A stretch of DNA of 64,000 nucleotides from Myxococcota bacterium (GTDB taxonomy: Bacteria; Myxococcota_A; UBA9160; UBA4427). Each line of letters opens with the position of its first letter. Positions within the stretch are counted from its first letter, which is position 1. The notes beneath the pieces are model-generated. The model was not told the origin of the DNA, made no database searches, and was given only the letters and a program-made list of their open reading frames with translations. The position numbers and the translations under genes are program-made. The stretch spans positions 11,068-75,067 of the forward strand of contig JAYGCV010000010.1 of assembly GCA_046583195.1 (NCBI GenBank), read 5' to 3'. Of the stretch, positions 1 to 64,000 are shown in pieces.

Positions 1-168
1 CTGGGCTTCGAGGCTCGCGTGGTGCCTCTAGAAGACGGCGGATCATCGAGTTGGCGGGTCCGCGTGGGCCCCTATGGCACACGAGACGCTGCGCGCAGGG
101 AAGCGAATCGGCTGGAAGAGCAGGGGATCGCGACCTGGGTGCTGGCCGCGGACGGGGCCGGCTCGTGA
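1..168 (+). CDS. C-terminal fragment of a SPOR (peptidoglycan-binding) domain protein; 5' end lies outside the window
   Basis: Frame 1 is open from base 1 to TGA 166-168. It reads ...[40 protein letters not shown], which fits the SPOR repeat pattern (RVxVGPy..r..A......L...G). It is absent from the ORF track because it has no start in the window. Confidence 0.55.
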   Translation: MGFEARVVPLEDGGSSSWRVRVGPYGTRDAARREANRLEEQGIATWVLAADGAGS

Positions 169-1049
169 ACCGGTCCTTTGCCGTCGTGGGCGCGCAAGGT
201 CAGCTTGGCTGCTGCCTGGTTCGGATGCTGGCTGACGACCCTGGGCGCCGGCTTGCCGCGGCCTTCTCCCATGCAGATCTGGATATCGCAGATGGAAAGG
301 CGGTGGACGCCGCACTGGCTTTGCTCCCCCGGGAGTCGACTGTCCTGAACGCTGCGGCCTTCACGGCGGTCGATCGATGCGAGAGCGAGTGGGAGGCGGC
401 GCTGCGCGTCAACCGCGACGGACCCTCGAATCTGGGCCGGAGTTGTGCGAAGCATGGACACGCGCTGGTCCATGTTTCGACCGACTACGTCTTTGATGGT
501 GAGTCCGAACGAGACTACGACGAGGCGGCGTTTCCCAATCCCCAGAGCGCTTATGGTCGCTCGAAGCTGGCAGGCGAAGAAGTGTTGCAGTCCATCGACC
601 CCGAGTTTCTCGTGGTTCGCGCGAGTTGGCTCTTTGGCCCCGGAAAAAACTTCGTGGAGGCGATCCTGGGCCAGGCGCTAAAGCGCCGCAGCGAAGGAGA
701 CGAGACCCCACTGAAAGTCGTAGACGATCAGGTGGGGTCGCCGACCTACGCCTGGGATCTCGGCGAGGGCTTGCTCGCGCTCCACGAAGCGGGCGCCCGG
801 GGCCGCCTGCACCTGTCGAATCGCGGCGCGACCACCTGGTACGACTTCGCCCGGGAAGTTCTCGACCAGGCCGGGTTTTCCGAGGTGGCGGTCGTTCGCG
901 CAGCGACTGCGGACCTCCATCTTCCCGCGAAGCGTCCGCGGCGTTCGGTGCTCGACTGCCGGCGCGCCGAAGGCCTCGGTGTCGCGCTCCGGGACTGGCG
1001 TCAGGCGCTCGCGGTCTATCTCGCAAGCCCCAGCCGGATGCCGGCATGA
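165..1049 (+). CDS. rfbD: dTDP-4-dehydrorhamnose reductase
   Basis: GTG 165 overlaps the upstream stop (GTGA). Motifs: Rossmann VVGAQGQLG; [12 protein letters not shown]; STDYVFDG; catalytic YGRSKLAGE (YxxxK); DDQVGSPTY. The track ORF start at 51 is an upstream extension overlapping the SPOR frame. Confidence 0.85.
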
Positions 1050-2857
1050 GAGACGACTTCCAGTCCAGGATCCGGAACTTCTGCATCATCGCCCACATCG
1101 ACCACGGCAAGAGCACGCTGGCCGATCGGCTGCTCGAATCGACCGGAGCGCTTTCCGGGCGAGAAAAAAAGGATCAGTTCCTCGACAACATGGAACTCGA
1201 GCGCGAGCGTGGGATCACGATCAAGGCCCAGACGGCGCGCATGACCTACGTTGCGAGCGACGGTCTCGAATACATCCTCAACCTGATCGATACTCCCGGG
1301 CACGTCGATTTCTCGTACGAGGTTTCGCGCGCGCTGCAGGCCTGCGAGGGGGCGCTGCTGGTGGTGGATGCGGCCCAGGGGATCGAGGCCCAGACCCTGG
1401 CGAACGCCTACCTCGCGGTGGACGCGGGGCTCGAGATCGTTCCGGTGGTCAACAAGGTCGACTTGCCCGCGGCGGACCCCGACCGCGTTGCCGAGGAAAT
1501 CGAGGAGGTCGTGGGGCTCGACGCGGCGGACGTGCTCGCGGTCTCGGCGAAAACCGGCTTGGGCATCTCGGAACTGCTCGAGGCCGTAGTCCAGCGCATT
1601 CCGCCGCCGCCGCCGGAGGACGATGGCCCGACCCGTGCGCTGGTTTTCGATGCCTGGTTCGATTCGTATGTCGGCGTCGTGATGCTCGTCCGCGTGGTCG
1701 ATGGGAGCCTTTCGCTAAAGCTGCCGGTGCGTTTCATGGTGGCCGGAAATATTAGTGAGATCCAGCAGCTGAGCGTGATTGATCCCTTTCCCCGGGCGGT
1801 TTCGGAGTTGCGCGCCGGGGAGGTGGGCATCGTGGTCACGGGCATCAAGGCGCTGGCGGATGTCGAGGTCGGGGACACCATCACGCGGGTAAAGAACCCC
1901 GCGCCCGAAGCGCTCCCCGGCTTTGAGCGCGTGAAGCCGATGGTCTTCACCGGGCTCTACCCGGTTGACGCCGAAGAGTATGGCGACCTCAAGGTGGCCC
2001 TTGAGAAACTGAAGCTGAACGACGCCTCGTTTTATTTCGAGCCCGAGACCAGTACAGCGCTCGGCTTCGGTTTTCGTTGTGGTTTTCTCGGGTTCCTGCA
2101 CGGGGAGATCATCCAGGAACGACTCGAGCGCGAGTACGGTCTCGATCTGATCACCACCTCGCCAACGGTGCGCTATCGGATTGTTCCCCGCGATGGCGAG
2201 CCCTTTGACATCGAGAGCCCGGCCAACCTTCCGGATCCGGGTGATCTCGACCACATCGAGGAGCCGGTGATCCTGGCCACGATCCACGTTCCGATGGAAC
2301 ACGTGGGGGCGGTGTTGTCGCTGTGCCAGGACCGTAGAGGCATCCAGAAGGACATGACCGTTCATGGCGCGCGAGTGCAGGTGCGGTACGAGTTACCCCT
2401 GGCGGAAATCGTGACCGACTTCAACGACCGCCTAAAGAGCGCCACCCGAGGCTACGGGTCGATGGATTACGATCTATCGGGTTTTCGAACCGCGGATCTG
2501 GTCAAGCTGGACATCCTTGTCAACGGCGACAAGGTCGATGCCCTCTCGCTGATCGTGCACCGCGACAAGGCGCACTCGAACGGGGCGGAACTCGCCCGAA
2601 AGCTCAAACAGTTCATCCCGCGCCAGATGTTCGAAGTGGCGATTCAGGCGACGATTGGAACCCGCGTGATCGCGCGCACCACCGTCAAGGCACTTCGCAA
2701 GAATGTGACAGCGAAGTGCTATGGCGGCGATATTTCGCGGAAGCGGAAGCTTCTGGAGAAGCAGAAGGCGGGGAAACGTCGGATGAAGAAGGTCGGCTCG
2801 GTCGAAATTCCCCAGGAAGCCTTCCTGGCAGCGCTGCGGATTGGAGATCGCGAATGA
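1046..2857 (+). CDS. lepA: Elongation factor 4 (LepA)
   Basis: ATG 1046 (ATGA overlap with the rfbD stop). Motifs: [22 protein letters not shown] (G1), DTPGHVDF (G3), NKVDL (G4), and the LepA C-terminal domain ...[25 protein letters not shown]. The 140 aa before this in the track ORF are R/P/G-rich read-through over rfbD. Confidence 0.97.
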
Positions 2858-3678
2858 GCGAGGACATGGATCCCGATCTCAAAAAGCCGAGTTGGCTGGC
2901 TCGCGTCTGGGAGCAGGTGGGAACCCTGGTCCTGGCGGTCGCCATCGCGCTCGGGATCCGAGCGGTGTTGGTCGAGCCCTATCGGATTCCATCGGGGTCG
3001 ATGTTCCCGACCCTCCTGATCGGAGATCATCTCTTCGTCAACAAGCTCCTTTACGGGGCCAGAATCCCCTTCAGCGACTGGCACCTGCCGGCGATACGCG
3101 ACCCCGAGCGCGGGGACGTGGTTGTTTTCCAGGTGGCGCGCGATGGCAATGCCATCGTGCCCGCCGACCGCAATCCGGACCTTCCCCGCGACGATTTCAT
3201 CAAGCGCCTGGTCGGCCTTCCGGGGGACCGCATCGAGGTGAGGGCGGGCGTCCTCTACGTGAATGGCGAGGCGATGCCGCGGCAGGCCACCGGGGAGATT
3301 TTCGTGGACGAGTACGGTGGACGACTCGAGATTGAACAGGAGCGGCTCGGCGAGTGTGTCCACGCCACCCTTGACGATCCGCGCCTGCCATCGGGGAGCT
3401 GGCTCGAAAATGTCGCTCCGCGCGTGGTGCCGCCCGGCCGCTACTTCTTCATGGGAGACAACCGCGGCCATTCGCGCGACAGCCGCGACTGGGGAACCGT
3501 GCGCCGGGATGCCCTGAAGGGCCCAGCGTTCCTGATCTACTGGTCGTGGGACGTGCGCGGAAACTTCCTTCAGTTCTTCAATCCCCTCAACTGGTGGTCG
3601 GCGGAGAAGCGCTGGGGACGGGTCTTTGACCGGGTGGCGTGCGACGCGCCGCCGGGGGCGGGCACGGAGCCGCAATGA
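2854..3678 (+). CDS. lepB: Signal peptidase I
   Basis: ATG 2854 (ATGA overlap with the lepA stop). N-terminal TM helix; catalytic Ser box [10 protein letters not shown]; Lys box [11 protein letters not shown]; [14 protein letters not shown] box. The lepA-lepB pairing is conserved. Confidence 0.93.
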
Positions 3679-3736
3679 AGCTGGGAGGCAGGGGCCCAGA
3701 ACAGCGTTGGGATCGCCCCTACGTCGCCTCCATTCC

Positions 3737-3764
3737 TTGACGGGGGGGGCTGGGACGATATTGT
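3737..3764 (+). promoter_or_regulatory. Candidate sigma70-type promoter of the pyr operon
   Basis: TTGACG (3737-3742), a 16-nt G-rich spacer containing a G8 run, then TATTGT (3759-3764). It lies ~60 nt upstream of the pyrR start. Confidence 0.3.
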
Positions 3765-3794
3765 CCCGGCCAACGATTCCGGACCTTTTAACTC

Positions 3795-3820
3795 CGTCCC
3801 GTGAGGCGGAGAAAGGGACG
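3795..3820 (+). promoter_or_regulatory. PyrR-binding-loop-like hairpin covering the pyrR Shine-Dalgarno
   Basis: CGTCCC (3795-3800) pairs with GGGACG (3815-3820). The segment GTCCCGTGAGGCG resembles the PyrR box consensus RUCCAGAGAGGYU in about 10 of 13 positions. The loop and 3' arm contain GGAGAAAGGGA, the only SD-like element before GTG 3823. Confidence 0.4.
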
Positions 3821-3822
3821 AG

Positions 3823-4458
3823 GTGCCCGACACGCCCCCCACAGGCGAGATCGATCCGACGCCCGCGGCGGCGCACGCCGGACGCGTGGTGCTCGACGAC
3901 GAGGCCATCCGGCGTTCGCTCAAGCGGATCGCCCACGAGATCGTCGAACGCAACCAGGGCTGCGACGGCCTCTACCTCGTCGCCATTCCCAACGGCGGTG
4001 TGCCGCTCGGTCGCATTCTGGTCGACGACCTCGAGGAGATCACGGGGTCGCGGCTGCCCCTCGGCATTCTCGACACCACGCTCTACCGCGACGATCTCGC
4101 GGTGCGCGGAGAGCGCCCCCTCATGCGGGAAACCGAAATGCCGTCGTCGGTGGACGGGCAGGTCGTGGTGTTGGTCGAGGATGTGGTCAGCACCGGTCGC
4201 ACCATTCGCGCGGCGATGGATGCCCTGATGGATTTTGGTCGCCCGCGCGCGGTGCAGGTCGTAGCGCTTGTCGATCGGGGCCACCGCGAACTCCCGATCA
4301 AGATCGACTACGCGGGCAAGAACATCCCCACGAGCGCAGAAGAGAAGGTCGTCCTGCGGCATTCGGGCAGCGAGACGCAAGGCCTCCTCGAGATGGCGGT
4401 GATCAAACGCAGCAGCGAGGCGGAGTCCGACGGCGGCCCCGGGGAGTTGCGCACATGA
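3823..4458 (+). CDS. pyrR: Bifunctional pyrimidine operon regulator / uracil phosphoribosyltransferase PyrR
   Basis: Motifs: [26 protein letters not shown], the PRPP-binding loop [21 protein letters not shown], and [12 protein letters not shown]. It is the first gene of the pyrR-B-C-carAB cluster. Confidence 0.93.
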
Positions 4459-5390
4459 TTGGAAGGGACCTGCTCAGCATCGAAGACCTCGAACGCGAGG
4501 AGATCCAGAAGATCCTGGAGACGGCGGAGAAGATGTGCGAGATCGGTCGAAGGGACGTCAAGAAGGTCCCGACCCTTCGCGGGCGCACGATCATCAATCT
4601 CTTTTTCGAGCCCTCGACCCGCACGCTTTCGAGTTTTGAAATCGCGGGCAAGCGCCTCTCCGCGGACGTGATCAACTTCTCCCCGGGAAACTCGAGCCTC
4701 TCGAAGGCCGAGAGCATTCTCGATACCGCAAAGACCCTGGACGCCATGGACCCGGACGCGGTGATCGTTCGGCACGCGGTTGCAGGCGTGCCAAAGCGCA
4801 TTGCAGACGTTCTGAAGGCTCCGGTGGTGAACGCCGGAGACGGCGCGCACGAGCACCCGACCCAGGCGCTCCTCGACATGCTGACGGTGTACCAGGAGAA
4901 GGGGCAACTCGAGGGCCTGACCGTCGCAATTATTGGCGACATCACGCACTCGCGGGTGGCGCGCTCGAATATCTATGGGTTCCGAAAAATGGGGGCCGAA
5001 GTCCGCATCGCGGGCCCCCCCACGATGTTGCCGCCAAACCCCGAAGTCCTCGGAGTGAAAGCGTGTACGACCCTGCGTGAGGCTCTCGACGGGGTCGATG
5101 TGGTGATGGCACTGCGGATCCAGAACGAGCGCTTCCGGGGCGCCTGCTTTCCGAGCATTCGCGAATATTCCGCCACCTTCGGGCTCGACCGAGCCAAACT
5201 CCGCTATGCGAAGGACGATGCGATCGTGATGCATCCGGGGCCGGTCAATCGCGGCGTCGAACTCGCCCATGACCTCACGGACCACCGCCCGAGCGTGATA
5301 CTGGATCAGGTGCGAAATGGGGTCGCGCTGCGGATGGCCGTGCTCTACCTGATTGCCGGCCACCAGAGCGAAGCGGGGAGATTTGCATGA
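4455..5390 (+). CDS. pyrB: Aspartate carbamoyltransferase catalytic subunit
   Basis: ATG 4455 (ATGA overlap with the pyrR stop). Motifs: [13 protein letters not shown] (STRTR box), [18 protein letters not shown]. The upstream 218 aa of track ORF 3801..5390 are an R-rich off-frame extension over pyrR. Confidence 0.95.
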
Positions 5391-5456
5391 GAAAGCTAAC
5401 GGCCCGAAGAGTCTGGCACCTCGACGACGCCAGAAAATGGGGGCCCTGGATTTAAC

Positions 5457-6752
5457 ATGTCGCGCGTGATCATTTCGGGCGGGCGGGTCCTGGACCCTTC
5501 TCGCGACTTCGACGGCGAGGCCGATGTCCTGATCGAAGATGGTCGCATTGAGGCCGTCGAAGCCGGGATCGAGGTACGCGGCGCCGAGCGCATCGACGCC
5601 AGTGGAACCTGGGTGGCGCCGGCCTTCATCGATATGCACTGCCATCTGCGTGAGCCGGGTCAAGAGTACAAAGAGGACCTGGCCTCGGGCAGTCGGGCTG
5701 CCGTGGCGGGCGGGTTCTCTGCGGTGGCCTGCATGGCCAACACCGACCCGGTGAATGACGACCCCTCGGTCACCGACTACATCCTGGCCCGGGCAAGGGA
5801 ACATGCCGCCGCAAAGATCTACCCGATCGCGGCGGCGACCCGCGGTCTTCTGGGCGAAGTGATGACCGAGATGTCGGCGCTGCGCGATGCCGGAGCCGTG
5901 GCCTTTAGCGATGACGGCAAGACCATCATGGACAGCGGCGTGATGCGCTCGGTCCTCGAGTATTCGAAGATGGTCGATGCGTCGGTGATCGTGCACGCCG
6001 AGGATCTCTGCCTGGTTCGAGAAGGGGTGGTGAACGAGGGGCCGATTTCCACGAAACTCGGCCTGCCGGGAAACCCCTCGACCGCCGAGGATATCCACGT
6101 CGCCCGCGATCTCCGGTTGGCCGCTTTGACGGGTGCGCGGCTGCATGTGGCCCACGTCTCTTCCGCTGGCGCGGTCGACCTGATTCGCCGAGCGCGGGAG
6201 GAGGGGGTCCGGGTCACCGCAGAGGTCACGCCTCACCATCTCTGCCTGACCGACGAAGCCGCCATGGGTTACGACACCAACACGAAGATGGCGCCGCCGC
6301 TGCGCTCTGCGATGGATCGCGAGGCCTGCCGGCGGGGCCTTTGCGAGGGCGTCATCGACGTGATTGCCACCGACCACGCACCGCATGCCGTCCACGAGAA
6401 GGAAGTCGATTTTATCGAAGCGCCGCCGGGGATTCTCGGGCTCGAGACGGCGTTCCCGGTGGTGATGGACCTGGTGCGGAAGGACGAACTTTCGCCCCTC
6501 GAACTGATGCGGCGCTTGTCGACGCGAGTCGCCGAGATCCTCCGGGTGCCGGGAGGCACCCTCGCGAAGGGGGCCCCCGCCGATATTGTGTTGCTCGATC
6601 CCGAACGTCGCTGGGTGTACGACGCGGCGAAGGGCTACTCGAAGAGTCGCAACTCTCCCTGGGACGGCCAGGAAATGATCGGCCGGGTCATCGCAACCCT
6701 CGTCGACGGGGCCGTGGTCTACCACAGTGACCGCGGAGTGCTCGTCCATTGA
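5457..6752 (+). CDS. pyrC: Dihydroorotase
   Basis: Motifs: the metal-binding HxH in [19 protein letters not shown], and VIATDHAPH. The ~430 aa size matches class I DHOase. Confidence 0.93.
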
Positions 6753-7951
6753 GCCTTCTGCGTCGCGCGGTTTCGGCACGCATGGTGCTCTGCGACGGAA
6801 CGGTCTTCCGTGGACAGGCGTTTGGTGCCCCAGCGCTCTGCAGCGGAGAAGTGGTCTTCAATACGAGCATGACCGGATACCAGGAGATTTGTACCGACCC
6901 TTCCTACGCCGGGCAGATCGTGACGATGACCTACACGCAGATCGGGAATGTCGGAGTCAATCCCGACGACGAGGAGTCCAGAGGGCTCTTTCTCGAAGGC
7001 TTCGTGGTGAAGGAACTGTTCCGCGAGACCAGCAACTGGCGCTCCCGGGGCAGCCTCGATGCGGCGCTCGAGACGGCGGGGGTTCCGGGAATCGAGGGGA
7101 TCGATACGCGCGCGCTGGTGCGACGCATTCGCAGCGGCGGCGCGCAGGTCGGGGTGATCAGCACCGATCCCGACCTGCAGGATGAATCCGAGTTGGTCGA
7201 TCGCGCTCGCGCCGCACCGGGACTCGATGGGGTCGATTGGGTCGATCGGGTGACCTGCCGCGAGCCCTACCGCTTTCAGGAGGGCACCTGGCCGGGGATC
7301 GCCGGGCAGGTGCCGCGTGGGGCGAAGCCTGGCGTACCGCTCAAGGTCGTGGTGTACGACTTCGGGGTCAAGCGGAACATCCTGCGGCAACTGGTGGATC
7401 ACGGCTTCGACGTGACAGTGGTTCCCGCCACCACCCCGGCCGCCGAAGCGCTGGCGCTCGCGCCCGATGCGATCTTCCTCTCGAACGGCCCGGGCGACCC
7501 CGCGGCCGTCGATGGCGTGCGCGAGAACGTCCGCGAGTTGGCCGCAAAGCGGCCGCTCTTCGGCATCTGCCTGGGACACCAGATCCTTGGGCTCGCCCTC
7601 GGCGGAAAAACCCAGAAGATGAAGTTCGGTCACCACGGGGGCAACCAACCGGGGCAGGACCTGGCCACGAAGAAGGTCGCGATCTGTGCGGAGAACCACG
7701 GCTACGCAGTGGACGCCGAGTCGCTTCGCGCTGCCGGGGAAGCGGTGGAGGTCACTCACTGCAACTTGAACGAGGGGACGGTCGAGGGCCTGGCCCACGC
7801 CGCGAGGCCTCTTTTTTCGGTGCAGTACCACCCCGAAGCGTCGCCGGGACCGCACGATGCCAGCTATCTCTTCGGGCGCTTCCGCAACATGGTCGAACGC
7901 GTCGTTGCGGGCGAGGCGGTCTCCGGGGCCCAGGTGGCGAGAGGCGAATAG
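6749..7951 (+). CDS. carA: Carbamoyl-phosphate synthase small (glutaminase) subunit
   Basis: Motifs: [17 protein letters not shown]-terminus, [12 protein letters not shown], and GATase triad [11 protein letters not shown] ... HGYAV. The start is ambiguous: TTG 6749 overlaps the pyrC stop, while ATG 6782 gives the canonical N-terminus. Confidence 0.93.
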
Positions 7952-7953
7952 GC

Positions 7954-10900
7954 GTGCCGCGCAGAGACGACATCGAAACGATCTTCGTGATTGGTTCCGG
8001 GCCGATCGTGATCGGCCAGGCCTGCGAGTTTGACTACTCGGGTACCCAGGCCTGCAAGGCGCTGCGCGAGGAGGGCTACCGCGTGGTTCTGCTCAACTCG
8101 AATCCCGCCACGATCATGACGGATCCCGAGACCGCCGATCGCACCTACATCGAGCCGATGACGCTCGAGACTGTCGAGAAGATCCTGATCGAGGAAAAGC
8201 CCGACGCGCTGCTGCCGACCATCGGCGGGCAGACCGCGCTCAATCTGGCAGTCGAACTCGCGGAGGCGGGGATTCTCGAGCGGTACGGGGTCGAGTTGAT
8301 CGGTGCGAATCTCGAGGCGATTCGCAAGGCCGAGGATCGAAACGAATTTCGCAAGGCGATGGAGCGCATCGGCCTGCGGGTCCCGGCTTCCGGAGTGGCC
8401 GAGACGGTCGAGGAGGCGCGCGCCATCGTCGCGAGCACGGGCATCCCCGCGATCATCCGACCCAGCTTCACCCTGGGCGGGACCGGTGGCAGTGTCTGCT
8501 GGCGCGATGAGGATTTCGATGAACTCGTTGCCTGGGCGCTGCAGCAGTCGCCCCAGCACCAGTGCTTGATCGAGCAGAGCTTGATCGGCTGGAAGGAGTA
8601 CGAACTCGAAGTGATGCGCGACAAGGCCGACAACGTCGTGATCGTCTGCCCGATCGAGAACTTCGATGCGATGGGGGTCCATACCGGCGATTCGATCACG
8701 GTGGCGCCGGCCCAGACCCTCTCCGACCGCGAATACCAGGAAATGCGCGACGCGGCGATCGCGATCATGCGCGAAATCGGCGTCGATACCGGCGGCTCGA
8801 ATGTGCAGTTCGGGGTCGATCCGGTCGACGGCACCCTGGTGGTCATCGAAATGAACCCGAGGGTGTCGCGTTCCTCGGCACTGGCTTCGAAGGCGACCGG
8901 TTTCCCGATCGCGAAGATCGCTGCGAAGCTGGCGGTGGGGTACACCCTCGACGAAGTCCGAAACGACATCACGCGCGAGACGCCGGCGAGCTTCGAGCCG
9001 AGCATCGACTACGTCGTCACCAAGATTCCCCGCTTCACCTTCGAGAAATTTCCGAGCGCAGACAACGAGCTCACCACCCAGATGAAATCCGTGGGAGAGG
9101 TGATGGCGATCGGGCGCACCTTCAAGGAGAGCTTGCAGAAGGCGATTCGCTCGCTCGAGATCGGCCACGCCGGCCTCGAGGCGCCTTCGCTCCCGAGGAC
9201 CCCCGAAGGCGACGCGCAGCTCTTCGAGAGCATCGATACGCCGCGACCGGGTCGGCTCTGGGCACTGGTGGAGGCGCTGCGGCGCGGGTTTTCGGTCGAT
9301 GAACTCCACCGTCGGTCCCACATTGATCGCTGGTTTCTCCGCAATCTCCGCGACCTCGCCGAGGCCGAAGTAGAGATTGCCTCGACGCCAGAGGCCTCGC
9401 GCGACGCCATCCTGCTCGAAGCGAAGCGGTGGGGGTTTTCGGACCAGCGCCTGGGGCAGCTCTGGGGCGAGACCGAAGACGCGGTGCGCGCACGTAGGCA
9501 CGCTGCAGGGATACGCCCGGTGTACAAGCGCGTGGATACCTGCGCGGCGGAGTTCGAAGCGTTTACGCCCTATCTCTACTCGACCTACGAAACCGAATGC
9601 GAAGCCGAGCCCACGGACAGGCGGAAGATCATGATCCTCGGCGGGGGGCCGAACCGGATCGGGCAGGGGATCGAATTCGACTACTGCTGCGTGCACGCGG
9701 TCTTTGCGCTGCGCGAGGCGGGTTTCGAAACGATCATGGTCAACTGCAACCCGGAGACGGTCTCCACGGACTACGACACCAGCGATCGCCTCTACTTCGA
9801 GCCCCTCACGCTCGAGGACGTGCTCGAGATCGTGCACGTCGAAAAACCCGAAGGGGTGATCGTACAGCTCGGCGGGCAGACTCCCCTGAAGCTCGCGGTC
9901 GCGCTCGAGCGCGCGGGGGTTCCGATCATCGGCACGCCGCCCGACGCGATCGATCGGGCCGAGGATCGAGAGCGCTTCGATGCGATGCTCGAGAGCCTCG
10001 CGCTCCGGCGACCGCCCGGGGCCGTGGCGCGCAGCCCGGAGGAAGCCGAGGCCGTCGCCGCGCGCATCGGCTACCCGGTCCTGCTCCGCCCGTCCTACGT
10101 CCTGGGCGGGAGGGCGATGCAGATCGTCCAGGGGGTCGCCGATCTGCGCGACTACATGCGCTTCGCGGTAAAGGCTTCGCCCGAGCATCCGGTGCTCGTC
10201 GATCGCTTTCTGGCCGACGCCACCGAGGTCGATGTGGACGCCCTGTGTGACGGAACCCGGGTCGTGATCGGCGGAATCATGGAACATATCGAGCAGGCTG
10301 GAGTGCATTCCGGGGACAGCGCCTGCTCGCTGCCGCCGTATTCGCTCGGACCGGAGGTGATCGAGGAGATCCTCGTGGCGACACGTCGTATGGCCCTCGA
10401 ACTCGGCGTCATCGGACTGATGAACGTCCAGTACGCGGTGAAGGAGGGCGAGCTCTACGTGATCGAGGTCAACCCGCGCGCTTCGCGGACGGTGCCCTTC
10501 GTCTCGAAGGCGATTGGGAAGCCCCTGGCGAAGCTCGCGGCCCTGGTGATGGCCGGAAAGAGCCTCGACGAACTCGGGTTCTGCGAGGAGATCGTGCCCG
10601 AATACTTCTCGGTGAAGGAAGCCGTCTTCCCCTTCGTCAAGTTCCCGGGTGTCGATACGCTGCTGGGCCCCGAAATGAAGAGCACCGGAGAGGTGATGGG
10701 GATCGATTCGGATTTTGGGCGAGCCTTTGCGAAGGCCCAGATCCAGGCGGGCAACCCCCTGCCCGAAAGCGGTTGCGTGCTGGTCTCCACTCGGCAGTCC
10801 GATCGCCCGGGTCTCGCCGAAGCCGTTGGTCGCTTGGTCGGGGAGGGCTTCCGGGTGATGGCCACCCCGGGGACCGCCGATTCTCTCGAGGCGGCGGGCA

Positions 10901-11181
10901 TCGAGGTCGAAGTCGTCAACCGCGTACGCGACGGCTCGCCCCACACCGTCGACGCCATCGCGAGCGGCCGGGTCGACCTGGTGATCAACACCGTCGACCA
11001 CGACCCCGAATCGGTGAAGGCGTCTTTCGAGATCCGCCGCGTCGCCCTGCAACGGGGGGTTCCCTATTGCACCACGCTGGCCGCGGCGCAGGCGTCTGCC
11101 GCCGCGATTGTCGCTCAACGCCGACGCTCGATCGGAGTGCGCTCGCTGCAGGAGATCCACGCCGGCGTCAGCGGTTCCTGA
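7954..11181 (+). CDS. carB: Carbamoyl-phosphate synthase large subunit
   Basis: GTG 7954, 2 nt after the carA stop. Motifs: [28 protein letters not shown] and a second half with [24 protein letters not shown] (duplicated ATP-grasp), plus a C-terminal MGS-like domain. The first 239 aa of the track ORF are off-frame read-through over carA. Confidence 0.97.
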
Positions 11182-11191
11182 CCCGACCCCG

Positions 11192-13612
11192 ATGCTTCGA
11201 CGCACGCCGTCCTCGAGCCCGTACGCGCGAGGTCTGGGCTCGCTGCGCTCCTGGCTCGAGGCCGCGAAGCCCCTGCCGAACCACGGGCCCCAGCCGAACC
11301 ACGAGCCCGTGCCGAACGAAACCGCGAGTTCGGCACTCCGCGCGGAACTCTCCCTGCGCTGTCGCGCGCTGGCCGGCCTGTGTATCCCGCCTGCTTGCCG
11401 CGAAGCCCTCGAGGCGCTCGCAGCGTCCGCCGAGACCGTGGACGCGGCCTGGTCCCCGGTCTGCGAAGAGTCGATCGCCACTCTTGACGCGTTGGCAGCC
11501 GTTGCGGATGACTGGCTGGCGACGTCGCTCACCGTGCTGCGCGGCATCGGGCCCAAGCGCGCCGAGCAACTCGGGCGCCGCGGTTTGGGGTCGGTGGGGG
11601 ATCTGCTCTTTTCGTTGCCCGCAGGCTACGAAGACAGGCGCCGGCTGACGCCTCTCGCGGAAATCGAGGTCGGGCGACCCGCGACCTTCTTCGGTGTCGT
11701 TCGAGAGGTGCGCCGAATCCACTCGGGAAAGCGGGGCGGGGGGCTCGAGGTCGACGTCGAGGATGAGAGTGGGAAGGTGGTGCTCCGCTGGTTTCGCTTT
11801 GCCGACGGAATCGAGGAGCGTCTCGAAGTCGGGATGCGGGTCTGCGCTTCGGGCGAAGTGCGCCGGTATCGCTTCACGAAGCAGGTCGCCCATCCCGAAA
11901 TCGAGGTCTTGGGCCGGGCGGGGGCCGAGTTCGCAGAGAATGTCGTGCCGGAGCAGTTCCGGCGCATCGTGCCGCGTTATAAGGGTGGCCTGGGGCTTTC
12001 ACCGCTGTCCTTGCGACGCCTGACCGCGCTTGCGATCGAAGAGTTCAGCGATGTCGTCCCCGGCTATTGGAATCCGGGGGACACGCCGTCCGGGCTCGAG
12101 ATCGGGGCGGCCCTGCGCGAAGTCCACGCGCCCGCGATCGACTCGGATTTTGAATCGCTTGCCGGCAGGGAGTCCGAGGCCCACGCCCGGCTGATCCTCG
12201 AAGAGCTCTACCTCCTCGAACTCGGTCTGGCCCTGCGCAAGGAGAACGAGGCGCAGCGCCCGGGAATTTCGCTGCGCGCGACTGCGGGGCCGCCCGCTGC
12301 AGCAGAACTGCCCTTCGCACTCACCGGGGCGCAGGCGCGCGTTGTCGCCGAGATCACCGCGGACCTGGCAGCGCCTCATCCGATGAACCGGCTGCTGCAG
12401 GGTGACGTGGGCTGCGGCAAGACGGTGGTGGCGTATCTCGCAGTGTGTGTGGCCGCTGCCGCGGGACACCAGTCCGCCCTGATGGCGCCCACCGAACTCC
12501 TGGCCGAACAACATCTGCGTTCGCTGCGCCAGCTAATGGGCGAGAACTCGAACCTGCGGATGGCCGGACTGACGGCCTCGCGGCCCCGCGCCGAGGCCAC
12601 GGCGGTGCGCCGTGCGCTGGCAGCCGGCGAGCTCGATCTCGTCGTGGGCACCCACGCGCTGCTGCAGGAGTCGGTCCGCTTCGCATCGCTGGCGCTGGCG
12701 GTGATCGATGAGCAACACCGCTTCGGCGTACAGCAACGGGCGGCACTCGCAAAGCGCGGGCCCCAGGGCCTCGCGCCTCACGTGATGGTGATGACCGCCA
12801 CCCCGATTCCGCGCACCCTCGCGCTCACGCTCTACGGTGATCTCGACGTTTCGGTGATCGACGAACGTCCGCCGGGTCGCATGCCGGTCCGCTCGGAGAT
12901 CTTCCGGGAGGGGGAGGGCGAGGCGATCCTGGACCGCGTGAAGCAGACGCTCGCACGCGACGAGCAGGTCTTCGTGGTGTATCCGCTGATCGAGAAGAGC
13001 GAGAAGGTCGATCTTCGCAACGCCACCGAGTCGGCGCGCCGCCTGGCGCATGCTCTCGACGGTCCCCAGGTCGATCTGATCCACGGTCGCCTCGAGGCTT
13101 CGGTGCGGCAGGCGGCGATGGACCGCTTCGGAAGGGGTGAGACGCGAGTCCTCGTCGCGACTTCGGTCGTCGAGGTGGGCGTCGATATTCCGAATGCGAC
13201 CTTGATGGTGGTCGAACACGCCGAGCGTTTCGGCCTGGCCCAGCTGCACCAGCTGCGCGGCCGGGTGGGGCGCGGACAGCGCCCCGGCCATTGCCTCTTC
13301 GTTTCGCGTGGGGGGGGAGAGGACAGCGAGGCCCGACTTCGGGCGCTGGCGGAGACTGACGATGGCTTTCGGATCGCCGACGCGGATCTCCGGATTCGGG
13401 GCCCCGGAGAGTTTCTCGGCACGCAGCAGCATGGGGTTCTCCCCGATCTGCGTCTCGCCGATCTGGCACGCGACGCGCGGCTGCTCACGCGCGCACGCGA
13501 TGCCGCCTTTGAAAGGGTGCGCCTGGACCCGGGCCTCGCCGGGGATCCCGCGCTGCGCCGGGCGGTGGAAGAACACTGGGGCGACCGCATTGCCCTAAAG
13601 GACGTGGGCTAG
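11192..13612 (+). CDS. recG: ATP-dependent DNA helicase RecG
   Basis: Motifs: LRGIGPKRAEQL...YEDRR wedge region, Walker A GDVGCGKT, DEQHRFG box, TATPIPRTLAL, QLRGRVGRG. The start is uncertain: ATG 11192 is the first start after the carB stop, the track start 11108 overlaps carB, and the true start could be further downstream. Confidence 0.88.
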   Translation: MLRRTPSSSPYARGLGSLRSWLEAAKPLPNHGPQPNHEPVPNETASSALRAELSLRCRALAGLCIPPACREALEALAASAETVDAAWSPVCEESIATLDALAAVADDWLATSLTVLRGIGPKRAEQLGRRGLGSVGDLLFSLPAGYEDRRRLTPLAEIEVGRPATFFGVVREVRRIHSGKRGGGLEVDVEDESGKVVLRWFRFADGIEERLEVGMRVCASGEVRRYRFTKQVAHPEIEVLGRAGAEFAENVVPEQFRRIVPRYKGGLGLSPLSLRRLTALAIEEFSDVVPGYWNPGDTPSGLEIGAALREVHAPAIDSDFESLAGRESEAHARLILEELYLLELGLALRKENEAQRPGISLRATAGPPAAAELPFALTGAQARVVAEITADLAAPHPMNRLLQGDVGCGKTVVAYLAVCVAAAAGHQSALMAPTELLAEQHLRSLRQLMGENSNLRMAGLTASRPRAEATAVRRALAAGELDLVVGTHALLQESVRFASLALAVIDEQHRFGVQQRAALAKRGPQGLAPHVMVMTATPIPRTLALTLYGDLDVSVIDERPPGRMPVRSEIFREGEGEAILDRVKQTLARDEQVFVVYPLIEKSEKVDLRNATESARRLAHALDGPQVDLIHGRLEASVRQAAMDRFGRGETRVLVATSVVEVGVDIPNATLMVVEHAERFGLAQLHQLRGRVGRGQRPGHCLFVSRGGGEDSEARLRALAETDDGFRIADADLRIRGPGEFLGTQQHGVLPDLRLADLARDARLLTRARDAAFERVRLDPGLAGDPALRRAVEEHWGDRIALKDVG

Positions 13613-15081
13613 GGGGCCGCGCCGCCGGCGTCTTCTGCCGGAACCAGATAGCCGAGGGCTTCGAGGGTCGCGCGCAGCCCGGCGTTGATCTCGCCGGGGT
13701 CAATCACCACCAGGGGGTGCGCCTGAAGCAGGGCGTCGAGCACAGCCTTTAGTTCGGCGGCGACGGCGCTCTGCTCTGTTGCAGGGATCTCCGATTCGAG
13801 GGCGTCGGTGCGGAAGATGTCGACCCGATCGCCTCGACGCAGGTATTTGTAGTTTTCATTGACGACACCCACACCCACCTCGTCGATCAGGAGCGGCTCG
13901 AGGGGCACGCCGCCGACGCTGCGAATGCGCTCGGCGCGGCGAACCCGCGTTTGGGCGACACGGGGCTGGTAGAGCGGGTGCTCGAGCAGCAGGTTGCGCT
14001 GCAAGGAGCGGGCCTCCGCTGAATCAAGGGCGCTTCCGCTGGCGTTGGCGAGCGGGGCGAGTCCGGCGATCGAGAGCAGCGTCGGCGCGAGGTCGAGCGA
14101 ACTGGCGGGCCCGCGAGCGCGCGTCCCGGGGGCGAAGTGCGCGGGGTCGCGCAGGATCAGCGGAATTCGCGTCGCCCCCCGGTAGAGACAGTCGGCGTGC
14201 TCGAAGAAGACACGCCGCTCGAAGCACTCTCCGTGGTCGGCGGTGAAGGCCACCACCACGTTGCCGGATCCGTTGCGGCGATCGATTCCGGCGAGGAGCC
14301 TTCCGATCTGGGCGTCGGTGTACTCGACCTCGCGGCGGTACAGGGCGAGACCGTGGTCGACGATCTCCATCGGCAGGTCGCCGTCGCGTGTCGCTGCGAT
14401 CTCGCGCAGGATGCGCCAACTGAGAACCGGGTACTCGCCGTCAAGAGCACTCGCGGTTCCCGGGGTGGGCTTGGCCTCGTAGGGAAGGTGGGGATCAAAG
14501 AGGTGGACCCAGAGGAAGTAGGGTTGGGTTCGCGGGATCGTCTTCAGCCATGCGAGGGCCTCGTCGACGACCTCGACGCCGCGACGGTGCTTCTGCTCGG
14601 GCGAGGGGTTCGAAAAGACGGAGAAGCCCTGTGCGGCACCCGAGGCACGCGAGAGCAGCGCGACCCCTGTGAACCCGGCGGTCGCCCAGCCGGCTTCCGA
14701 GAAGCGCTCGGCGAGTGTCACCGCGGCGCTCGGCAACGAGAGCGCATTGTTGACGACGCCGTGTTCGCGCGGGTAGCGCGAGGTGAGGATCGAGAAGTGC
14801 GCCGGGCGGGTGAGGGGCATTGGGGTGACGGCGTGTTCGAACGTGATGCCCTCGCGGGCCAGTTGGTCGATATGGGGGGTGGCCGTGTTCTTTGCGCCGT
14901 ACGCGCCGACGTGGTCCGCGCGCAGCGTGTCCACCGTGATCAGCACGATTCCCGCTGCCGCCTCGGGTTCGGCGCGACAGCCGTAGAGGGCGGCGAGCGC
15001 GAGAGCGCAGGTCGCGAGCCACGCGAGCGCTCGAAGCGGGTTCCTATTTTCGCTCGTAGAACCGGACAACGTATTCTCCAT
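13609..15081 (-). CDS. Sulfatase-fold (alkaline phosphatase superfamily, PF00884-like) lipoprotein, Thr-type active-site motif (paralog S1)
   Basis: Signal peptide with lipobox ALAALYGC. Motifs: VDTLRADH metal site; PLTRPAHFSILTSRYPREHG aligned to the sulfatase CxPxRxxxLTG box but with T..H; FTADHGE; NYKYL; C-terminal LEALGYL tail. Confidence 0.8.
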   Translation of the reverse strand: MENTLSGSTSENRNPLRALAWLATCALALAALYGCRAEPEAAAGIVLITVDTLRADHVGAYGAKNTATPHIDQLAREGITFEHAVTPMPLTRPAHFSILTSRYPREHGVVNNALSLPSAAVTLAERFSEAGWATAGFTGVALLSRASGAAQGFSVFSNPSPEQKHRRGVEVVDEALAWLKTIPRTQPYFLWVHLFDPHLPYEAKPTPGTASALDGEYPVLSWRILREIAATRDGDLPMEIVDHGLALYRREVEYTDAQIGRLLAGIDRRNGSGNVVVAFTADHGECFERRVFFEHADCLYRGATRIPLILRDPAHFAPGTRARGPASSLDLAPTLLSIAGLAPLANASGSALDSAEARSLQRNLLLEHPLYQPRVAQTRVRRAERIRSVGGVPLEPLLIDEVGVGVVNENYKYLRRGDRVDIFRTDALESEIPATEQSAVAAELKAVLDALLQAHPLVVIDPGEINAGLRATLEALGYLVPAEDAGGAAP

Positions 15082-16582
15082 CGGGGACCGCGATCTCTAC
15101 CCGGGCGTATCGATTGGCAAGGCGCGGGGCCAGTTCGTAGCGGCCGGGCCAGACGAACGCCTGGGGTTCGACGCCTTCGACGAGTCGCGCAGCAGTTGCC
15201 TCGATCGACTCGTTTTCGTCGAGGGCGTGGTAGCGATGGCTCGGCACGTTCAAGTAGACGATGTCGAGCGGATTGCGGTGGCGCATCAGGAAGAGGATCT
15301 CCGCCGACGCCAGGGCGACGAAGGGTTGGCCGGCGAGCCGTTCGCGCAGTGCGCGAGCCACCGCGCGCTGTTCCGAGAGCGTGACGCTCGCCGGGACGTG
15401 GGCGGTGGTGAGGTTGGTTTCGGGTCGGAGAAAGAAGGGACGGCCGAAGGCGACCGCGACGACGAGGATCGCCGTGGCCGCGGCCGTCGCGCCAAAGGCA
15501 TGGTGGCGGCTCAGTGCAGCGAAGCAGCGCGTCCAGACGATCCCGAGCCAGAACGCGGCCGTGGCCATGAGGACGTAGAAGTCCGGGAAGCGCTGAAAAT
15601 CCACGAGACTGAAGCCCAGGATCGCGGTGTGATAGACGCAAAGGGGCAGGAGCAGCCGGCCGGCAGCGCTGGAACCTTCGCGGCGCAGCCAGAGCCACGA
15701 AAGCGGAAGGCCCAGCAGCGAAATGGCCAGCAGGAAGCGTTCCGAGAGGCCCATGCGGGTCGTGGTCCAGCCAAAGCGTGCGATGCGGTCGAGGGTGCTG
15801 ACCGATTCGGTGCTCTCGGCGGCGCGAGCCAACGCCATGGCGAAGGTCTGCTCGACCGCCGCGCCGAGGGCGCCGTTGGCTGCGAAGTAGAGGATGAGGG
15901 GGAGGATGCCCACCAGCGCTCCGCCGATCAGCCGGAGTGTGTTGCGGGCCCAGTGTTCTCCCGAGGCGAGGGCGGCCACGAAGGCGGCGAGTCCGACCAG
16001 ACCCCCCACCTGCCAGTCGAGGAAGGCAAGGGCGCTGCAGGCGCCCGCCGCGAACCAGGCCCGTCGCGCCACCGCCAGGGCCATGGCGGAGGCCAGCACG
16101 ACCATCAGCAGTTTCGGAAAGTTCCCGATCGCCGGCAGTTCACCGAGGATCCCGAAGCTCCCAAAGGCGGCGAGCCCCAGGAAGCCCGCCACTGTACTGC
16201 CGCGGGAAAGGCGCCGGAAGATCCAGAAGGAGAGCAACCCCCCAAACGCCGACAGGCCCAGCGTCGAGATCCGGATGGCCTGGAGCGGATCCTGACCCAG
16301 GATCTCGCCCAGCCGAAAGATCCCGGCGGCGAGCAGGCTCGACAGGAAGGTCTTGTTGTCGAAGAGGTCGAGGTGCGGGACCGCACCTTCGGCAATCTGC
16401 CAGGCGAAGTAGAGGAAGTAGCGGACGTCGGTTCGGATCGGCGTTTCGGCCTCGAAGAAGAGCCCGAAGTGGAGCGCCGACAGAGCCAGTGCAAGCGCGG
16501 TGAAGAGTGCCGGTTGCGATGCCGATGCGCCGGGAAAGTCACCGGCCGGCAACGAATCCCCAGCGGACGTCGAGGCCGCCAT
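15044..16582 (-). CDS. Polytopic membrane protein, GT-C-like putative glycosyltransferase with C-terminal periplasmic domain (G1)
   Basis: About 12 hydrophobic segments, a first-loop acidic/aromatic motif TDVRYFLYFAWQ, and a ~150 aa soluble tail. The preferred start is ATG 16582, preceded by GGGGGGA; the maximal ORF starts at ATG 16684 without an SD. The 3' end overlaps S1 by 38 nt. Confidence 0.55.
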   Translation of the reverse strand: MAASTSAGDSLPAGDFPGASASQPALFTALALALSALHFGLFFEAETPIRTDVRYFLYFAWQIAEGAVPHLDLFDNKTFLSSLLAAGIFRLGEILGQDPLQAIRISTLGLSAFGGLLSFWIFRRLSRGSTVAGFLGLAAFGSFGILGELPAIGNFPKLLMVVLASAMALAVARRAWFAAGACSALAFLDWQVGGLVGLAAFVAALASGEHWARNTLRLIGGALVGILPLILYFAANGALGAAVEQTFAMALARAAESTESVSTLDRIARFGWTTTRMGLSERFLLAISLLGLPLSWLWLRREGSSAAGRLLLPLCVYHTAILGFSLVDFQRFPDFYVLMATAAFWLGIVWTRCFAALSRHHAFGATAAATAILVVAVAFGRPFFLRPETNLTTAHVPASVTLSEQRAVARALRERLAGQPFVALASAEILFLMRHRNPLDIVYLNVPSHRYHALDENESIEATAARLVEGVEPQAFVWPGRYELAPRLANRYARVEIAVPDGEYVVRFYERK

Positions 16583-16757
16583 TTCATCCCCCCGGCGCAT
16601 CAGCTTAGCAGGAGGGATTCGCAGGCGGCGTTCGTGGTCTTGGGGGTGGCGATTGAAGGAAGAGGGCGCGGAGTCGGATATCATTCATGGATCGGGGTCG
16701 CTTACGGGTATCGCAGTCGGTCGGCCGAGGGGGTGAGATGATCCGAGACGGTCGGGC

Positions 16758-18197
16758 ATGGGCTCGGCCTCGCCGCAGTGGGCGGCGAGGAGCGCCAGCG
16801 TGAGCGCACGACTCGAGCGCTCGGGAGTCTTTGCGCTTGCTCTCCTGGGGATCACACTGGCCGCCATTGGCATCCGCGTGCTCGCTCTCGAAGCCGGCGG
16901 GACGCTGCTGGCGACCGGCGATGAGGACTACTACTTCCAGACCGCCGTGGAAATTGCGCGTGAGGGCCGCCACCTGTACCCGCCCCGCGGCGCCCTTGCC
17001 GAGTGGCCCCCGGGCTACCCCTACTTCCTCTCGCTCTTCGTTCCTGGCGGGTCCGAGGTTTCCGCCGAGGCCATCGTCGCAAGGCTCGTCGCGGCCCAAA
17101 TCGGGCTCGGAGGTTTGTTGGTCGCACTCTGCGGCGTATTGGGCCGGGCCTGGTTTGGCGCCCGGGAAGGCCTCGTCGCGGCGTCCCTCGCGGCGCTCTA
17201 CCCGAATTTCGTGGTGTTCAGCCACTACCTCTTCTCCGAGACGCTCTTTTCCGCGCTGATCCTCGTAGCGCTGCTCGGCGTCGTGCGATTCGAAGAGCGC
17301 CCGACTGCGGGAGTGCTGGTGCTTTCAGGGGTCGCGCTCGGCTTGGCGACCCTGACCCGCGAACTCGCGCTGCCGGTTGCCGGAGTCTGCGCCGCCTGGT
17401 GGGTGTTTCGCGCGTCGCCCGGGGCGCGCCCGCGTGCAGTCGGTCATGCCATCGCACTGCTGGCGGTGATCGCGGCGATCGTGGTTCCGTGGACCCTGCG
17501 CAATGACCGGGTTCTCGGGAGCCCGGTATTGGTATCGAACGCGGGCTGGCTCAATCTTCGGTCGGGAAACTCGCTTTCCGAGACGGATTGGATGCGGCCT
17601 GCGGGTTTCGAACTGGAGGCCTTTCGGCGCACCTACTTTGCGATACCGGATGAGATGGAGCGCGCAGACTATGCCCGCTCCCAGGCCCTGGTACTGATTG
17701 GAGAGGAACAACCCGCCTGGATCTTCAAGAAGGCCGTGCGAACCGCTGCGCTCCTGGCCAGCCCAGATTCCTACCTCTTCAAGAAGATCAGTCGCGGGGC
17801 CTACCCGGAGCTCGGCCCGGACGCCATCCGGGTGCTGCTCGTGGTGGTGCCCGCCAGTACCCTCGTCCTCCTGCTGCTGGCGTTGCCCGCGTGGGCCGCG
17901 GATCGTCGGCGCGGCCGCCGCGAACTGGTGGCGACCCTCGCGCTCGCGGTCTTTGCGATCCACCTGTTGGCGAATGCATCGGTCCGCTATCGGCTGCCGT
18001 GGATGCCCCTGGCGGTGCTCTACGCGGCATCGATGCTCAGCGATCCTCGGCGCGTGCTGGCGTCGATCGGGACGCGATCCCGCGCCGGTGTGGCCGTGCT
18101 TGGGCTGTTGTTGCTGCTGACCGGAGTCCCGTACTTCTGGCCCGATGCGGTGTCGCTCTTTGAAACCGGTCGCTACCGCGAAGCCATGCGACCGTGA
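16758..18197 (+). CDS. ArnT/PMT-type (GT39/GT83-like, PMT_2) membrane glycosyltransferase (G2)
   Basis: First periplasmic loop GDEDYYFQTAVEIAREG (DE motif of GT-C enzymes), WPPGYPYFLSLF, and ~11 TM segments. It is divergent from G1. Confidence 0.75.
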   Translation: MGSASPQWAARSASVSARLERSGVFALALLGITLAAIGIRVLALEAGGTLLATGDEDYYFQTAVEIAREGRHLYPPRGALAEWPPGYPYFLSLFVPGGSEVSAEAIVARLVAAQIGLGGLLVALCGVLGRAWFGAREGLVAASLAALYPNFVVFSHYLFSETLFSALILVALLGVVRFEERPTAGVLVLSGVALGLATLTRELALPVAGVCAAWWVFRASPGARPRAVGHAIALLAVIAAIVVPWTLRNDRVLGSPVLVSNAGWLNLRSGNSLSETDWMRPAGFELEAFRRTYFAIPDEMERADYARSQALVLIGEEQPAWIFKKAVRTAALLASPDSYLFKKISRGAYPELGPDAIRVLLVVVPASTLVLLLLALPAWAADRRRGRRELVATLALAVFAIHLLANASVRYRLPWMPLAVLYAASMLSDPRRVLASIGTRSRAGVAVLGLLLLLTGVPYFWPDAVSLFETGRYREAMRP

Positions 18198-19774
18198 GAC
18201 ATTCGCAACGCAAGAGTCGACGGCGGTCGGTTGCGTTCTGCGCCGGCTGGCTCCTGGCGTGCAGCCTTTGCGCGGGTTGCCAGCCAGCGCCGGAGGAAAC
18301 CTCGGGGCCCCGGCGGATCATCCTTCTCAGCATGGACACCGTGCGCGCCGATCACGTCAGCGGGTACGAAGGGGCGACGACGACCCCGGTGCTCGCGGAG
18401 ATTGCCGAGGAGGGTGTGCGGCTCCAGGATTTCTACGCCGCCTCGAGCTTCACGCTGCCTTCGCATATGTCGATTTTCACGGGACTCGACCCGGCTGAGC
18501 ACGGCGTCTTTCGGGAGGAGGCGGAACTCGATCGCCGCATCCCGACGCTGGCAGAAACCCTGGGAAAGGCGGGGTATGCAACCGCGGCATTCCACGAAGG
18601 GGGATACGTGTCGCCGCGCTACGGGTTCGGGCGCGGCTTCGATCGCAGTCTTGAGTTTTCGCGTCTCGAGCTGGTGTCCGGGTCGCTTTCGCGTGTCACC
18701 GACTGGATACGCGCGCATCGCGGCGACCGCTATTTCCTCTTCGTGCACACCTACGCAGCGCATTTCCCGTACGGCGGATGGCAGCGCCACCGCAGCCGCG
18801 GCGTGGGAGCCGAGCGTTTCGAGCCGCGGCGGCTCGAGGCACTGCGCCAGCGCTTCGATTCGGCCCACGCCGAGCGCCGTGAGGGGCGCGCCCCCGAGCG
18901 CATCGGCGACGCGCTGCGGGCGGACTGTACGCTCTTTAATCAACTTGCTGAACACCACGGCGAGCTTCTCGGCTGCGGTGACAACTTCCTGAGTGCGGAG
19001 TACCTCGACCCGGTCCACGGCGGCGAGGACCTGGCGGCGGTTCGCGAGAGCTACGACGAGCGCATCCGGCGGATCGATGCCGCGCTCGGCCGCATTCGCG
19101 AGACGCTTCGCGATCTTGGCGAATGGGACGACACGCTGCTGGTGGTGACGGCCGATCACGGCGAGGCGTTTCTCGAGCACGGCCAATCTCAGCACGACTA
19201 CATCCCCTTCGACGAGGTCCTGAAGGTCCCCGCGGTCTGGTCGTGGCCCCGGGGCTTTGGGGAAACGGGGGGGCGCGAAGTCGAGGGCGCGACCTGGCAT
19301 CTCGACCTGATGCCCACGATCCTGGGCCTGTCGGGGGTCGCCTATCCGGGCCGCGCCCGGGGTCTTGACCTCTCTCAGGTGCTGAAGGGCGAGCGCGAGC
19401 TGGCGGCAGAGCGCACGGTGCATCCCGCGGTGCTGCGCCTGGCCCACCGCGAACCCCGTGCCGAGCGCCGCGTCGCGGTGCGGGGCAACTGGAAGTACAT
19501 CGAGGGGGATGCGCTCTTCGGAGATTCCGAGGGGCTGCTCTTTGACCGATCGCGGGACCGGCAGGAGAGGGTGAATCTGCGCCAGGAGGAACCCGAAGTC
19601 TTTCAGTCGCTAGAGGCCGAGAGTCTGCGCTGGCGCAGGGGGCTAGAGGCATCGTCTGCGCGCCATCGCCACAGCGGCGCACCCCTGCCGGGTGACCCCC
19701 TGGCGCCGGTCCCCGCGGTGTCGCTGACGCCCCAGGAGCGGCAGCAACTCCGGGAACTCGGCTATGTCGACTGA
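18194..19774 (+). CDS. Sulfatase-fold lipoprotein, Thr-type motif (paralog S2)
   Basis: GTG 18194 overlaps the G2 stop (GTGA). Motifs: lipobox region WLLACSLCAGC; MDTVRADH; SSFTLPSHMSIFTG (T87 at 18452-18454); VTADHGE; NWKYI; ends QLRELGYVD*. Confidence 0.82.
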   Translation: MRHSQRKSRRRSVAFCAGWLLACSLCAGCQPAPEETSGPRRIILLSMDTVRADHVSGYEGATTTPVLAEIAEEGVRLQDFYAASSFTLPSHMSIFTGLDPAEHGVFREEAELDRRIPTLAETLGKAGYATAAFHEGGYVSPRYGFGRGFDRSLEFSRLELVSGSLSRVTDWIRAHRGDRYFLFVHTYAAHFPYGGWQRHRSRGVGAERFEPRRLEALRQRFDSAHAERREGRAPERIGDALRADCTLFNQLAEHHGELLGCGDNFLSAEYLDPVHGGEDLAAVRESYDERIRRIDAALGRIRETLRDLGEWDDTLLVVTADHGEAFLEHGQSQHDYIPFDEVLKVPAVWSWPRGFGETGGREVEGATWHLDLMPTILGLSGVAYPGRARGLDLSQVLKGERELAAERTVHPAVLRLAHREPRAERRVAVRGNWKYIEGDALFGDSEGLLFDRSRDRQERVNLRQEEPEVFQSLEAESLRWRRGLEASSARHRHSGAPLPGDPLAPVPAVSLTPQERQQLRELGYVD

Positions 19775-21614
19775 GGGTCGGATGCGAGTGAGTTCCTCGA
19801 TGCGAGCGGTGCTGCTGGTCTCGCTGCTGGGGAAGCTTGGGCTCGCGTGGTGGTTCGCGGATCTCGAGCCGCATTACGACGAGCGCCAATTCTTGCGGCA
19901 GGCCCAGGCGCTGGCGGGCGGAGCGGGTTTCGAGTCGTTCTTCCGAGCCCCCGGCTACACGCTTTTCATGGCGGCCGGGCTGTGGCTGGGAGGCGGCCAC
20001 GTCATCGGCGTGCGAATCCTGCAGGTGCTCTTGTCGACGGCCACCGCTTTTCTCGCCTACCGGATCGGCCGAAGCGAGTGGGGAGAACGGGCGGGATTCT
20101 GGGCCGGGTTGCTGGTGGCCTTCTATCCGAGTCAGATCGCGTTCTCGCACTGGCTTTGGGCGGAGACCCTCTACACGGCGCTAATCCTGCTGGCCTTCGA
20201 GCGCCTGCTCGCGCTCGATCGGAGTGGCGGGCGATCTACGGCGGTCGTCGCGGGTCTCTCGCTGGCGGCAGCATCGCTGGTCCGGTCGACGGGGCTGGGG
20301 CTGCTCGTGTTATCGGTCGGATGGCTCGCCTGGCGCTGGCGACAAGGCACGGGAAAGGCGTCGCTGCGGCTGATCGGTCTCCTGTTGGCGGTTGCAATCG
20401 GTGTGGTCGCAAGCTGGTCGATTCCGGCATCCCAGCGGGCGGACTGTCTCGTGGTCGTCGATCTGAACGGCCCCTTCAATCTTTGGAGTGGCAACGCGGC
20501 GGAGATCCCGGAGGGCCTTCCGGGCCTGTTTGGGGTCGGGCTTCCCCTCGACGTGCCGCTCGATTCGCGGGTCTCCGAATTTCGTCCCTTTGATGCCTGG
20601 CGTGCCGAACTCCCCGGACGGCTTGCTGCGGCCGGGGTCGAGGAGCGCTTTGGCTGCGATGGCGCCGCCTGGTTTCGAGACCAGGCCCTCTCGGACATTG
20701 CGAAGGCTCCGGGAGCCTTCCTGGCTCGCATCCCGGTGAAGCTCGCGGCCTTCTGGTCGCCGGATTTCTTCGTCGCGCGTCACCTGCTGCGGGGCTGGTA
20801 CGGGGAGGGGCCAGGCGGCGTGGCTCTCTTGCTGGTGTTGCTCACGCTGGCCGCGGCCTGTATTCCGCTGCTCGCTGGCCCCGTGGGCCTCGTTGCCGCG
20901 CCGCCCTCGCGCTTCCGCTCCCTCGCGCTTTTCTGGATCGGCCTCTACCTCGCCGTCCACGCGCTCACCTTCGGTGTGAGTCGCATGCATTTCCCGCTGG
21001 TGCCGCTCCTCCTCCTTGCGGTGGTGGGGGCCAGTGAGGCGCTTCGCGGGGGCGGTGCGGGCGAGATCCGGCGGCGCGCCCTGCGGCGAGGCCTTCCTCT
21101 TGGGGTCGGGATCGCCGTGGCCTGGGCGCTGATCGCGCCGCTCGTCATCGGGCTCTACGTCGCCCCGGCGCCGCAACAGGCCGCGTTGCTTCGGAGTGTT
21201 GCAGGCTTGCGCCACTGGCCGACCCCGGGGAGCGAGTTCCTGGCCTGGCACCTGGCGAGCGTCGAAGCCTCGCTCGGAAACGAGGCGCGCGCGCGTGAAG
21301 TCCTCGACGAGCCCGGGATACGAGAGCGGGGCTTCAGCCGCTACCTGCGGGCTCGCCTGTCTCCGCTTCCCGACCGGGGCGAGGACGAACTGCGGCAGTT
21401 GGTCGCCGCCGAAGGGGACGGGGGTGGCGTGCCGCGCTTCGCCGCCCTGGTCTCGTTGGCGCGACTCGAACTCGAGCGGGGAGACCTCGATGCGGGCCTG
21501 CGAAGCCTGCGTGCCGCGCAGTCGATGCGTCCGGACGACGGGGGGATTACGGCTGCCATTCAAGAGGTGGAAGCGGCGCGCGCATCGGCGAAGCCTGCGA
21601 TCGGCGCTCCGTGA
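19764..21614 (+). CDS. ArnT/PMT-type membrane glycosyltransferase with C-terminal TPR-like repeats (G3)
   Basis: Motifs: HYDERQFLRQAQALAGG first-loop DE motif, APGYTLFMAA, multiple TM segments, and a C-terminal ~150 aa helical repeat region (LARLELERGDLDAGLRSLRAAQ). ATG 19764 overlaps the S2 end by 11 nt; ATG 19782 is an alternative start. Confidence 0.75.
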   Translation: MSTEGRMRVSSSMRAVLLVSLLGKLGLAWWFADLEPHYDERQFLRQAQALAGGAGFESFFRAPGYTLFMAAGLWLGGGHVIGVRILQVLLSTATAFLAYRIGRSEWGERAGFWAGLLVAFYPSQIAFSHWLWAETLYTALILLAFERLLALDRSGGRSTAVVAGLSLAAASLVRSTGLGLLVLSVGWLAWRWRQGTGKASLRLIGLLLAVAIGVVASWSIPASQRADCLVVVDLNGPFNLWSGNAAEIPEGLPGLFGVGLPLDVPLDSRVSEFRPFDAWRAELPGRLAAAGVEERFGCDGAAWFRDQALSDIAKAPGAFLARIPVKLAAFWSPDFFVARHLLRGWYGEGPGGVALLLVLLTLAAACIPLLAGPVGLVAAPPSRFRSLALFWIGLYLAVHALTFGVSRMHFPLVPLLLLAVVGASEALRGGGAGEIRRRALRRGLPLGVGIAVAWALIAPLVIGLYVAPAPQQAALLRSVAGLRHWPTPGSEFLAWHLASVEASLGNEARAREVLDEPGIRERGFSRYLRARLSPLPDRGEDELRQLVAAEGDGGGVPRFAALVSLARLELERGDLDAGLRSLRAAQSMRPDDGGITAAIQEVEAARASAKPAIGAP

Positions 21615-23188
21615 GTGCGTGCTACCTTGCGTGGATGCGGGGGGCGAGTGCCGCACGGGGCACACGGGTATTTGTGTGGGTCTTCTCGGCGGCCGCGTTC
21701 GCGGCCTTCGGTTGTGGTACCGGCGATTGCGGTCCCCCGAGTTCCGGCGACGCTCGGGCGCCGAACATTCTCTGGGTCGTCTGGGATACGGTGCGGGCGG
21801 ATCGGATGAGCCTCTACGGCCACTCTGTCGAGACGACGCCGGAGCTCGACCGCTGGGCCCGCGGCGCGCGGGTCTACCGGGACGTGGTATCGGCGGCGAG
21901 CACCACCGAGCCGGCTCACGCCTCGATGTTCACCGGGCTCTACCCGTCGCAGCACGGAACCGACGCCGACCACCGCTGGCTCTCGGAAGACTTCGACACC
22001 CTGGCCGAACGGCTCAGCAGCGCGGGCTACCGCACCTACCTGTGGTCGGCGAATCCCAGTATTTCCGCCGACGAGAACTTCCACCAGGGCTTTGATCGCG
22101 TCGAGCATCCGTGGGACGAGCACTACCGCACGGCGGCGCGCTGGGTGGTCGAACGCAAGGTGGCGGACGACCGCAGCAGCGAATTGCATCGACGGCTTGC
22201 GCGCGGGAGCGCCGGGCCCTGGGCGATCAAGGCCGCCGGTGAGTTGGTCGCGGGGGCCCTGGAGCGCTGGCTCGGGGACTCGTCGTCAGACCAACCCTGG
22301 TTTGCGGTCCTCAACTACATGGAGGCGCATCGCCCGCTGGTGCCCGAGCGACACTTTCGCGAGCGCGTGATGCCGCCGGAGATGGTCGAGCATTCCTACG
22401 CCGTCGACCGGACCTGGATCGGCATGTGGGAATACACCACGGGGCTTCGTGATCTCGACGCCCGCGATCTCCGCGCCATCCAGGGGACCTACGATGCCGC
22501 GATCCTCGAACTCGATGGGCTCTTTGCCGATCTGCTCGACTCGCTCGAAGCCCACGGCGATCTCGAGAACACCATGGTGATCCTGACCGCCGACCACGGC
22601 GAACTGCTCGGCGAGAACCATATGCTCGACCACCAGTTCTCACTCCACGGCGCGCTGGTTCGCATTCCCCTCGTGATCCACTTTCCAGCCCGCTTCGAGC
22701 CCGGCGTCGAAACCAGGCCAGTTAGCAATATGGATCTCTACCCGACGTTGCTCGAAGTCGCGGGAGTCGAAGCCGGCGCGTCGAATTCGAAGGCCGTGAG
22801 CCTGCTCAACCCGCCTCCGCAGCGCGCGCGTCTGGCCGAGTACACCGCCGCCAACCTGCGGACCCTGCGTACGCTGGCCGAGGTCCATCCCGAGTTCGAT
22901 CCTGCGCCCTTTGGGCGCACGCTGAAGGCGCTCTACGTAGAGGGATGGAAGCTGCTGCGCTCCTCGGAGGGCGAGTTCGAACTCTTCGACCTCGAAGCCG
23001 ACCCGTCTGAAGAGGTCGACGTGTTCGCACGAGAGACCGAGCGGGGCAGGGTGCTGCAGCAGCGCCTCGAGGCCCTGGTGGTCGAACTCGGGAGCGCCCC
23101 GACAAGAAGCCCCGAAGGGCTCCTGGCCCCCACCGCCGAGAAGCGCGAGATGCTCGAGAGCCTCGGCTACCTGGCTCCGGAGAAATAG
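21611..23188 (+). CDS. Sulfatase-fold lipoprotein, Thr-type motif (paralog S3)
   Basis: GTG 21611 overlaps the G3 stop (GTGA). Motifs: signal peptide with AAFGC; WDTVRADR; ASTTEPAHASMFTG (T99 at 21905-21907); LTADHGE; GWKLL...ELFDLEADPSE; ends MLESLGYLAPEK*. Confidence 0.82.
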   Translation: MSACYLAWMRGASAARGTRVFVWVFSAAAFAAFGCGTGDCGPPSSGDARAPNILWVVWDTVRADRMSLYGHSVETTPELDRWARGARVYRDVVSAASTTEPAHASMFTGLYPSQHGTDADHRWLSEDFDTLAERLSSAGYRTYLWSANPSISADENFHQGFDRVEHPWDEHYRTAARWVVERKVADDRSSELHRRLARGSAGPWAIKAAGELVAGALERWLGDSSSDQPWFAVLNYMEAHRPLVPERHFRERVMPPEMVEHSYAVDRTWIGMWEYTTGLRDLDARDLRAIQGTYDAAILELDGLFADLLDSLEAHGDLENTMVILTADHGELLGENHMLDHQFSLHGALVRIPLVIHFPARFEPGVETRPVSNMDLYPTLLEVAGVEAGASNSKAVSLLNPPPQRARLAEYTAANLRTLRTLAEVHPEFDPAPFGRTLKALYVEGWKLLRSSEGEFELFDLEADPSEEVDVFARETERGRVLQQRLEALVVELGSAPTRSPEGLLAPTAEKREMLESLGYLAPEK

Positions 23189-23190
23189 CC

Positions 23191-24696
23191 TTGCCGCAGC
23201 TTTCTGTCAGGCCGTGCCGATTCCAACGCTCGCATTCGCGGCGGCGTCGCGGCCGCGCCACGGCCGTCGCGTTCGTGCTCGCGGCCGGGCTGCTTTCGTG
23301 CGGAGGTGCGGACCGCGCGCCCTCGGCTACGGGGGCGAACGTCTTCGTAATCGTGATCGACGCGGCGTCCGCCTTCTACTTCGGGTTCCACGGCGACGTG
23401 CATGACACCAGTCCGAATTTCGACCGACTGGCAAGGGAGTCGGTGGTCTTTGAAAACGCCTACAGCCAGTCGGCGACCACTGTGCCCTCGACCGCGAGCC
23501 TCGTTACGGGGGTTCGGGTGATGACCCATCGACTCGATTCGTTCTCGGTTCTCCCCGAGGCGTTTCCGACCGTGGCGGAACTCTTTGCCGAGCAGGGTTA
23601 CCGGAGTTTCGCCTTCATCGGAAATCCACACGCCGGCGCGCCGGAACTCGGGCTCACCCGGGGCTATGACACGAGCGCACTGGTCTACGCAACAAAGGCG
23701 GGCCCGGAAACTTCCCCCGACGAGCGGAAGCGACTAATGCGCGTGCAGCCCGCGGATATGGAACGCTCGATTGCAGAGCTCCTCCCAGAGTTCGGGGCGG
23801 GCGGGACCTACGCCTACTTCCACTACCTGCAACCGCATAAACCCTACGACGCCCCAGCGTCCTACCTGCGCGACGATGGCGACAACTGCCTCTGCGAAGG
23901 CGAACCCTGCGCCTGTGGCGATGTGCCCTGGGACGCCATCCACGACGAATTCCTGAAGGCCAACGAAACCGGCGTGGCGACGCCGTCGGTGATTCATCAT
24001 CTCGAAGCGCGCTACCGGGCGAACATCCGCTTCGTTGACGAGGCGCTTGCGAGCCTCCTGGCAATGCTGCGTGAGCGCGGGCTCTACCAGGACGCGCTGA
24101 TCGTCGTCACCTCGGACCACGGCGACGCCTTCTTCGGTCACCAGCGATTCGGGCACAATCGCACGCTCTACGACGACATGGTGAGGGTCCCGCTGCTGAT
24201 GAAGTTTCCAGCGGGGGCCGGGGTGTTACCCCGGCGGATCCCGGCGCTCACCGAGACGGTCGATGTGATCCCGACGATCTTCGATTTCCTTGGTTTTCCG
24301 ATGTCGCCCGGGTGGGAGGGCGAGAGCTTGTGGCCTTTGATCTCGGAGGGCGGGGAAGTCATCGCGCCGGCACACCGCGAGGTCATTCTGGCGACGAACC
24401 GCCGCGACAAACAGGCCATTCGGGTCGACGATTACAAGTACATCGTTTCGATCGAGGGGCCGGAAGAACTCTACGACCTGAAGAACGACCCGGGCGAAAC
24501 GCGAAACCTCGCGCAGAAGAGTCCCCTACGCGTGGCAGAACTGCGTCGCCGCCTGCGGGCGGGGGTTTCGAACGCGAGGACAGAACCGGCTCGCGAGGCC
24601 AACGACCTGCGCAGCGATCCCGAGATGAACGCCCTGCTCGAAGCGCTCGGATACGTCGAAGGGCCTGCGCCGGGGCGGGCAGAGGCCGAGCGCTGA
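23191..24696 (+). CDS. Sulfatase-fold lipoprotein, divergent Thr-type motif (paralog S4)
   Basis: Starts 2 nt after the S3 stop (TTG). Motifs: Arg-rich n-region plus lipobox GLLSC; VIDAASA in place of DT[LV]RAD; SATTVPSTASLVTG (T97 at 23479-23481); VTSDHGD; DYKYI...ELYDLKNDPGETRNL; ends LLEALGYVEG...*. Confidence 0.8.
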   Translation: MPQLSVRPCRFQRSHSRRRRGRATAVAFVLAAGLLSCGGADRAPSATGANVFVIVIDAASAFYFGFHGDVHDTSPNFDRLARESVVFENAYSQSATTVPSTASLVTGVRVMTHRLDSFSVLPEAFPTVAELFAEQGYRSFAFIGNPHAGAPELGLTRGYDTSALVYATKAGPETSPDERKRLMRVQPADMERSIAELLPEFGAGGTYAYFHYLQPHKPYDAPASYLRDDGDNCLCEGEPCACGDVPWDAIHDEFLKANETGVATPSVIHHLEARYRANIRFVDEALASLLAMLRERGLYQDALIVVTSDHGDAFFGHQRFGHNRTLYDDMVRVPLLMKFPAGAGVLPRRIPALTETVDVIPTIFDFLGFPMSPGWEGESLWPLISEGGEVIAPAHREVILATNRRDKQAIRVDDYKYIVSIEGPEELYDLKNDPGETRNLAQKSPLRVAELRRRLRAGVSNARTEPAREANDLRSDPEMNALLEALGYVEGPAPGRAEAER

Positions 24697-26247
24697 TCAG
24701 AGGATGGCTTCGATCAGCGTGGGTCCGGAGGTCGACAGGGCGCGTTCGAGGGCCTGCTCGAAACCTTCAGCGTCGGTCACGCGCTCGGCGGGAACGCCGT
24801 AGCCACGCGCCAGCGCGCTCCAGTCGAGTTCCGGTTCGGTCAGCTGTGTGAGCGAACGCGAGGCGGCTCCCGGTTCGCTGATTCCGGCGCGGGCCATTTC
24901 GATCTGCAGGATGCGGTAGCTGCGATTCGAAAAGAGCACGACGGTGACATCGAGGGATTCGCGCGCCAGGGTGAAGAGGGCCTGCAGCGTGTACTGGGCG
25001 CTGCCGTCCGCCTGCAGCGAGAGCACCCGCCGGTCGGGACAGGCGAGGGCGGCTCCGGCGGCGCAGGGAAGCCCCTGGCCGATGGCGCCGCCCGTCAGCG
25101 TGAGGACGCTGTGGTGTGGGCCACGGGCGGTGGCCGCGTAGAAGGGCAGGCCGCTGGTGGCGGCTTCGTCGATCACGATCGCGTTCTCGGGAAGGCAGCG
25201 CGCGATCGCTGCCGACAGGGCCACCGGATCCAGGGAGCTGCCCGCCCCAGCGGCGACGGGCGCTGAAGGCGGAGGCCCCGGACCCCCGTAGGCAGCGGCC
25301 CCGACCTCGTCCGCCAGCGCCTCGAGGGCGGCCGCCGACCCGAGTTGGGGTTCCGAGAGGAGCACCGGAGCCGCCGCCGGGGCCAATTCCGACGCCTGCC
25401 CCGGGTAGCCGAAGAAGGCCACCGGTGCGCGTGCACCCGCGAGGATCAAGAGGTCGAGATCGGCCAGGGCTTCGCGCGCGGCTTCGGGGAAGTAGGGCAG
25501 GCGCTCGAACGCGGGGAGGTCGCCGCCGCGTTCCCAGCGAGCCGGGAAGGTCTCGATCCAGAGCTTTGCGCCGACCGCGCTGGCGATTCTCGCCGCGGCC
25601 CGCTGGGCGTCGGCACCGAGGGCGTCGCTTCCCAGCAACAGCCCACAGCGAGAACTCGCTCGCAGGCGACGCGCGACCTCGAGAATTCGTTCGTCCGTCA
25701 CGCGGGGGGCCGAGGCCGCCGTGATCGGCGGGGCCGGGGGCGGCCCTTCTCCCCACTGCACGTCGGCGGGAATCACGAGGCTGGCGACGCCGCCCCCGGC
25801 GGCCTTGGATGCCGCGATGGCCTCCGCGGTGTCGGTGCCGAGGTCGCCCGGTGCGCGGCAGTGGCGGAACCAGGTCGAGACCGGGCGCGCCAGCGATTCG
25901 ATGTCGGAGTGCAGCGGGGAGTCGAAAGCGGCGTGGGCGCGGGTGTGGTCCCCGATGAGGTTCACCACCGGGGTGCGGGCGCGGCGGGCGTTGTGCAGGT
26001 TGGCAATCGAATTCGCGAAGCCCGGCCCGAGGTGGAGCAGGGTCATGGCCGGCTGGCGCCGCATGCGGCCCCAACCGTCGGCGCAGCCGCTGCAAACCCC
26101 CTCGAAGAGTCCGAGGACCGGGCGGATGCCCGGACTGCGGTCGAGCGCTGCGACCAGCGGCATTTCGGTGGTTCCGGGGTTCGCGAAGCAGATCTCGACG
26201 CCGCTCGCGAGGGCGGTTTCGAGCAGAGAATCGGCGGCAGTCGGCAC
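24697..26247 (-). CDS. Thiamine-pyrophosphate-dependent enzyme (acetolactate synthase / benzoylformate decarboxylase family)
   Basis: N-terminal TPP pyrimidine-binding region ICFANPGTTEMPLV...GCADGWGR. C-terminal TPP diphosphate-binding region GAIGQGLPCAAGAALA...LQADGSAQYT...NRSY. Convergent with S4; the two stop codons abut (TGATCA). Confidence 0.8.
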   Translation of the reverse strand: MPTAADSLLETALASGVEICFANPGTTEMPLVAALDRSPGIRPVLGLFEGVCSGCADGWGRMRRQPAMTLLHLGPGFANSIANLHNARRARTPVVNLIGDHTRAHAAFDSPLHSDIESLARPVSTWFRHCRAPGDLGTDTAEAIAASKAAGGGVASLVIPADVQWGEGPPPAPPITAASAPRVTDERILEVARRLRASSRCGLLLGSDALGADAQRAAARIASAVGAKLWIETFPARWERGGDLPAFERLPYFPEAAREALADLDLLILAGARAPVAFFGYPGQASELAPAAAPVLLSEPQLGSAAALEALADEVGAAAYGGPGPPPSAPVAAGAGSSLDPVALSAAIARCLPENAIVIDEAATSGLPFYAATARGPHHSVLTLTGGAIGQGLPCAAGAALACPDRRVLSLQADGSAQYTLQALFTLARESLDVTVVLFSNRSYRILQIEMARAGISEPGAASRSLTQLTEPELDWSALARGYGVPAERVTDAEGFEQALERALSTSGPTLIEAIL

Positions 26248-26509
26248 GGGCGGGTTCCCATTTGGAGAGAGCGAGCGGCGGGCCAGAGTCTAGCGGCCCG
26301 CGGGGACCGATTGGTTCGGGGCGGCCCGGCATCGGGGTGGACTTTTACGGGTCGGACGCCTAGTTTCCTCGCCGCAGAGGGAAGGGGGGCCGTCGCGCGC
26401 ACTGCGTGCACCCCTTCGTCGACCCCCTGAACGATTTTCAGCCCGGGTGCCGGCGGGAGGACAAAATGCGTCCCTCCCGAATTCGCGTACCCGCCACGGG
26501 GAGATTTTG

Positions 26510-28573
26510 ATGGCGACTACAGCCGCTTCCTTCATCGCCGCTCTGGTAGCTCTGGCGATGGGGTTTTATTACTACAGGCGGGTCCTGTCCGCGCCGACTT
26601 CGACCGATCGCGCGAACGAGGTCGCCGAAGCGATCCGCGCGGGGGCGTCGGCCTTCCTGAACCGTCAGTACCGCACGATCGCCATCGTCGGCGTGCCGAT
26701 TCTGGGAATCGTCTGGCTGGCCCTCGGGCCTTGGTACGCGGGCGGCTTCATCCTCGGCGCGCTTGCCAGCGCCGCGGCCGGCTTCATCGGCATGAACGTC
26801 TCGGTGCGCGCGAACGTGCGCGTGGCGCGGGCGGCGCAAGATGGGTTCGGACCGGCCTTCGGTCTCGCCTTCCAGGGCGGCGCCGTCACCGGCCTGATGG
26901 TGGTCGGCCTCGGCCTGCTCTCGCTGGCCGTGATCGTCACGGTGATGGACGCCTGCGGCTACCACAAGCCCGACGCCCTGATCGGGTTGGCCTTCGGTGG
27001 CTCGCTGATCTCGGTTTTCGCCCGCCTGGGGGGCGGCATCTTCACCAAGGGCGCCGACGTCGGAGCCGACCTTGTTGGCAAGGTCGAGGCGAACATTCCC
27101 GAGGACGATCCGCGCAACCCGGCGGTGATCGCCGACAACGTGGGCGACAACGTGGGGGACTGCGCGGGCATGGCCGCGGACCTCTTCGAGACCTACTGCG
27201 TCACGGCCGCGGCCGTGATGCTGCTCTCGCACATCGTTTTTCCCGGAAACATGGGCATGTTCCTGTACCCGTTGGCCGTGGGTGCGGCGGGCATCGTGGG
27301 GTCGCTGGTGGCCCTGCCCTTCGTGCGCATTAGTGAGCCCGCGGCCGGCGAGCAGCCGGCGGTGATGAAGGCGATGTACATCGGTCTGGGGATTGCCGTT
27401 GGCGTGACCCTCCTGCTGCTCCTTGGCATTCACATGAACCTCGAGATCCCGAGCGTGGATTCCCTCGGCAACGCCGTCTCCGGATCGGCCCTCTGGTTCT
27501 GCGCCGCGGCGGGCGCCGCCGTGACCGGCGTCATGCTCTGGATCACCGACGTCTACACCGGCGACGGTTCGCGTTTTGTCGATCGCATCGCAAAGGCGAG
27601 CGAGGGCGGTCACGGTACCAACGTGATCAGCGGGCTCGCCGTCGGGATGCAGGCCACCGTCGTGCCCGTCGTGGTGATCGTGATTACGATCCTCTTCTGC
27701 CACTCGGTAGCGGGCCTCTACGGCATCGGAATTGCGGCCATGAGCATGCTGTCGCTCGCCGGGATCATCGTCTCCATCGACGCCTACGGCCCCATTACGG
27801 ACAACGCCGGCGGCATCGCCCAGATGGCCGAACTCGGCGAAGACGTTCGCAATGTTACCGATCCCCTCGATGCCTTCGGCAATACGACGAAGGCGGTGAC
27901 CAAGGGCTACGCCATCGCTTCGGCTGGCCTCGCGGCGGTGGTGCTCTTCGCTACCTACATCGAAGACCTGAATCGGGTCGGCGGTCTCGACGTCTCCTTT
28001 GACCTGTCGAATACCGCCGTGCTCGCCGGTCTCTTCATCGGAGCCATGCTGCCCTTCATCTTCGCCTCTCTGGCGATGAATGCGGTGGCCGAGGCCGCGA
28101 AGTCGGTGGTGGATGAGGTGCGGCGCCAGTTCCGGGAGATCCCGGGAATCATGGAAGGCACCGCGAAGCCCGACTACCGCACCTGCGTCGATATCGTGAC
28201 CAAGGCCGCGCTGCGCCAGATGATCCTGCCGGCCCTGATTCCGGCGCTTGCGCCCCTGGTCGTGGGGCTTTTGCCTGCGCTCTTCGGGTACGGGGTGATC
28301 GGTGCCCAGGCCCTCGGTGGCATGCTGATCGGTTCGATCGTCTCGGGCGTTTGCGTGGCGCTCTCGATGACGACCGGCGGCGCCGCCTGGGACAACGCGA
28401 AGAAGTACATCGAGATGGGGCAGTACGGCGGCAAGGGTTCGGAGGCGCACAAGGCCGCCGTGACCGGCGACACCGTGGGCGACCCCTACAAGGATACAGC
28501 AGGTCCGGCGATCAACCCGATGCTCAAGCTCATCAACATCGTCGCGCTGCTGATCATCCCGTTCTTGTCCTAG
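26510..28573 (+). CDS. hppA: Membrane-bound proton-translocating pyrophosphatase, K+-independent type
   Basis: Motifs: [78 protein letters not shown] carries the Lys associated with K+-independent enzymes. ATG 26510 gives the canonical hydrophobic N-terminus. Confidence 0.95.
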
Positions 28574-28585
28574 GGCGAATCGACC

Positions 28586-28607
28586 CACCACGCTCCCGAG
28601 CGTGGTG
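28586..28607 (+). terminator. Stem-loop after hppA
   Basis: CACCACGCT (28586-28594) pairs with AGCGTGGTG (28599-28607) around loop CCCG, a perfect 9-bp stem. There is no U-tract, so it may only be a stabiliser or attenuator. Confidence 0.3.
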
Positions 28608-28620
28608 AGGGAGGGCCCCG

Positions 28621-29952
28621 GTGGAGGCTCACCCGCGCGACCGGCTGAAACGTGAACTGACGCTGACCGACACGACCTTCCTGGTCGTGGCCTCGGTGAT
28701 CGGCGCGGGGATCTTTTTCACGCCCGGGCAGGTGGCGGCGCTGCTGCCGAGCCCGGGGTGGATCTTCGCAGCCTGGGGCTTCGGCGCCCTGATCTCACTC
28801 GCCGGCGCGCTCACCAACGCCGAACTCGGTGCCATGTATCCCCGCGCCGGGGGCGACTACGTCTTTTTGCGCGAGGCCTTCCATCCGCTGGCGGGCTTCT
28901 TGGTGGGCTGGCTCACCTTCTTTGCGATCTACGCCGGGTCGATCGCTGCGCTCGCAGCCGCCTTCGGGGCCGGGCTCTCAGAGGCCCTGGGATGGGAAGG
29001 CCGCGGTTCCCTGGCGATCGCCGTTGGGGTGACGGTTCTCGTTTCCGGGGCGAATTACGTGGGCGTGCGCTGGGGGGCCCGTGCAAACAACCTGACTTCC
29101 GTGCTCAAGATCGCGGCGCTGGCAGCCTTCGTGATCCTGGGCCCCAGTGTCGGCGTCGGGGACCCCGCGCGCTTCTTCGCGGCGGCGGCCGGACCGATCA
29201 CGATTACCGCCTTCGCGCTGGCAATGTCGCCGGTGCTCTTTAGCTACCTCGGCTGGAACGCCTCGCTCTACGTGGGGAGCGAAATCCGGGACCCGGGTCG
29301 CAACCTGCCTCGGAGTCTCTTCCTGGGGTTGTTCCTGTGCGCGGTGCTCTACCCGGCGATCAACGCGGTCTACCTCTACGCCATTCCGATGGAGGTCCTG
29401 CGCGGCAGTCCCGACGCCGGCCGGGCGGCTGCGGGATTCCTCTTTGGACCCATCGCGGGAGGGCTGGTCGGAACCTTCGTGCTGGTATCCATTCTCGGGA
29501 CGCTCAACGCGACGGTGCTCGTGGGTCCGCGCATCGCCTACGCGATGGGTCTCGACGGGCTCTTCCTGCCGGGAGCGGATACCGTGCACCCCCGCTTCGG
29601 AACCCCCGCCCGCGCGATCGTCTTGCAGGGTGCGGTGGCGGTGGCGGTGTTGCTCCTCCTGCGTTCGTTCCCGGCGGTTCTCGATTTCACGATCTTCGCG
29701 ATCCTGTTGGCGGCACTCGCGGACGTGGCGGCGCTTTTGCGCCTGCGCCGGACGCAGCCGGACCGCCCGCGACCCTACAAAGCCTGGGGTTTCCCGCTGA
29801 CGCCGCTCTTCTACGCGGCTTCGATGGCCGGTGTTGCCGGCGTGATGCTCGTCGAGCGGAGTCTCGAGAGCTTCGTGGCGATCGTCGCAATGCTGGCAGG
29901 GATCCCGTTCTACCGGCTCTTCCGGAGGCGAAGCTTCGCCACGCGTCCGTGA
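28621..29952 (+). CDS. APC-family amino acid permease
   Basis: About 12 TM segments. N-terminal signature VVASVIGAGIFFTPG, and NAELGAMYPRAGGDYVF typical of the APC/LAT family. Confidence 0.85.
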   Translation: MEAHPRDRLKRELTLTDTTFLVVASVIGAGIFFTPGQVAALLPSPGWIFAAWGFGALISLAGALTNAELGAMYPRAGGDYVFLREAFHPLAGFLVGWLTFFAIYAGSIAALAAAFGAGLSEALGWEGRGSLAIAVGVTVLVSGANYVGVRWGARANNLTSVLKIAALAAFVILGPSVGVGDPARFFAAAAGPITITAFALAMSPVLFSYLGWNASLYVGSEIRDPGRNLPRSLFLGLFLCAVLYPAINAVYLYAIPMEVLRGSPDAGRAAAGFLFGPIAGGLVGTFVLVSILGTLNATVLVGPRIAYAMGLDGLFLPGADTVHPRFGTPARAIVLQGAVAVAVLLLLRSFPAVLDFTIFAILLAALADVAALLRLRRTQPDRPRPYKAWGFPLTPLFYAASMAGVAGVMLVERSLESFVAIVAMLAGIPFYRLFRRRSFATRP

Positions 29953-30045
29953 GAGGGTTCGTACGGGCGCTGGGGCCGACGCCTCCGTACAATGGGCCCT
30001 CCGGCGCGTCCTCGAAGGCGGGCTTGGACGTGAAAGGCGAGCTGC

Positions 30046-31239
30046 GTGCAGCACGATTTCAACAAGCTCAATCGATTGCCGCCCTACAGCCTCGGGGAGG
30101 TGATCGAGTTGATGCGCGCGGCGCGTCGGCGCGGCGAGGACATCATCGACCTCGGGATGGGCAACCCTGATCTCCCGACTCCCGACTTTGTCGTCGAGAA
30201 GATCTGCGAGGCGGCGCGCAACCCGAAGAACCACCGCTACTCGCAATCGCGCGGCATTCCGAACCTGCGCGCCGCGGTCTGCGAATGGTACGAGCGCCGG
30301 TATGCGGTGGATCTCGACCCCGAGTCCGAGGCGATTGCGATCATCGGTGCCAAGGAGGGGCTCTCGCACTTCGTCCTCATGACCATCGGGCCCGGCGACG
30401 TGGTGCTGTGCCAGAATCCCGCGTACCCCATCCACCAGTTCTCGGTGATCATCGCCGGCGGCGACCTTCGGCACGTTCCGCTGACGCCGGATTCGGACTT
30501 CGTAGAGAATCTCGAGGCCGCTTTTCACCGCACCTGGCCGCGCCCGAAGATGCTGATCCTTTCTTTTCCCGCGAACCCGACCGCACAGGTCGTGGATCGG
30601 AGTTTCTTCGAGCGCGTCGTGGCCTTCGCGAGCGAGAACGACCTGATGATTCTCCACGATTTCGCCTACGCCGAGATCGCCTTTGACGGCTACAAGCCTC
30701 CTAGCTTGCTGGAGATTCCGGGTGCGAAAGAAATTGCCATCGAATTCGTCTCGCTCTCGAAGAGCCACTCGATGGCGGGCTGGCGGGTCGGCTTCGCTTG
30801 CGGAAACCGGCAGATGATCCACGCGCTCACGCGGATCAAGAGCTACCTCGACTATGGCATGCCCCAGGCGATCCAGATCGGTGCAATTTCGGCGCTGCGC
30901 GGGCCCCAGGATTGTGTCGCAGAGAACGTCGAGATCTACCGGGAGCGCCGGGACGCGCTGGTCGATGGGCTGGGCCAGGAGGGACCCGGGCGCTGGAAGA
31001 TCGAGAAGCCGCTGGCGACGATGTTCGTCTGGGCGCCGATTCCAGAGCCCTTCACGGCGATGGGTTCGCTCGAGTTCTCGAAGCGACTGTTGGCCGAAGC
31101 GGGGGTCGCCGTTTCGGCGGGCATCGGCTTCGGGGAATACGGCGAGGGATTTGTACGCTTCGCCCTGGTCGAGAACAAACACAGGATCCGCCAGGCGGTT
31201 CGCGGAATCCGAAAGTTCCTGAGGGAAGGGGGCGCCTGA
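30046..31239 (+). CDS. Class I/II PLP-dependent aminotransferase (AlaC/AspC-like)
   Basis: GTG start. Motifs: LPPYSLGEV...[26 protein letters not shown], and PLP-lysine box [14 protein letters not shown]. It lies immediately upstream of hom. Confidence 0.88.
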
Positions 31240-31262
31240 GTCGCCAGACTCGGCGAGCGTAT

Positions 31263-32603
31263 ATGTCGAATCGAGATCGAGAAGTGGGTGTCGGCCTGAT
31301 CGGCTTTGGCACCATCGGGCGCGGCGTGGTGCGCGTGCTGGGGCAGAATGCTGCGGTGATCAGCGAGCGCCTCGGGGCGCGGCTGCGCCTGGTGCGGATC
31401 GCCGATCTCGACACCGAAACCGATCGCGGGGTCGATCTCGAGGGGATCCACTTCGACTCGGACGCAAAGGCATTGATCGCGGACCCGGCGGTCGACATCG
31501 TGGTCGAATTGATTGGCGGGACCGGCGCCGCGCGTGCGCTCGTCGCAGACGCGATCGCTGCCGGGAAGCACGTGGTCACCGCGAACAAGGCGCTTCTCGC
31601 TCACCACGGCTCGGAGATCTTCGCGCAGGCCGCGGCCGCCGGCGTCGACGTGGCTTTCGAGGCGAGCGTTGGCGGCGGGATCCCGGTGCTGCGGGCGCTC
31701 CGGGAAGGGCTCGCCGCGGATCGGGTGCTGTCGATCGAAGGCATCCTGAATGGGACCACCAACTACATCCTCTCGGAGATGGAGGCGACCGGCGAAGCCT
31801 TCGAAGTGGTTTTGAAGCGCGCCCAGGATCTTGGCTATGCCGAGGCCGACCCGACCTTCGATATCGACGGGATCGATACGGCACAGAAGCTCGGGATCCT
31901 GGTGGCGATGGCCTTCGGAGCGGAGCTCGATGTCGATTCGATTCCCAGGCAGGGGCTCCGAGACCTCGCACCGATCGACTTCGAGGTGGCCCGGGAATTG
32001 GGCTTTCGGGTGAAGATGCTCGGGATCGCCCGCGAAGCAGCGGGGGAGGGCGACGAACGGATCGAAGCCCGGGTACACCCCGCGCTGATTTCGCTCGGCA
32101 GCCAGTTGGCCTCTGTCGACGGCGCGATGAATGCCGTCTTGATCGTCGGCGACGCCGTGGGTCCCACGCTCTATTACGGAGCCGGGGCGGGGGAGATGCC
32201 CACCGCCAGCGCGGTGGTCGCGGACGCGATCGAGATCGGGCGAGAAATCCTTCGTGGAGCGGGTGCCGGACGCGTGCCGCCGCTTTCGCGTCCCCTCGAG
32301 GCGCTGCATTCGCGCGAGCTGGTCCCCACCGACGAACTGCACGGCCGGGCCTATCTCCGGTTCGAGGTAACCGACGAGCCCGGGGTCTTGTCGAAGGTGA
32401 CGGGCGCCCTCGGTGCCAACGACATCGGGATCGAATCCGTCCTGCAGCGTGGCCCCGCCAGTGCGGGCGGTTCGATTTCGGTGGTGGTGCTGACCCATGC
32501 CGCTCCTGAAGCGGCGCTGCGAAAGGCCGTCGCGGAGATCGACGAATGGCCGGAGGTCAGGGCGCGGACCCTCTTCGTTCGCATCCAGGAGAATCGCGAA
32601 TGA
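31263..32603 (+). CDS. hom: Homoserine dehydrogenase
   Basis: ATG 31263. Motifs: Rossmann [43 protein letters not shown], and a C-terminal ACT domain. The first 155 aa of the track ORF are read-through over the aminotransferase. Confidence 0.93.
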
Positions 32604-33952
32604 GCCCTTCTGAAAAACCGAGTTACCGCGCGTGGTTCCAGAGCTTCGCTCACCCGGAAGAGCGCTACCGCCTCGACGAGATCGTGTACACCGACCGCGA
32701 GGGGGGCCTGCTCGAGGTGGTCCACGATCTCGACGAACTTCGGAAGACCTCCGCCGAAGGCTGGAAGAAACTGTTCGACGGGCGCCGCCATCACAACGAA
32801 TGGCCCTATGGCTCGGGGGTTTGGGGCCTAAAGGAGTGGGTGCTCCCAGAAATTGCCAACAGCAACGTGGTGTCGATGTACGAGGGACACTCGAACCTCT
32901 TCTGGGCCGAGCGCTACGGACGGCAGGTGGGCGTGGAGGATCTCTGGATCAAGCTCTGCGGCAATTCTCACACGGGGTCGTTCAAGGACCTCGGCATGAC
33001 CGCCCTGATCTCGATGGTGAGCGAAATGCGCGCCCGGGGTGTCGACGTCCCCGCGGTGGCCTGTGCCTCGACCGGGGACACTTCGGCGGCTCTTGCGGCC
33101 TACGCGGCGGCGGCGGGAATCCCTTCGATCGTCTTCCTGCCGCGTGGAAAGATTTCACTGGCGCAGTTGATCCAGCCGGTGGCAAACGGGTCGATCGTTT
33201 TCGCCCTCGACACCGATTTCGATGGCTGCATGGAGATCGTGAAGCAGGTCGCCGAGAACGATGGCATCTACCTCGCGAATTCGATGAACAGCCTGCGGAT
33301 CGAGGGGCAGAAGACCGTCGGCATCGAGATTGCGCAGCAGTTCGACTGGGAGGTCCCCGACTGGCTGATCATCCCGGGCGGCAATCTCGGCAACGTCTCG
33401 GCCCTGGCCAAGGGGCTCGACCTGCTCTTTGACCTCGGCCTGATCCAGCGGCGGCCGCGGCTCTGCGTCGCCCAGGCCGAGGCCGCAAACCCGCTCTATC
33501 TCTCGTATCAGCGGGATTTCCGGGTGATGGAACCGATCGCTGCCCGGCCGACTTTCGCCTCGGCGATCCAGATCGGAAACCCGGTGTCCGCGGCGAAGGC
33601 GATCGACGCGCTCAAGCGTTATGACGGCGTGGTCGAACAGGCGAGCGAAGTCGAAATCGTGGAGGCCTGTGCAGCGGCGGACCGAACCGGGCTCTTCAAT
33701 TGCCCGCATACGGGCGTCGCGCTCGTCGCCCTCGACAAGTTGGTGGCGAACGGGACGATTCGAAAAAGCGACCGCGTCGTGGTGATCTCGACGGCGCACG
33801 GTCTCAAGTTCACCGACTTCAAGATCCGCTACCACGAGGGGAAACTTCCCGACGTGCCGGCGACCCGGGCGAATCCGCCGATCGAACTCGGGGCGAAATA
33901 CGACCTGGTACGCGATCGGATGCTGCGCGAGATCGAGTCGCGGAGCCGCTGA
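32600..33952 (+). CDS. thrC: Threonine synthase
   Basis: ATG 32600 (ATGA overlap with the hom stop). Motifs: PLP-lysine box [36 protein letters not shown]. Confidence 0.93.
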
Positions 33953-34566
33953 TGTTCACCGGAATCGTGGAGGAGATCGGTCGTATCGCGTCGGTTGTGC
34001 CGGGGGACGGCTCCGTGCGGCTGGAGGTCCTGGCGCCGAAAGTGGCCGCCGGGGTCAAGCTCGGCGACAGCATTGCGCTCAACGGGTGTTGCCTCACGGT
34101 CACCGCGATCGACGGCCCCCGGCTGTCCTTTGATGCCATCCCGGAGAGCCTGCTGCGGACGAACCTGGGAGAACTCGAAGCGGAAGGCGCCGTGAATCTC
34201 GAAGCGGCGCTGCGCGCTGACGCGCGTCTCGATGGCCACATCGTGCAGGGTCACGTGGATGCGACCGGTGTGGTGAAGCGGATTGAGCGCGCGGGAAACG
34301 ATGTGCGTTTCTCTGTCGCCTGCGACGCGGGGTTCGCCGACTTGCTGGTGGAAAAGGGTTCGGTTGCAGTCGACGGGGTGTCGCTCACCGTGGTCGAAGT
34401 GGCGGACGAGGGCTTTGACGTTGCACTGATTCCGCACACCCTCCTGGTGACGACCCTCGGGCAGCGCGGCCCGGGAAGCCGTGTGAACCTCGAGGCGGAC
34501 GTCCTCGGAAAATACGTGCTGCGCTACCTCGCGCGCCTCACTTCGATCGGGGAGAGCGATTCGTGA
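33952..34566 (+). CDS. ribE: Riboflavin synthase alpha chain
   Basis: Canonical N-terminus [10 protein letters not shown]. Duplicated lumazine-binding halves (GDSIALNGCCLTV / GSVAVDGVSLTV). TGATG junction with thrC. Confidence 0.93.
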   Translation: MFTGIVEEIGRIASVVPGDGSVRLEVLAPKVAAGVKLGDSIALNGCCLTVTAIDGPRLSFDAIPESLLRTNLGELEAEGAVNLEAALRADARLDGHIVQGHVDATGVVKRIERAGNDVRFSVACDAGFADLLVEKGSVAVDGVSLTVVEVADEGFDVALIPHTLLVTTLGQRGPGSRVNLEADVLGKYVLRYLARLTSIGESDS

Positions 34567-34576
34567 CGGGTGCTGG

Positions 34577-37447
34577 ATGCCGCCTGCGATCGGGGACTTC
34601 GGGTTGAGCCGGAGCCGCGGGTTCGCGCCGGGCCTGGTTGCTGCGCTCGTGCTTCTTGCCGGGGCGCTGCCGCGGGTGTCGATCGCGGACTGGGCCGAGA
34701 CCCTGGATCGCGTCGCGCCGGCGGTGGTGGAGCTGCGCATTCGCTCGCCACGCGCTTTCGAAGGCAACTCTGCCGGTGTCCAGAGTGCGACGGGTTTCGT
34801 CGTCGACGCGGAAATGGGTCTGATCCTGACCAATCGGCACGTGGTGACGGCCGGCCCGGTCGTCACCGAGGCGATCTTCCTCGACAACGAGGAAGTCGAA
34901 GTGCAGGCCCTCTACCGCGACCCGGTCCACGATTTCGGTTTCTACCGCTTCGACCCGGCGGACGTCCGCTTCATGCAGCTCGCCGAGCTCGAACTCGCGC
35001 CGGAGCGGGCGCGGGTGGGGACCGAGATCCGCGTGATCGGCAACGATGCCGGCGAAAAGCTCTCGATCCTGGCGGGGACCCTGGCGCGCCTCGATCGCAG
35101 CGCTCCGGTCTACGGGCGGAGCGGCTACAACGATTTCAACACCTTCTACTACCAGGCCGCCTCGGGGACCTCGGGAGGCTCTTCGGGATCGCCGGTAATC
35201 GACCGCGAGGGAGCGGTCGTCGCTTTGAATGCCGGCGGTCGTCGCATGGCGGCTTCGAGTTTCTACCTGCCCCTCGAGCGGGTGGTGCGGGCGCTCGCGA
35301 AGATCCGCGCGGGCGAGCCCGTCTCTCGCGGCACGTTGCAGGTCGTCTTTGCCCACCGTTCCTTCGACGAGATTCGCCGTCTCGGTCTGCGCTCCCTCTC
35401 CGAGGCCCGGGTTCGGGAGGCCTTCCCCGCCGCGAAGGGGATGATCGTGGTGGACGAGGTGGTGCCCGAGGGGCCCGCCGACGGCGTGCTCGAGCCCGGG
35501 GACGTGGTGATGGCCATCGACGGGCAGGCGGTGACCAGTTTCCTGCCGATCGAAGAGCAGCTCGACGCACGCGTCGGGGAAACGATCTCGCTGAGCGTGG
35601 AGCGCGGCGGGCAGCCCCTCGAGGTCGAGATGCGCGTGGCCGATCTCGCGGCGATATCGCCCTCGTCCTATCTCGAGATCGGAGGCGGGGTTCTCATGCC
35701 CCTCTCGTATCACGCCGCCCGAAATCACGCGATTCCGCAGCGCGGTGTAGCGGTCTCCGAACCCGGATACATGCTCTATCACGCCGGCGTGCCGCGCGGC
35801 GCGGTGATCACCCACGCCAACGGCGAGGCGGTTCCGGATCTCGAGGCCATCGAGGGGGTCCTCGCCCAAATCCCGGACGGCGAAAAGGTGACGTTTCGCT
35901 ACTTCCTGCCCTCGAAGCCGAACCTTCCGGTGGTGGCGGTGGTCGAGATCGATCGCCACTGGTTCGACATGCGCCGCTGTCAGCGGGACGATGCGACCGG
36001 TCGTTGGCCGTGTCGCGCGTCGCCGCCGCCCCCGGCGAAGCGGCCGCGCCAGCCGACGTCGACCGAACTCGCAGTCGACGGCGACTGGGCCCTCGAAGTC
36101 CTCGCGCCTTCGCTTGTGGTGGTCGAATTCAGGATTCCCTATCGGCTGGACGGTGTGCACTACGACCGCTTTGCGGGTTCCGGCCTGGTCGTCGATGCCG
36201 AGCGCGGTCTCGTGGTAGTGGATCGCGACACGGTTCCGGTGGCACTCGGTGACCTCACGCTGACCTTCGGTGGTTCCGTGGAGATCCCCGCCGAGGTCGC
36301 CTACCTCCACCCCGAGCACAACTTCGGCGTCGTGCGCTACGACCCCGCGCACCTCGGCGACACCGAAGTAGAATCGGCAACCCTGCGCAGCCGCGACCTG
36401 CAGCCAGGCGACCCCGTCTGGGTGGTGGGCGTGTCTCCCGTGAAGCGCTGGGTGTCGCGAAAGACCCGGGTCGACCGACGCGAGCCGTTGATTCTCCCGA
36501 TGACGAGGCCCCCGCGCTTTCGCGACCAGAACATCGACCTGATCGGCGTCGAGGACTCGCCTGCGACCATGGGGGGGGTCCTCGCCGATGGCTGGGGGCG
36601 GGTGGTCGCGCTCTGGGCCTCGTACACACCGAGCCTGGGGCAGGATAGCGAGCCCTTCCTGGCGGGGATCCCGATCGGTCACGTGATCCCCATCGTGGAC
36701 GCCCTGCGCCGTGACGAGCCGGTCAATTGGCGCTCGCTGGGGGCGGAGTTCCAGCCACTCTCGCTGGCCGAGGCGCGACACCGGGGCCTCGACGAAACGC
36801 TCGCAGCGGCCTTCGAGGCGAAGCCGCGGAACGAGCAGCGGGTGCTGTCGGTGGTGCGCATCGCCGCGGACAGTCCGGCGGTGGGGCGGCTGCGCGAAGG
36901 CGATCTTCTGCTGTCAGTAGACGGGCAGACCCTGACCCGTTTCGACGCGCTGGAGGCCGCCGCCCAGGCCGATCAACTCGAGGTCCGGGTGCTGAGGGAG
37001 GGTCGCGAAAAGATCGTCCAGCTGCCCACCGAGGCGCTTTCCGGCAGGGGGACCGAGCGGGCATTGCTTTTTGCCGGGGCACTTTTGCAGGAGCCCCACC
37101 GCGCTCTCTCGATGCAGTGGGGGCTGCCGAAGTCGGGGGTCTACGTCACGCGCTACTGGTTCGGCTCGCCCGCCGACCGCTATGGGCTGCGCGGGAACCT
37201 GCGGATTGAAGCCGTGGATGGCCAGCCGACGCCAGACCTCGACAGCTTTCTCGCGGTGATTCTGGGGATCGATGACCGCGGTGCGGTGCGGCTCCAGACG
37301 CGTGGCCTCGACGGCCGACGTGACGTCACGACGCTGAAGCTCGACCCCGAATACTGGCCGACCACGCGCCTTTCGCTCGGGCCAGCAGGGTGGGTCCGCG
37401 AGCGCCTCGAAAGCCGCGGGGCCCCGGGCGTCGACCCGACCCATTGA
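34577..37447 (+). CDS. Secreted Nma111-like trypsin-fold serine protease with PDZ domains (double protease/PDZ architecture)
   Basis: Signal peptide. N-terminal half carries the triad LTNRHVV (His), HDFGFYRF (Asp), GTSGGSSGSPVI (Ser), then PDZ-like segments. A second, degenerate protease-like half (GSGLVVDAERGLVVVDRDTV) is followed by more PDZ-like sequence. Total length 956 aa. Confidence 0.75.
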   Translation: MPPAIGDFGLSRSRGFAPGLVAALVLLAGALPRVSIADWAETLDRVAPAVVELRIRSPRAFEGNSAGVQSATGFVVDAEMGLILTNRHVVTAGPVVTEAIFLDNEEVEVQALYRDPVHDFGFYRFDPADVRFMQLAELELAPERARVGTEIRVIGNDAGEKLSILAGTLARLDRSAPVYGRSGYNDFNTFYYQAASGTSGGSSGSPVIDREGAVVALNAGGRRMAASSFYLPLERVVRALAKIRAGEPVSRGTLQVVFAHRSFDEIRRLGLRSLSEARVREAFPAAKGMIVVDEVVPEGPADGVLEPGDVVMAIDGQAVTSFLPIEEQLDARVGETISLSVERGGQPLEVEMRVADLAAISPSSYLEIGGGVLMPLSYHAARNHAIPQRGVAVSEPGYMLYHAGVPRGAVITHANGEAVPDLEAIEGVLAQIPDGEKVTFRYFLPSKPNLPVVAVVEIDRHWFDMRRCQRDDATGRWPCRASPPPPAKRPRQPTSTELAVDGDWALEVLAPSLVVVEFRIPYRLDGVHYDRFAGSGLVVDAERGLVVVDRDTVPVALGDLTLTFGGSVEIPAEVAYLHPEHNFGVVRYDPAHLGDTEVESATLRSRDLQPGDPVWVVGVSPVKRWVSRKTRVDRREPLILPMTRPPRFRDQNIDLIGVEDSPATMGGVLADGWGRVVALWASYTPSLGQDSEPFLAGIPIGHVIPIVDALRRDEPVNWRSLGAEFQPLSLAEARHRGLDETLAAAFEAKPRNEQRVLSVVRIAADSPAVGRLREGDLLLSVDGQTLTRFDALEAAAQADQLEVRVLREGREKIVQLPTEALSGRGTERALLFAGALLQEPHRALSMQWGLPKSGVYVTRYWFGSPADRYGLRGNLRIEAVDGQPTPDLDSFLAVILGIDDRGAVRLQTRGLDGRRDVTTLKLDPEYWPTTRLSLGPAGWVRERLESRGAPGVDPTH

Positions 37448-37474
37448 AGCGCCGTCCGCGGGGGCGGCAGTTCG

Positions 37475-38827
37475 TCAGTGGAGACGGTCCAGCAGCAGGG
37501 TGGCACTCCCGAGGAACGTGAGGAACCCGAAGGCGTCGGTGAAGGTCGTCACGATGACACCGGCACCGAGAGCCGGGTCCTGGCCGATGGCCTTGAGGGC
37601 CAGCGGTACCGCCGCGCCGAACAGCCCCGCGAAGGTGAGTGTGACGACCAGCGATAGGAAGAGGACGAAGCCGAGGTAGGGGTTTCCCGACCAGGCGAAT
37701 GCCAGCAGGGCGCAGATCAGTCCGGTGGCAGCCCCGAGGCTGAGCCCGACGATGGTCTCCTTGGTGACCGCGCGAATCCCCGTCGAGAATTCGATCTCGC
37801 CCAGGGCGATGCCGCGGGTGGTCACCGTCAGGGCCTGGATGCCTCCGTTGCCGGCCATGCCCCCGACCACCGGGAGGAACAGCGCGAGGGAGACCATCTG
37901 CTCCAGCGTGTGCTCGAAGAGCGCCACCACAGACGCCGCGAGGATCACCGTCGCGAGATTGAGCACCATCCACGGCAGGCGCTTGCGGATCGCCAACCGC
38001 GGCGGGGAGAAGACGCGATCCTCCTCGGAGAGGCCGGCCAGGTGGTACATGTCCTCGGTGGCTTCTTCGGTGATCACGTCGATCACGTCGTCGACCGTGA
38101 TGACCCCGAGCAGCGTGCCATCGGCATCGGTGACCGGGACTGCCAGCAGGTCGTAACGCGCCACGATTCGAGCCACCTCCTCCTGGTCGACCTCGGGGGT
38201 GACGCGAACGGGCTCGGGCAGCATCAACTCTCGGCAGGTGCGATCCGACGGAGACGCGACGAGCCGTCGAATCGGTACGACGCCCCGGAGGCAGTGGTTC
38301 TCGTCGACGACGTAGAGATAGAGGATCGAGTCGGCGAGATCGCCCGAGGCGCGAATCGATTCGACCGCCTCCGCGGAGGTCATCGTCTCATCGAGTGCAA
38401 CGTAGGACGTCGTCATTACGCGGCCGGCACTCGAGGCCGGGTAGAGTTCGAGTCTCTTGAGTTCGCGCTGACGCTGCTGTGGCAGGCGCTCGAGGATGGC
38501 CTCGCGTCGCGTTTCGGGCAGGGCGTCTACGAGTTCGGCCACATCGTCGACTTCGAGACGGCCCAGGACTTCCGCGAGGCGTGCGTCGCCCAGAGCCTCC
38601 ATGACGTCCCCAAGGAGTTCGAAGGGCAATTCGCGCAGCAGGTTCTCTGCACGCTGCTGGCGGAAGAGCAGTTCGACGACGGTGCGGATCTCATCGGGGC
38701 CGAGATCGCCGAGCAGCGGGCCGACGTCCGCCGGGTGGATGCGGCCCAGCAGGTTCGCCGCGCGACCATGGGCTCCGCTCGCCAGTAATCGACGGAGGAT
38801 GCGACTCGTCGGAATGGGCTGGGCCAC
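37475..38827 (-). CDS. mgtE: Magnesium transporter MgtE
   Basis: N-domain (LHPADVGPLLGDL), tandem CBS region, and a C-terminal 5-TM domain ending in the DAFGFLTFLG motif. GTG 38827 gives a ~450 aa protein typical of MgtE. The track ORF extends to a TTG at 38932. Confidence 0.9.
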   Translation of the reverse strand: MAQPIPTSRILRRLLASGAHGRAANLLGRIHPADVGPLLGDLGPDEIRTVVELLFRQQRAENLLRELPFELLGDVMEALGDARLAEVLGRLEVDDVAELVDALPETRREAILERLPQQRQRELKRLELYPASSAGRVMTTSYVALDETMTSAEAVESIRASGDLADSILYLYVVDENHCLRGVVPIRRLVASPSDRTCRELMLPEPVRVTPEVDQEEVARIVARYDLLAVPVTDADGTLLGVITVDDVIDVITEEATEDMYHLAGLSEEDRVFSPPRLAIRKRLPWMVLNLATVILAASVVALFEHTLEQMVSLALFLPVVGGMAGNGGIQALTVTTRGIALGEIEFSTGIRAVTKETIVGLSLGAATGLICALLAFAWSGNPYLGFVLFLSLVVTLTFAGLFGAAVPLALKAIGQDPALGAGVIVTTFTDAFGFLTFLGSATLLLDRLH

Positions 38828-39282
38828 GTGTCTGTCGTCCCGGTGCGGTGCCGGGAGAGCCCGGCTCAGGTGGTGTGGAGTGGATCCAGAAGAGGCGAAA
38901 CCGACGTGCTCGCTCGCGCGAGTGGTGCCCAATTCGCTGCGCTTTGCAGCGCAGGTTCCTCGTCGTCGCGGAGGGCAAACATCGCGGCGGCAATGCTACC
39001 GGAAGATCACAGCGCCTTTGCGAAGGGGAAGGGCTCTTTCGGGCCAAAGGCGGCACAGGTCCAGGGGCCTCGCCGGGGTCAATCGGCCACACTTTCCTCG
39101 GGCGTCGAGGCCGGGTCATCTCGGAAGGGCCCGGACGGTCCGCAGGATTCCGTGGCGGTGCACGGTTTTCGTGGACCATCCGTGGCGGGAGTGGCGTAGA
39201 ATCGCTGTCGATCCGGAAGGTAGGTTGCTGCAGAGGGATGCTGCGGGCCGCCATCGGGTCATCCTGCAGGGAAGGGGAATTC

Positions 39283-39516
39283 GTGAAGCAGTTGATTGAA
39301 GACATTGTGCGCGCGCTCGTCGATCTACCCGACGAGGTCCGGATCTCGGAGGTCATCGGGGAGCATGCCCATGTGCTCGAGCTAAAGGTCGCGAAAGAAG
39401 ATCTGGGCAAGGTGATCGGCAAGGGCGGGGCGCACGCCACGGCGATTCGAACGCTGATGGCAGCCGCCAGCGGCAAGGAGAAGAAGCGTTATATCCTCGA
39501 GATCATCGAGTACTAG
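39283..39516 (+). CDS. KH-domain RNA-binding protein (UPF0109/YlqC family)
   Basis: GTG 39283 is preceded by GAAGGGGA. VKQLIEDIVRALVDLPDEVRI...KEDLGKVIGKGGAHATAIRTLM contains the GxxG KH loop. The 77 aa size is typical of the family. Confidence 0.8.
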   Translation: MKQLIEDIVRALVDLPDEVRISEVIGEHAHVLELKVAKEDLGKVIGKGGAHATAIRTLMAAASGKEKKRYILEIIEY

Positions 39517-39695
39517 CGAAACGATCCGTCTCGAGTAGCGCCGGGCGCTAAACGGCGCCCGCAGTCTCCTCCTAAACGCGTCGTGAGTGCAAAGCGAGGC
39601 CGGCGTCAGCATCGGCGTCTCGCGCTTGCAATCGCTGGGGATTAATCGATCCTCGTGCCGCGGGTTCGACTGGATGGGTCCGTCGAGGGGGCAAC

Positions 39696-41525
39696 TTGCA
39701 GAACGGAACAGCCTTCGAGTTTGAAGCTCCCTTCGTGCTCGGTGCCCAGATCGAAGCCCGCGCCCGGCACCCGGAGGTGCGAGAGCGCGTCTTTCTGGTT
39801 CACGATGACCGCAGTTGGACCTATCGCCAGTACCGCGATGAGAGCGTCCGGTTCTCCCATTTCCTGAGGCAGCGTCTCGGTGCGCTGGATGATCGTCAGC
39901 CGGGACACGTGGCGATCCTGATGGAGAATCGCCTCGAACTGCTGGGGATCTACGGCGCCTGTGGTTTCGGCGGACTCACGCTATTCGGCATCAACACGGG
40001 ACTCCGGGGGGAGACGCTCGCCGGTGTCCTCAACCAGTCGCGCGCACGGGTGCTGATCTGCGATGCGGCCTTTGCCGAACGGGTCGAGGCAATCGGCGAC
40101 CGTCTCGAGTCGATTCCGGAGGAGAATCGACTGATCTACACGCCGCCGGGCCTTGAAGCGCCGATCGGCGACCGTGACTGGTCGAGCTGTGTTGCCGCGG
40201 AGGTCGGCCCGGAGGGGAAATCTCTCGAAGCGCCGGCGGTGGACGTGTCGCCCGACCAGAACCTGATGGTGATCTACACCTCGGGGACGACGGGGCTGCC
40301 AAAGGGCATCAACAACAACCACTTCAAGCTGCTGGCCATCGGGCGCGCGGTGTCCCAGCGCCTCGGACTCGGTTGCGAAGATCGCGGCTACGCCTGCATG
40401 CCACTGTTTCATTCCAACGCGCTCTTCCTGGGTCTCCAGCCCGCATTCGCGGTGGGGGCTTCGGTGGCGATCCGCGAGCGTTTCAGCGCCAGCCGTTTTC
40501 TGGATGACGTGCTCGAGCACGGCGTGACCTACTGGAATTATGTGGGCGAGCCGGTTCACTACATCCTCGGCGCCCTCGAGAAGGCCCACGGGCCGGAGCC
40601 CCAGCAGATTCGCAAATGCGTCGCGGGCGATGCGCGGAATCGGTTTCGCTACGCCATTGGCAACGGCGCATCGCCGCCGGATATCGACCGTTTCATCGAC
40701 TGGTGGGGTCTCGAAGACATGTTCGAGCTCTACGGCTCCACCGAGGCGGCGATCAGCACATTTCGCTGCAAGACCGATCCACGGGGCAGTGTCGGGCGAA
40801 TCGATGACGACGCCGTCCAGATCCTCGACCCGGACGGGAGACAGCGCGCACCGGCGATTCTTGGGCCCGACGGGAAACTCGAGAATTACGCCGAAGCCGT
40901 CGGCGAGATCTGTCGGGTCGCGCCGGACACTTCGCTCTTTCAGGGTTATTTCGACAACGACGCGGCGAATGACGCGAAGTTCCGCGAGGGCGTCTACTAC
41001 TCGGGCGACCTTGGGCACATCCGGGTAATCGATGGTGCCCGCTACCTGTACTTCGATGGCCGCACCGACGATTGGATCCGAAAGGATGGCGAGAACTTCT
41101 CCGCCGCCCAGGTGGCTCGTCTGGTGCAGGAGCATCCGGATGTCGTGCTCGCGGCAGCGTATGGCGTCCCCTGCGTGGTCTCGGATGAACTCGTGATGGT
41201 CGCCCTGAAGTTGCGCCCGGGGGGGATTTTCGACCCCCAGGCCTTCTTCGATTTCTGTCGCGAGGCGATCGCGGGTGGGGGAATGGACCCGAAATGGTTC
41301 CCCGATTTCGTACGCGTGGTGGATGAATTCGTCTACACGAAGACCCAGAAGATCCTGGTGCGAAACCTGAAGGCAGAGCATTTCGACCGCAGTCGGCTGG
41401 TAGCCGCCGATCTCTACTGGCGGCGGCGGGAGTCGACATGCTTCGAGATCTTCGAAACGGGGCACTACGAGCGGCTGCTGCGCGACTTCGAAGCCGCCGA
41501 GAGGGTGGGGTTGCTCGGCCTCTAG
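39696..41525 (+). CDS. AMP-dependent acyl-CoA synthetase/ligase (FadD-like)
   Basis: AMP-binding motif I MVIYTSGTTGLPKG; motif II YGSTEA; GDLG...DGRTDDWIRKDGENFS (motif III/hinge). The TTG 39696 start is uncertain. Confidence 0.85.
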   Translation: MQNGTAFEFEAPFVLGAQIEARARHPEVRERVFLVHDDRSWTYRQYRDESVRFSHFLRQRLGALDDRQPGHVAILMENRLELLGIYGACGFGGLTLFGINTGLRGETLAGVLNQSRARVLICDAAFAERVEAIGDRLESIPEENRLIYTPPGLEAPIGDRDWSSCVAAEVGPEGKSLEAPAVDVSPDQNLMVIYTSGTTGLPKGINNNHFKLLAIGRAVSQRLGLGCEDRGYACMPLFHSNALFLGLQPAFAVGASVAIRERFSASRFLDDVLEHGVTYWNYVGEPVHYILGALEKAHGPEPQQIRKCVAGDARNRFRYAIGNGASPPDIDRFIDWWGLEDMFELYGSTEAAISTFRCKTDPRGSVGRIDDDAVQILDPDGRQRAPAILGPDGKLENYAEAVGEICRVAPDTSLFQGYFDNDAANDAKFREGVYYSGDLGHIRVIDGARYLYFDGRTDDWIRKDGENFSAAQVARLVQEHPDVVLAAAYGVPCVVSDELVMVALKLRPGGIFDPQAFFDFCREAIAGGGMDPKWFPDFVRVVDEFVYTKTQKILVRNLKAEHFDRSRLVAADLYWRRRESTCFEIFETGHYERLLRDFEAAERVGLLGL

Positions 41526-41561
41526 GCGTCGCGAGTGGCCACCGGGTGGTGCCGGCTGGGC

Positions 41562-41587
41562 GGGGTCTCGATGCTGTGCGAGACCCC
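41562..41587 (+). terminator. Stem-loop after the acyl-CoA synthetase gene
   Basis: GGGGTCTCG (41562-41570) pairs with CGAGACCCC (41579-41587) around an 8-nt loop. There is no U-tract. Confidence 0.35.
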
Positions 41588-41592
41588 GGGGG

Positions 41593-41621
41593 TTGACTTC
41601 GCCCCCCAGAGCGACTAAATC
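41593..41621 (+). promoter_or_regulatory. Candidate sigma70-type promoter for the bS22-like micro-ORF
   Basis: TTGACT (41593-41598), a 17-nt spacer, then TAAATC (41616-41621). It lies ~48 nt upstream of ATG 41669. Confidence 0.4.
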
Positions 41622-41668
41622 TCGCCGCTCGCCGGAATTCGCTCTCAACGGGGATACGGGAATCGCTC

Positions 41669-41761
41669 ATGGGCAGTGTGGTCAAAAAGCGACGCAAGAA
41701 GATGCGGAAGCATAAGCAGCGAAAGCTGCTGAAGCGGATGCGTCACAAGCGGAAGCGCTAG
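41669..41761 (+). CDS. 30-aa highly basic peptide resembling ribosomal protein bS22 (AURKAIP1/COX24-like)
   Basis: It is not in the ORF track because it is under 60 aa. ATG 41669 to TAG 41759-41761 encodes MGSVVKKRRKKMRKHKQRKLLKRMRHKRKR. This closely resembles my recollection of mycobacterial bS22 ([25 protein letters not shown]...). It has its own promoter-like element. Confidence 0.7.
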   Translation: MGSVVKKRRKKMRKHKQRKLLKRMRHKRKR

Positions 41762-42005
41762 GCCCTCCGTCCTCCTGCCCCCGCGCGCCGCGCACACTTT
41801 CCTTCGCGTAGGCGCGCAAGACGCCCCGGATCCTTTGGCACTCGGCGGGAAAGTTGCGCGCTGGGTCGCGGGATGCCCCGCGAAACACGGCAAGTTTCGT
41901 GATGGCGGTGGGTCACTGCACGCCTCGCCCGCCGCTTTGCAGCGTTTTTGGGACCGTTGCTTGCAGTTTATGCGGCCAGATACTTGTTTTTTTTGACAAT
42001 TTGCC

Positions 42006-42035
42006 TTGACGGGGGCAAAACCGGGGTGGTAGCGT
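42006..42035 (+). promoter_or_regulatory. Candidate promoter of the H1-like gene with upstream T8 tract
   Basis: TTGACG (42006-42011), an 18-nt spacer, then TAGCGT (42030-42035). A second TTGACA at 41993-41998 is preceded by T8 (41987-41994), the most AT-rich patch in the window. This implies a ~200-nt leader. Confidence 0.3.
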
Positions 42036-42250
42036 CACCCGCAACAATGGCTTGAGTACCGCGGTTTACGAAGCAAAGGCCAATCAACGGCCCACGCATC
42101 GCGGCTTCCGGCTACCGGGGGGGAGGAGGATCGACACGTGCGATCCAGCACCCCTCGAACGTGGACGGCGGACTCGGAGTCTGTCCGATCTACGAGCCAG
42201 AAGCTTACGGCTGTAGCACTCGGGCCATTCTAAGAGGGGGTGACCCAGAA

Positions 42251-42484
42251 ATGGCAGCTCGAAAACGTAAGAAGGCGGCCAAGAAGAAGGCCACGCGGAA
42301 GAAGGCCACGCGCAAGAAGGCCACGAAGAAGAAGGCGACCAAGAAGAAGGCCGCCAAGAAGAAGGCCAAGAAGAAGGCCACGAAGAAGAAGGCCAAGAAG
42401 AAGAAGGCCAAGAAGAAGGCCGCGAAGAAGAAGGGCCGCCGGAAGAAGGCGACCAAGAAGAAGGCTCGCCGGCGCAAGAAGTAG
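42251..42484 (+). CDS. Histone H1-like Lys/Ala-repeat DNA-binding protein
   Basis: ATG 42251 is preceded by AAGAGGGGG. The product is MAARKRKKAAKKKATRKKATRKKATKKKATKKKAAKKKAKKKATKKKAKKKKAKKKAAKKKGRRKKATKKKARRRKK, composed almost entirely of K/A/T/R like bacterial H1/Hc2/AlgP-type repeats. It is followed by a strong terminator. Confidence 0.75.
   Translation: MAARKRKKAAKKKATRKKATRKKATKKKATKKKAAKKKAKKKATKKKAKKKKAKKKAAKKKGRRKKATKKKARRRKK
42269..42481 (+). repeat. Tandem imperfect 12-15 nt repeats (AAGAAGAAGGCCACG-type) inside the H1-like gene
   Basis: Direct reading shows aagaaggcggcc / aagaagaaggccacg / cggaagaaggccacg / cgcaagaaggccacg / aagaagaaggcgacc ... and so on. The coding strand is almost free of T. 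Confidence 0.8.
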
Positions 42485-42503
42485 CGCTGGACCGAGATGA
42501 GAG

Positions 42504-42556
42504 CCTCCCCCTAGGGGGAGGCGACGGACCCCGGCCGACCTCGTCGGCCGGGGTTT
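42504..42556 (+). terminator. Double hairpin, intrinsic-terminator-like, after the H1-like gene
   Basis: The first element is the palindrome CCTCCCCC-TA-GGGGGAGG (42504-42521). The second is a perfect 12-bp stem, ACCCCGGCCGAC (42528-42539) pairing with GTCGGCCGGGGT (42543-42554) around a 3-nt loop, running into TTT. Confidence 0.55.
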
Positions 42557-42648
42557 CGCTCGTCTGGGGGCTGGACTAGGATGCGGGCCCGATCCCGCGG
42601 GGTGCTCGATGGCTGCGGGGTCTGGGTCACACCCAGAAGGAGTGCTCG

Positions 42649-42909
42649 ATGGCGCGCGTCACGATCGAAGACTGCACGGAACAGGTCTCGAACCGGTTCC
42701 ACCTCGTACAGATGGCGGCGATCCGCACGAAGCAGCTCAAAAAGGGGGCTCGCGCCCTCGTTAGCGCCGAAGGCAACAAGCAGGTCGTCGTGGCGCTGCG
42801 GGAGATCGCGGCGGGTTTCGTAACGCCCGATTACACGGATCCGGGTCTGGCCGTGCCGCCGGAAGAAGAGGCGGTCGAGGGCGCCGAGGCCGTCGAAAGC
42901 GCCGAGTAG
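42649..42909 (+). CDS. rpoZ: DNA-directed RNA polymerase omega subunit
   Basis: [30 protein letters not shown] is the canonical RpoZ N-terminus. The SD GAAGGAG lies upstream. Confidence 0.92.
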
Positions 42910-42927
42910 CTCGAGCCGGGAGCGGCC

Positions 42928-44058
42928 CTAAAGGGCCTGCGGCTCTGCGGTCTGCAACTCCGAGCCCTCGGGCTTCTCGTCCGTCACGCCCTCGAGTTCG
43001 AGCTTCGTCTGGAAGTCCGTCGGGTTGCTGGCGGCGGCCCAAGCGGTTTCGAGCGAAATCCGGTTGCTGCGGACCAGGTGCAACAGGTGCTGGTCGAAGC
43101 TCTGCATCCCGTCGGACGAGTTGCGTTCGAGGTACGCCGTGAGTTCGGATGTTCTCGCGGGGTCCTTGATGAATTCGCGAACCATCCGCGTTACGCGCAT
43201 GATCTCGACCGCCGGTACGCGACCGGTCTGTTTCTTGTTCGGTAGCAGGCGGAGTGAAATGATGGCCTGTAGGTTGTCTGCAAGCCGGGTCCGGACCTGG
43301 GCCTGCTCCTCGCTGGGGAAGAACGAGACCAGGCGATGCAGCGTCGAGGCGACGTCGCTGGTGTGGATGCTCGAGAAGACCAGGTGGCCGGTTTCCGCTG
43401 CCTTGAGGGCCGTGTCGACCGTGGTGTGATCGCGCATTTCGCCGACCATGATGACATCCGGGTCTTGACGCAGGGCGGCGTGCAGGGCACAGGGAAAGCT
43501 CTCGGTGTCGAGACCGATTTCGCGCTGTGTGATGATGCTCTTGCGGTTCTGGAAGATGAATTCGATCGGGTCTTCGATCGTGACGATCTTCTTCTTCTGG
43601 CTGCGGTTGATCTGATCGATCACGCAGGCCAGCGTGGTCGACTTCCCCATTCCCGTGGCCCCCGTTACCAAGACCTGGCCGCGACCCAGCGTGGCGAGCT
43701 GGGCGAGCTGCGGGGGTAGGTTGAGGCTCTCGAGGCTCGGAACTTCGAGGGGGATCACGCGGACGACGACATTGAATGCGCGCCGCTCGCGCGAGATGTT
43801 GACGCGGAAGCGGCCGCGGCCGGGGATCTCGTAGGCCAGATCGAGATCTCGCGGGAAGGGACCTTCGCCGCGACCGAGGTCGGCACACAGGTGCCGGACG
43901 ATCGCCTCGGTATCTTCGCGGGTGAGCGGGTCGAGGCGCAGTTCGACGAGCGAACCGTGGAAGCGGTAGAGAGGGGTGCAGCCCACCTGGAAGTGGATGT
44001 CCGAGGCTCCCTTCTCGAGTCCGAGGAGAAGGAGCTTCTCCAGCGTTTCACGATCCAT
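42928..44058 (-). CDS. pilT: Type IV pilus retraction ATPase PilT family
   Basis: MDRETLEKLLLLGLEKGASDIHF N-terminus (ATG 44058 preceded by GGGGGGA; the track ORF starts 8 codons earlier at a GTG). Walker A GATGMGKST; ALRQDPDVIMVGEMRD; SSIHTSD His box. It has an acidic C-terminal extension. Confidence 0.9.
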   Translation of the reverse strand: MDRETLEKLLLLGLEKGASDIHFQVGCTPLYRFHGSLVELRLDPLTREDTEAIVRHLCADLGRGEGPFPRDLDLAYEIPGRGRFRVNISRERRAFNVVVRVIPLEVPSLESLNLPPQLAQLATLGRGQVLVTGATGMGKSTTLACVIDQINRSQKKKIVTIEDPIEFIFQNRKSIITQREIGLDTESFPCALHAALRQDPDVIMVGEMRDHTTVDTALKAAETGHLVFSSIHTSDVASTLHRLVSFFPSEEQAQVRTRLADNLQAIISLRLLPNKKQTGRVPAVEIMRVTRMVREFIKDPARTSELTAYLERNSSDGMQSFDQHLLHLVRSNRISLETAWAAASNPTDFQTKLELEGVTDEKPEGSELQTAEPQAL

Positions 44059-44188
44059 CCGGCAATCCCCCCGATGATCCACGACCGAGCAATCTGCTTC
44101 CTGCCTATCGGCGAGTGGGGCGCTGCGCTGTAATTTCGCACGGCAATCCGGCGCCCCGGGGGGTTGGGTCCGCTATCGTGCGATCCGC

Positions 44189-44758
44189 GTGACGAGCGAA
44201 ACTAAAGCAGGCCAGAAGGGCGGTTCGGGCAAGGGCGGCTCGGGGCGCAGGCGGCCTGGGGTGGTCGCCATCCTCGCGCTGGTGTTGGCGGCGCCGGGAG
44301 TCGCACGGGCGGAGGCCGAGGAGGCCCCTGCGGCGCCGATGGTCGATCTCGACCGTCTGCTCCAGCTGCCGGATTCCTACCGCGAGCGCGTGCAAGGAAG
44401 CCCCGGACGCGCCCACGGACCAGACGTCTGGCGGCTGCGCTTCGCCGCCGCCGATCGCGCCGTTTCCGAAGCTAGGCAGGATCTTGCGAACGCCCAGGCG
44501 GCCCTGGGGAAGCTTGCGGGGGGAACTTCCGATTGGCAGTTGTCGGCTCCGGGGCTCGCCGCGGGCGGCGACCGCGAGAACTCCCCGCTCAGCTTTCGGC
44601 TCCGGGAACAAATCCGGAAGAGAAAGCAGGAACTCCAGGATGCGGAGAGGGGACGACTGGATCTGGAGGTCGAAGCCAATCTAGCCGGCGTGCCGAAGGG
44701 CTGGCGGGAGGCGCCTTCGGTCCCGGAAACGGACGCCAGGGGCGAAGGGGCGCGCTGA
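44189..44758 (+). CDS. Hypothetical secreted protein (signal peptide, helical/charged C-terminal half)
   Basis: GTG start. Gly/Lys-rich n-region followed by VVAILALVLAAPGVARAEA. G/C-rich third codon positions in this frame. No recognisable domain. Confidence 0.5.
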   Translation: MTSETKAGQKGGSGKGGSGRRRPGVVAILALVLAAPGVARAEAEEAPAAPMVDLDRLLQLPDSYRERVQGSPGRAHGPDVWRLRFAAADRAVSEARQDLANAQAALGKLAGGTSDWQLSAPGLAAGGDRENSPLSFRLREQIRKRKQELQDAERGRLDLEVEANLAGVPKGWREAPSVPETDARGEGAR

Positions 44759-44838
44759 CGCAGCACTTCGCTGCGTCCTTTGCAGGGGGGGCGATCCCGG
44801 CTAACCTGCCGCCGCCAGACGCCATAGGAGACACCGAA

Positions 44839-45015
44839 ATGGCCGACTCGGAAGAAAACGTTCCCGCAGAGGACAACGACGAGCCGCGAGGCACGCTCGA
44901 TACGACGTCGGTGCTCTACGTCGTGTGCGGCATTCCCGTGGTGATCATCTTCCTGGTCGGGCTCTTCTCGCTTGTCGGAGCCTGCGACCAGATGAACATC
45001 ATGGTGCCGGCCTGA
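44839..45015 (+). CDS. Hypothetical small single-pass membrane protein (58 aa)
   Basis: ATG 44839 lies 8 nt after AGGAG (44826-44830). Acidic N-terminus, then a TM helix VLYVVCGIPVVIIFLVGLFSLVGA. High GC3. Followed by the hairpin GCGGTGTCGCG...GCGCGGACACCGC. It is only the C-terminal part of track ORF 44533..45015. Confidence 0.5.
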   Translation: MADSEENVPAEDNDEPRGTLDTTSVLYVVCGIPVVIIFLVGLFSLVGACDQMNIMVPA

Positions 45016-45208
45016 GCCTGCCTTCCGCGGTGTCGCGTGAAGCGCGGACACCGCCCCGCGTCCGTCCCGGTACGCGCCAGGTTTAGTAAACGCGCAGGCC
45101 ACCGGCAGCGCTCGCCGGGGTGCGTTCAGTTGCGTTTCGCTCCACGAATCGACGTGTTCGGGAGAATCCCCTCTCAACCGACCGCCGAACGCTGCCGATT
45201 CAGGGGCC

Positions 45209-46099
45209 ATGCGGCGGTTCCCGATCTTTTCGCTTCTCGTTCTCATCGCGTTTGCGATGGGAAGCGTCGGCTGCCAGAGCTTTCTCTCGACCGGGCCGAA
45301 CTACGACTACTTCGCCCGGCCGCACCAGGATGACGCCTGGAGCCCAAAGATCGGCCAGTGGCAGCGACGCGCGCGGGCGGACCGTGATCGCCAGCGCCCG
45401 CTGCCCGGGCCGGCGATCGTGGCCACCCCAACACCGACCCGGGCTGCCATCGCGCCGAGCCCGAGCAAGACCGTGACCGACTCGAAGGCCGAGATCCCTG
45501 CATCGGCGGGCGCGAATACGTCTGCGGTTCTCGCGGCGGAAGCGGGTACGGCTTCTCCGGAGCCGGCCGCCCCCCTCGTCCGAGCCGTGACGCCGTCACC
45601 GGCGGACGGGTCCCTGCGCGAGAAATACCGCGACTTTCGGAGCGAGCGCCGTCGGGCCCTCGCCCGGGACCTCTCGGGCTGGATCCAGGAGCAGGCACAG
45701 CAGCACTACCGACCGGACGACAGCCGCGACCACTGGGCCACCCTCGAAGAGACGTTGCGCAGCAACGGTGACGATTGCGATGGACTCGAACTGCTGGTCT
45801 ACGACGCGCTGCTCGCGCTCGGATTCGACGCCACCGAGGTCTACCGAGCCATCGTCTACCGCCCCGAGGATCTCCAGCACCACATGGTGACACTCTGGTT
45901 CGAAGATCCGGAAGACCCTTGGGTGATCGACCCCACGGGTGCCATGACCGATTCGATGCAGCGCATGTCCGATCTTCCGGGATGGGTGCCCCTCAAGGTG
46001 TTCGGACTCCACTACGAATACAGTGTGCAGCCCGTCGCTCGGCAGGTGGCGCAGAACTTCCCAGTGGCTGCACCCGTCGCTTACGCGCGCAGCGACTGA
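45209..46099 (+). CDS. Lipoprotein with C-terminal transglutaminase-like cysteine peptidase (BTLCP / LapG-like, C93) domain
   Basis: Lipobox AFAMGSVGC, then a ~130 aa Pro/Ala/Ser-rich linker. C-terminal GDDCDGLELLVYDALLALG...LQHHMVTLWF...DPWVIDPTG matches the Cys...His...Asp spacing and context of the BTLCP family (GDCEDYALLK...HAVL...LDN). Confidence 0.6.
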   Translation: MRRFPIFSLLVLIAFAMGSVGCQSFLSTGPNYDYFARPHQDDAWSPKIGQWQRRARADRDRQRPLPGPAIVATPTPTRAAIAPSPSKTVTDSKAEIPASAGANTSAVLAAEAGTASPEPAAPLVRAVTPSPADGSLREKYRDFRSERRRALARDLSGWIQEQAQQHYRPDDSRDHWATLEETLRSNGDDCDGLELLVYDALLALGFDATEVYRAIVYRPEDLQHHMVTLWFEDPEDPWVIDPTGAMTDSMQRMSDLPGWVPLKVFGLHYEYSVQPVARQVAQNFPVAAPVAYARSD

Positions 46100-46173
46100 G
46101 GCGCCCGCCCGGCCTCCCCGTCGCCCATGGAACCGCCCGGCCCGCGTGGTAATCTCGCCCTGGGGGTGGGGGT

Positions 46174-47055
46174 TTGGTGCGAGAGCCGAAGGCACGCTTG
46201 CTTTGGAGCGCCATCGCGGTCTGCGGTCTGGCACTTGTGTGCGCGCAAGCCGCGGCCGGCGCCGAGGGCTTTGACACGATCGCCATCGACCCGGGCCACG
46301 GCGGCGACGATGCGGGCGCTCGGGGTGCTTCGGGCCACTCCGAGAAGGATCTGGTTCTCGATATCTCCCGGCGACTCAAGCGCCGGCTCGAGGCCCGCGG
46401 GCTGAAGGTGGTGCTCACCCGCACCGGGGATCGTTTTCTCGACCTCGCGGCGCGCCCGGCACTCGCGAATGCCGCGCACGCCGATCTCTTCCTTTCGATT
46501 CACGCGAACGCAGCGGCGAGTTCGCGCGTGGTGGGGGTCGAAACCTTCTTCCTGTCGCTCGATGCCAGCGACGAGGCCTCGCGACGCCTTGCTGAGCGCG
46601 AGAACCGCAGCGGATCGCAGTCCGCGAAGCGAGGCGGGGTCGACCCGTTGGAGCGCCTGCTTCACGATCTAAAGCAGAACGAAACCCTGCGCGAATCCGA
46701 TGTCCTGGCACGCTACGCCGAAGCGGAACTGGCAGACCTGGGGCCGAACCCTTCGCGCGGCGTCAAGCAGGCACCCTTCGCAGTGCTGATGGGCACGCGC
46801 ATGCCCTCGGTGCTGGTCGAAGTCGGCTTCATCTCGAATCCGGCCGAGGCGCGTTCGCTGGCTCGTCCCCAGCGCAGAGAGGCCATCGCAGGCGCGTTGG
46901 CCCGGGCGGTCCTCGCGTACGGGGCACGTTTCGATTCGCGGTCCGAGGCGGGGCGCCACGCCCGGGAGGAAACGGGGTACGATGCGCCGGCCCAGCGCAA
47001 GGCCCCCGCTTTTCGGGACCGGTTGCTGGCGGTAAAGGAGCCGGGTTCTCGATGA
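46174..47055 (+). CDS. N-acetylmuramoyl-L-alanine amidase (Amidase_3 family)
   Basis: Signal peptide. Motifs: IAIDPGHGGDDAGARG, HADLFLSIHANA, PSVLVEVGFISNPAE. Confidence 0.88.
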   Translation: MVREPKARLLWSAIAVCGLALVCAQAAAGAEGFDTIAIDPGHGGDDAGARGASGHSEKDLVLDISRRLKRRLEARGLKVVLTRTGDRFLDLAARPALANAAHADLFLSIHANAAASSRVVGVETFFLSLDASDEASRRLAERENRSGSQSAKRGGVDPLERLLHDLKQNETLRESDVLARYAEAELADLGPNPSRGVKQAPFAVLMGTRMPSVLVEVGFISNPAEARSLARPQRREAIAGALARAVLAYGARFDSRSEAGRHAREETGYDAPAQRKAPAFRDRLLAVKEPGSR

Positions 47056-47777
47056 GAAGAGATGGCCGCGCGGCGGACGCGCTGCGAACAATCGCATTTG
47101 ACCTCGACTTCACGGCGAACCCGCTCGGATCGGTGTTGTGCCGCATGGGTCGGACCGCCGTGCTGTGTACCGTTTCGGAGCAGGCGGGTGTGCCACGCTG
47201 GCTCAAGGGAAGCGGACAGGGCTGGCTCACGGCCGAATATTCGTTGCTACCGGGTTCCACCGATCAGCGCGTGGAGCGCGAGGCGACCCGCGGGCGCCTG
47301 TCGGGGCGGACCATGGAGATCCAGCGCCTGATCGGGCGCAGCCTGCGTGCGGTGGTGGACCTGCGAGTGCTCGGAGACCGCACCTTGTGGATCGACTGCG
47401 ACGTACTCGAAGCCGATGGCGGCACGCGCACCGCCTCGGTGACCGGCGCCTGGGTGGCGCTGGCGCTGGCCTGTCGGCGCTTGCAGGCACGCGAAAAAAT
47501 CACAGCCGATCCGCTCCGGACCTCGGTTGCGGCGGTTTCGGTGGGCATCGTCGATGGTGAGGTTCGGTTGGATCTCCCCTACGAGGAAGATGCGCGCGCG
47601 GACGTCGACATGAATTTCGTGATCACGGGGGAGGACCAGTTCATCGAGGTCCAGGGCACCGCCGAAGGGGCCGCTTTCTCGCGCGAGCAACTCGACGCGC
47701 TGACGTCGATCGCGCTTCGGGGCGCTACGGGCATTCGCGAAGCACAGGCGGAGGCGCTGCGCGGCGCGAAGGTCTGA
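47052..47777 (+). CDS. rph: Ribonuclease PH
   Basis: ATG 47052 (ATGA overlap). Motifs: RRDGRAADALR, GSVLCRMGRTAVLCTVS, GWLTAEYSLLPGST, DCDVLEADGGTRTASVTGA. Confidence 0.95.
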   Translation: MRRDGRAADALRTIAFDLDFTANPLGSVLCRMGRTAVLCTVSEQAGVPRWLKGSGQGWLTAEYSLLPGSTDQRVEREATRGRLSGRTMEIQRLIGRSLRAVVDLRVLGDRTLWIDCDVLEADGGTRTASVTGAWVALALACRRLQAREKITADPLRTSVAAVSVGIVDGEVRLDLPYEEDARADVDMNFVITGEDQFIEVQGTAEGAAFSREQLDALTSIALRGATGIREAQAEALRGAKV

Positions 47778-48388
47778 TGCCGAAGGCGCGTCCCGCGTTG
47801 GTGATCGCGACGACGAATCCGGGAAAGGTCTCCGAGATCGAGGCCATCCTCGGAGACTGCGGAGTCGATCTGCGTCCCCTGCCGGACGAACCGTTGGTGC
47901 GGTTCCCCGAAGAGGGGGACGACTACGCGCGCAATGCAGAGGCGAAGGCGCTGGCGGCGGCGCGACAGCTCGGGGTTCCCGCCCTGGCGGACGATTCGGG
48001 TCTCGAGGTCGACGCCCTGGGAGGGCGGCCCGGGCCCTTTTCGGCGCGCTATGGGGGCCCCGGACTCGAAGACGCGGCGCGCGTCGAAGCGCTCCTGGCC
48101 GAACTGTCAGAGGTCCCAGCCGCGCGGCGCGGCGCGCGCTTTGTCTGCGTCGTTGCCCTGGCGGACCCGGACGGGACCTGCGTGCTCGCCACCGGCGTGT
48201 GCGAGGGGGCGATTCTCAAAGCCCCGCGTGGCGAGTCCGGGTTTGGTTACGACCCGATCTTTCAACTCGAGGGTCGCAGCGAGTGCCTGGCGGAAATCGG
48301 TGCCGCGGAGAAGAACCGGCTCTCCCACCGCGCGCTGGCGTTGGGGCAGTTGCTTCCAGAACTCCGGCGACGTCTCGGGCTTGCCTGA
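47777..48388 (+). CDS. rdgB: Non-canonical purine NTP (dITP/XTP) pyrophosphatase
   Basis: TGATG junction with rph. Motifs: LVIATTNPGKVSEI, DDSGLEVDALGGRPG, FGYDPIF, KNRLSHRA. Confidence 0.93.
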   Translation: MPKARPALVIATTNPGKVSEIEAILGDCGVDLRPLPDEPLVRFPEEGDDYARNAEAKALAAARQLGVPALADDSGLEVDALGGRPGPFSARYGGPGLEDAARVEALLAELSEVPAARRGARFVCVVALADPDGTCVLATGVCEGAILKAPRGESGFGYDPIFQLEGRSECLAEIGAAEKNRLSHRALALGQLLPELRRRLGLA

Positions 48389-48406
48389 CCGCCTTGCCGG
48401 TGTGGC

Positions 48407-49828
48407 TCAGCTCATCACCGCGAGCGTCGAGAGGATCGCCCCGAGGCTGGCCGCCGCCAGTGCGATGGGGAATTGCGTTCGCACGTGGTCCATCAGGTCG
48501 CAGCCGGTGAACATGCTCGAGAGGATCGTGGTATCGGAGATCGGTGAGCACTGATCGCCGAAGACCGCCCCTCCGAGCACCGCGGCAAAGCAGACCTGGA
48601 CGTAGGTGGGGTCGGGGTTCAGTGCATAGGCCAGCGGGAGGGCCAGCGGGAAGACCACCGCGTAGGTTCCCCAGGAGGTGCCGGTGGCAAAGGCGATGCC
48701 CATGCACAGGAGGGTGAGCGCAGCCGGTAGAACCACCGCGGGGATGCCGTCTGCCAGGGCGCCGACGACGAAGGAGGCGGTCCCGAGTTCCTTCGACACG
48801 GTTCCGAGAGTGATCGCGAGAGCCAGCACCACGGCGCCCACGGTCATCTGCTGACAGCCATGCAGGAAGCCGTCGAGGATGTCCGTGAGGGACATGCCGC
48901 GCAGGCGTGCAACGAGCATCGATGTGAGCAGGGCGCCAACGAAGGCCTCGTCGATCCGGTTCTGGTCGAAGAAGACGATGGGGATCACGGCGACCGAGAG
49001 CAGCGCGACGATCGGCAGCGCGAAATCCAGCAGACTCGGGGTGTAGGCGCTCGGTTGGTCCCGGCCGGGCGCCGCCGGGATCCGCATGATCTCGGCGCCG
49101 GGGCGGTCCAGGCCCTGGCCACTTCGCGCCCGCTCGCGCGCGAGGGAAAGGGCTCGCCCGCACCAGGGAAGCCAGCCCAGCGAGAAGAGCAGCGTTGCCA
49201 GCAGTGCGAGCATCGCGTAGAAGTTGTAGGGCAGGGCGCTCCAGAAGAAGGCCTCGGCGAGTTGCTCGGTGGCCAGAATGGGGATCGTCCCGGCCACGAT
49301 GCCCGCCACGTAGAGCGGCCAGGCGTTGAAGGCGAGCAGGGTGGCCACCGGGGAGGCGGTCGAGTCGACGACGTAGGCGAGTTCTTCGTGGCTGATGCGA
49401 TGCCGATCGGCGACGGGCTTTACGGTCGAGCCGACCAGCACGGTGCTCACCGTGCCGCCCTGGTGGAAGACCAGGCCCATGACCCAGGTGAAGAAGAGGG
49501 CGCTGCGCGGCCCGCGAATGCTTTGCACCACCCAGTTGGCGAAGTGCAGCGCACCCCCGGTCTTTTCCCACATCCCGATCAGCCCGCCGAGGCACCAGAG
49601 GTAGATGATCAAGATTCGCGCGAAACTTTTGGTGCCGAGCGCCGGCAGCACGAAGTTCGAGATCGGATTCGCCTCGGCGAAGCTCCACGTCGTGACGAAG
49701 ATCACGGCGCTGCCCGCGAGGATGCCGGCGAAGAGCGCGGGGATCACGCGCCGGGTGGCGAAGGCGAGCCCGATCGTGACCAGCGCGGGCAGGAGCGAGA
49801 GCCAGGTCGCGGTCTGCGTCTCGGGCAT
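48407..49828 (-). CDS. nhaC: Na+/H+ antiporter, NhaC family
   Basis: 473 aa polytopic protein. N-terminal LSLLPALVTIGLAFATRRVIPALFAGIL, and a C-terminal GDQCSPISDTTILSS motif typical of the NhaC family. Confidence 0.8.
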   Translation of the reverse strand: MPETQTATWLSLLPALVTIGLAFATRRVIPALFAGILAGSAVIFVTTWSFAEANPISNFVLPALGTKSFARILIIYLWCLGGLIGMWEKTGGALHFANWVVQSIRGPRSALFFTWVMGLVFHQGGTVSTVLVGSTVKPVADRHRISHEELAYVVDSTASPVATLLAFNAWPLYVAGIVAGTIPILATEQLAEAFFWSALPYNFYAMLALLATLLFSLGWLPWCGRALSLARERARSGQGLDRPGAEIMRIPAAPGRDQPSAYTPSLLDFALPIVALLSVAVIPIVFFDQNRIDEAFVGALLTSMLVARLRGMSLTDILDGFLHGCQQMTVGAVVLALAITLGTVSKELGTASFVVGALADGIPAVVLPAALTLLCMGIAFATGTSWGTYAVVFPLALPLAYALNPDPTYVQVCFAAVLGGAVFGDQCSPISDTTILSSMFTGCDLMDHVRTQFPIALAAASLGAILSTLAVMS

Positions 49829-49950
49829 CGCGGCGAGTCTACCCCAGGCACCGCGGCGGGCCCGGTCGCGGGGCTAGACTGCCCGAATGAAAGAAGCGCT
49901 TCGAATCGCCCTGCGCCCGGACGTCTTGCGGCGCGCGGGCTCCTAGCGCG

Positions 49951-50481
49951 ATGGCTGGCTGCGAAATCTGGCTGATCCGCCACGGCGAGAGCGATTGGAA
50001 CGCAGCCGGGCGTTGGCAGGGTCACGGCAACCCGGGACTCTCCGCGCGCGGCCGGGAGCAGGCCGCCGCGCGGGCTCTTCGCCTTGCGGGGGAAGGCTTC
50101 GACGCGCTCTACGCCAGCGATCTGCAGCGTGCGCTCGAAACGGCTGCGGCGATCGGGGTGCGGATTGGGCTCGAAGCGGTCGTCGATCCGCGGCTTCGCG
50201 AGCGCGACGTCGGGCGTTGGACGGGGCTCCGCGCCGCGGAAATCCGCCGTACCGAGGCCGCGTTGCTCCTGCGCTTCGAACGCCGAGACGATCCGGATCT
50301 CCGGCCCGGGGGCGGCGAGAGCGACAACGACCTCGCGCGCCGGGTGCGTCCCTGCCTGGCCGAACTCGGCGCCGCGCACCCCGGACAGAAGATCGCCTGT
50401 GTCACCCATCTCGGGGTGGTGAGACTCTTCGCTCCGCAGAGCGCGCCCGACTTCGCCTCGGTGACGGTGATCAAAGGCTGA
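49951..50481 (+). CDS. Histidine phosphatase family protein (phosphoglycerate mutase / CobC-like)
   Basis: The LIRHGESDWN catalytic RHG motif, LSARGREQA, and SDLQRALETA. 176 aa. Confidence 0.85.
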   Translation: MAGCEIWLIRHGESDWNAAGRWQGHGNPGLSARGREQAAARALRLAGEGFDALYASDLQRALETAAAIGVRIGLEAVVDPRLRERDVGRWTGLRAAEIRRTEAALLLRFERRDDPDLRPGGGESDNDLARRVRPCLAELGAAHPGQKIACVTHLGVVRLFAPQSAPDFASVTVIKG

Positions 50482-50486
50482 GGGAC

Positions 50487-52157
50487 TCAGCGCGCGCCGC
50501 GACCCGGCTCGGTGCGCCAGACCCGCAGTCCCTCGAGCAGGACCCAGACGTCGAGCAATAGGACGGCGCTGCCGATGCCGGCGAGCAGCGCGTACTCCTC
50601 CAGGTTCGCGAAGTAGCCCAACAGCGCGTCGACCATCGCCCACAGCGTCATTCCCGCGACCAGCGCCATGGGAACCAGCGTGTAGGCGACCGGCCGTCCC
50701 TGGCGTCTTAGCCACAGCGACACCACCAGCAGAGTGACGCCGGCGACGAGTTGGTTGGTGGTGCCAAAGAGCGGCCAGAGGATCAGGCCGCCCTGGCCGC
50801 CGCCCTGGGTGAGGGCCAAAAGGAGTGCGGCGCTGATGCCGAGGCCCCCCGCGAGATAGCGATTGCGGAGCGAGCGGATGCCGTAGGAGTCCGCGAGTTC
50901 GGAGATGACGAGGCGTTGGATGCGCGCGCCGGTATCGAGCGAGGTGGCAGCGAACGCGATCACCATCACGGCGATGAAGACGCGACCGGTGTCCTCGGGA
51001 ATGCCCAGCGCTTCGAGGAAGCGGGCCCCTCCCATCACGAAGGCCTCGAGTTTCGCCGAGAGGCCGCTGGCGGTCTCCCAACTTGCGTAGTGCTGGTTCC
51101 ACTCCGCCTGGCTGGCGAAGCCGGCGGTCGCGGCGAGCACCGCCAGCAGTCCGAGGTACCCCTCGCAGAGCATTCCCCCATAGCCGATGGGGCGCGCGTC
51201 GGTCGCGCGTTCGACCTGCTTCGACGTGGTTCCCGAGGCGACCAGTCCGTGGAAGCCGGAGATGGCCCCGCAGGCAATCGTGATGAAGAGAAAGGGAACC
51301 AGCGGCGGAGCCCCGGCGGGCTGCCATTGGATCGCCGGAGCCATGATCTCGGGCTGCAGCACGAAGAGGCCGGCGGTGAGCAGGACGAGCCCTGTGACCA
51401 ACTGGTGGGAATTCAGGTAGTCGCGCGGCTGCAGCAGCAGCCACACCGGCAGCACCGAGGCCACGAGTGAGTAGAGCAGCAGGATCCACACCCAGCCCGT
51501 TACCGAGATCCCTAAAAGCGCCGGAAAGGCCGCGGCGAAGGCGTCGCCGAAGAAGATCGACGTCAGCAGCACGGCGTACGCCAGAAGCGACGGACCGAGC
51601 AGCCCGACACCGCGGCGATGGATGCCCCAGCCCAGGGCGAGAGCGAGGAAGAGTTGGATCCAGATCGGGAAGATCGCGCCCGGGTTGGCCTGGAAGAGGG
51701 TTCCGATGATGAAGGCAAAGACCGCCAGCACGATCCAGATCAGGAACGAGATGATCAGCAGGAAGAGCGCCTGCACGCGCTTTGAAATAACTTCGCCGGC
51801 GATGTCCCCGATCGAGTGACCGCGGTGGCGCAGGCTGATCACCAGGGCCGCGAAGTCGTGGACCGCACCCATGAAGAGGGTGCCGATCACCACCCATAAA
51901 AGGGCCGGGAGCCAGCCCCAGATCACGGCGATCGCGGGCCCGACGATCGGTGCGGCGCCGGCGATCGAGGTGAAATGGTGGCCCCAGAGAATCCGCAGCG
52001 GCGTCGGGACGTAATCGACGCCGTCGCGGAATTCAGTTGCGGGAACCCGCTCGTTGGCATCGAGCCCAAAGAGCTTGCGCGCGAGGAAACGCGAGTAGAA
52101 GCGGTAGCCGAGCGCAAAGGCCACCAGCACCAGGAGGGCGAGAACGGCGGCGTTCAT
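50487..52157 (-). CDS. cstA: Carbon starvation protein A (peptide/pyruvate transporter family)
   Basis: ATG 52157 gives MNAAVLALLVLVAFALGYRFYSRFLARKLF. Motifs: LWGHHFTSIAGAGPIVGP, AVHDF, CGAISGFHGLV. The track ORF adds 53 upstream codons. Confidence 0.92.
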   Translation of the reverse strand: MNAAVLALLVLVAFALGYRFYSRFLARKLFGLDANERVPATEFRDGVDYVPTPLRILWGHHFTSIAGAAPIVGPAIAVIWGWLPALLWVVIGTLFMGAVHDFAALVISLRHRGHSIGDIAGEVISKRVQALFLLIISFLIWIVLAVFAFIIGTLFQANPGAIFPIWIQLFLALALGWGIHRRGVGLLGPSLLAYAVLLTSIFFGDAFAAAFPALLGISVTGWVWILLLYSLVASVLPVWLLLQPRDYLNSHQLVTGLVLLTAGLFVLQPEIMAPAIQWQPAGAPPLVPFLFITIACGAISGFHGLVASGTTSKQVERATDARPIGYGGMLCEGYLGLLAVLAATAGFASQAEWNQHYASWETASGLSAKLEAFVMGGARFLEALGIPEDTGRVFIAVMVIAFAATSLDTGARIQRLVISELADSYGIRSLRNRYLAGGLGISAALLLALTQGGGQGGLILWPLFGTTNQLVAGVTLLVVSLWLRRQGRPVAYTLVPMALVAGMTLWAMVDALLGYFANLEEYALLAGIGSAVLLLDVWVLLEGLRVWRTEPGRGAR

Positions 52158-52357
52158 CGGGTGCTGCGCTCCTCGGGGGTTGGCCCCGTCCGGCAGGGCC
52201 GTCGAGACGCGCCGCGCGCGGGAGGGGGGGCGGTGCTGGACCCTGCTGCAAGGCTCCCGACCTACGCTATCAGACTCGGGGTGCCCCGCTCGCGCGAGTC
52301 GCCCCGGCTGTCGCATACTGGGGGCCGGGGGGAAGCGTGAGCGAAGACGCCGGTCGG

Positions 52358-53917
52358 ATGGCGCCCGGTGGTCCGAAACCGGCGGGCGTGGGGGCCATCG
52401 CCCTTGCGCTGGCGGCCGGTGTCGCGGCCTCGCGCGCGCTCGGCTACCTGCGAGACGTTCTGCTCGCCGACCGCGTGGGCGCAGGCGGCGAGGCGGATGC
52501 CTACTACGCGGCCTTTCAGGTCCCCGACCTGCTCAACTACCTGTTGGCGGGAGGCGCGCTCGCGATCGCCTTCATCCCGCTCTACAACCGGGTTCGGAAC
52601 GCCGATGGCGACCCCGCAGCGGCAAAGCTCTTCGCGAACATTCTCGGCTGGGTGGCCGTGGTCTCGGTGCTGGGGACCGCGGCCCTGTGGTGGTACGCCG
52701 ACGCGCTGATCGCGCTCCAATTTCCGCGCTTTAGTCCTGCCGAACACGAACTGACCGTGCGGCTCACCCGCATCGTGCTTCCGGCACAGGTCTTCTTCCT
52801 GACCGGGGGGATCGCGCGCGCCGTCCTGATGGCCCACGGGCGTTTCACGGCCCAGGCGCTCGCTCCGGTGCTCTACAACGTCGCCGTGATCCTGGGCGGG
52901 TGGTGGACGGGGACGGCCGAGGGATTCGCCTGGGGCGTTCTCGTCGGCAGTTTCCTCGGTCCCTTTCTCCTCGCCTTTGCCCTCCTGCTGCGCTCCGGGC
53001 TTCCGCGCATCCGTTTGCGTATCGCCTTTGATCCATCGCTGCGCGCCTACCTGTGGCTCGCGCTCCCGCTGATGCTGGGGCTCTCGCTGGCCACCGTGGA
53101 CGAGTGGTACGAGCGCTGGTTTGGCGGTCTGCTGGCGACGGGAACCGTGGCCCACCTGGCCTACGCGCGAAAGTTGATGATGGCCCCGGTGGCGATCGTG
53201 GGGCAGGCGGTGGGCGCAGCACTGCTGCCGGTGTTGGCGCGCTTGCACGCGAACGCCAGCGAGCACGAATTCGGCCAAACCCTCGACCGCACGCTGCAGG
53301 CGGCGGTCTCGCTGGCGCTGCTGGCCGCGGGGGCTTCCTTTGCGCTGGCCCGCCCGCTGGTCGAGGTGGTCTATCGGCACGGTCGTTTCCTGGAGGCGGA
53401 CGCTGCGGCCGTGGCAGCGATTCTGGCGGTGCTCTCCTTCGGGGTGCCGGCCTGGGTCGTCCAGCAGGTCGCTGCGCGCGCCTTCTACGCCCGCGGAGAC
53501 ACCTGGCGTCCGATGATCCTGGGGAGCGTGATTGCCCTGGTCGCGATCCCGCTTTACCTCCACGCGGGGCAGGACCACGGGGCCCCGGGTCTGGCGGGGG
53601 CCGGCGTTCTGGCGATGAGCCTGAATGCCGTGGCGACCCTCGCGTGGGCGCGCTGGCGGCAAGCCTCGCCGCGCCTGGGCGCCTTCTTCGCAAGTGCTGC
53701 GCGCGCCCTCCTGGTGGCGTGCCTCAGTGCCTGGGCGGTGCGGGCGCTTGCCGGAGAGCCCGCCGCGGATTGGTCCGGGGCGGCGTTCGCGCTGGCCCGC
53801 GGCGCCTCGGTGTACGCGGCGCTCGCGCTGGGGCTCGGTTATCTGCTGGGGGGGCCGGCGCTGCGCGGCGCGCTCGGTCGACTCTGGCAGCGTCTGGCCC
53901 GGCGCCCGTCTCGATGA
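52358..53917 (+). CDS. murJ: Lipid II flippase MurJ
   Basis: Motifs: SRALGYLRDVLLADRVGAGGEADAYYAAFQVPDLL, AFIPLY. About 14 TM segments. The start is ATG 52358 or GTG 52337; the upstream part of the track ORF overlaps cstA antisense. Confidence 0.9.
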   Translation: MAPGGPKPAGVGAIALALAAGVAASRALGYLRDVLLADRVGAGGEADAYYAAFQVPDLLNYLLAGGALAIAFIPLYNRVRNADGDPAAAKLFANILGWVAVVSVLGTAALWWYADALIALQFPRFSPAEHELTVRLTRIVLPAQVFFLTGGIARAVLMAHGRFTAQALAPVLYNVAVILGGWWTGTAEGFAWGVLVGSFLGPFLLAFALLLRSGLPRIRLRIAFDPSLRAYLWLALPLMLGLSLATVDEWYERWFGGLLATGTVAHLAYARKLMMAPVAIVGQAVGAALLPVLARLHANASEHEFGQTLDRTLQAAVSLALLAAGASFALARPLVEVVYRHGRFLEADAAAVAAILAVLSFGVPAWVVQQVAARAFYARGDTWRPMILGSVIALVAIPLYLHAGQDHGAPGLAGAGVLAMSLNAVATLAWARWRQASPRLGAFFASAARALLVACLSAWAVRALAGEPAADWSGAAFALARGASVYAALALGLGYLLGGPALRGALGRLWQRLARRPSR

Positions 53918-56900
53918 CTGATGTTTCGGCTTCGGCTTCGGTCTCGGGTTCGGTCTCGGGCTGGGAGTTCTGGATCGACCGGGGAGGCACCTTCACCGAC
54001 TGCGTGGCGCTCGATCCCGACGGCGGCATGCATTGGGCGAAGCAGCTCTCGAGTGACACGGCGCCGGTCGAGGTGATTCGACAGATTCTCGAGAGAGCGG
54101 ATGCGGTCCGGCCGGGGGACGTGTTGCCGGCGTGCCTGGTGAAGTCCGGGTCGACGCTGGCGACGAATGCACTGCTCGAGCGCCGGGGGGTGCCAACGGG
54201 CCTGGTGGCGAATCGAGGTCTCAGCGGCGTCTTCGAGATCCGCACCCAGCAGCGGCCGGATCTTTTCGCCCTCGACATCCGCTGCCCGGCGCCGGTACAC
54301 GCGCTCGCCATCGAGATTCCGGGGCGGGTCGATGCCGAGGGTGCGGTCCTCGAAGCCTTCGATCCCGAGGCCGTGCGAACGGAACTTGCGAAGGCTCGCC
54401 GGGCCGGCGTGCGCTCGATCGCGGTGGCGCTGATCCACGCCTATTCGAGCCCAGAATTCGAGCGCCAGGCGGTGGCCATCGCGCGAGAGGAAGGCTTTGA
54501 ATACGCGGTGTCCTCGCACGAAGTGGCTCGCGAATTGGGGCTCCTGGCGCGCGGTGAGACCGCGGCCGTGGATGCCTACCTGACACCGCTGCTCCGGGAG
54601 CACGTCGAAGGGCTGCAGGCTGCGCTGCCCGGGTCGGTGCTGCGCTTCATGCAATCGTCGGGCGGGCTGGCCTCGGCCGAGCGTTATCGCGGTCCCACGG
54701 CGTTGCTCTCGGGGCCCGCGGGTGGCGTGGTGGCGGCGGCACGGGTGGCCCGCGAAGCCGGATTCGATCGCGCCCTCACCTTTGACATGGGGGGAACCTC
54801 AACGGACGTCTCGCTGGTGCGTGGGGCGACGCCGGAAGCCACCTTCGAATCCGAGATCGGGGGCGTGCGCGTGCTGGCCCCGATGTTGCGGATCCATACG
54901 GTCGCGGCCGGCGGCGGCTCCCGATGCCGTTTTGACGGCTTCCGGCAGAGTGTCGGGCCCGAGAGTACCGGCGCCGATCCGGGCCCCCTCTGTTATGGGC
55001 GGGCCTCGGGTGACAGTACGGAACATGAGCCTTCCGGGGGACTTGCCCTCACTGATGTCAACTATTTTCTAGGAAGAATCCAGGGCGATCGCTTCCCCTT
55101 CACGCTGTCGCAAGAGCCGGTCGTACGGGCGCTCGAGGCCGTCCAGGCGGAGTTGGCCGCAGCCGGCTTCGAGCGCGACCTCGATGCCGTGGCGGCCGGC
55201 TTTGTCGAGGTCGCGAACGCCAACATGGCCCAGGCGATCCAGCGGGTTTCGGTCGCTCGCGGCGCCGATCCACGCGACTTCGTGCTGGTGGGCTTCGGCG
55301 GCGCGGGCGGCCAGCATGTGTGTGCGTTGGCGCGCACGCTTTCGATTCGGCGCGTGCTGCTGCACCCGCTGGCAGGCTTGCTCTCGGCCTACGGGATCGG
55401 GGTTGCCGAGGCGCGCTGGGATCGCTCCCGGGATGTCGGGCGCGTGCACCTGCCGCGGGATTCGACGGCGCTTCCCGAGAGCCTCGTCGCCACGCTTGCC
55501 GAACTCGAGGCCAGCGGCCGGAGCGAACTGGCGGAGGATGGGGTCTCGGAGTCGGATGCCGTGTGGGAGCATTTCCTCGACCTCCGCTACGCGGGCACCG
55601 ACACCGCACTCTCGATCCTGTGCCCGCCTGCGGAGGGAACTCTGTGCGAGGCCTTCCTGGCGGAACATCAGCAGCGCTTCGGCTACTGCCGCGAGGATCG
55701 CGCGATCGAGATCGTGACCGCCCGGGTGCGCGGACGGGGCGCGCCGCGCGCCGTGGGCTTCCGCCCCGAAAGCGTCGGGGTCGCCGCGAAAACGAAAGGC
55801 GCATCCCCGAAGCCGCTTCGCTACGAGACCATCTGGTTTCCGGATGTCGGAAGGCAGCGAGTCCCGATCTACGCCCGCGAGGACCTGCGGCCGGGGTTTA
55901 CGAGGGAGGGCCCGTTCCTCGTGCTCGAGGCGACGGGGACGGTGGCGGTCGACCCGGGGTTTCGCGCTCGCGTCGAGGTCGGTGGTCTGCTGATCCTCGA
56001 AACCGATGGCGCAGCCATGGCTGCGAAACCGGACCCCCTGGAAGAGGCCGACCCCGTGCGCCTCGAGGTCTTCGGGAACCGCTTCATGGCCCTGGCCGAG
56101 CAGATGGGAGCCGTGCTCCGAAACACCGCGGTCTCCACCAACATCAAGGATCGCCTCGACTACTCCTGCGCGGTCTTCGACGCCGAAGGCGGACTGATCG
56201 CCAACGCGCCGCATATCCCGGTGCATCTCGGCGCCATGCAGGAGACGGTTCGCGCGGTCCGCGAGCGCTTCCCCGAACTTCTCGAGGGCGAGGCCGTCGC
56301 CACCAACGACCCCCTCGCCGGGGGCTCGCATCTCCCCGACGTGACCCTGGTGACGCCGGTTTTCCTGGACTCGGCGCGGCCGGTGTTCTTCGTGGCCAGC
56401 CGCGGGCATCACGCCGATATCGGCGGGCGCACGCCCGGATCGATGCCGCCGGATTCCCGGAGCCTCGAGGAAGAGGGGGTCGTTCTCGAACCCTTTCGGT
56501 TGCTTCGCGGAGGCGTCTTCGATGCCGAGGAACTCGCGCGCCGGCTCGGCGCGGGGCGGTTTCCGGCGCGCTGTCCGGACGACAACCGGGCCGATCTCGA
56601 GGCCATGGTGGCGGCCAACCGCGCGGGCAGCCGCTGGCTGGCAGAATTCGTGACCGAGGTGGGTCGCGAGCGGGTGGAGGCGACGACGCGCCAACTGCAG
56701 CGGGCCGCCGGGGAAAAGGTGGCGGCTGAGATCGCGAAGCTGCGCGACGGGGAGCATCGCTTCGAGGACCGCATGGACGATGGCACGCCGGTGTGTGTCA
56801 CGCTGCGGGTCCGCGGTGACCGGATGCAGGTCGATTTCGAGGGCACGGGCCCTCCCAGTCCGACCAATCTCAACGCGCCGCGGGCGGTGGTGCACGCGGC

Positions 56901-57597
56901 GGTGCTCTATGTCCTGCGCGCCCTGGTCAACGAGGCGATTCCACTCAATGGGGGGTGTCTCCAGCCGGTGGAGATCACGATCCCCCCGAATTCCCTGCTC
57001 GACCCCGCGCCGGGTGCCGCAGTCGTGGGCGGGAACGTCGAAACCTCCCAGCGGATCGTCGATGTCCTGCTCGGCGCGCTGGGGCGCGCCGCGGCGAGCC
57101 AGGGCACGATGAACAACGTGACCTTCGGCAACCAGGATTTTGCCTACTACGAGACGCTGGGCGGGGGAGCGGGAGCGGGTCCGGACTTTGAGGGCGCCTC
57201 GGGAGTGCACACCCACATGACGAATACGAGGATCACCGACGCAGAGATCCTGGAGGTGCGCTTTCCGGTTCGACTGATCGAGTTCGGCCTGCGCGCCGGC
57301 TCGGGAGGCGCCGGGCGCACGCGCGGCGGCGATGGCGTCGTCCGCACCTTTGAGTTCACGGCGCCGGTCACGGTGAGTCTTCTCGCCGAGCGTCGGGAGA
57401 CGGCACCCTTTGGGCTCGAAGGCGGGGAGCCGGGCCAGCGGGGGAGGCACTGGGCCGTGCGCAATGGCGAGTGGGAAGCCTTGCCCGGTCACTGCAGTAT
57501 CGAACTCTCCGCCGGGGATCGACTCGGGATCGAGACGCCCGGCGGCGGCGGTTTTGGGCGCGCTTCGGGTCTTGCCGCCGACCCGCCTTCCCTCTAA
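53914..57597 (+). CDS. Fused hydantoinase/oxoprolinase (HyuA-HyuB type, ATP-dependent 5-oxoprolinase-like)
   Basis: ATG 53914 (ATGA overlap with the murJ stop). [17 protein letters not shown]-terminus; [10 protein letters not shown] (hydantoinase A ATPase fold). C-terminal hydantoinase B region: [42 protein letters not shown]. 1227 aa. Confidence 0.9.
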
Positions 57598-57606
57598 GGT
57601 CGGCAT

Positions 57607-57682
57607 GGGCGCGTAGCTCAATTGGCAGAGCAAGGGACTCTTAATCCCTAGGTTCGGGGTTCGATTCCCCGCGCGCTCACCA
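57607..57682 (+). tRNA. tRNA-Lys (anticodon CUU), CCA encoded
   Basis: Manual cloverleaf: acceptor GGGCGCG/CGCGCTC (one G-U pair), D arm GCTC..GAGC, anticodon arm AGGGA-CTCTTAA-TCCCT, T arm CGGGG-TTCGATT-CCCCG, then A-CCA. Confidence 0.9.
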
Positions 57683-57800
57683 CTTTCGTTCTCTTCGACG
57701 ACGGCCACCACGCGGATCGGTGGCATCGCAGAAGCGGGGGCGGTCGATCCACCGCGCGAAAGTCTGTCCCAGGCCGGCGAAGAATCCGGGAGTCGCCCGC

Positions 57801-58835
57801 ATGCAGGTGTACACCACGGCGCCGATGGAAGACGCGCGCAGCGCCCGGCAGACCTTCCCGCGTCTCGAGTCGCTCGGCTACGACGGGGCCTTCTCCTTCG
57901 AGGCGAAACTCGACCCCTTCCTTCCGCTGGTTCTGGCCGCGGAGCACACGGACCGCCTGCGTCTCGGCACCGCGATCGCGATCGCCTTCGCGCGCACTCC
58001 GATGAACGTGGCCTACCTGGCGCACGGTCTGCAGGCGATCTCCGAGGGGCGCTTTCTGCTCGGGCTCGGCTCCCAGGTGCGACCGCATATCGAGAATCGT
58101 TTCGCGATGCCGTGGTCGCGACCCGCGGCGCGCATGGAAGAGTTCGTGAGGGCGCTGCGCGCCATCTTCGAGGCCTGGGAGCGGGGCGAGCCGCTTCGAT
58201 TCGAGGGCGAGTTCTACCGCCACACGCTGATGATCCCGGCTTTTGATCCGGGACCGAATCCGTTCGGGCCGCCGCCGATCTACACCGCGGGTTTCGGGCC
58301 GAAAATGACACGCGTGGCCGGAGTGGTGGCGGACGGCTTCCTGGCGCACCCCTTCTCGAGTCGGCGCTCGCTTCTCGAGCGCACGCTTCCCGCGCTCGAG
58401 GCCGGACTCGGTCTGGCGGGGCGCCGGCGCGAAGATCTCGACGTGATCTGCGCGACGCTGGTGGTGACCGGCGATTCCGAGGAGAGCTTCCGGACGAGCC
58501 GCGAGGCGGCCCGGAAACAGTTGGCGTTCTACGCCTCGACCCCCGCCTACCGAGGCACCCTCGAGGTGCACGGCTGGGAGGAGGTTCATCTCGAGGCGAA
58601 TCGATTGTCCAAACAGGGGGAATGGGACGCGATGACGGCGTTGATCTCCGACGAGGTGCTGGAGACGATTGCCGTGGTCGGGCCGCGCGTGGAGATCGCC
58701 GGCCGCATCGAGGCGAGGCTCGAAGGCATCGCCGACGGCGTGAGCCTCACCCACAACCGCTACCCGGACCCGTCCCAGTGGGCGGATGTCGTCGAGACCC
58801 TTCGCCAGGGTCGCTCGGCCCCCGTGTCGCCGTAG
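57801..58835 (+). CDS. Luciferase-like (LLM class) F420-dependent oxidoreductase
   Basis: ATG 57801. Motifs: LESLGYDGAFSFEAKLDPFLPL, RLRLGTAIAIAFARTPM, GRFLLGLGSQV...RF, typical of the TIM-barrel LLM family. Assignment to the F420 subgroup is from memory. Confidence 0.8.
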   Translation: MQVYTTAPMEDARSARQTFPRLESLGYDGAFSFEAKLDPFLPLVLAAEHTDRLRLGTAIAIAFARTPMNVAYLAHGLQAISEGRFLLGLGSQVRPHIENRFAMPWSRPAARMEEFVRALRAIFEAWERGEPLRFEGEFYRHTLMIPAFDPGPNPFGPPPIYTAGFGPKMTRVAGVVADGFLAHPFSSRRSLLERTLPALEAGLGLAGRRREDLDVICATLVVTGDSEESFRTSREAARKQLAFYASTPAYRGTLEVHGWEEVHLEANRLSKQGEWDAMTALISDEVLETIAVVGPRVEIAGRIEARLEGIADGVSLTHNRYPDPSQWADVVETLRQGRSAPVSP

Positions 58836-58864
58836 GAGCGGTCGGGGCGGTAGAATCGAAGCGT

Positions 58865-58951
58865 GCCCGGATGGCGGAACTGGCAGACGCTCAAGATTTA
58901 GGATCTTGTGTCCGAAAGGACGTGCGAGTTCGAATCTCGCTCCGGGCACCA
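58865..58951 (+). tRNA. tRNA-Leu (anticodon UAG), long variable arm, CCA encoded
   Basis: Acceptor GCCCGGA/TCCGGGC, anticodon arm CAAGA-TTTAGGA-TCTTG, variable arm GTCCGAAAGGAC, T arm GCGAG-TTCGAAT-CTCGC, then A-CCA. Confidence 0.9.
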
Positions 58952-59044
58952 GCGGTCGGCCAGAAGGATTGTACACAGCGGCTGAATTCGCGATCCTCCC
59001 GCCTCCGCAGAATCCACCCCCTTCCGAATCCCGAGTGAGCCTTC

Positions 59045-60424
59045 ATGACCCCCACCGATTCCCGTGCGCCGCTAGAGGACTCGCTTCGCGAGCCCACGCC
59101 TCCGGGTGAGGAGGTTGCGAGCGCTCGGGCCGACCTCCGCGTCAAGGTGGGGCAGGACGGTTCGGCCGTCCGCACGCTGATCGTGGAAGTGGGCCCCAAG
59201 CGCGTGGCGGCGATTTTCGATCGTGCCTACAAGGGCATCGGCCGGGGAGCCTCGGTCAAGGGATTCCGCAAGGGGAAGGTTCCAAAGAGTGTGCTCCGCA
59301 AGCTCTACGGCCATTCGCTCGGGCACGATGTGCAGCGGGTCCTGATCGAGGAAACGCTCCCGGATGCCATCGAACTCTCCGGCTATCGGCCGATCGTCGC
59401 GCCCGGCCTCGATGCCCCCGAGCCCGTGGAGACCGAAGGGTTTCGTTACACCGCACGCCTCGAATTGCGTCCCGAGATCCAGTTGCCGGACCTTGCGGGG
59501 TTGACCGCGACGCGGCCCGATACGCAGGTCGAGGAGGCGGAACTCGAGGAGCGACTCGAGGGGATCCGCGAGAGCCATGCCAAGCTCGTGGAAGAGCCCG
59601 AAGGCAGCGCGGCCGTAACCGGGCAGGTGCTCAAGATCGACTTCCAGGGGCGCATCGACGACGAACTCTTCGATGGCGGTAGCGCCGAGGGCGCCGAGGT
59701 GGAACTGGGCTCGGATCGTTTCATTCCCGGTTTCGAAGAACAACTGGTGGGTGCCGTGGCGGGCCAGGACCGGGAAGTCGAGGTGCAGTTTCCCGAAGAT
59801 TACAGCGCCGCCGAACTGGCGGGAAAGAAGGCGCACTTCGCGGTTCAGGTGCGTGCGGTCTGCAGTCGCAAGAAGCCCGACCTCGACGACGAGTTCGCGA
59901 AGGACCTCGGAGAATTCGAGACCCTCGAGGAACTGCGTACGAAGCTTCGCGAACAGATGCAGGAACAGAGCGAGCGCGCGGCGAAATCTGCGGTGCGTCG
60001 CGGCGTACTCGATGCGTTGCTCGAGGAGGTCGACTTCGAGGTCGGCCCGGCCACGGTGGAGAAGCAGCTCGAGGCGCACCTCCACTCGATGGTGCGGCGC
60101 TTTCAGGGACAGGTCCCGGACGAAGTCATTCGCGAGCAGGTCGAGCGCGCTCGCGAGGAGGGGCGACCGGGAGCGGAGCGCCGGGTCCGGGAGCGGCTGG
60201 TGCTCGACGAGGTGGCGACCCTCTGCGAAATCGTCGTGCCCGACGAGGCTCTTGACCAGCGGCTCGGTGAGATGGCCGCGGCCGAGGGCATGGACCCGAA
60301 GCAACTCGCGAAGCTGGCCCGGGACCAGGGCTGGATCGAAGCGCTGCGCGAAGAACTGCGCGAGGAGCAGGCTCTGGACCAGTTGGTTGCGAAAGCGAAG
60401 ATCGTAGGAGTGGCTACCGACTGA
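59045..60424 (+). CDS. tig: Trigger factor
   Basis: Ribosome-binding signature GFRKGKVPKSVL; FKBP-type PPIase core DFQGRIDDELFDGGSAEG...GSDRFIPGFEEQLVG. Located directly upstream of clpP-clpX-lon. It has an N-terminal ~30 aa extension relative to typical Tig. Confidence 0.93.
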   Translation: MTPTDSRAPLEDSLREPTPPGEEVASARADLRVKVGQDGSAVRTLIVEVGPKRVAAIFDRAYKGIGRGASVKGFRKGKVPKSVLRKLYGHSLGHDVQRVLIEETLPDAIELSGYRPIVAPGLDAPEPVETEGFRYTARLELRPEIQLPDLAGLTATRPDTQVEEAELEERLEGIRESHAKLVEEPEGSAAVTGQVLKIDFQGRIDDELFDGGSAEGAEVELGSDRFIPGFEEQLVGAVAGQDREVEVQFPEDYSAAELAGKKAHFAVQVRAVCSRKKPDLDDEFAKDLGEFETLEELRTKLREQMQEQSERAAKSAVRRGVLDALLEEVDFEVGPATVEKQLEAHLHSMVRRFQGQVPDEVIREQVERAREEGRPGAERRVRERLVLDEVATLCEIVVPDEALDQRLGEMAAAEGMDPKQLAKLARDQGWIEALREELREEQALDQLVAKAKIVGVATD

Positions 60425-60667
60425 GATTGGCGTAGGACGGACCCGGAGTTCCGCTTTCCCCCCGCACGGTTCGCGAGTTTTTCCCCTTGGTTGCGTGAAC
60501 GCCGGCAGGACGCCTCACGCCTGCGCGTGTCGGCACGGTGAGTGGCTGCGCTTGCCCCATCTGCAGCCGGGGGTAGGATGGGAAATCGGGGGAGGCCCGG
60601 TGAGCTTCCGAATTCAGGCTGATGCAGCGCGCTGCCTTGCGGGGCGCGCGGGGAGAGTCCATCCAGA

Positions 60668-61306
60668 ATGGCGGTGATCCCGTACGTAATTGAACAGAGC
60701 CCGCGTGGCGAGCGGGTCTTTGACATCTATTCGAGGCTGCTGCGCGACCGGGTGATTTTCCTCGGCACCGAAGTCGACGACAACGTCGCCAACGTCATCG
60801 TTGCCCAGCTGCTCTTTCTCGAAGCAGACGATCCGGACAAGGACATCTCGCTCTACATCAATTCGCCGGGCGGGTCCGTCACCGCTGGGCTTGCGGTGTA
60901 CGACACCATGCAGTTCGTGCGCCCCGAAATCGCCACCACCTGCATCGGGCAGGCTTCCCCGATGGGTGCCTGGCTGCTGGCGGCGGGCACCCCTGGGAAG
61001 CGTGTCGCCCTCGCGAATTCGCGCGTGTTGATCCACCAGCCGATGGGAGGCGCAAGGGGGCAGGCCACCGACATCCATATCCAGGCCCGGGAGATCCTGA
61101 AGTTGCGCGTGCGGATGAACGAGATCCTTGCACGTCATACAGGGCGCTCGGCCGAGCAGATCGCGCAGGATACCGAGCGGGACTACTATATGTCGGCAGA
61201 TGAGGCGCTCGAATACGGAGTGGTGGATCGCGTGGTGAGTCATCGAGACGCGGTGCGGACCGCGATTGGCCGTGATGGAAAGTTCTCGGAGGGGGGCCGG
61301 GAGTGA
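60668..61306 (+). CDS. clpP: ATP-dependent Clp protease proteolytic subunit, with an atypical nucleophile motif
   Basis: Motifs: [51 protein letters not shown] (His), ERDYYMSA (Asp). The Ser box reads [13 protein letters not shown] instead of GQAASMGAFLL (see findings). Confidence 0.9.
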
Positions 61307-62550
61307 AGAAACGTGACGATGGGACCAATCTGTCGTGCTCCTTCTGCGGCAAGAGCCAGAAGGAAGTAAAGAAGCTCATCGCCGGGCCGACGGTCTACAT
61401 CTGCGACGAGTGCATCGAACTCTGCAATGACATCATTGCCGAGGAGTACGGCCACGAGGATCCCGCGCCGAAGCACTCGCGGGTGCCGAAGCCGAAAGAG
61501 ATCCACGCCGCCCTCGACGAGTACGTCATCGGGCAGGAGCAGGCGAAGAAGGTCCTCTCGGTGGCGGTCCACAACCACTACAAGAGGATCGACACCGGCG
61601 GGTCGGTCTCCGATGTCGAGCTCCAGAAGGCGAACATCCTGCTGCTCGGGCCGACGGGCTCGGGGAAGACGCTCCTCGCCCAGACCCTCGCCCGTATCCT
61701 CGACGTCCCCTTTACGATCGCCGACGCCACCACGCTGACCGAGGCAGGCTACGTCGGAGAAGACGTCGAGAACATCGTCCTCAATCTTCTCCAGGTGGCG
61801 AACTACGACGTCGAGCAAGCCCAGCGCGGGATCATCTACATCGACGAGATCGACAAGGTCGCGCGCAAGAGCGAGAACCCCTCGATCACCCGGGACGTGT
61901 CGGGGGAGGGCGTGCAGCAGGCCCTGCTCAAGATCATCGAGGGCACCACCGCCAGCGTCCCGCCCAAGGGGGGCCGCAAGCACCCGCAGCAGGAGTTCGT
62001 CCAGGTCGACACCTCGAACATCCTCTTCATCTGCGGGGGCGCCTTTGTTGGCCTCGATTCGATCATCGAGCGGCGAATCGGGGTGAAGGGCCTGGGCTTC
62101 GGTGCGGACATCCAAACCAAGGAAAATCGCGATGCCGAAGACGTCCTGAAGCGCGCGCAAGCCGAGGATCTTCTCGGTTTCGGTTTGATTCCGGAGTTCA
62201 TCGGACGCCTGCCCGTGGTGGCGACCCTCGGACAGCTCGACGAAGCCGCGCTCATCCGGATCCTCACCGAGCCCAAGAATGCGCTGGTCAAGCAGTACCA
62301 GAAGCTCTTCGAATTTGAGGGCGTAGGGCTGCGCTTCAGCGAAGGCGCACTGGCTGCGGTCGCGCGCAAAGCGCTGAAGCGAAAGTCCGGGGCCCGCGGC
62401 CTGCGCGCGATTCTCGAGAAGGCGATGCTCGACGTGATGTACGAACTTCCGTCGCGCGACAACGTAGAGGAGTGTGTGGTCGGTGTGGAGGTGATCGAGC
62501 AGGGAGCCGATCCCCTGCTGGTGATCAAGGCGGAAGCGGAGACGGCCTGA
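61303..62550 (+). CDS. clpX: ATP-dependent Clp protease ATP-binding subunit ClpX
   Basis: GTG 61303 (GTGA overlap with the clpP stop). Zinc-binding domain [30 protein letters not shown]; Walker A GPTGSGKT; IIYIDEIDK; sensor GARGLR. Confidence 0.97.
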
Positions 62551-62613
62551 GGTTGGTTCGGGGATCTTCCGGGGGGGCGGGTCCCATCATGAAGAGGCGA
62601 GGAGAGGCGCAGC

Positions 62614-64000
62614 ATGGCGATCATTCGGGACGAAGACGAGACAGGGGATGCCGACGCCGGCTCGACGAAGCCGGAACGCCGGCTCGTCCCGCTGATGCCG
62701 CTACGCGACATCGTCGTATTTCCGCACATGGTGGTGCCGCTCTTCGTGGGGAGGGCGAAGTCGATCCAGGCGCTCGAGGACGCGGTGGCGGGCAACCGCG
62801 AACTTCTCCTGGCGGCGCAGAAGCACGCGGGACAGGACGAGCCCGGGCCCGAAGACATCCATCGCATCGGGACACTCGGCTCGATCGTGCAGCTCCTGCG
62901 GCTCCCGGACGGCACCGTAAAGGTGCTGGTCGAGGGGAAGGTGCGTGCACGCATCGAGTCCTTCGAGGAGGAGTCCGCGTACTTCTCCTGCGAAATCAAG
63001 GAACTCGCCGACCCCAGCGAGATCAGCGTCGAGTCCGAGGCCCTGGTGAGGACCGTCCACAGCGCCTTTGAAGGCTACGTGAAGCTCAACAAGAAGGTGC
63101 CCCAGGAATTGCTCAACTCGGTTTCGGCGATCCTCGAGCCCGGGCGCCTCGCCGACACGATCGTTGCGCATCTGAACCTGAAGCTCGAGGAGCGGCAGCA
63201 GGTGCTCGAGGCCAGTGATCCGCACCGCCGGCTCGAAAACGTCTACGCCCGCATGCAGGCAGAAGTCGAAGTCCTCGAGGTCGAGCGAAAGATCCGGGGC
63301 CGCGTCAAGAAGCAGATGGAGCGCTCCCAGAAGGAGTACTACCTGAACGAGCAGATGCGGGCGATCCAGAAGGAGCTCGGCGATCGCGACGACGCGAAGA
63401 ACGAGATGGCCGAACTCGAGGAGCAGCTCGCGGCGAAATCCATGCCCGACGACGCACGCGAACGCGCCGAGAAGGAGATCCGCAAGCTCAAGATGATGTC
63501 GCCCATGAGCGCCGAAGCGACGGTCATTCGCAACTACATCGACTGGGTGATCGCGCTGCCATGGGACGAGTGTCGCGAGGAGGAGAAAGACATCGGGCGC
63601 GCCGAGCAGGTCCTTAACGAAGACCACTACGGGCTGGAAAAGCCCAAGGACCGGATTCTCGAGTACCTCGCGGTTCAGACCCTGGTCGAGAAGATGCGCG
63701 GTCCGATTCTCTGCTTCGTGGGCCCGCCGGGCGTCGGCAAGACCTCCCTGGGGAAGTCGATCGCCCGGGCGACCGACCGCGACTTCGTGCGGGTGAGCCT
63801 CGGCGGCGTGCGGGACGAGGCCGAAATTCGCGGTCACCGCCGTACCTACATCGGCGCCCTCCCCGGAAAAATCCTGCAGTCGCTGAAGAAGGCGGGGTCG
63901 AGCAACCCGGTCTTCGTGCTCGACGAAGTCGACAAGATGTCGATGGACTTTCGGGGGGATCCCTCGGCGGCATTGCTCGAGGTCCTCGATCCCGAGCAGA
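62614..64000 (+). CDS. lon: Lon protease (N-terminal ~460 codons; 3' end beyond the window)
   Basis: It is not in the ORF track because it is open-ended. ATG 62614 follows GAGGAGAG. Motifs: [23 protein letters not shown] (LON N-domain), [16 protein letters not shown], Walker [19 protein letters not shown] (Walker B). Confidence 0.95.

Follow-up and report, generated by a model that had tools for sequence, protein, structure and literature searches.

What do seven consecutive genes that alternate between membrane glycosyltransferases and sulfatase-like lipoproteins do in a marine Myxococcota genome? The cluster lies at 13609–24696 of the 64,000-nt stretch of DNA that we analyzed (the window), and it encodes four lipoproteins with the PF00884 fold (S1–S4), interleaved with three GT-C glycosyltransferases (G1–G3). 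S1 and G1 are on the minus strand, and G2, S2, G3, S3, and S4 are on the plus strand. All seven predicted open reading frames are present at the expected positions, with coding-type GC3 (0.75–0.83). Housekeeping genes flank the cluster, with carAB and recG to one side of it and a TPP enzyme and an H+-PPase to the other. No published system matches the pairing of a GT-C with an S protein, which recurs in many uncultured bacteria: literature searches found no description of a GT-C together with a PF00884 lipoprotein, and, as originally predicted, the layout corresponds to no characterized system in NCBIfam or the literature. At a probability of roughly 50%, we propose that the G and S proteins form a physically coupled periplasmic module that acts on one envelope glycoconjugate.

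Glycosyltransferases and gene junctions

G1 (15044–16582, minus strand) is a polytopic membrane protein from an unannotated family (636 representatives at E ≤ 1e-30), and its sequence has no match in Pfam, NCBIfam, or PDB. However, its AF2 model (pLDDT 93.6, pTM 0.92) hits only GT-C structures in Foldseek; the top hits were ArnT (5ezm), STT3, AftA, and PglB, with ArnT as the best match. Asp52, which lies in the first-loop motif TDVRYF (16415–16432, minus strand), is invariant in an alignment of 46 homologs. The C-terminal soluble α/β domain is about 110 amino acids long, instead of the ~150 that had been predicted. Of the two starts that had been proposed, 16582 and 16684, the former is most likely: it follows a Shine-Dalgarno sequence (GGGGGA) and gives a protein of 512 amino acids, while the homologs have about 505.

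G2 (16758–18197, plus strand) is annotated as GT39 and matches PMT_2 (31.7 bits, cutoff 26.1) and PMT (25.1 bits, cutoff 22.7). It has GDEDYYF in the first loop (16917–16937) and PPGY shortly after (17007–17018). Asp55 is invariant across 20 aligned sequences, and Glu56 is invariant among the 12 closer ones. G3 (19764–21614, plus strand; YDERQF at 19875–19892 and APGY at 19947–19958) scores slightly below the PMT_2 cutoff (24.8 instead of 26.1 bits), but it is homologous to G2 (29% identity, E = 4e-17). Thus, all three G proteins are GT-C enzymes, as predicted: G1 by fold, G2 by Pfam, and G3 via G2. G3 does have a short TPR-like region at its C terminus, but not the predicted repeats: we detected one unit, which is below threshold in this copy. 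Three orthologs of G3 match TPR_14 at the same site, and the match in L006 is above the cutoff.

Translational coupling had been claimed for the junctions throughout, but it is obligatory at just two of five. The overlaps of G1 with S1 (26 or 38 nt; S1 starts at 15069 or 15081) and of G2 with S2 (GTGA) are obligatory because there is no alternative start codon before the signal peptide. The spacing from S2 to G3 varies from -11 to +14 nt with the choice of start codon (19764, 19782, or 19788). Similarly, G3 and S3 either overlap by GTGA or are separated by 21 nt (S3 starts at 21611 or 21635), and the signal peptide is better from the ATG at 21635. S3 and S4 are 2 nt apart, and the charged n-region of S4 requires the TTG at 23191. 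The two arms diverge from a 175-nt intergenic region between G1 and G2 (16583–16757). We found no sigma-70 consensus there, so its presumed role as the promoter region for both arms comes just from the geometry.

Catalytic residues of the S proteins

S1 (13609–15081, minus strand), S2 (18194–19774, plus strand), and S3 (21611–23188, plus strand) have a sulfatase-scaffold domain of the alkaline-phosphatase superfamily, and S4 (23191–24696, plus strand) is a divergent paralog. As predicted, all four have a lipobox (LYGC in S1, LLSC in S4) and a sulfatase-fold core. By a PROSITE-style rule, the lipobox cysteine is at residue 23–37 of the longest open reading frame. None of them has a transmembrane (TM) domain of its own. 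All four match PF00884 (Sulfatase; E = 1e-37 to 1e-47, with 9e-41 for S1, 1e-46 for S3, and 5e-37 for S4) and PF01663 (Phosphodiest; E = 3e-17 for S1).

In place of the formylglycine motif C/S-x-P-x-R, the S proteins have T-x-P-x-H/T, and this holds across the family. The motif, with its threonine nucleophile, is TRPAH in S1 (14797–14811, minus strand), TLPSH in S2 (18452–18466), TEPAH in S3 (21905–21919), and TVPST in S4 (23479–23493). Of the motifs that had been predicted, GDEDYYF, YDERQF, TDVRYF, and PPGY/APGY were all present in the G proteins, and DT[LV]RAD and [AS]DHG[ED] in the S proteins. DTLRAD is at 14914–14931 of S1 (minus strand), and its counterparts are DTVRAD in S2 (18335–18352) and S3 (21785–21802) and DAASAF in S4 (23359–23376). 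ADHGE is found in S1 (14227–14241, minus strand), S2 (19151–19165), and S3 (22589–22603), with SDHGD in S4 (24112–24126). Across 120 members of the S family, D48, T87, H190, D321-H322, and H334 (S2 numbering) show little or no variation, and S1–S4, including the divergent S4, retain every one of them.

The AF2 model of S2 (pLDDT 93.3) resembles the formylglycine-class ("S1") sulfatases and the phosphonate monoester hydrolases (5g2v, 4uph, 2vqr, and the choline sulfatase 6fny), which share its two-domain scaffold (Foldseek TM ~0.6; profile E down to 1e-39) and the PH.P and D-H-G positions. However, the S proteins have threonine instead of the formylglycine derived from Cys or Ser (in an alignment of S3 with 5g2v, threonine occupies this position), and His or Thr instead of the motif's Arg, so we conclude from the motifs that they are not sulfatases. 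They are also set apart by their lipobox anchor and by a conserved C terminus, discussed below. The N-terminal half is NPP-like (DT.RAD, T-x-P-x-H), and downstream of the threonine motif is a short metal-site segment (DHGE...H) that is MCR-1-like and weakly resembles MCR-1/EptA models. In S3, residues 288–342 weakly match the NCBIfam models for pEtN transferases/MCR and the MCR-1 and MCR-2 chains in PDB. Together with the threonine nucleophile, these features suggest that the S proteins make or break a phosphoester rather than a sulfate ester, which fits the phospho-group chemistry that was originally guessed. That their closest overall scaffold is that of true sulfatases and phosphonate monoester hydrolases counts against this reading.

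Conservation of the pairing and a terminal motif

The adjacency of G and S is conserved in related genomes. The entire cluster, with the same flanks, is found in L003 and L006 (45–66% identity), and orthologous clusters with adjacent G and S genes are also found in L002, L015, and L020. S1 orthologs from L003, L006, and L015 are 47–56% identical, and S4 orthologs are 54–66% identical. Isolated G2-S2 pairs, which often overlap by 4 nt, occur in three unrelated neighborhoods, with G before S in L004 and S before G in L011 and L067. A polytopic membrane protein adjoins the S2-family gene in 4/4 members that we sampled on long contigs. For the G1 family, there is an S gene within 3 kb at 23 of 26 loci with at least 3 kb of flank (16 of 17 with at least 5 kb), and all but one of the loci that lack a nearby S have an arylsulfotransferase-like partner, a β-propeller lipoprotein that can stand in for S. 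In contrast, no S genes adjoin the more distant homologs of G2 (~30% identity) that we checked, so the pairing is clade-specific.

Some of these partners are fused. P0274 is an in-frame fusion of G1, a linker, and S, while P0225, L021, and L030–L032 are in-frame fusions of G1, LGY, and an arylsulfotransferase-like domain; the fusion proteins have no signal peptide between the domains. The idea that each GT-C has one S partner is an oversimplification: there are four S to three G here and one to five S in relatives, besides the arylsulfotransferase-like replacements. In L008, L022, and L058, a PF00535 (GT2) gene of about 230 amino acids is immediately upstream of the G1 homolog.

Both types of periplasmic partner carry the motif L-x-x-L-G-Y near a terminus. 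It is LEALGY in S1 (13648–13665, minus strand; 12 residues before the stop and conserved in S1 orthologs), LRELGY in S2 (19748–19765, followed by VD and the stop), LESLGY in S3 (23153–23170), and LEALGY in S4 (24637–24654). It lies within 45 residues of the C terminus in 111 of 120 S2-family homologs, usually exactly two residues before the stop, and its Gly and Tyr are about 98% conserved, on par with the catalytic residues. The position upstream of the helix can hold S, N, D, or T. The two folds that bear the motif are unrelated and carry it at opposite ends, always adjoining a GT-C. We propose that the terminal helix is an assembly element common to the periplasmic partners. Because P0274 retains LGY and the AF2 monomer of S2 places the motif confidently (pLDDT ~86, with an ordered tail), its partner may be the S domain rather than G. 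The original prediction did not include this motif.

Possible functions and related systems

If the proposed module exists, the locus would encode a conserved periplasmic enzyme in two parts, present in three to four copies. G, an inner-membrane GT-C with an invariant first-loop Asp or Asp-Glu, would take a sugar from a polyprenyl-phosphate-sugar donor, and S, lipid-anchored, would perform phosphoryl transfer with its threonine nucleophile; as a physical unit, they would both modify one envelope glycoconjugate on its periplasmic side. This proposal builds on several observations: both folds are established, the catalytic residues are intact, the S proteins have lipoprotein signals, the adjacency is conserved, fusions occur naturally, and in some relatives a GT2 donor-synthase gene adjoins G1. 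From these we infer a G-S complex, the order of its two reactions, and its target. The target is a tentative guess, on which about a fifth of our total confidence rests: phosphate might be exchanged for sugar, or a sugar and a phospho-substituent might be added, on lipid A/LPS core or on some other glycolipid of the outer membrane. S would then parallel LpxE and LpxF, the PAP2 phosphatases beside the GT-Cs RgtA–D in Rhizobium. The arylsulfotransferase-like β-propeller, as an alternative partner, is at odds with S being simply a phosphatase. As predicted, the window has no donor-synthesis genes (GT2 or other), and we also found no flippase or nucleotide-sugar gene in it; these absences count against the module.

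The GT-Cs might instead be protein glycosyltransferases (PMT/TMTC-like) whose substrates are the neighboring lipoproteins, with L-x-x-L-G-Y as the recognition element or sequon. The modification would fall on the motif's invariant tyrosine or on a residue close to it, and the S or arylsulfotransferase-like enzymes would need this for maturation and have an unrelated job of their own. The placement and strong conservation of the motif fit this idea, as do the GT39 and PMT_2 assignments of G2 and the TPR-like tail of G3, a feature of TMTC enzymes, and TfpW with its pilin is a precedent for a GT-C encoded beside its own protein substrate. But fusions of enzyme and substrate would be unusual, tyrosine provides the motif's sole invariant hydroxyl, and no GT-C known to us targets tyrosine; also, the S/N/D/T variation suits a helix N-cap rather than an acceptor, and AF2 predicts an ordered tail instead of a free peptide. 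We consider protein glycosylation unlikely, if worth keeping in mind. A little less likely still is that G is the membrane half of a split phospho-transferase, presenting a polyprenyl-phosphate-sugar or a phospholipid so that S can transfer a phospho-linked group (such as sugar-1-phosphate, phosphoglycerol, or phosphoethanolamine) to an acceptor. In LtaS, EptA, OpgB, and GacH, an N-terminal multi-TM domain presents the lipid donor to the PF00884 domain. The S proteins share with LtaS, EptA, MCR-1, and OpgB a threonine nucleophile and action outside the cytoplasm at the membrane surface, and P0274 mimics their layout, with a polytopic TM domain ahead of a PF00884 domain in the periplasm. The weak MCR matches agree with this. 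The S proteins lack the intrinsic 5-TM domain of the LtaS/EptA type, and their membrane partner is a separate GT-C with 9 or more TM segments. However, G retains the first-loop Asp or Asp-Glu that is typical of active GT-Cs, the GT2 donor synthase beside G1 in relatives argues for genuine sugar transfer, and the arylsulfotransferase-like partner does not fit.

It is very improbable that the S proteins are ordinary sulfatases that degrade sulfated marine polysaccharides, with the GT-Cs as unrelated neighbors by chance or synteny. They do match PF00884 and SGSH_C, their nearest solved structures are carbohydrate sulfatases, and databases name them "sulfatase" or "arylsulfatase A-like". But the formylglycine motif is replaced in S1–S4 and across the family, the window has no anSME or FGE maturase, the cluster has no glycoside hydrolase, SusC/D, or transporter, and the adjacency to GT-Cs outlasts changes in context and gene order, even to the point of fusion.

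Returning to the proposed module, several known systems resemble it in part. In three-component (GtrA/GtrB/Gtr-type) extracytoplasmic glycosylation, a GT-C uses a lipid-linked monosaccharide donor, with neither an alkaline-phosphatase-superfamily nor an arylsulfotransferase-like partner (PMC11127046). The GT2 genes upstream of G1 homologs are reminiscent of this arrangement, but our window lacks a GT2 or a flippase. Lipid A remodeling, by LpxE/LpxF with RgtA–D and RgtF (GT2) in Rhizobium or by ArnT and EptA in enterobacteria, likewise pairs a GT-C, for which a GT2 makes the polyprenyl-phosphate sugar, with a phosphoesterase or phosphotransferase at the periplasmic face. However, LpxE and LpxF belong to PAP2 rather than to the alkaline-phosphatase superfamily, EptA includes a TM domain, these genes are not in overlapping pairs, and no cluster protein reaches the cutoff of the NCBIfam ArnT or EptA models.

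The decoration of streptococcal rhamnopolysaccharide involves GacI/GacJ (GT2), GacK (flippase), GacL (GT-C), and the glycerol-phosphate transferase GacH (PF00884); SccN and SccH of S. mutans likewise decorate rhamnopolysaccharide. As in the proposed module, a GT-C adds a sugar from an undecaprenyl-phosphate sugar outside the cytoplasm, a PF00884 enzyme of the alkaline-phosphatase superfamily attaches a phospho-substituent to the polymer that receives this sugar, and both are encoded at one locus. But GacH comes with a multi-TM domain of its own and an LtaS scaffold, unlike our lipoproteins with their sulfatase/SGSH_C scaffold, and the Gac system is a single pair in a Gram-positive host, without L-x-x-L-G-Y or fusions, instead of an iterated array. 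This precedent of a GT-C (GacL) and a PF00884 enzyme (GacH) acting on one polymer had been overlooked in the original prediction.

The GT-C proteins and their sulfatase-fold partners

We studied the cluster at 13609-24696 of the window, which has S1 and G1 on the minus arm and G2, S2, G3, S3, and S4 on the plus arm. The original prediction was that the three G proteins are GT-C membrane glycosyltransferases, and this holds for all of them: for G1 by its fold, for G2 by Pfam, and for G3 by homology to G2. G1 has no sequence match in Pfam, NCBIfam, or PDB. We modeled it with AF2 from 46 homologues (pLDDT 93.6, pTM 0.92) and compared the model to PDB with Foldseek. The top 28 matches were all GT-C enzymes, with a probability of 1.00, and include ArnT, STT3 (human and yeast), AftA, PglB, ALG9/ALG12, and Pmt4. 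G2 is above the gathering scores for both PMT_2 (PF13231) and PMT (PF02366). G3 falls just short for PMT_2, at 24.8 (the cut-off is 26.1), and shares 29% identity with G2 (E = 4e-17). The first extracytoplasmic loop has conserved acidic residues: D52 of G1 (within TDVRYF) does not vary in 46 sequences, nor does D55 of G2 in 20, and E56 of G2 is fixed in the 12 closer ones. G3 has YDERQF at the equivalent position.

None of G1-G3 matches the NCBIfam model for ArnT (GT83, the lipid A Ara4N transferase), the window has no arn genes, and the likeness of G1 to ArnT is at the level of fold only. G2 shares PF02366 and PF13231 with the protein O-mannosyltransferases (GT39, PMT), but none of G1-G3 has a MIR domain, and G2 had no sequence match in PDB. 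G3 was thought to carry TPR-like repeats. In a comparison with TMTC enzymes, which have several such repeats at the C terminus, we found a single TPR-like unit (TPR_14); its position is shared by three G3 orthologues, with scores of 19.7, 22.1, and 27.7 bits (the cut-off is 23.5). G1 represents a sizeable GT-C family that lacks any family model: when 1.84 billion cluster representatives were searched with its profile, 636 clusters (at 50% identity) had E <= 1e-30.

The four S proteins match PF00884 (E = 1e-37 to 1e-47) and PF01663, as well as SGSH_C. Judging from their identity to each other (25-29%), they are old paralogues. As predicted, they seem to be lipoproteins: all four pass a PROSITE PS51257-style pattern for the lipobox ([LVI][ASTVI][GAS]C), and cysteine is the majority residue at that position in the S2-family alignment. 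Their nearest scaffolds are the S1-family sulfatases and the phosphonate monoester hydrolases (profile against PDB, E = 1e-39; Foldseek TM of about 0.6). With the S1-family sulfatases they share an N-terminal alpha/beta core and a C-terminal subdomain.

Despite the sulfatase-like scaffold, the nucleophile is not that of a sulfatase. In an alignment to the sulfatase 5g2v, threonine falls at the formylglycine position and histidine at the position of the motif's arginine. The formylglycine motif of the S1-family sulfatases, C/S-x-P/A-x-R, is found in none of S1-S4, and the threonine is invariant across 120 family members. The motif is instead T-x-P-x-H/T (TRPAH in S1, TLPSH in S2, TEPAH in S3, and TVPST in S4). 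Among 120 members of the S family, the residues D48, T87, H190, D321, H322, and H334 (as numbered in S2) vary little or not at all, and S1-S4 keep all of them, so all four look like active enzymes with a threonine nucleophile. The scanned ORFs of the window contained no Radical_SAM or FGE-sulfatase domain, the domains that would mark an anSME or FGE maturase, though a maturase may lie elsewhere in the genome. By these motifs, the S proteins are not sulfatases, and we infer that they carry out phosphoryl-transfer chemistry. Because of the threonine nucleophile and the lack of the formylglycine motif, the name "sulfatase" probably describes the wrong chemistry for hundreds to thousands of annotated proteins in Myxococcota and other uncultured phyla.

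S1-S3 resemble NPP/type I phosphodiesterases in having DT[LV]RAD and T.P.H, while S4 departs from these motifs (DAASAF and TVPST). This signature near the N terminus explains the matches to PF01663 (38-65 bits, with a cut-off of 23 bits). The best-matching stretch is N-terminal and about 60-70 residues long in S1 and S2, and spans residues 57-330 in S3 and 272-311 in S4; in all but S3 it is short, and the scaffold resembles that of sulfatases. The segment around ADHGE has weak matches to NCBIfam models of pEtN transferases/MCR and to the MCR-1 and MCR-2 chains in PDB. The NCBIfam models for EptA, MCR, and LtaS score just 15-43 bits against the S proteins, with cut-offs of 500-1250. Also, unlike LtaS, EptA, or OpgB, the S proteins lack a fused N-terminal multi-TM domain and have only a lipoprotein signal peptide.

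Conserved pairing, alternative partners, and fusions

Conservation of the G-S neighborhood had been proposed as a check on the pairing, and we found it in whole clusters, in isolated G2-S2 pairs, and around the G1 family. The entire cluster, with the same flanks, is present in Myxococcota XB_MAG98 (L003; 52-66% identity) and at L006 (44-59% identity), which has one additional paralogue of S1. Parts of the cluster are present at L002, L015, and L020. Orthologues of G2 and S2 are also paired in three unrelated neighborhoods: at L004 (G then S, with a 4-nt overlap), at L011 (S then G, with an 8-nt gap), and at L067 (S then G, with a 4-nt overlap). Thus, G2 and S2 have stayed adjacent even where the context changed and the gene order was inverted. 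L004 (CAYTZH010000011.1) is from a MAG labeled "uncultured Spirochaetales" with a GC content of 69-74%, and its pair is 42-51% identical to the Myxococcota genes; there may be an error in the taxonomic label or in the binning.

Two further S2-family members could be sampled on long contigs, at L012 (7001-14443) and L066 (3634-8554); both abut unannotated polytopic membrane proteins of 505-566 amino acids. One of these has a weak match to DUF6798 and one is weakly similar to G3. The 507-amino-acid neighbor at L012 has a weak BLAST match to G3 (E = 3e-4); we considered it as a member of the G1 family and rejected this, as the hhalign probability was 7.8%, which is not significant. At L012, they are followed by three more genes of the sulfatase fold and by an MsbA-like ABC transporter.

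Scanning metagenomes with the G1 alignment gave 53 loci. A contig scan with a narrow alignment gave just 3. Among G1-family loci that have 3 kb or more of flank in total, 23 of 26 have an S gene within 3 kb of the G1-family gene; among those with 5 kb or more, 16 of 17 do. Not all PMT_2 proteins are paired in this way: the distant G2 homologues P0018 and P0019 (about 30% identity) have no adjoining S gene. At L009 (8001-10423), a distant PMT_2 homologue (about 33% identical to G2) overlaps a gene for a GH10 glycoside hydrolase rather than an S gene. GT-Cs of this wider clade may pair with different periplasmic enzymes.

In 23 loci of the G1 family, G1 adjoins a different kind of partner, an arylsulfotransferase-like beta-propeller lipoprotein of about 450 amino acids (PF14269/PF05935). 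All but one of the G1-family loci without an S gene have this partner. One example lies beside a G1-family gene at L033 (6570-7922, minus strand), and the same type of partner is found at L007, L018, L021, L022, L024, L030, L034, L035, L039, L043, and L047-L052. It is absent from the window.

At three loci, a GT2 gene (PF00535, about 230 amino acids) is directly upstream of the G1 homologue (L008:9261-9968, L022:7285-7974, and L058:1460-2134). Given its size and family, this GT2 is likely to be a polyprenyl-phosphate-sugar synthase, and its position supports a lipid-linked monosaccharide as the donor. In three-component Gtr-type systems, the GT-C works with a GT2 and a GtrA-like flippase; in contrast, the window has neither, and the GT2 is near G1 in some relatives only. 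All-against-all clustering of the ORFs of at least 90 amino acids from all of the loci showed that only the S, G/arylsulfotransferase-like, and GT2 families recur; no flippase family recurs among these ORFs. At L008, a pair of ABC transporter genes follows G1.

Some long proteins among the matches to the G1-family profile are natural fusions. P0274 consists of G1, a Ser/Thr/Pro linker, and an S domain, and P0225 consists of G1 and an arylsulfotransferase-like domain; both lack a signal peptide at the domain boundary. The latter type of fusion, in frame, is also found at L021 (3816-6836), L030 (2721-4664), L031, and L032 (628-3456), and the ORFs at L021, L030, and L032 have no intervening signal peptide. 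Two other candidate G-S fusions were discounted as apparent frameshift artefacts: P0013 is from a low-coverage assembly, and P0223 has a linker that looks out-of-frame and retains the lipobox. In the fusions, the partner follows G1 on its C-terminal, periplasmic side. Along with the adjacency of the genes, the fusions are strong evidence that the G protein and its partner cooperate and probably touch each other. The conserved pairing, the overlapping genes, and the natural fusions make a strong and testable genomic link between GT-Cs and a periplasmic phosphoryl-transfer enzyme, by which extracytoplasmic glycosylation systems gain a new accessory component.

The terminal L-x-x-L-G-Y motif and the role of the module

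All four S proteins end with the motif L-x-x-L-G-Y: LEALGYLVP... in S1, LRELGYVD and a stop codon in S2, LESLGYLAPEK and a stop codon in S3, and LEALGYVEG... in S4. No other protein in the window has this motif near a terminus. In the S2 family, it is present in 111 of 120 homologues, most of which stop exactly two residues past the tyrosine, and its four defined residues (L, L, G, and Y) are conserved at 95-98%, about as well as the catalytic residues. The residues just before it ([S/N/D]-x-E-E-x-x-x) resemble a capped amphipathic helix. The motif (...SRAEVERLQALGYVDV...) is also found at the N terminus of the arylsulfotransferase-like lipoproteins, just past the lipobox, and in the linker of their fusions with G1; the G1-S fusion retains it at the C terminus. 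In the AF2 model of S2, the pLDDT is 92-95 for the tail and about 86 for the motif helix, so the tail is predicted to be ordered. It may pack, in cis or in trans, against an S domain, a behavior that is also seen in the C-terminal arms of choline sulfatase and of phosphonate monoester hydrolases. The motif is a simple handle for finding all members of the system, and a concrete target for mutagenesis or pull-downs.

We propose that the G and S proteins form a conserved bipartite periplasmic module, iterated in this cluster, in which a GT-C and a tethered enzyme of the alkaline phosphatase superfamily, with a threonine nucleophile, act on the same envelope glycoconjugate (we give this a probability of roughly 0.5). 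The GT-C would move a sugar from a polyprenyl-phosphate donor to the glycoconjugate, and the S enzyme would make or break a phosphoester on it. As for the target, we can offer a tentative and rather improbable guess, which is the exchange of phosphate for sugar on, or the decoration with sugar and a phospho-substituent of, lipid A, the LPS core, or another outer-membrane glycolipid. This guess is by analogy to Rhizobium, in which LpxE/LpxF work with RgtA-D and RgtF, and to streptococci, in which GacL works with GacH. If the target is LPS or lipid A, then the module could explain the phosphate-poor, sugar-substituted outer membranes of marine bacteria.

There are other readings. The GT-Cs might glycosylate the tagged lipoproteins themselves, which the portable motif favors; we consider this unlikely, as the fusions speak against it and no residue of the motif is a plausible acceptor. 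It is quite doubtful that the GT-C serves to present the lipid as one half of a split transferase similar to LtaS or EptA. That the S proteins are ordinary sulfatases and the GT-Cs are unrelated neighbors is very improbable, as both the nucleophile motif and the conserved pairing exclude it. A more far-reaching possibility, which we lean against, is that the L-x-x-L-G-Y helix is a portable tag for targeting or assembly, by which periplasmic enzymes are docked to, or matured by, dedicated GT-Cs, in a coupled reaction that has no characterised precedent. The tagged enzymes, which include phosphoesterases with a sulfatase scaffold and a threonine nucleophile and arylsulfotransferase-like propellers, would then be an enzyme class that was not recognised before. 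The reaction might be the transfer of glycosyl-phosphate or a sulfo- or phospho-sugar onto an outer-membrane glycolipid, or a GT-C-dependent modification of the invariant tyrosine. If so, the G1 family, for which Pfam has no model and which comprises roughly 600-1100 clusters, would represent a new subfamily of GT-Cs that is specialised for tagged partners.

The component superfamilies are known, and cooperation between GT-Cs and PF00884 proteins has precedents. Five aspects of the system appear to be undescribed: the soluble lipoprotein partners with a threonine nucleophile on a sulfatase scaffold, the way in which these are coupled in the genome, or fused, to GT-Cs, the arylsulfotransferase-like lipoproteins as alternative partners, the G1 family, which is unannotated, and the L-x-x-L-G-Y motif. 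Full-text literature searches turned up no account of any of the five, and a review of three-component GT-C systems mentions no component from the alkaline phosphatase superfamily and no arylsulfotransferase-like component (PMC11127046).

Gene junctions and the setting of the cluster

All seven genes of 13609-24696 in the original prediction are real ORFs with coding-type GC3. The overlaps between them stand in part. Those of G1/S1 and G2/S2 (GTGA) are forced, because there is no alternative start ahead of the signal peptides. The other three junctions range from -11 to +21 nt depending on the choice of start, and the NCBI calls on a near-identical contig use the shorter starts. An exact look-up of the G2 protein with its long start had no match. 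The ends of the cluster abut convergent housekeeping genes without a spacer: the stop regions of S1 and recG overlap by 4 nt (13609-13612), and the stop of S4 is immediately followed by the stop of a gene for a TPP-dependent enzyme (24696-24697). This leaves no room for terminators. Scans for promoters and terminators found nothing beyond what was expected from shuffled sequences, and scans with Rfam and for tRNAs had no match inside the cluster.

The cluster is flanked by carA/carB/recG on the left and by genes for the TPP-dependent enzyme, an H+-pyrophosphatase, and an amino-acid permease on the right, and conserved housekeeping genes flank every orthologous locus, which speaks against reading the cluster as a defense system or a mobile element. 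The remaining genes of the window are housekeeping genes as well (lepA, homoserine dehydrogenase, an HtrA-like protease, mgtE, murJ, oxoprolinase, and tig-clpP-clpX-lon). None of the genes in the 64 kb encodes a GT2, a flippase, or nucleotide-sugar synthesis, so the original prediction was correct that donor-synthesis genes are missing. The GC content of the window is 64-71%. A contig from another Myxococcota MAG (GCA_046583205.1) and two JGI marine metagenome contigs are 99-100% identical to it, the MAG at 99% and the JGI contigs at 100%.

Elsewhere in the window, 42161-42484, between genes for an AMP-binding enzyme and a T2SSE/PilT-like ATPase, has atypical codon-position GC on both strands and matches no RNA family in Rfam. 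Just upstream of tig-clpP-clpX-lon, a gene for a luciferase-like monooxygenase has a tRNA on either side, tRNA-Lys(CTT) at 57607-57682 and tRNA-Leu(TAG) at 58865-58951.

Follow-up and report, generated by a model that had tools for sequence, protein, structure and literature searches.

A proline codon at the catalytic serine position of clpP in a marine Myxococcota assembly and the single private base behind it

Introduction

Has an uncultured marine Myxococcota species evolved a new kind of ClpP subunit, did the sampled cells carry a disabled allele of an ordinary clpP, or was one base of the gene misread? The question is raised by a 64-kb stretch of DNA from an environmental assembly (hereafter the window, meaning the whole of that stretch), in which the clpP gene encodes proline at the position of the catalytic serine. 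An earlier reading of this DNA, referred to below as the preliminary description, had drawn attention to the proline. Here, the gene is compared with its homologues and, base by base, with contigs of the same species.

Results

Identity and context of the clpP gene

The bases at 60941-60967 (tgc atc ggg cag gct tcc ccg atg ggt) encode C92-I93-G94-Q95-A96-S97-P98-M99-G100, and residues 1-194 of the product aligned with E. coli ClpP without gaps in a phmmer comparison with PDB sequences (matches at E about 1e-85). In this alignment, the segment GQASPMGAW of the window faces GQAASMGAF of the E. coli protein, and P98 stands at the nucleophile, which is Ser97 of mature E. coli ClpP. The preliminary description had read the motif in the same way, and both the codons and the gapless alignment bear it out; its statement that the His and Asp of the triad are intact holds as well. 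With respect to the Ser-His-Asp triad of the family (Ser97, His122 and Asp171 in mature E. coli ClpP), the product has His123 and Asp172, and Pro98 in place of the serine.

Full-length profile matches were obtained above the curated cutoffs. The Pfam model CLP_protease (PF00574) scored 275.6 bits against a cutoff of 20.2, covering profile positions 2-181 of 182, and the NCBIfam clpP equivalog TIGR00493 scored 330.3 bits against a cutoff of 308.6, covering positions 1-192 of 192. The latter score was 3.4 bits under that of the Ser-bearing sister. Linkage to a Clp ATPase was also found, as clpX lies immediately downstream and the relatives are arranged alike. Judged by profile and position, the window gene is clpP by descent, and its product as written would not be an active member of the family.

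The genes tig, clpP, clpX and lon form a conserved block whose order is shared by the relatives (Table 1). The end of clpP at 61306 and the start of clpX at 61303 give a four-base overlap (GTGA), in agreement with the translational coupling of the two genes that had been proposed for this locus. When ClpP was searched by tblastn over the 64-kb window, no second clpP was found, and the gene is, as had also been stated, the only clpP of the window. Upstream of tig, a tRNA-Lys(CTT) at 57607-57682 and a tRNA-Leu(TAG) at 58865-58951 stand on either side of a gene for a luciferase-like monooxygenase, with the tRNA-Leu directly before tig. Further upstream, the program-made list of open reading frames has a hydantoinase/oxoprolinase-like gene at 53053-57597, with a GTG start and 1514 aa. 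In the relatives, this gene encodes 1227 aa from a start at about 53914 and overlaps the end of a MurJ-like gene; the 1514-aa frame is a high-GC read-through artefact.

Two starts have been given for clpP. The NCBI record (P0125, 224 aa) is longer by 12 codons and begins at a non-standard CTG (60632-60634), upstream of the ATG at 60668. The purine run GGGGAGAG, placed as in Table 1, supports the 212-aa start over the NCBI start. The 212-aa start is also the one used by the gene calls in all relatives, and it agrees with the start of mature E. coli ClpP. The 224-aa call is probably an annotation artefact.

Table 1. Features of the clpP region, numbered from the first base of the window
Feature	Position	Strand	Basis
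tig (trigger factor), upstream neighbour of clpP	59045..60424	+	Pfam Trigger_N, FKBP_C, Trigger_C
GGGGAGAG, Shine-Dalgarno-like purine run	60650..60657	+	10 nt upstream of ATG 60668, read from the sequence
clpP, housekeeping ClpP proteolytic subunit	60668..61306	+	ORF list; 212 codons and a TGA stop
Codon 97, TCC, Ser, usual for the lineage (A-S-S-M-G; Ala in E. coli)	60956..60958	+	
Codon 98, CCG, Pro, position of the catalytic serine nucleophile	60959..60961	+	Sequence and alignment with E. coli ClpP
Private base, C in the window, T in all 15 same-species contigs	60959..60959	+	Base-by-base comparison
Codon 123, CAC, intact triad His	61034..61036	+	
Codon 172, GAC, intact triad Asp	61181..61183	+	
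clpX, 415 aa, zinc finger and AAA+ domain	61303..62550	+	GTG start
lon, 5' part, cut by the end of the window	62614..64000	+	Gapless alignment to contigs L010/L003, where the gene has Lon domains

A single base separates the window from same-species contigs

Fifteen contigs of the same species (L001-L014 and L068), taken from ENA, JGI, NCBI and Logan and originating from independent samples, served as comparators. Their DNA identity to the window was 98.0-99.75%, and the long alignments, of up to 13.3 kb, were without indels. Every one of the 15 reads GCT TCC TCG ATG, compared with GCT TCC CCG ATG in the window. Since the close relatives already have GCT TCC TCG, one T>C change at 60959 (TCG to CCG) explains the whole difference, and it turns CCTCG into a run of CCCC. 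The ancestral residue 98 is serine. The preliminary description had considered a sequence error of two bases, from GCC TCG to TCC CCG. That an error lies behind the proline is possible; that two bases are wrong is not the case, and what appeared to be a rearrangement of two residues is corrected to a single transition.

The same comparison bears on the serine that directly precedes Pro98. With His123 and Asp172 intact, this residue had been put forward as a shifted nucleophile, Ser97 now being the catalytic residue of a ClpP that is active at a displaced site. However, Ser97 is older than the change: Ser97 and Ser98 occur together in 15/15 of the same-species contigs, and of the 120 best homologues, 41 have both serines (A-S-S-M-[GA]). 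Lineages differ in the residue that precedes the nucleophile, the motif being A-S-S-M-G here and A-A-S-M-G, C-A-S-M-G or A-C-S-M-G elsewhere. The counterpart of Ser97 is Ala96 in E. coli ClpP, alanine in most ClpPs and cysteine in some active ones, which argues that the position has no catalytic role. It lies across the turn from the nucleophile, and reach to His123 is not expected. A serine beside the nucleophile is therefore normal in this clade and should not be taken for a spare one; residue 97 is, to judge by these alignments, a small packing residue. A shift would further require that a single mutation abolish the old nucleophile and build a new geometry at once, and S-P-M-G was absent from the other sequences searched, whether homologues, fetched loci, or the metagenome and genome collections. 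An active enzyme with Ser97 as its nucleophile is accordingly regarded as highly improbable.

Proline at residue 98 is a singleton

In a collection of 5.8 billion proteins, the 120 best homologues carried serine at the nucleophile position without exception (Ser 120/120, Pro 0/120), and the motif was A-A-S-M or A-S-S-M throughout. Among 160 fetched ClpP loci, the site corresponding to residue 98 was Ser in 159 and Asn in one. The two nearest clusters at 90% identity hold 16 sequences and, besides P0125, all 13 that cover residue 98 have serine there. The only identical protein is P0125 itself (NCBI MFP6563014.1), which almost certainly is the record of the window itself; when the 212-aa and the 224-aa protein were looked up by exact sequence, no gene position was on record in another assembly.

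The Pro allele was also searched for as DNA, by a degenerate pattern that encodes C-[IVM]-G-Q-A-x-P-M-G-A-W. Neither the metagenome collection nor a set of 185,579 species-representative genomes yielded a match. With a serine codon (TCN) in place of the proline codon, the pattern matched 66 metagenome loci, so a search of this kind does detect clpP. Partial proteins were approached with a 63-aa fragment, a search that scored short proteins only (61-111 aa among the 26 listed); Pro98 was not found among its 31 candidates, whose best identity was 70%, making this a weak negative. In the genome collection, the top identity among the best 80 of at least 580 ClpP loci was 83%, and the window's species was not among the matches listed.

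Within the sequences searched, Pro98 is a singleton and S-P-M-G is not a variant of the family. The preliminary description had allowed that S-P-M-G might prove to be a common active variant, for which no example was seen at all. As Pro98 is unseen in the other homologues examined, it is not a conserved variant of either the ClpR-like or the shifted-nucleophile type, and the evidence argues strongly against its being conserved or adaptive.

The one asparagine belongs to locus L114, positions 3001-3609 of CANJLI010000032.1, from the MAG Deltaproteobacteria bacterium RH-23may17-178. Its ClpP reads C-I-G-Q-C-A-N-M-G, with AAT (Asn) at about 3293-3295 where the relatives have Ser, one transition away from AGT. 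This one-off asparagine indicates that such replacements recur in MAG data, and its frequency, one in 160 ClpP loci, provides a rough base rate for a nucleophile other than Ser.

The possibility of an evolved, ClpR-like subunit was weighed against these counts. Under this explanation, the window protein would be a non-catalytic member of a mixed ring whose second, active ClpP is encoded elsewhere. The nucleophile is indeed gone and, as the paralogue search spans the 64-kb window, a second clpP may lie outside it. However, the loss is not conserved across the clade: relatives at least 99% identical in DNA keep the serine, as do 15/15 same-species contigs and 120/120 homologues, and the Pro pattern had no matches. 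The gene is moreover the housekeeping copy, coupled to clpX and scoring above the clpP equivalog cutoff. Nor is the whole triad lost, only the serine being altered while His123 and Asp172 are kept. We consider it most unlikely that the proline marks a subunit of this kind.

Private variation in the contig

Between 53750 and 64000, the window differs from all comparators at 15 private positions. Of these, 13 fall within genes, seven being synonymous and six non-synonymous. Random changes would be expected to be synonymous in about 25% of cases, or in 34% if only transitions are counted; on an earlier count of seven in 14, the binomial p-value for the excess was about 0.04, or 0.16 for transitions only, a weak signal at n = 13-14. 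Apart from the change in ClpP, the private amino-acid changes are A/V, V/I and E/D exchanges and an E395V in ClpX at a variable site. A shared sequence context that would mark a systematic error was not evident among the private single-nucleotide variants (SNVs).

The lack of indels over 13.3 kb and the conservative nature of the private changes suggest that the background error in the contig is low. With a low background error, any given private SNV is a priori far likelier to be real than erroneous. On its alignments, the contig looks like a genuine, slightly diverged strain. The synonymous excess is suggestive, albeit weakly, of private SNVs that have been filtered by selection.

The private ClpX change is non-conservative and lies at 62486, in the same operon as the change in ClpP. 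Position 395 of ClpX is variable among the relatives (E, K, A, S, R, V or G), and valine occurs there in three homologues of about 82% identity. E395V was considered as a sign of relaxed selection on ClpXP or of operon decay, and was rejected because the site is variable and valine occurs in those three relatives.

Discussion

The window carries the normal housekeeping clpP of its species, an uncultured marine member of the Myxococcota, and not a new kind of ClpP. As to how it came to encode proline, we slightly prefer a real and very recent loss-of-function allele in the sampled cells, with a probability of roughly 0.5, over a base error; the proline is not an evolved feature. A null allele that is private to one strain had not been listed among the preliminary explanations. 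ClpP is dispensable in most bacteria studied and essential in some, for example M. tuberculosis (PMC6540193), and cells with a null allele could therefore survive. Apart from Pro98, the gene shows no decay, as would be expected of a very recent event. Against a real allele stands the fact that the most constrained residue has been hit, where purifying selection should purge variants fastest, and that Pro98 is known from one assembly.

These same two facts lend weight to an artefact. The C at 60959 may have arisen in sequencing, in PCR, in the assembly consensus or through the promotion of a minority read variant, the organism itself having a normal Ser98. Errors are blind to constraint, and here an otherwise invariant catalytic residue is affected, in a singleton whose identical sequence occurs only in the record that is probably the window itself. 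The change is a single transition that converts CCTCG into a CCCC run, and the MAG locus L114 likewise shows a one-off, single-transition loss of the same serine (1 of 160 loci). Against an artefact, the contig has no indels relative to its relatives across 13 kb, and the other private SNVs resemble real variation filtered by selection, which points to a low background error rate. We give the artefact somewhat short of an even chance, and hold a real private null allele to be at least as likely as an error.

If the allele is real, its consequence can be predicted. A P98 subunit would presumably still fold, form rings and dock ClpX, everything else in it being wild type. Without the serine hydroxyl, it would form no acyl-enzyme, and ClpXP would then be expected to unfold its substrates and translocate them into an inert chamber. 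Ser97 would be unable to substitute, sitting as it does where active ClpPs have alanine. The ClpP as written would thus be catalytically dead. A bolder proposition is that a wild Myxococcota strain lives with a dead, clpX-coupled ClpP as a natural 'ClpP trap' that is tolerated or even useful or, less likely still, with one that is active through Ser97; we regard this as very improbable.

The recent null allele that we favour would carry little biological weight, since it would concern, at most, a single uncultured strain and a protease that is well understood. The locus is of some practical use as an example of a striking 'active-site variant' of a MAG that disappears on base-by-base comparison with contigs of the same species. 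For annotators and other users of this MAG, residue 98 of its ClpP should be treated as suspect.

Among known systems, the window protein most closely resembles canonical ClpP, with which it shares a gapless full-length alignment, an equivalog-level score, the His and Asp of the triad, the overlap with clpX and the gene neighbourhood. It differs in having Pro for the nucleophile Ser, through one base that is private to this assembly. ClpR, known from cyanobacteria, plastids and apicoplasts, is described as being without the catalytic triad (PMC7966870). The likeness to it is that the window ClpP, as written, would be a ClpP-fold subunit unable to act as a serine protease; ClpR, however, is a separate, conserved paralogue that co-occurs with active ClpP (PMC7966870), whereas the change in the window affects one residue and is not conserved. 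Inactive E. coli ClpP serves as a substrate trap (reviewed in PMC6540193). By analogy with the Ser-to-Ala 'ClpP trap', the window protein, otherwise wild type and lacking its nucleophile, would be expected to assemble, bind ClpX and keep translocated substrates uncut, although it carries proline rather than alanine and comes from an environmental assembly rather than from engineering.
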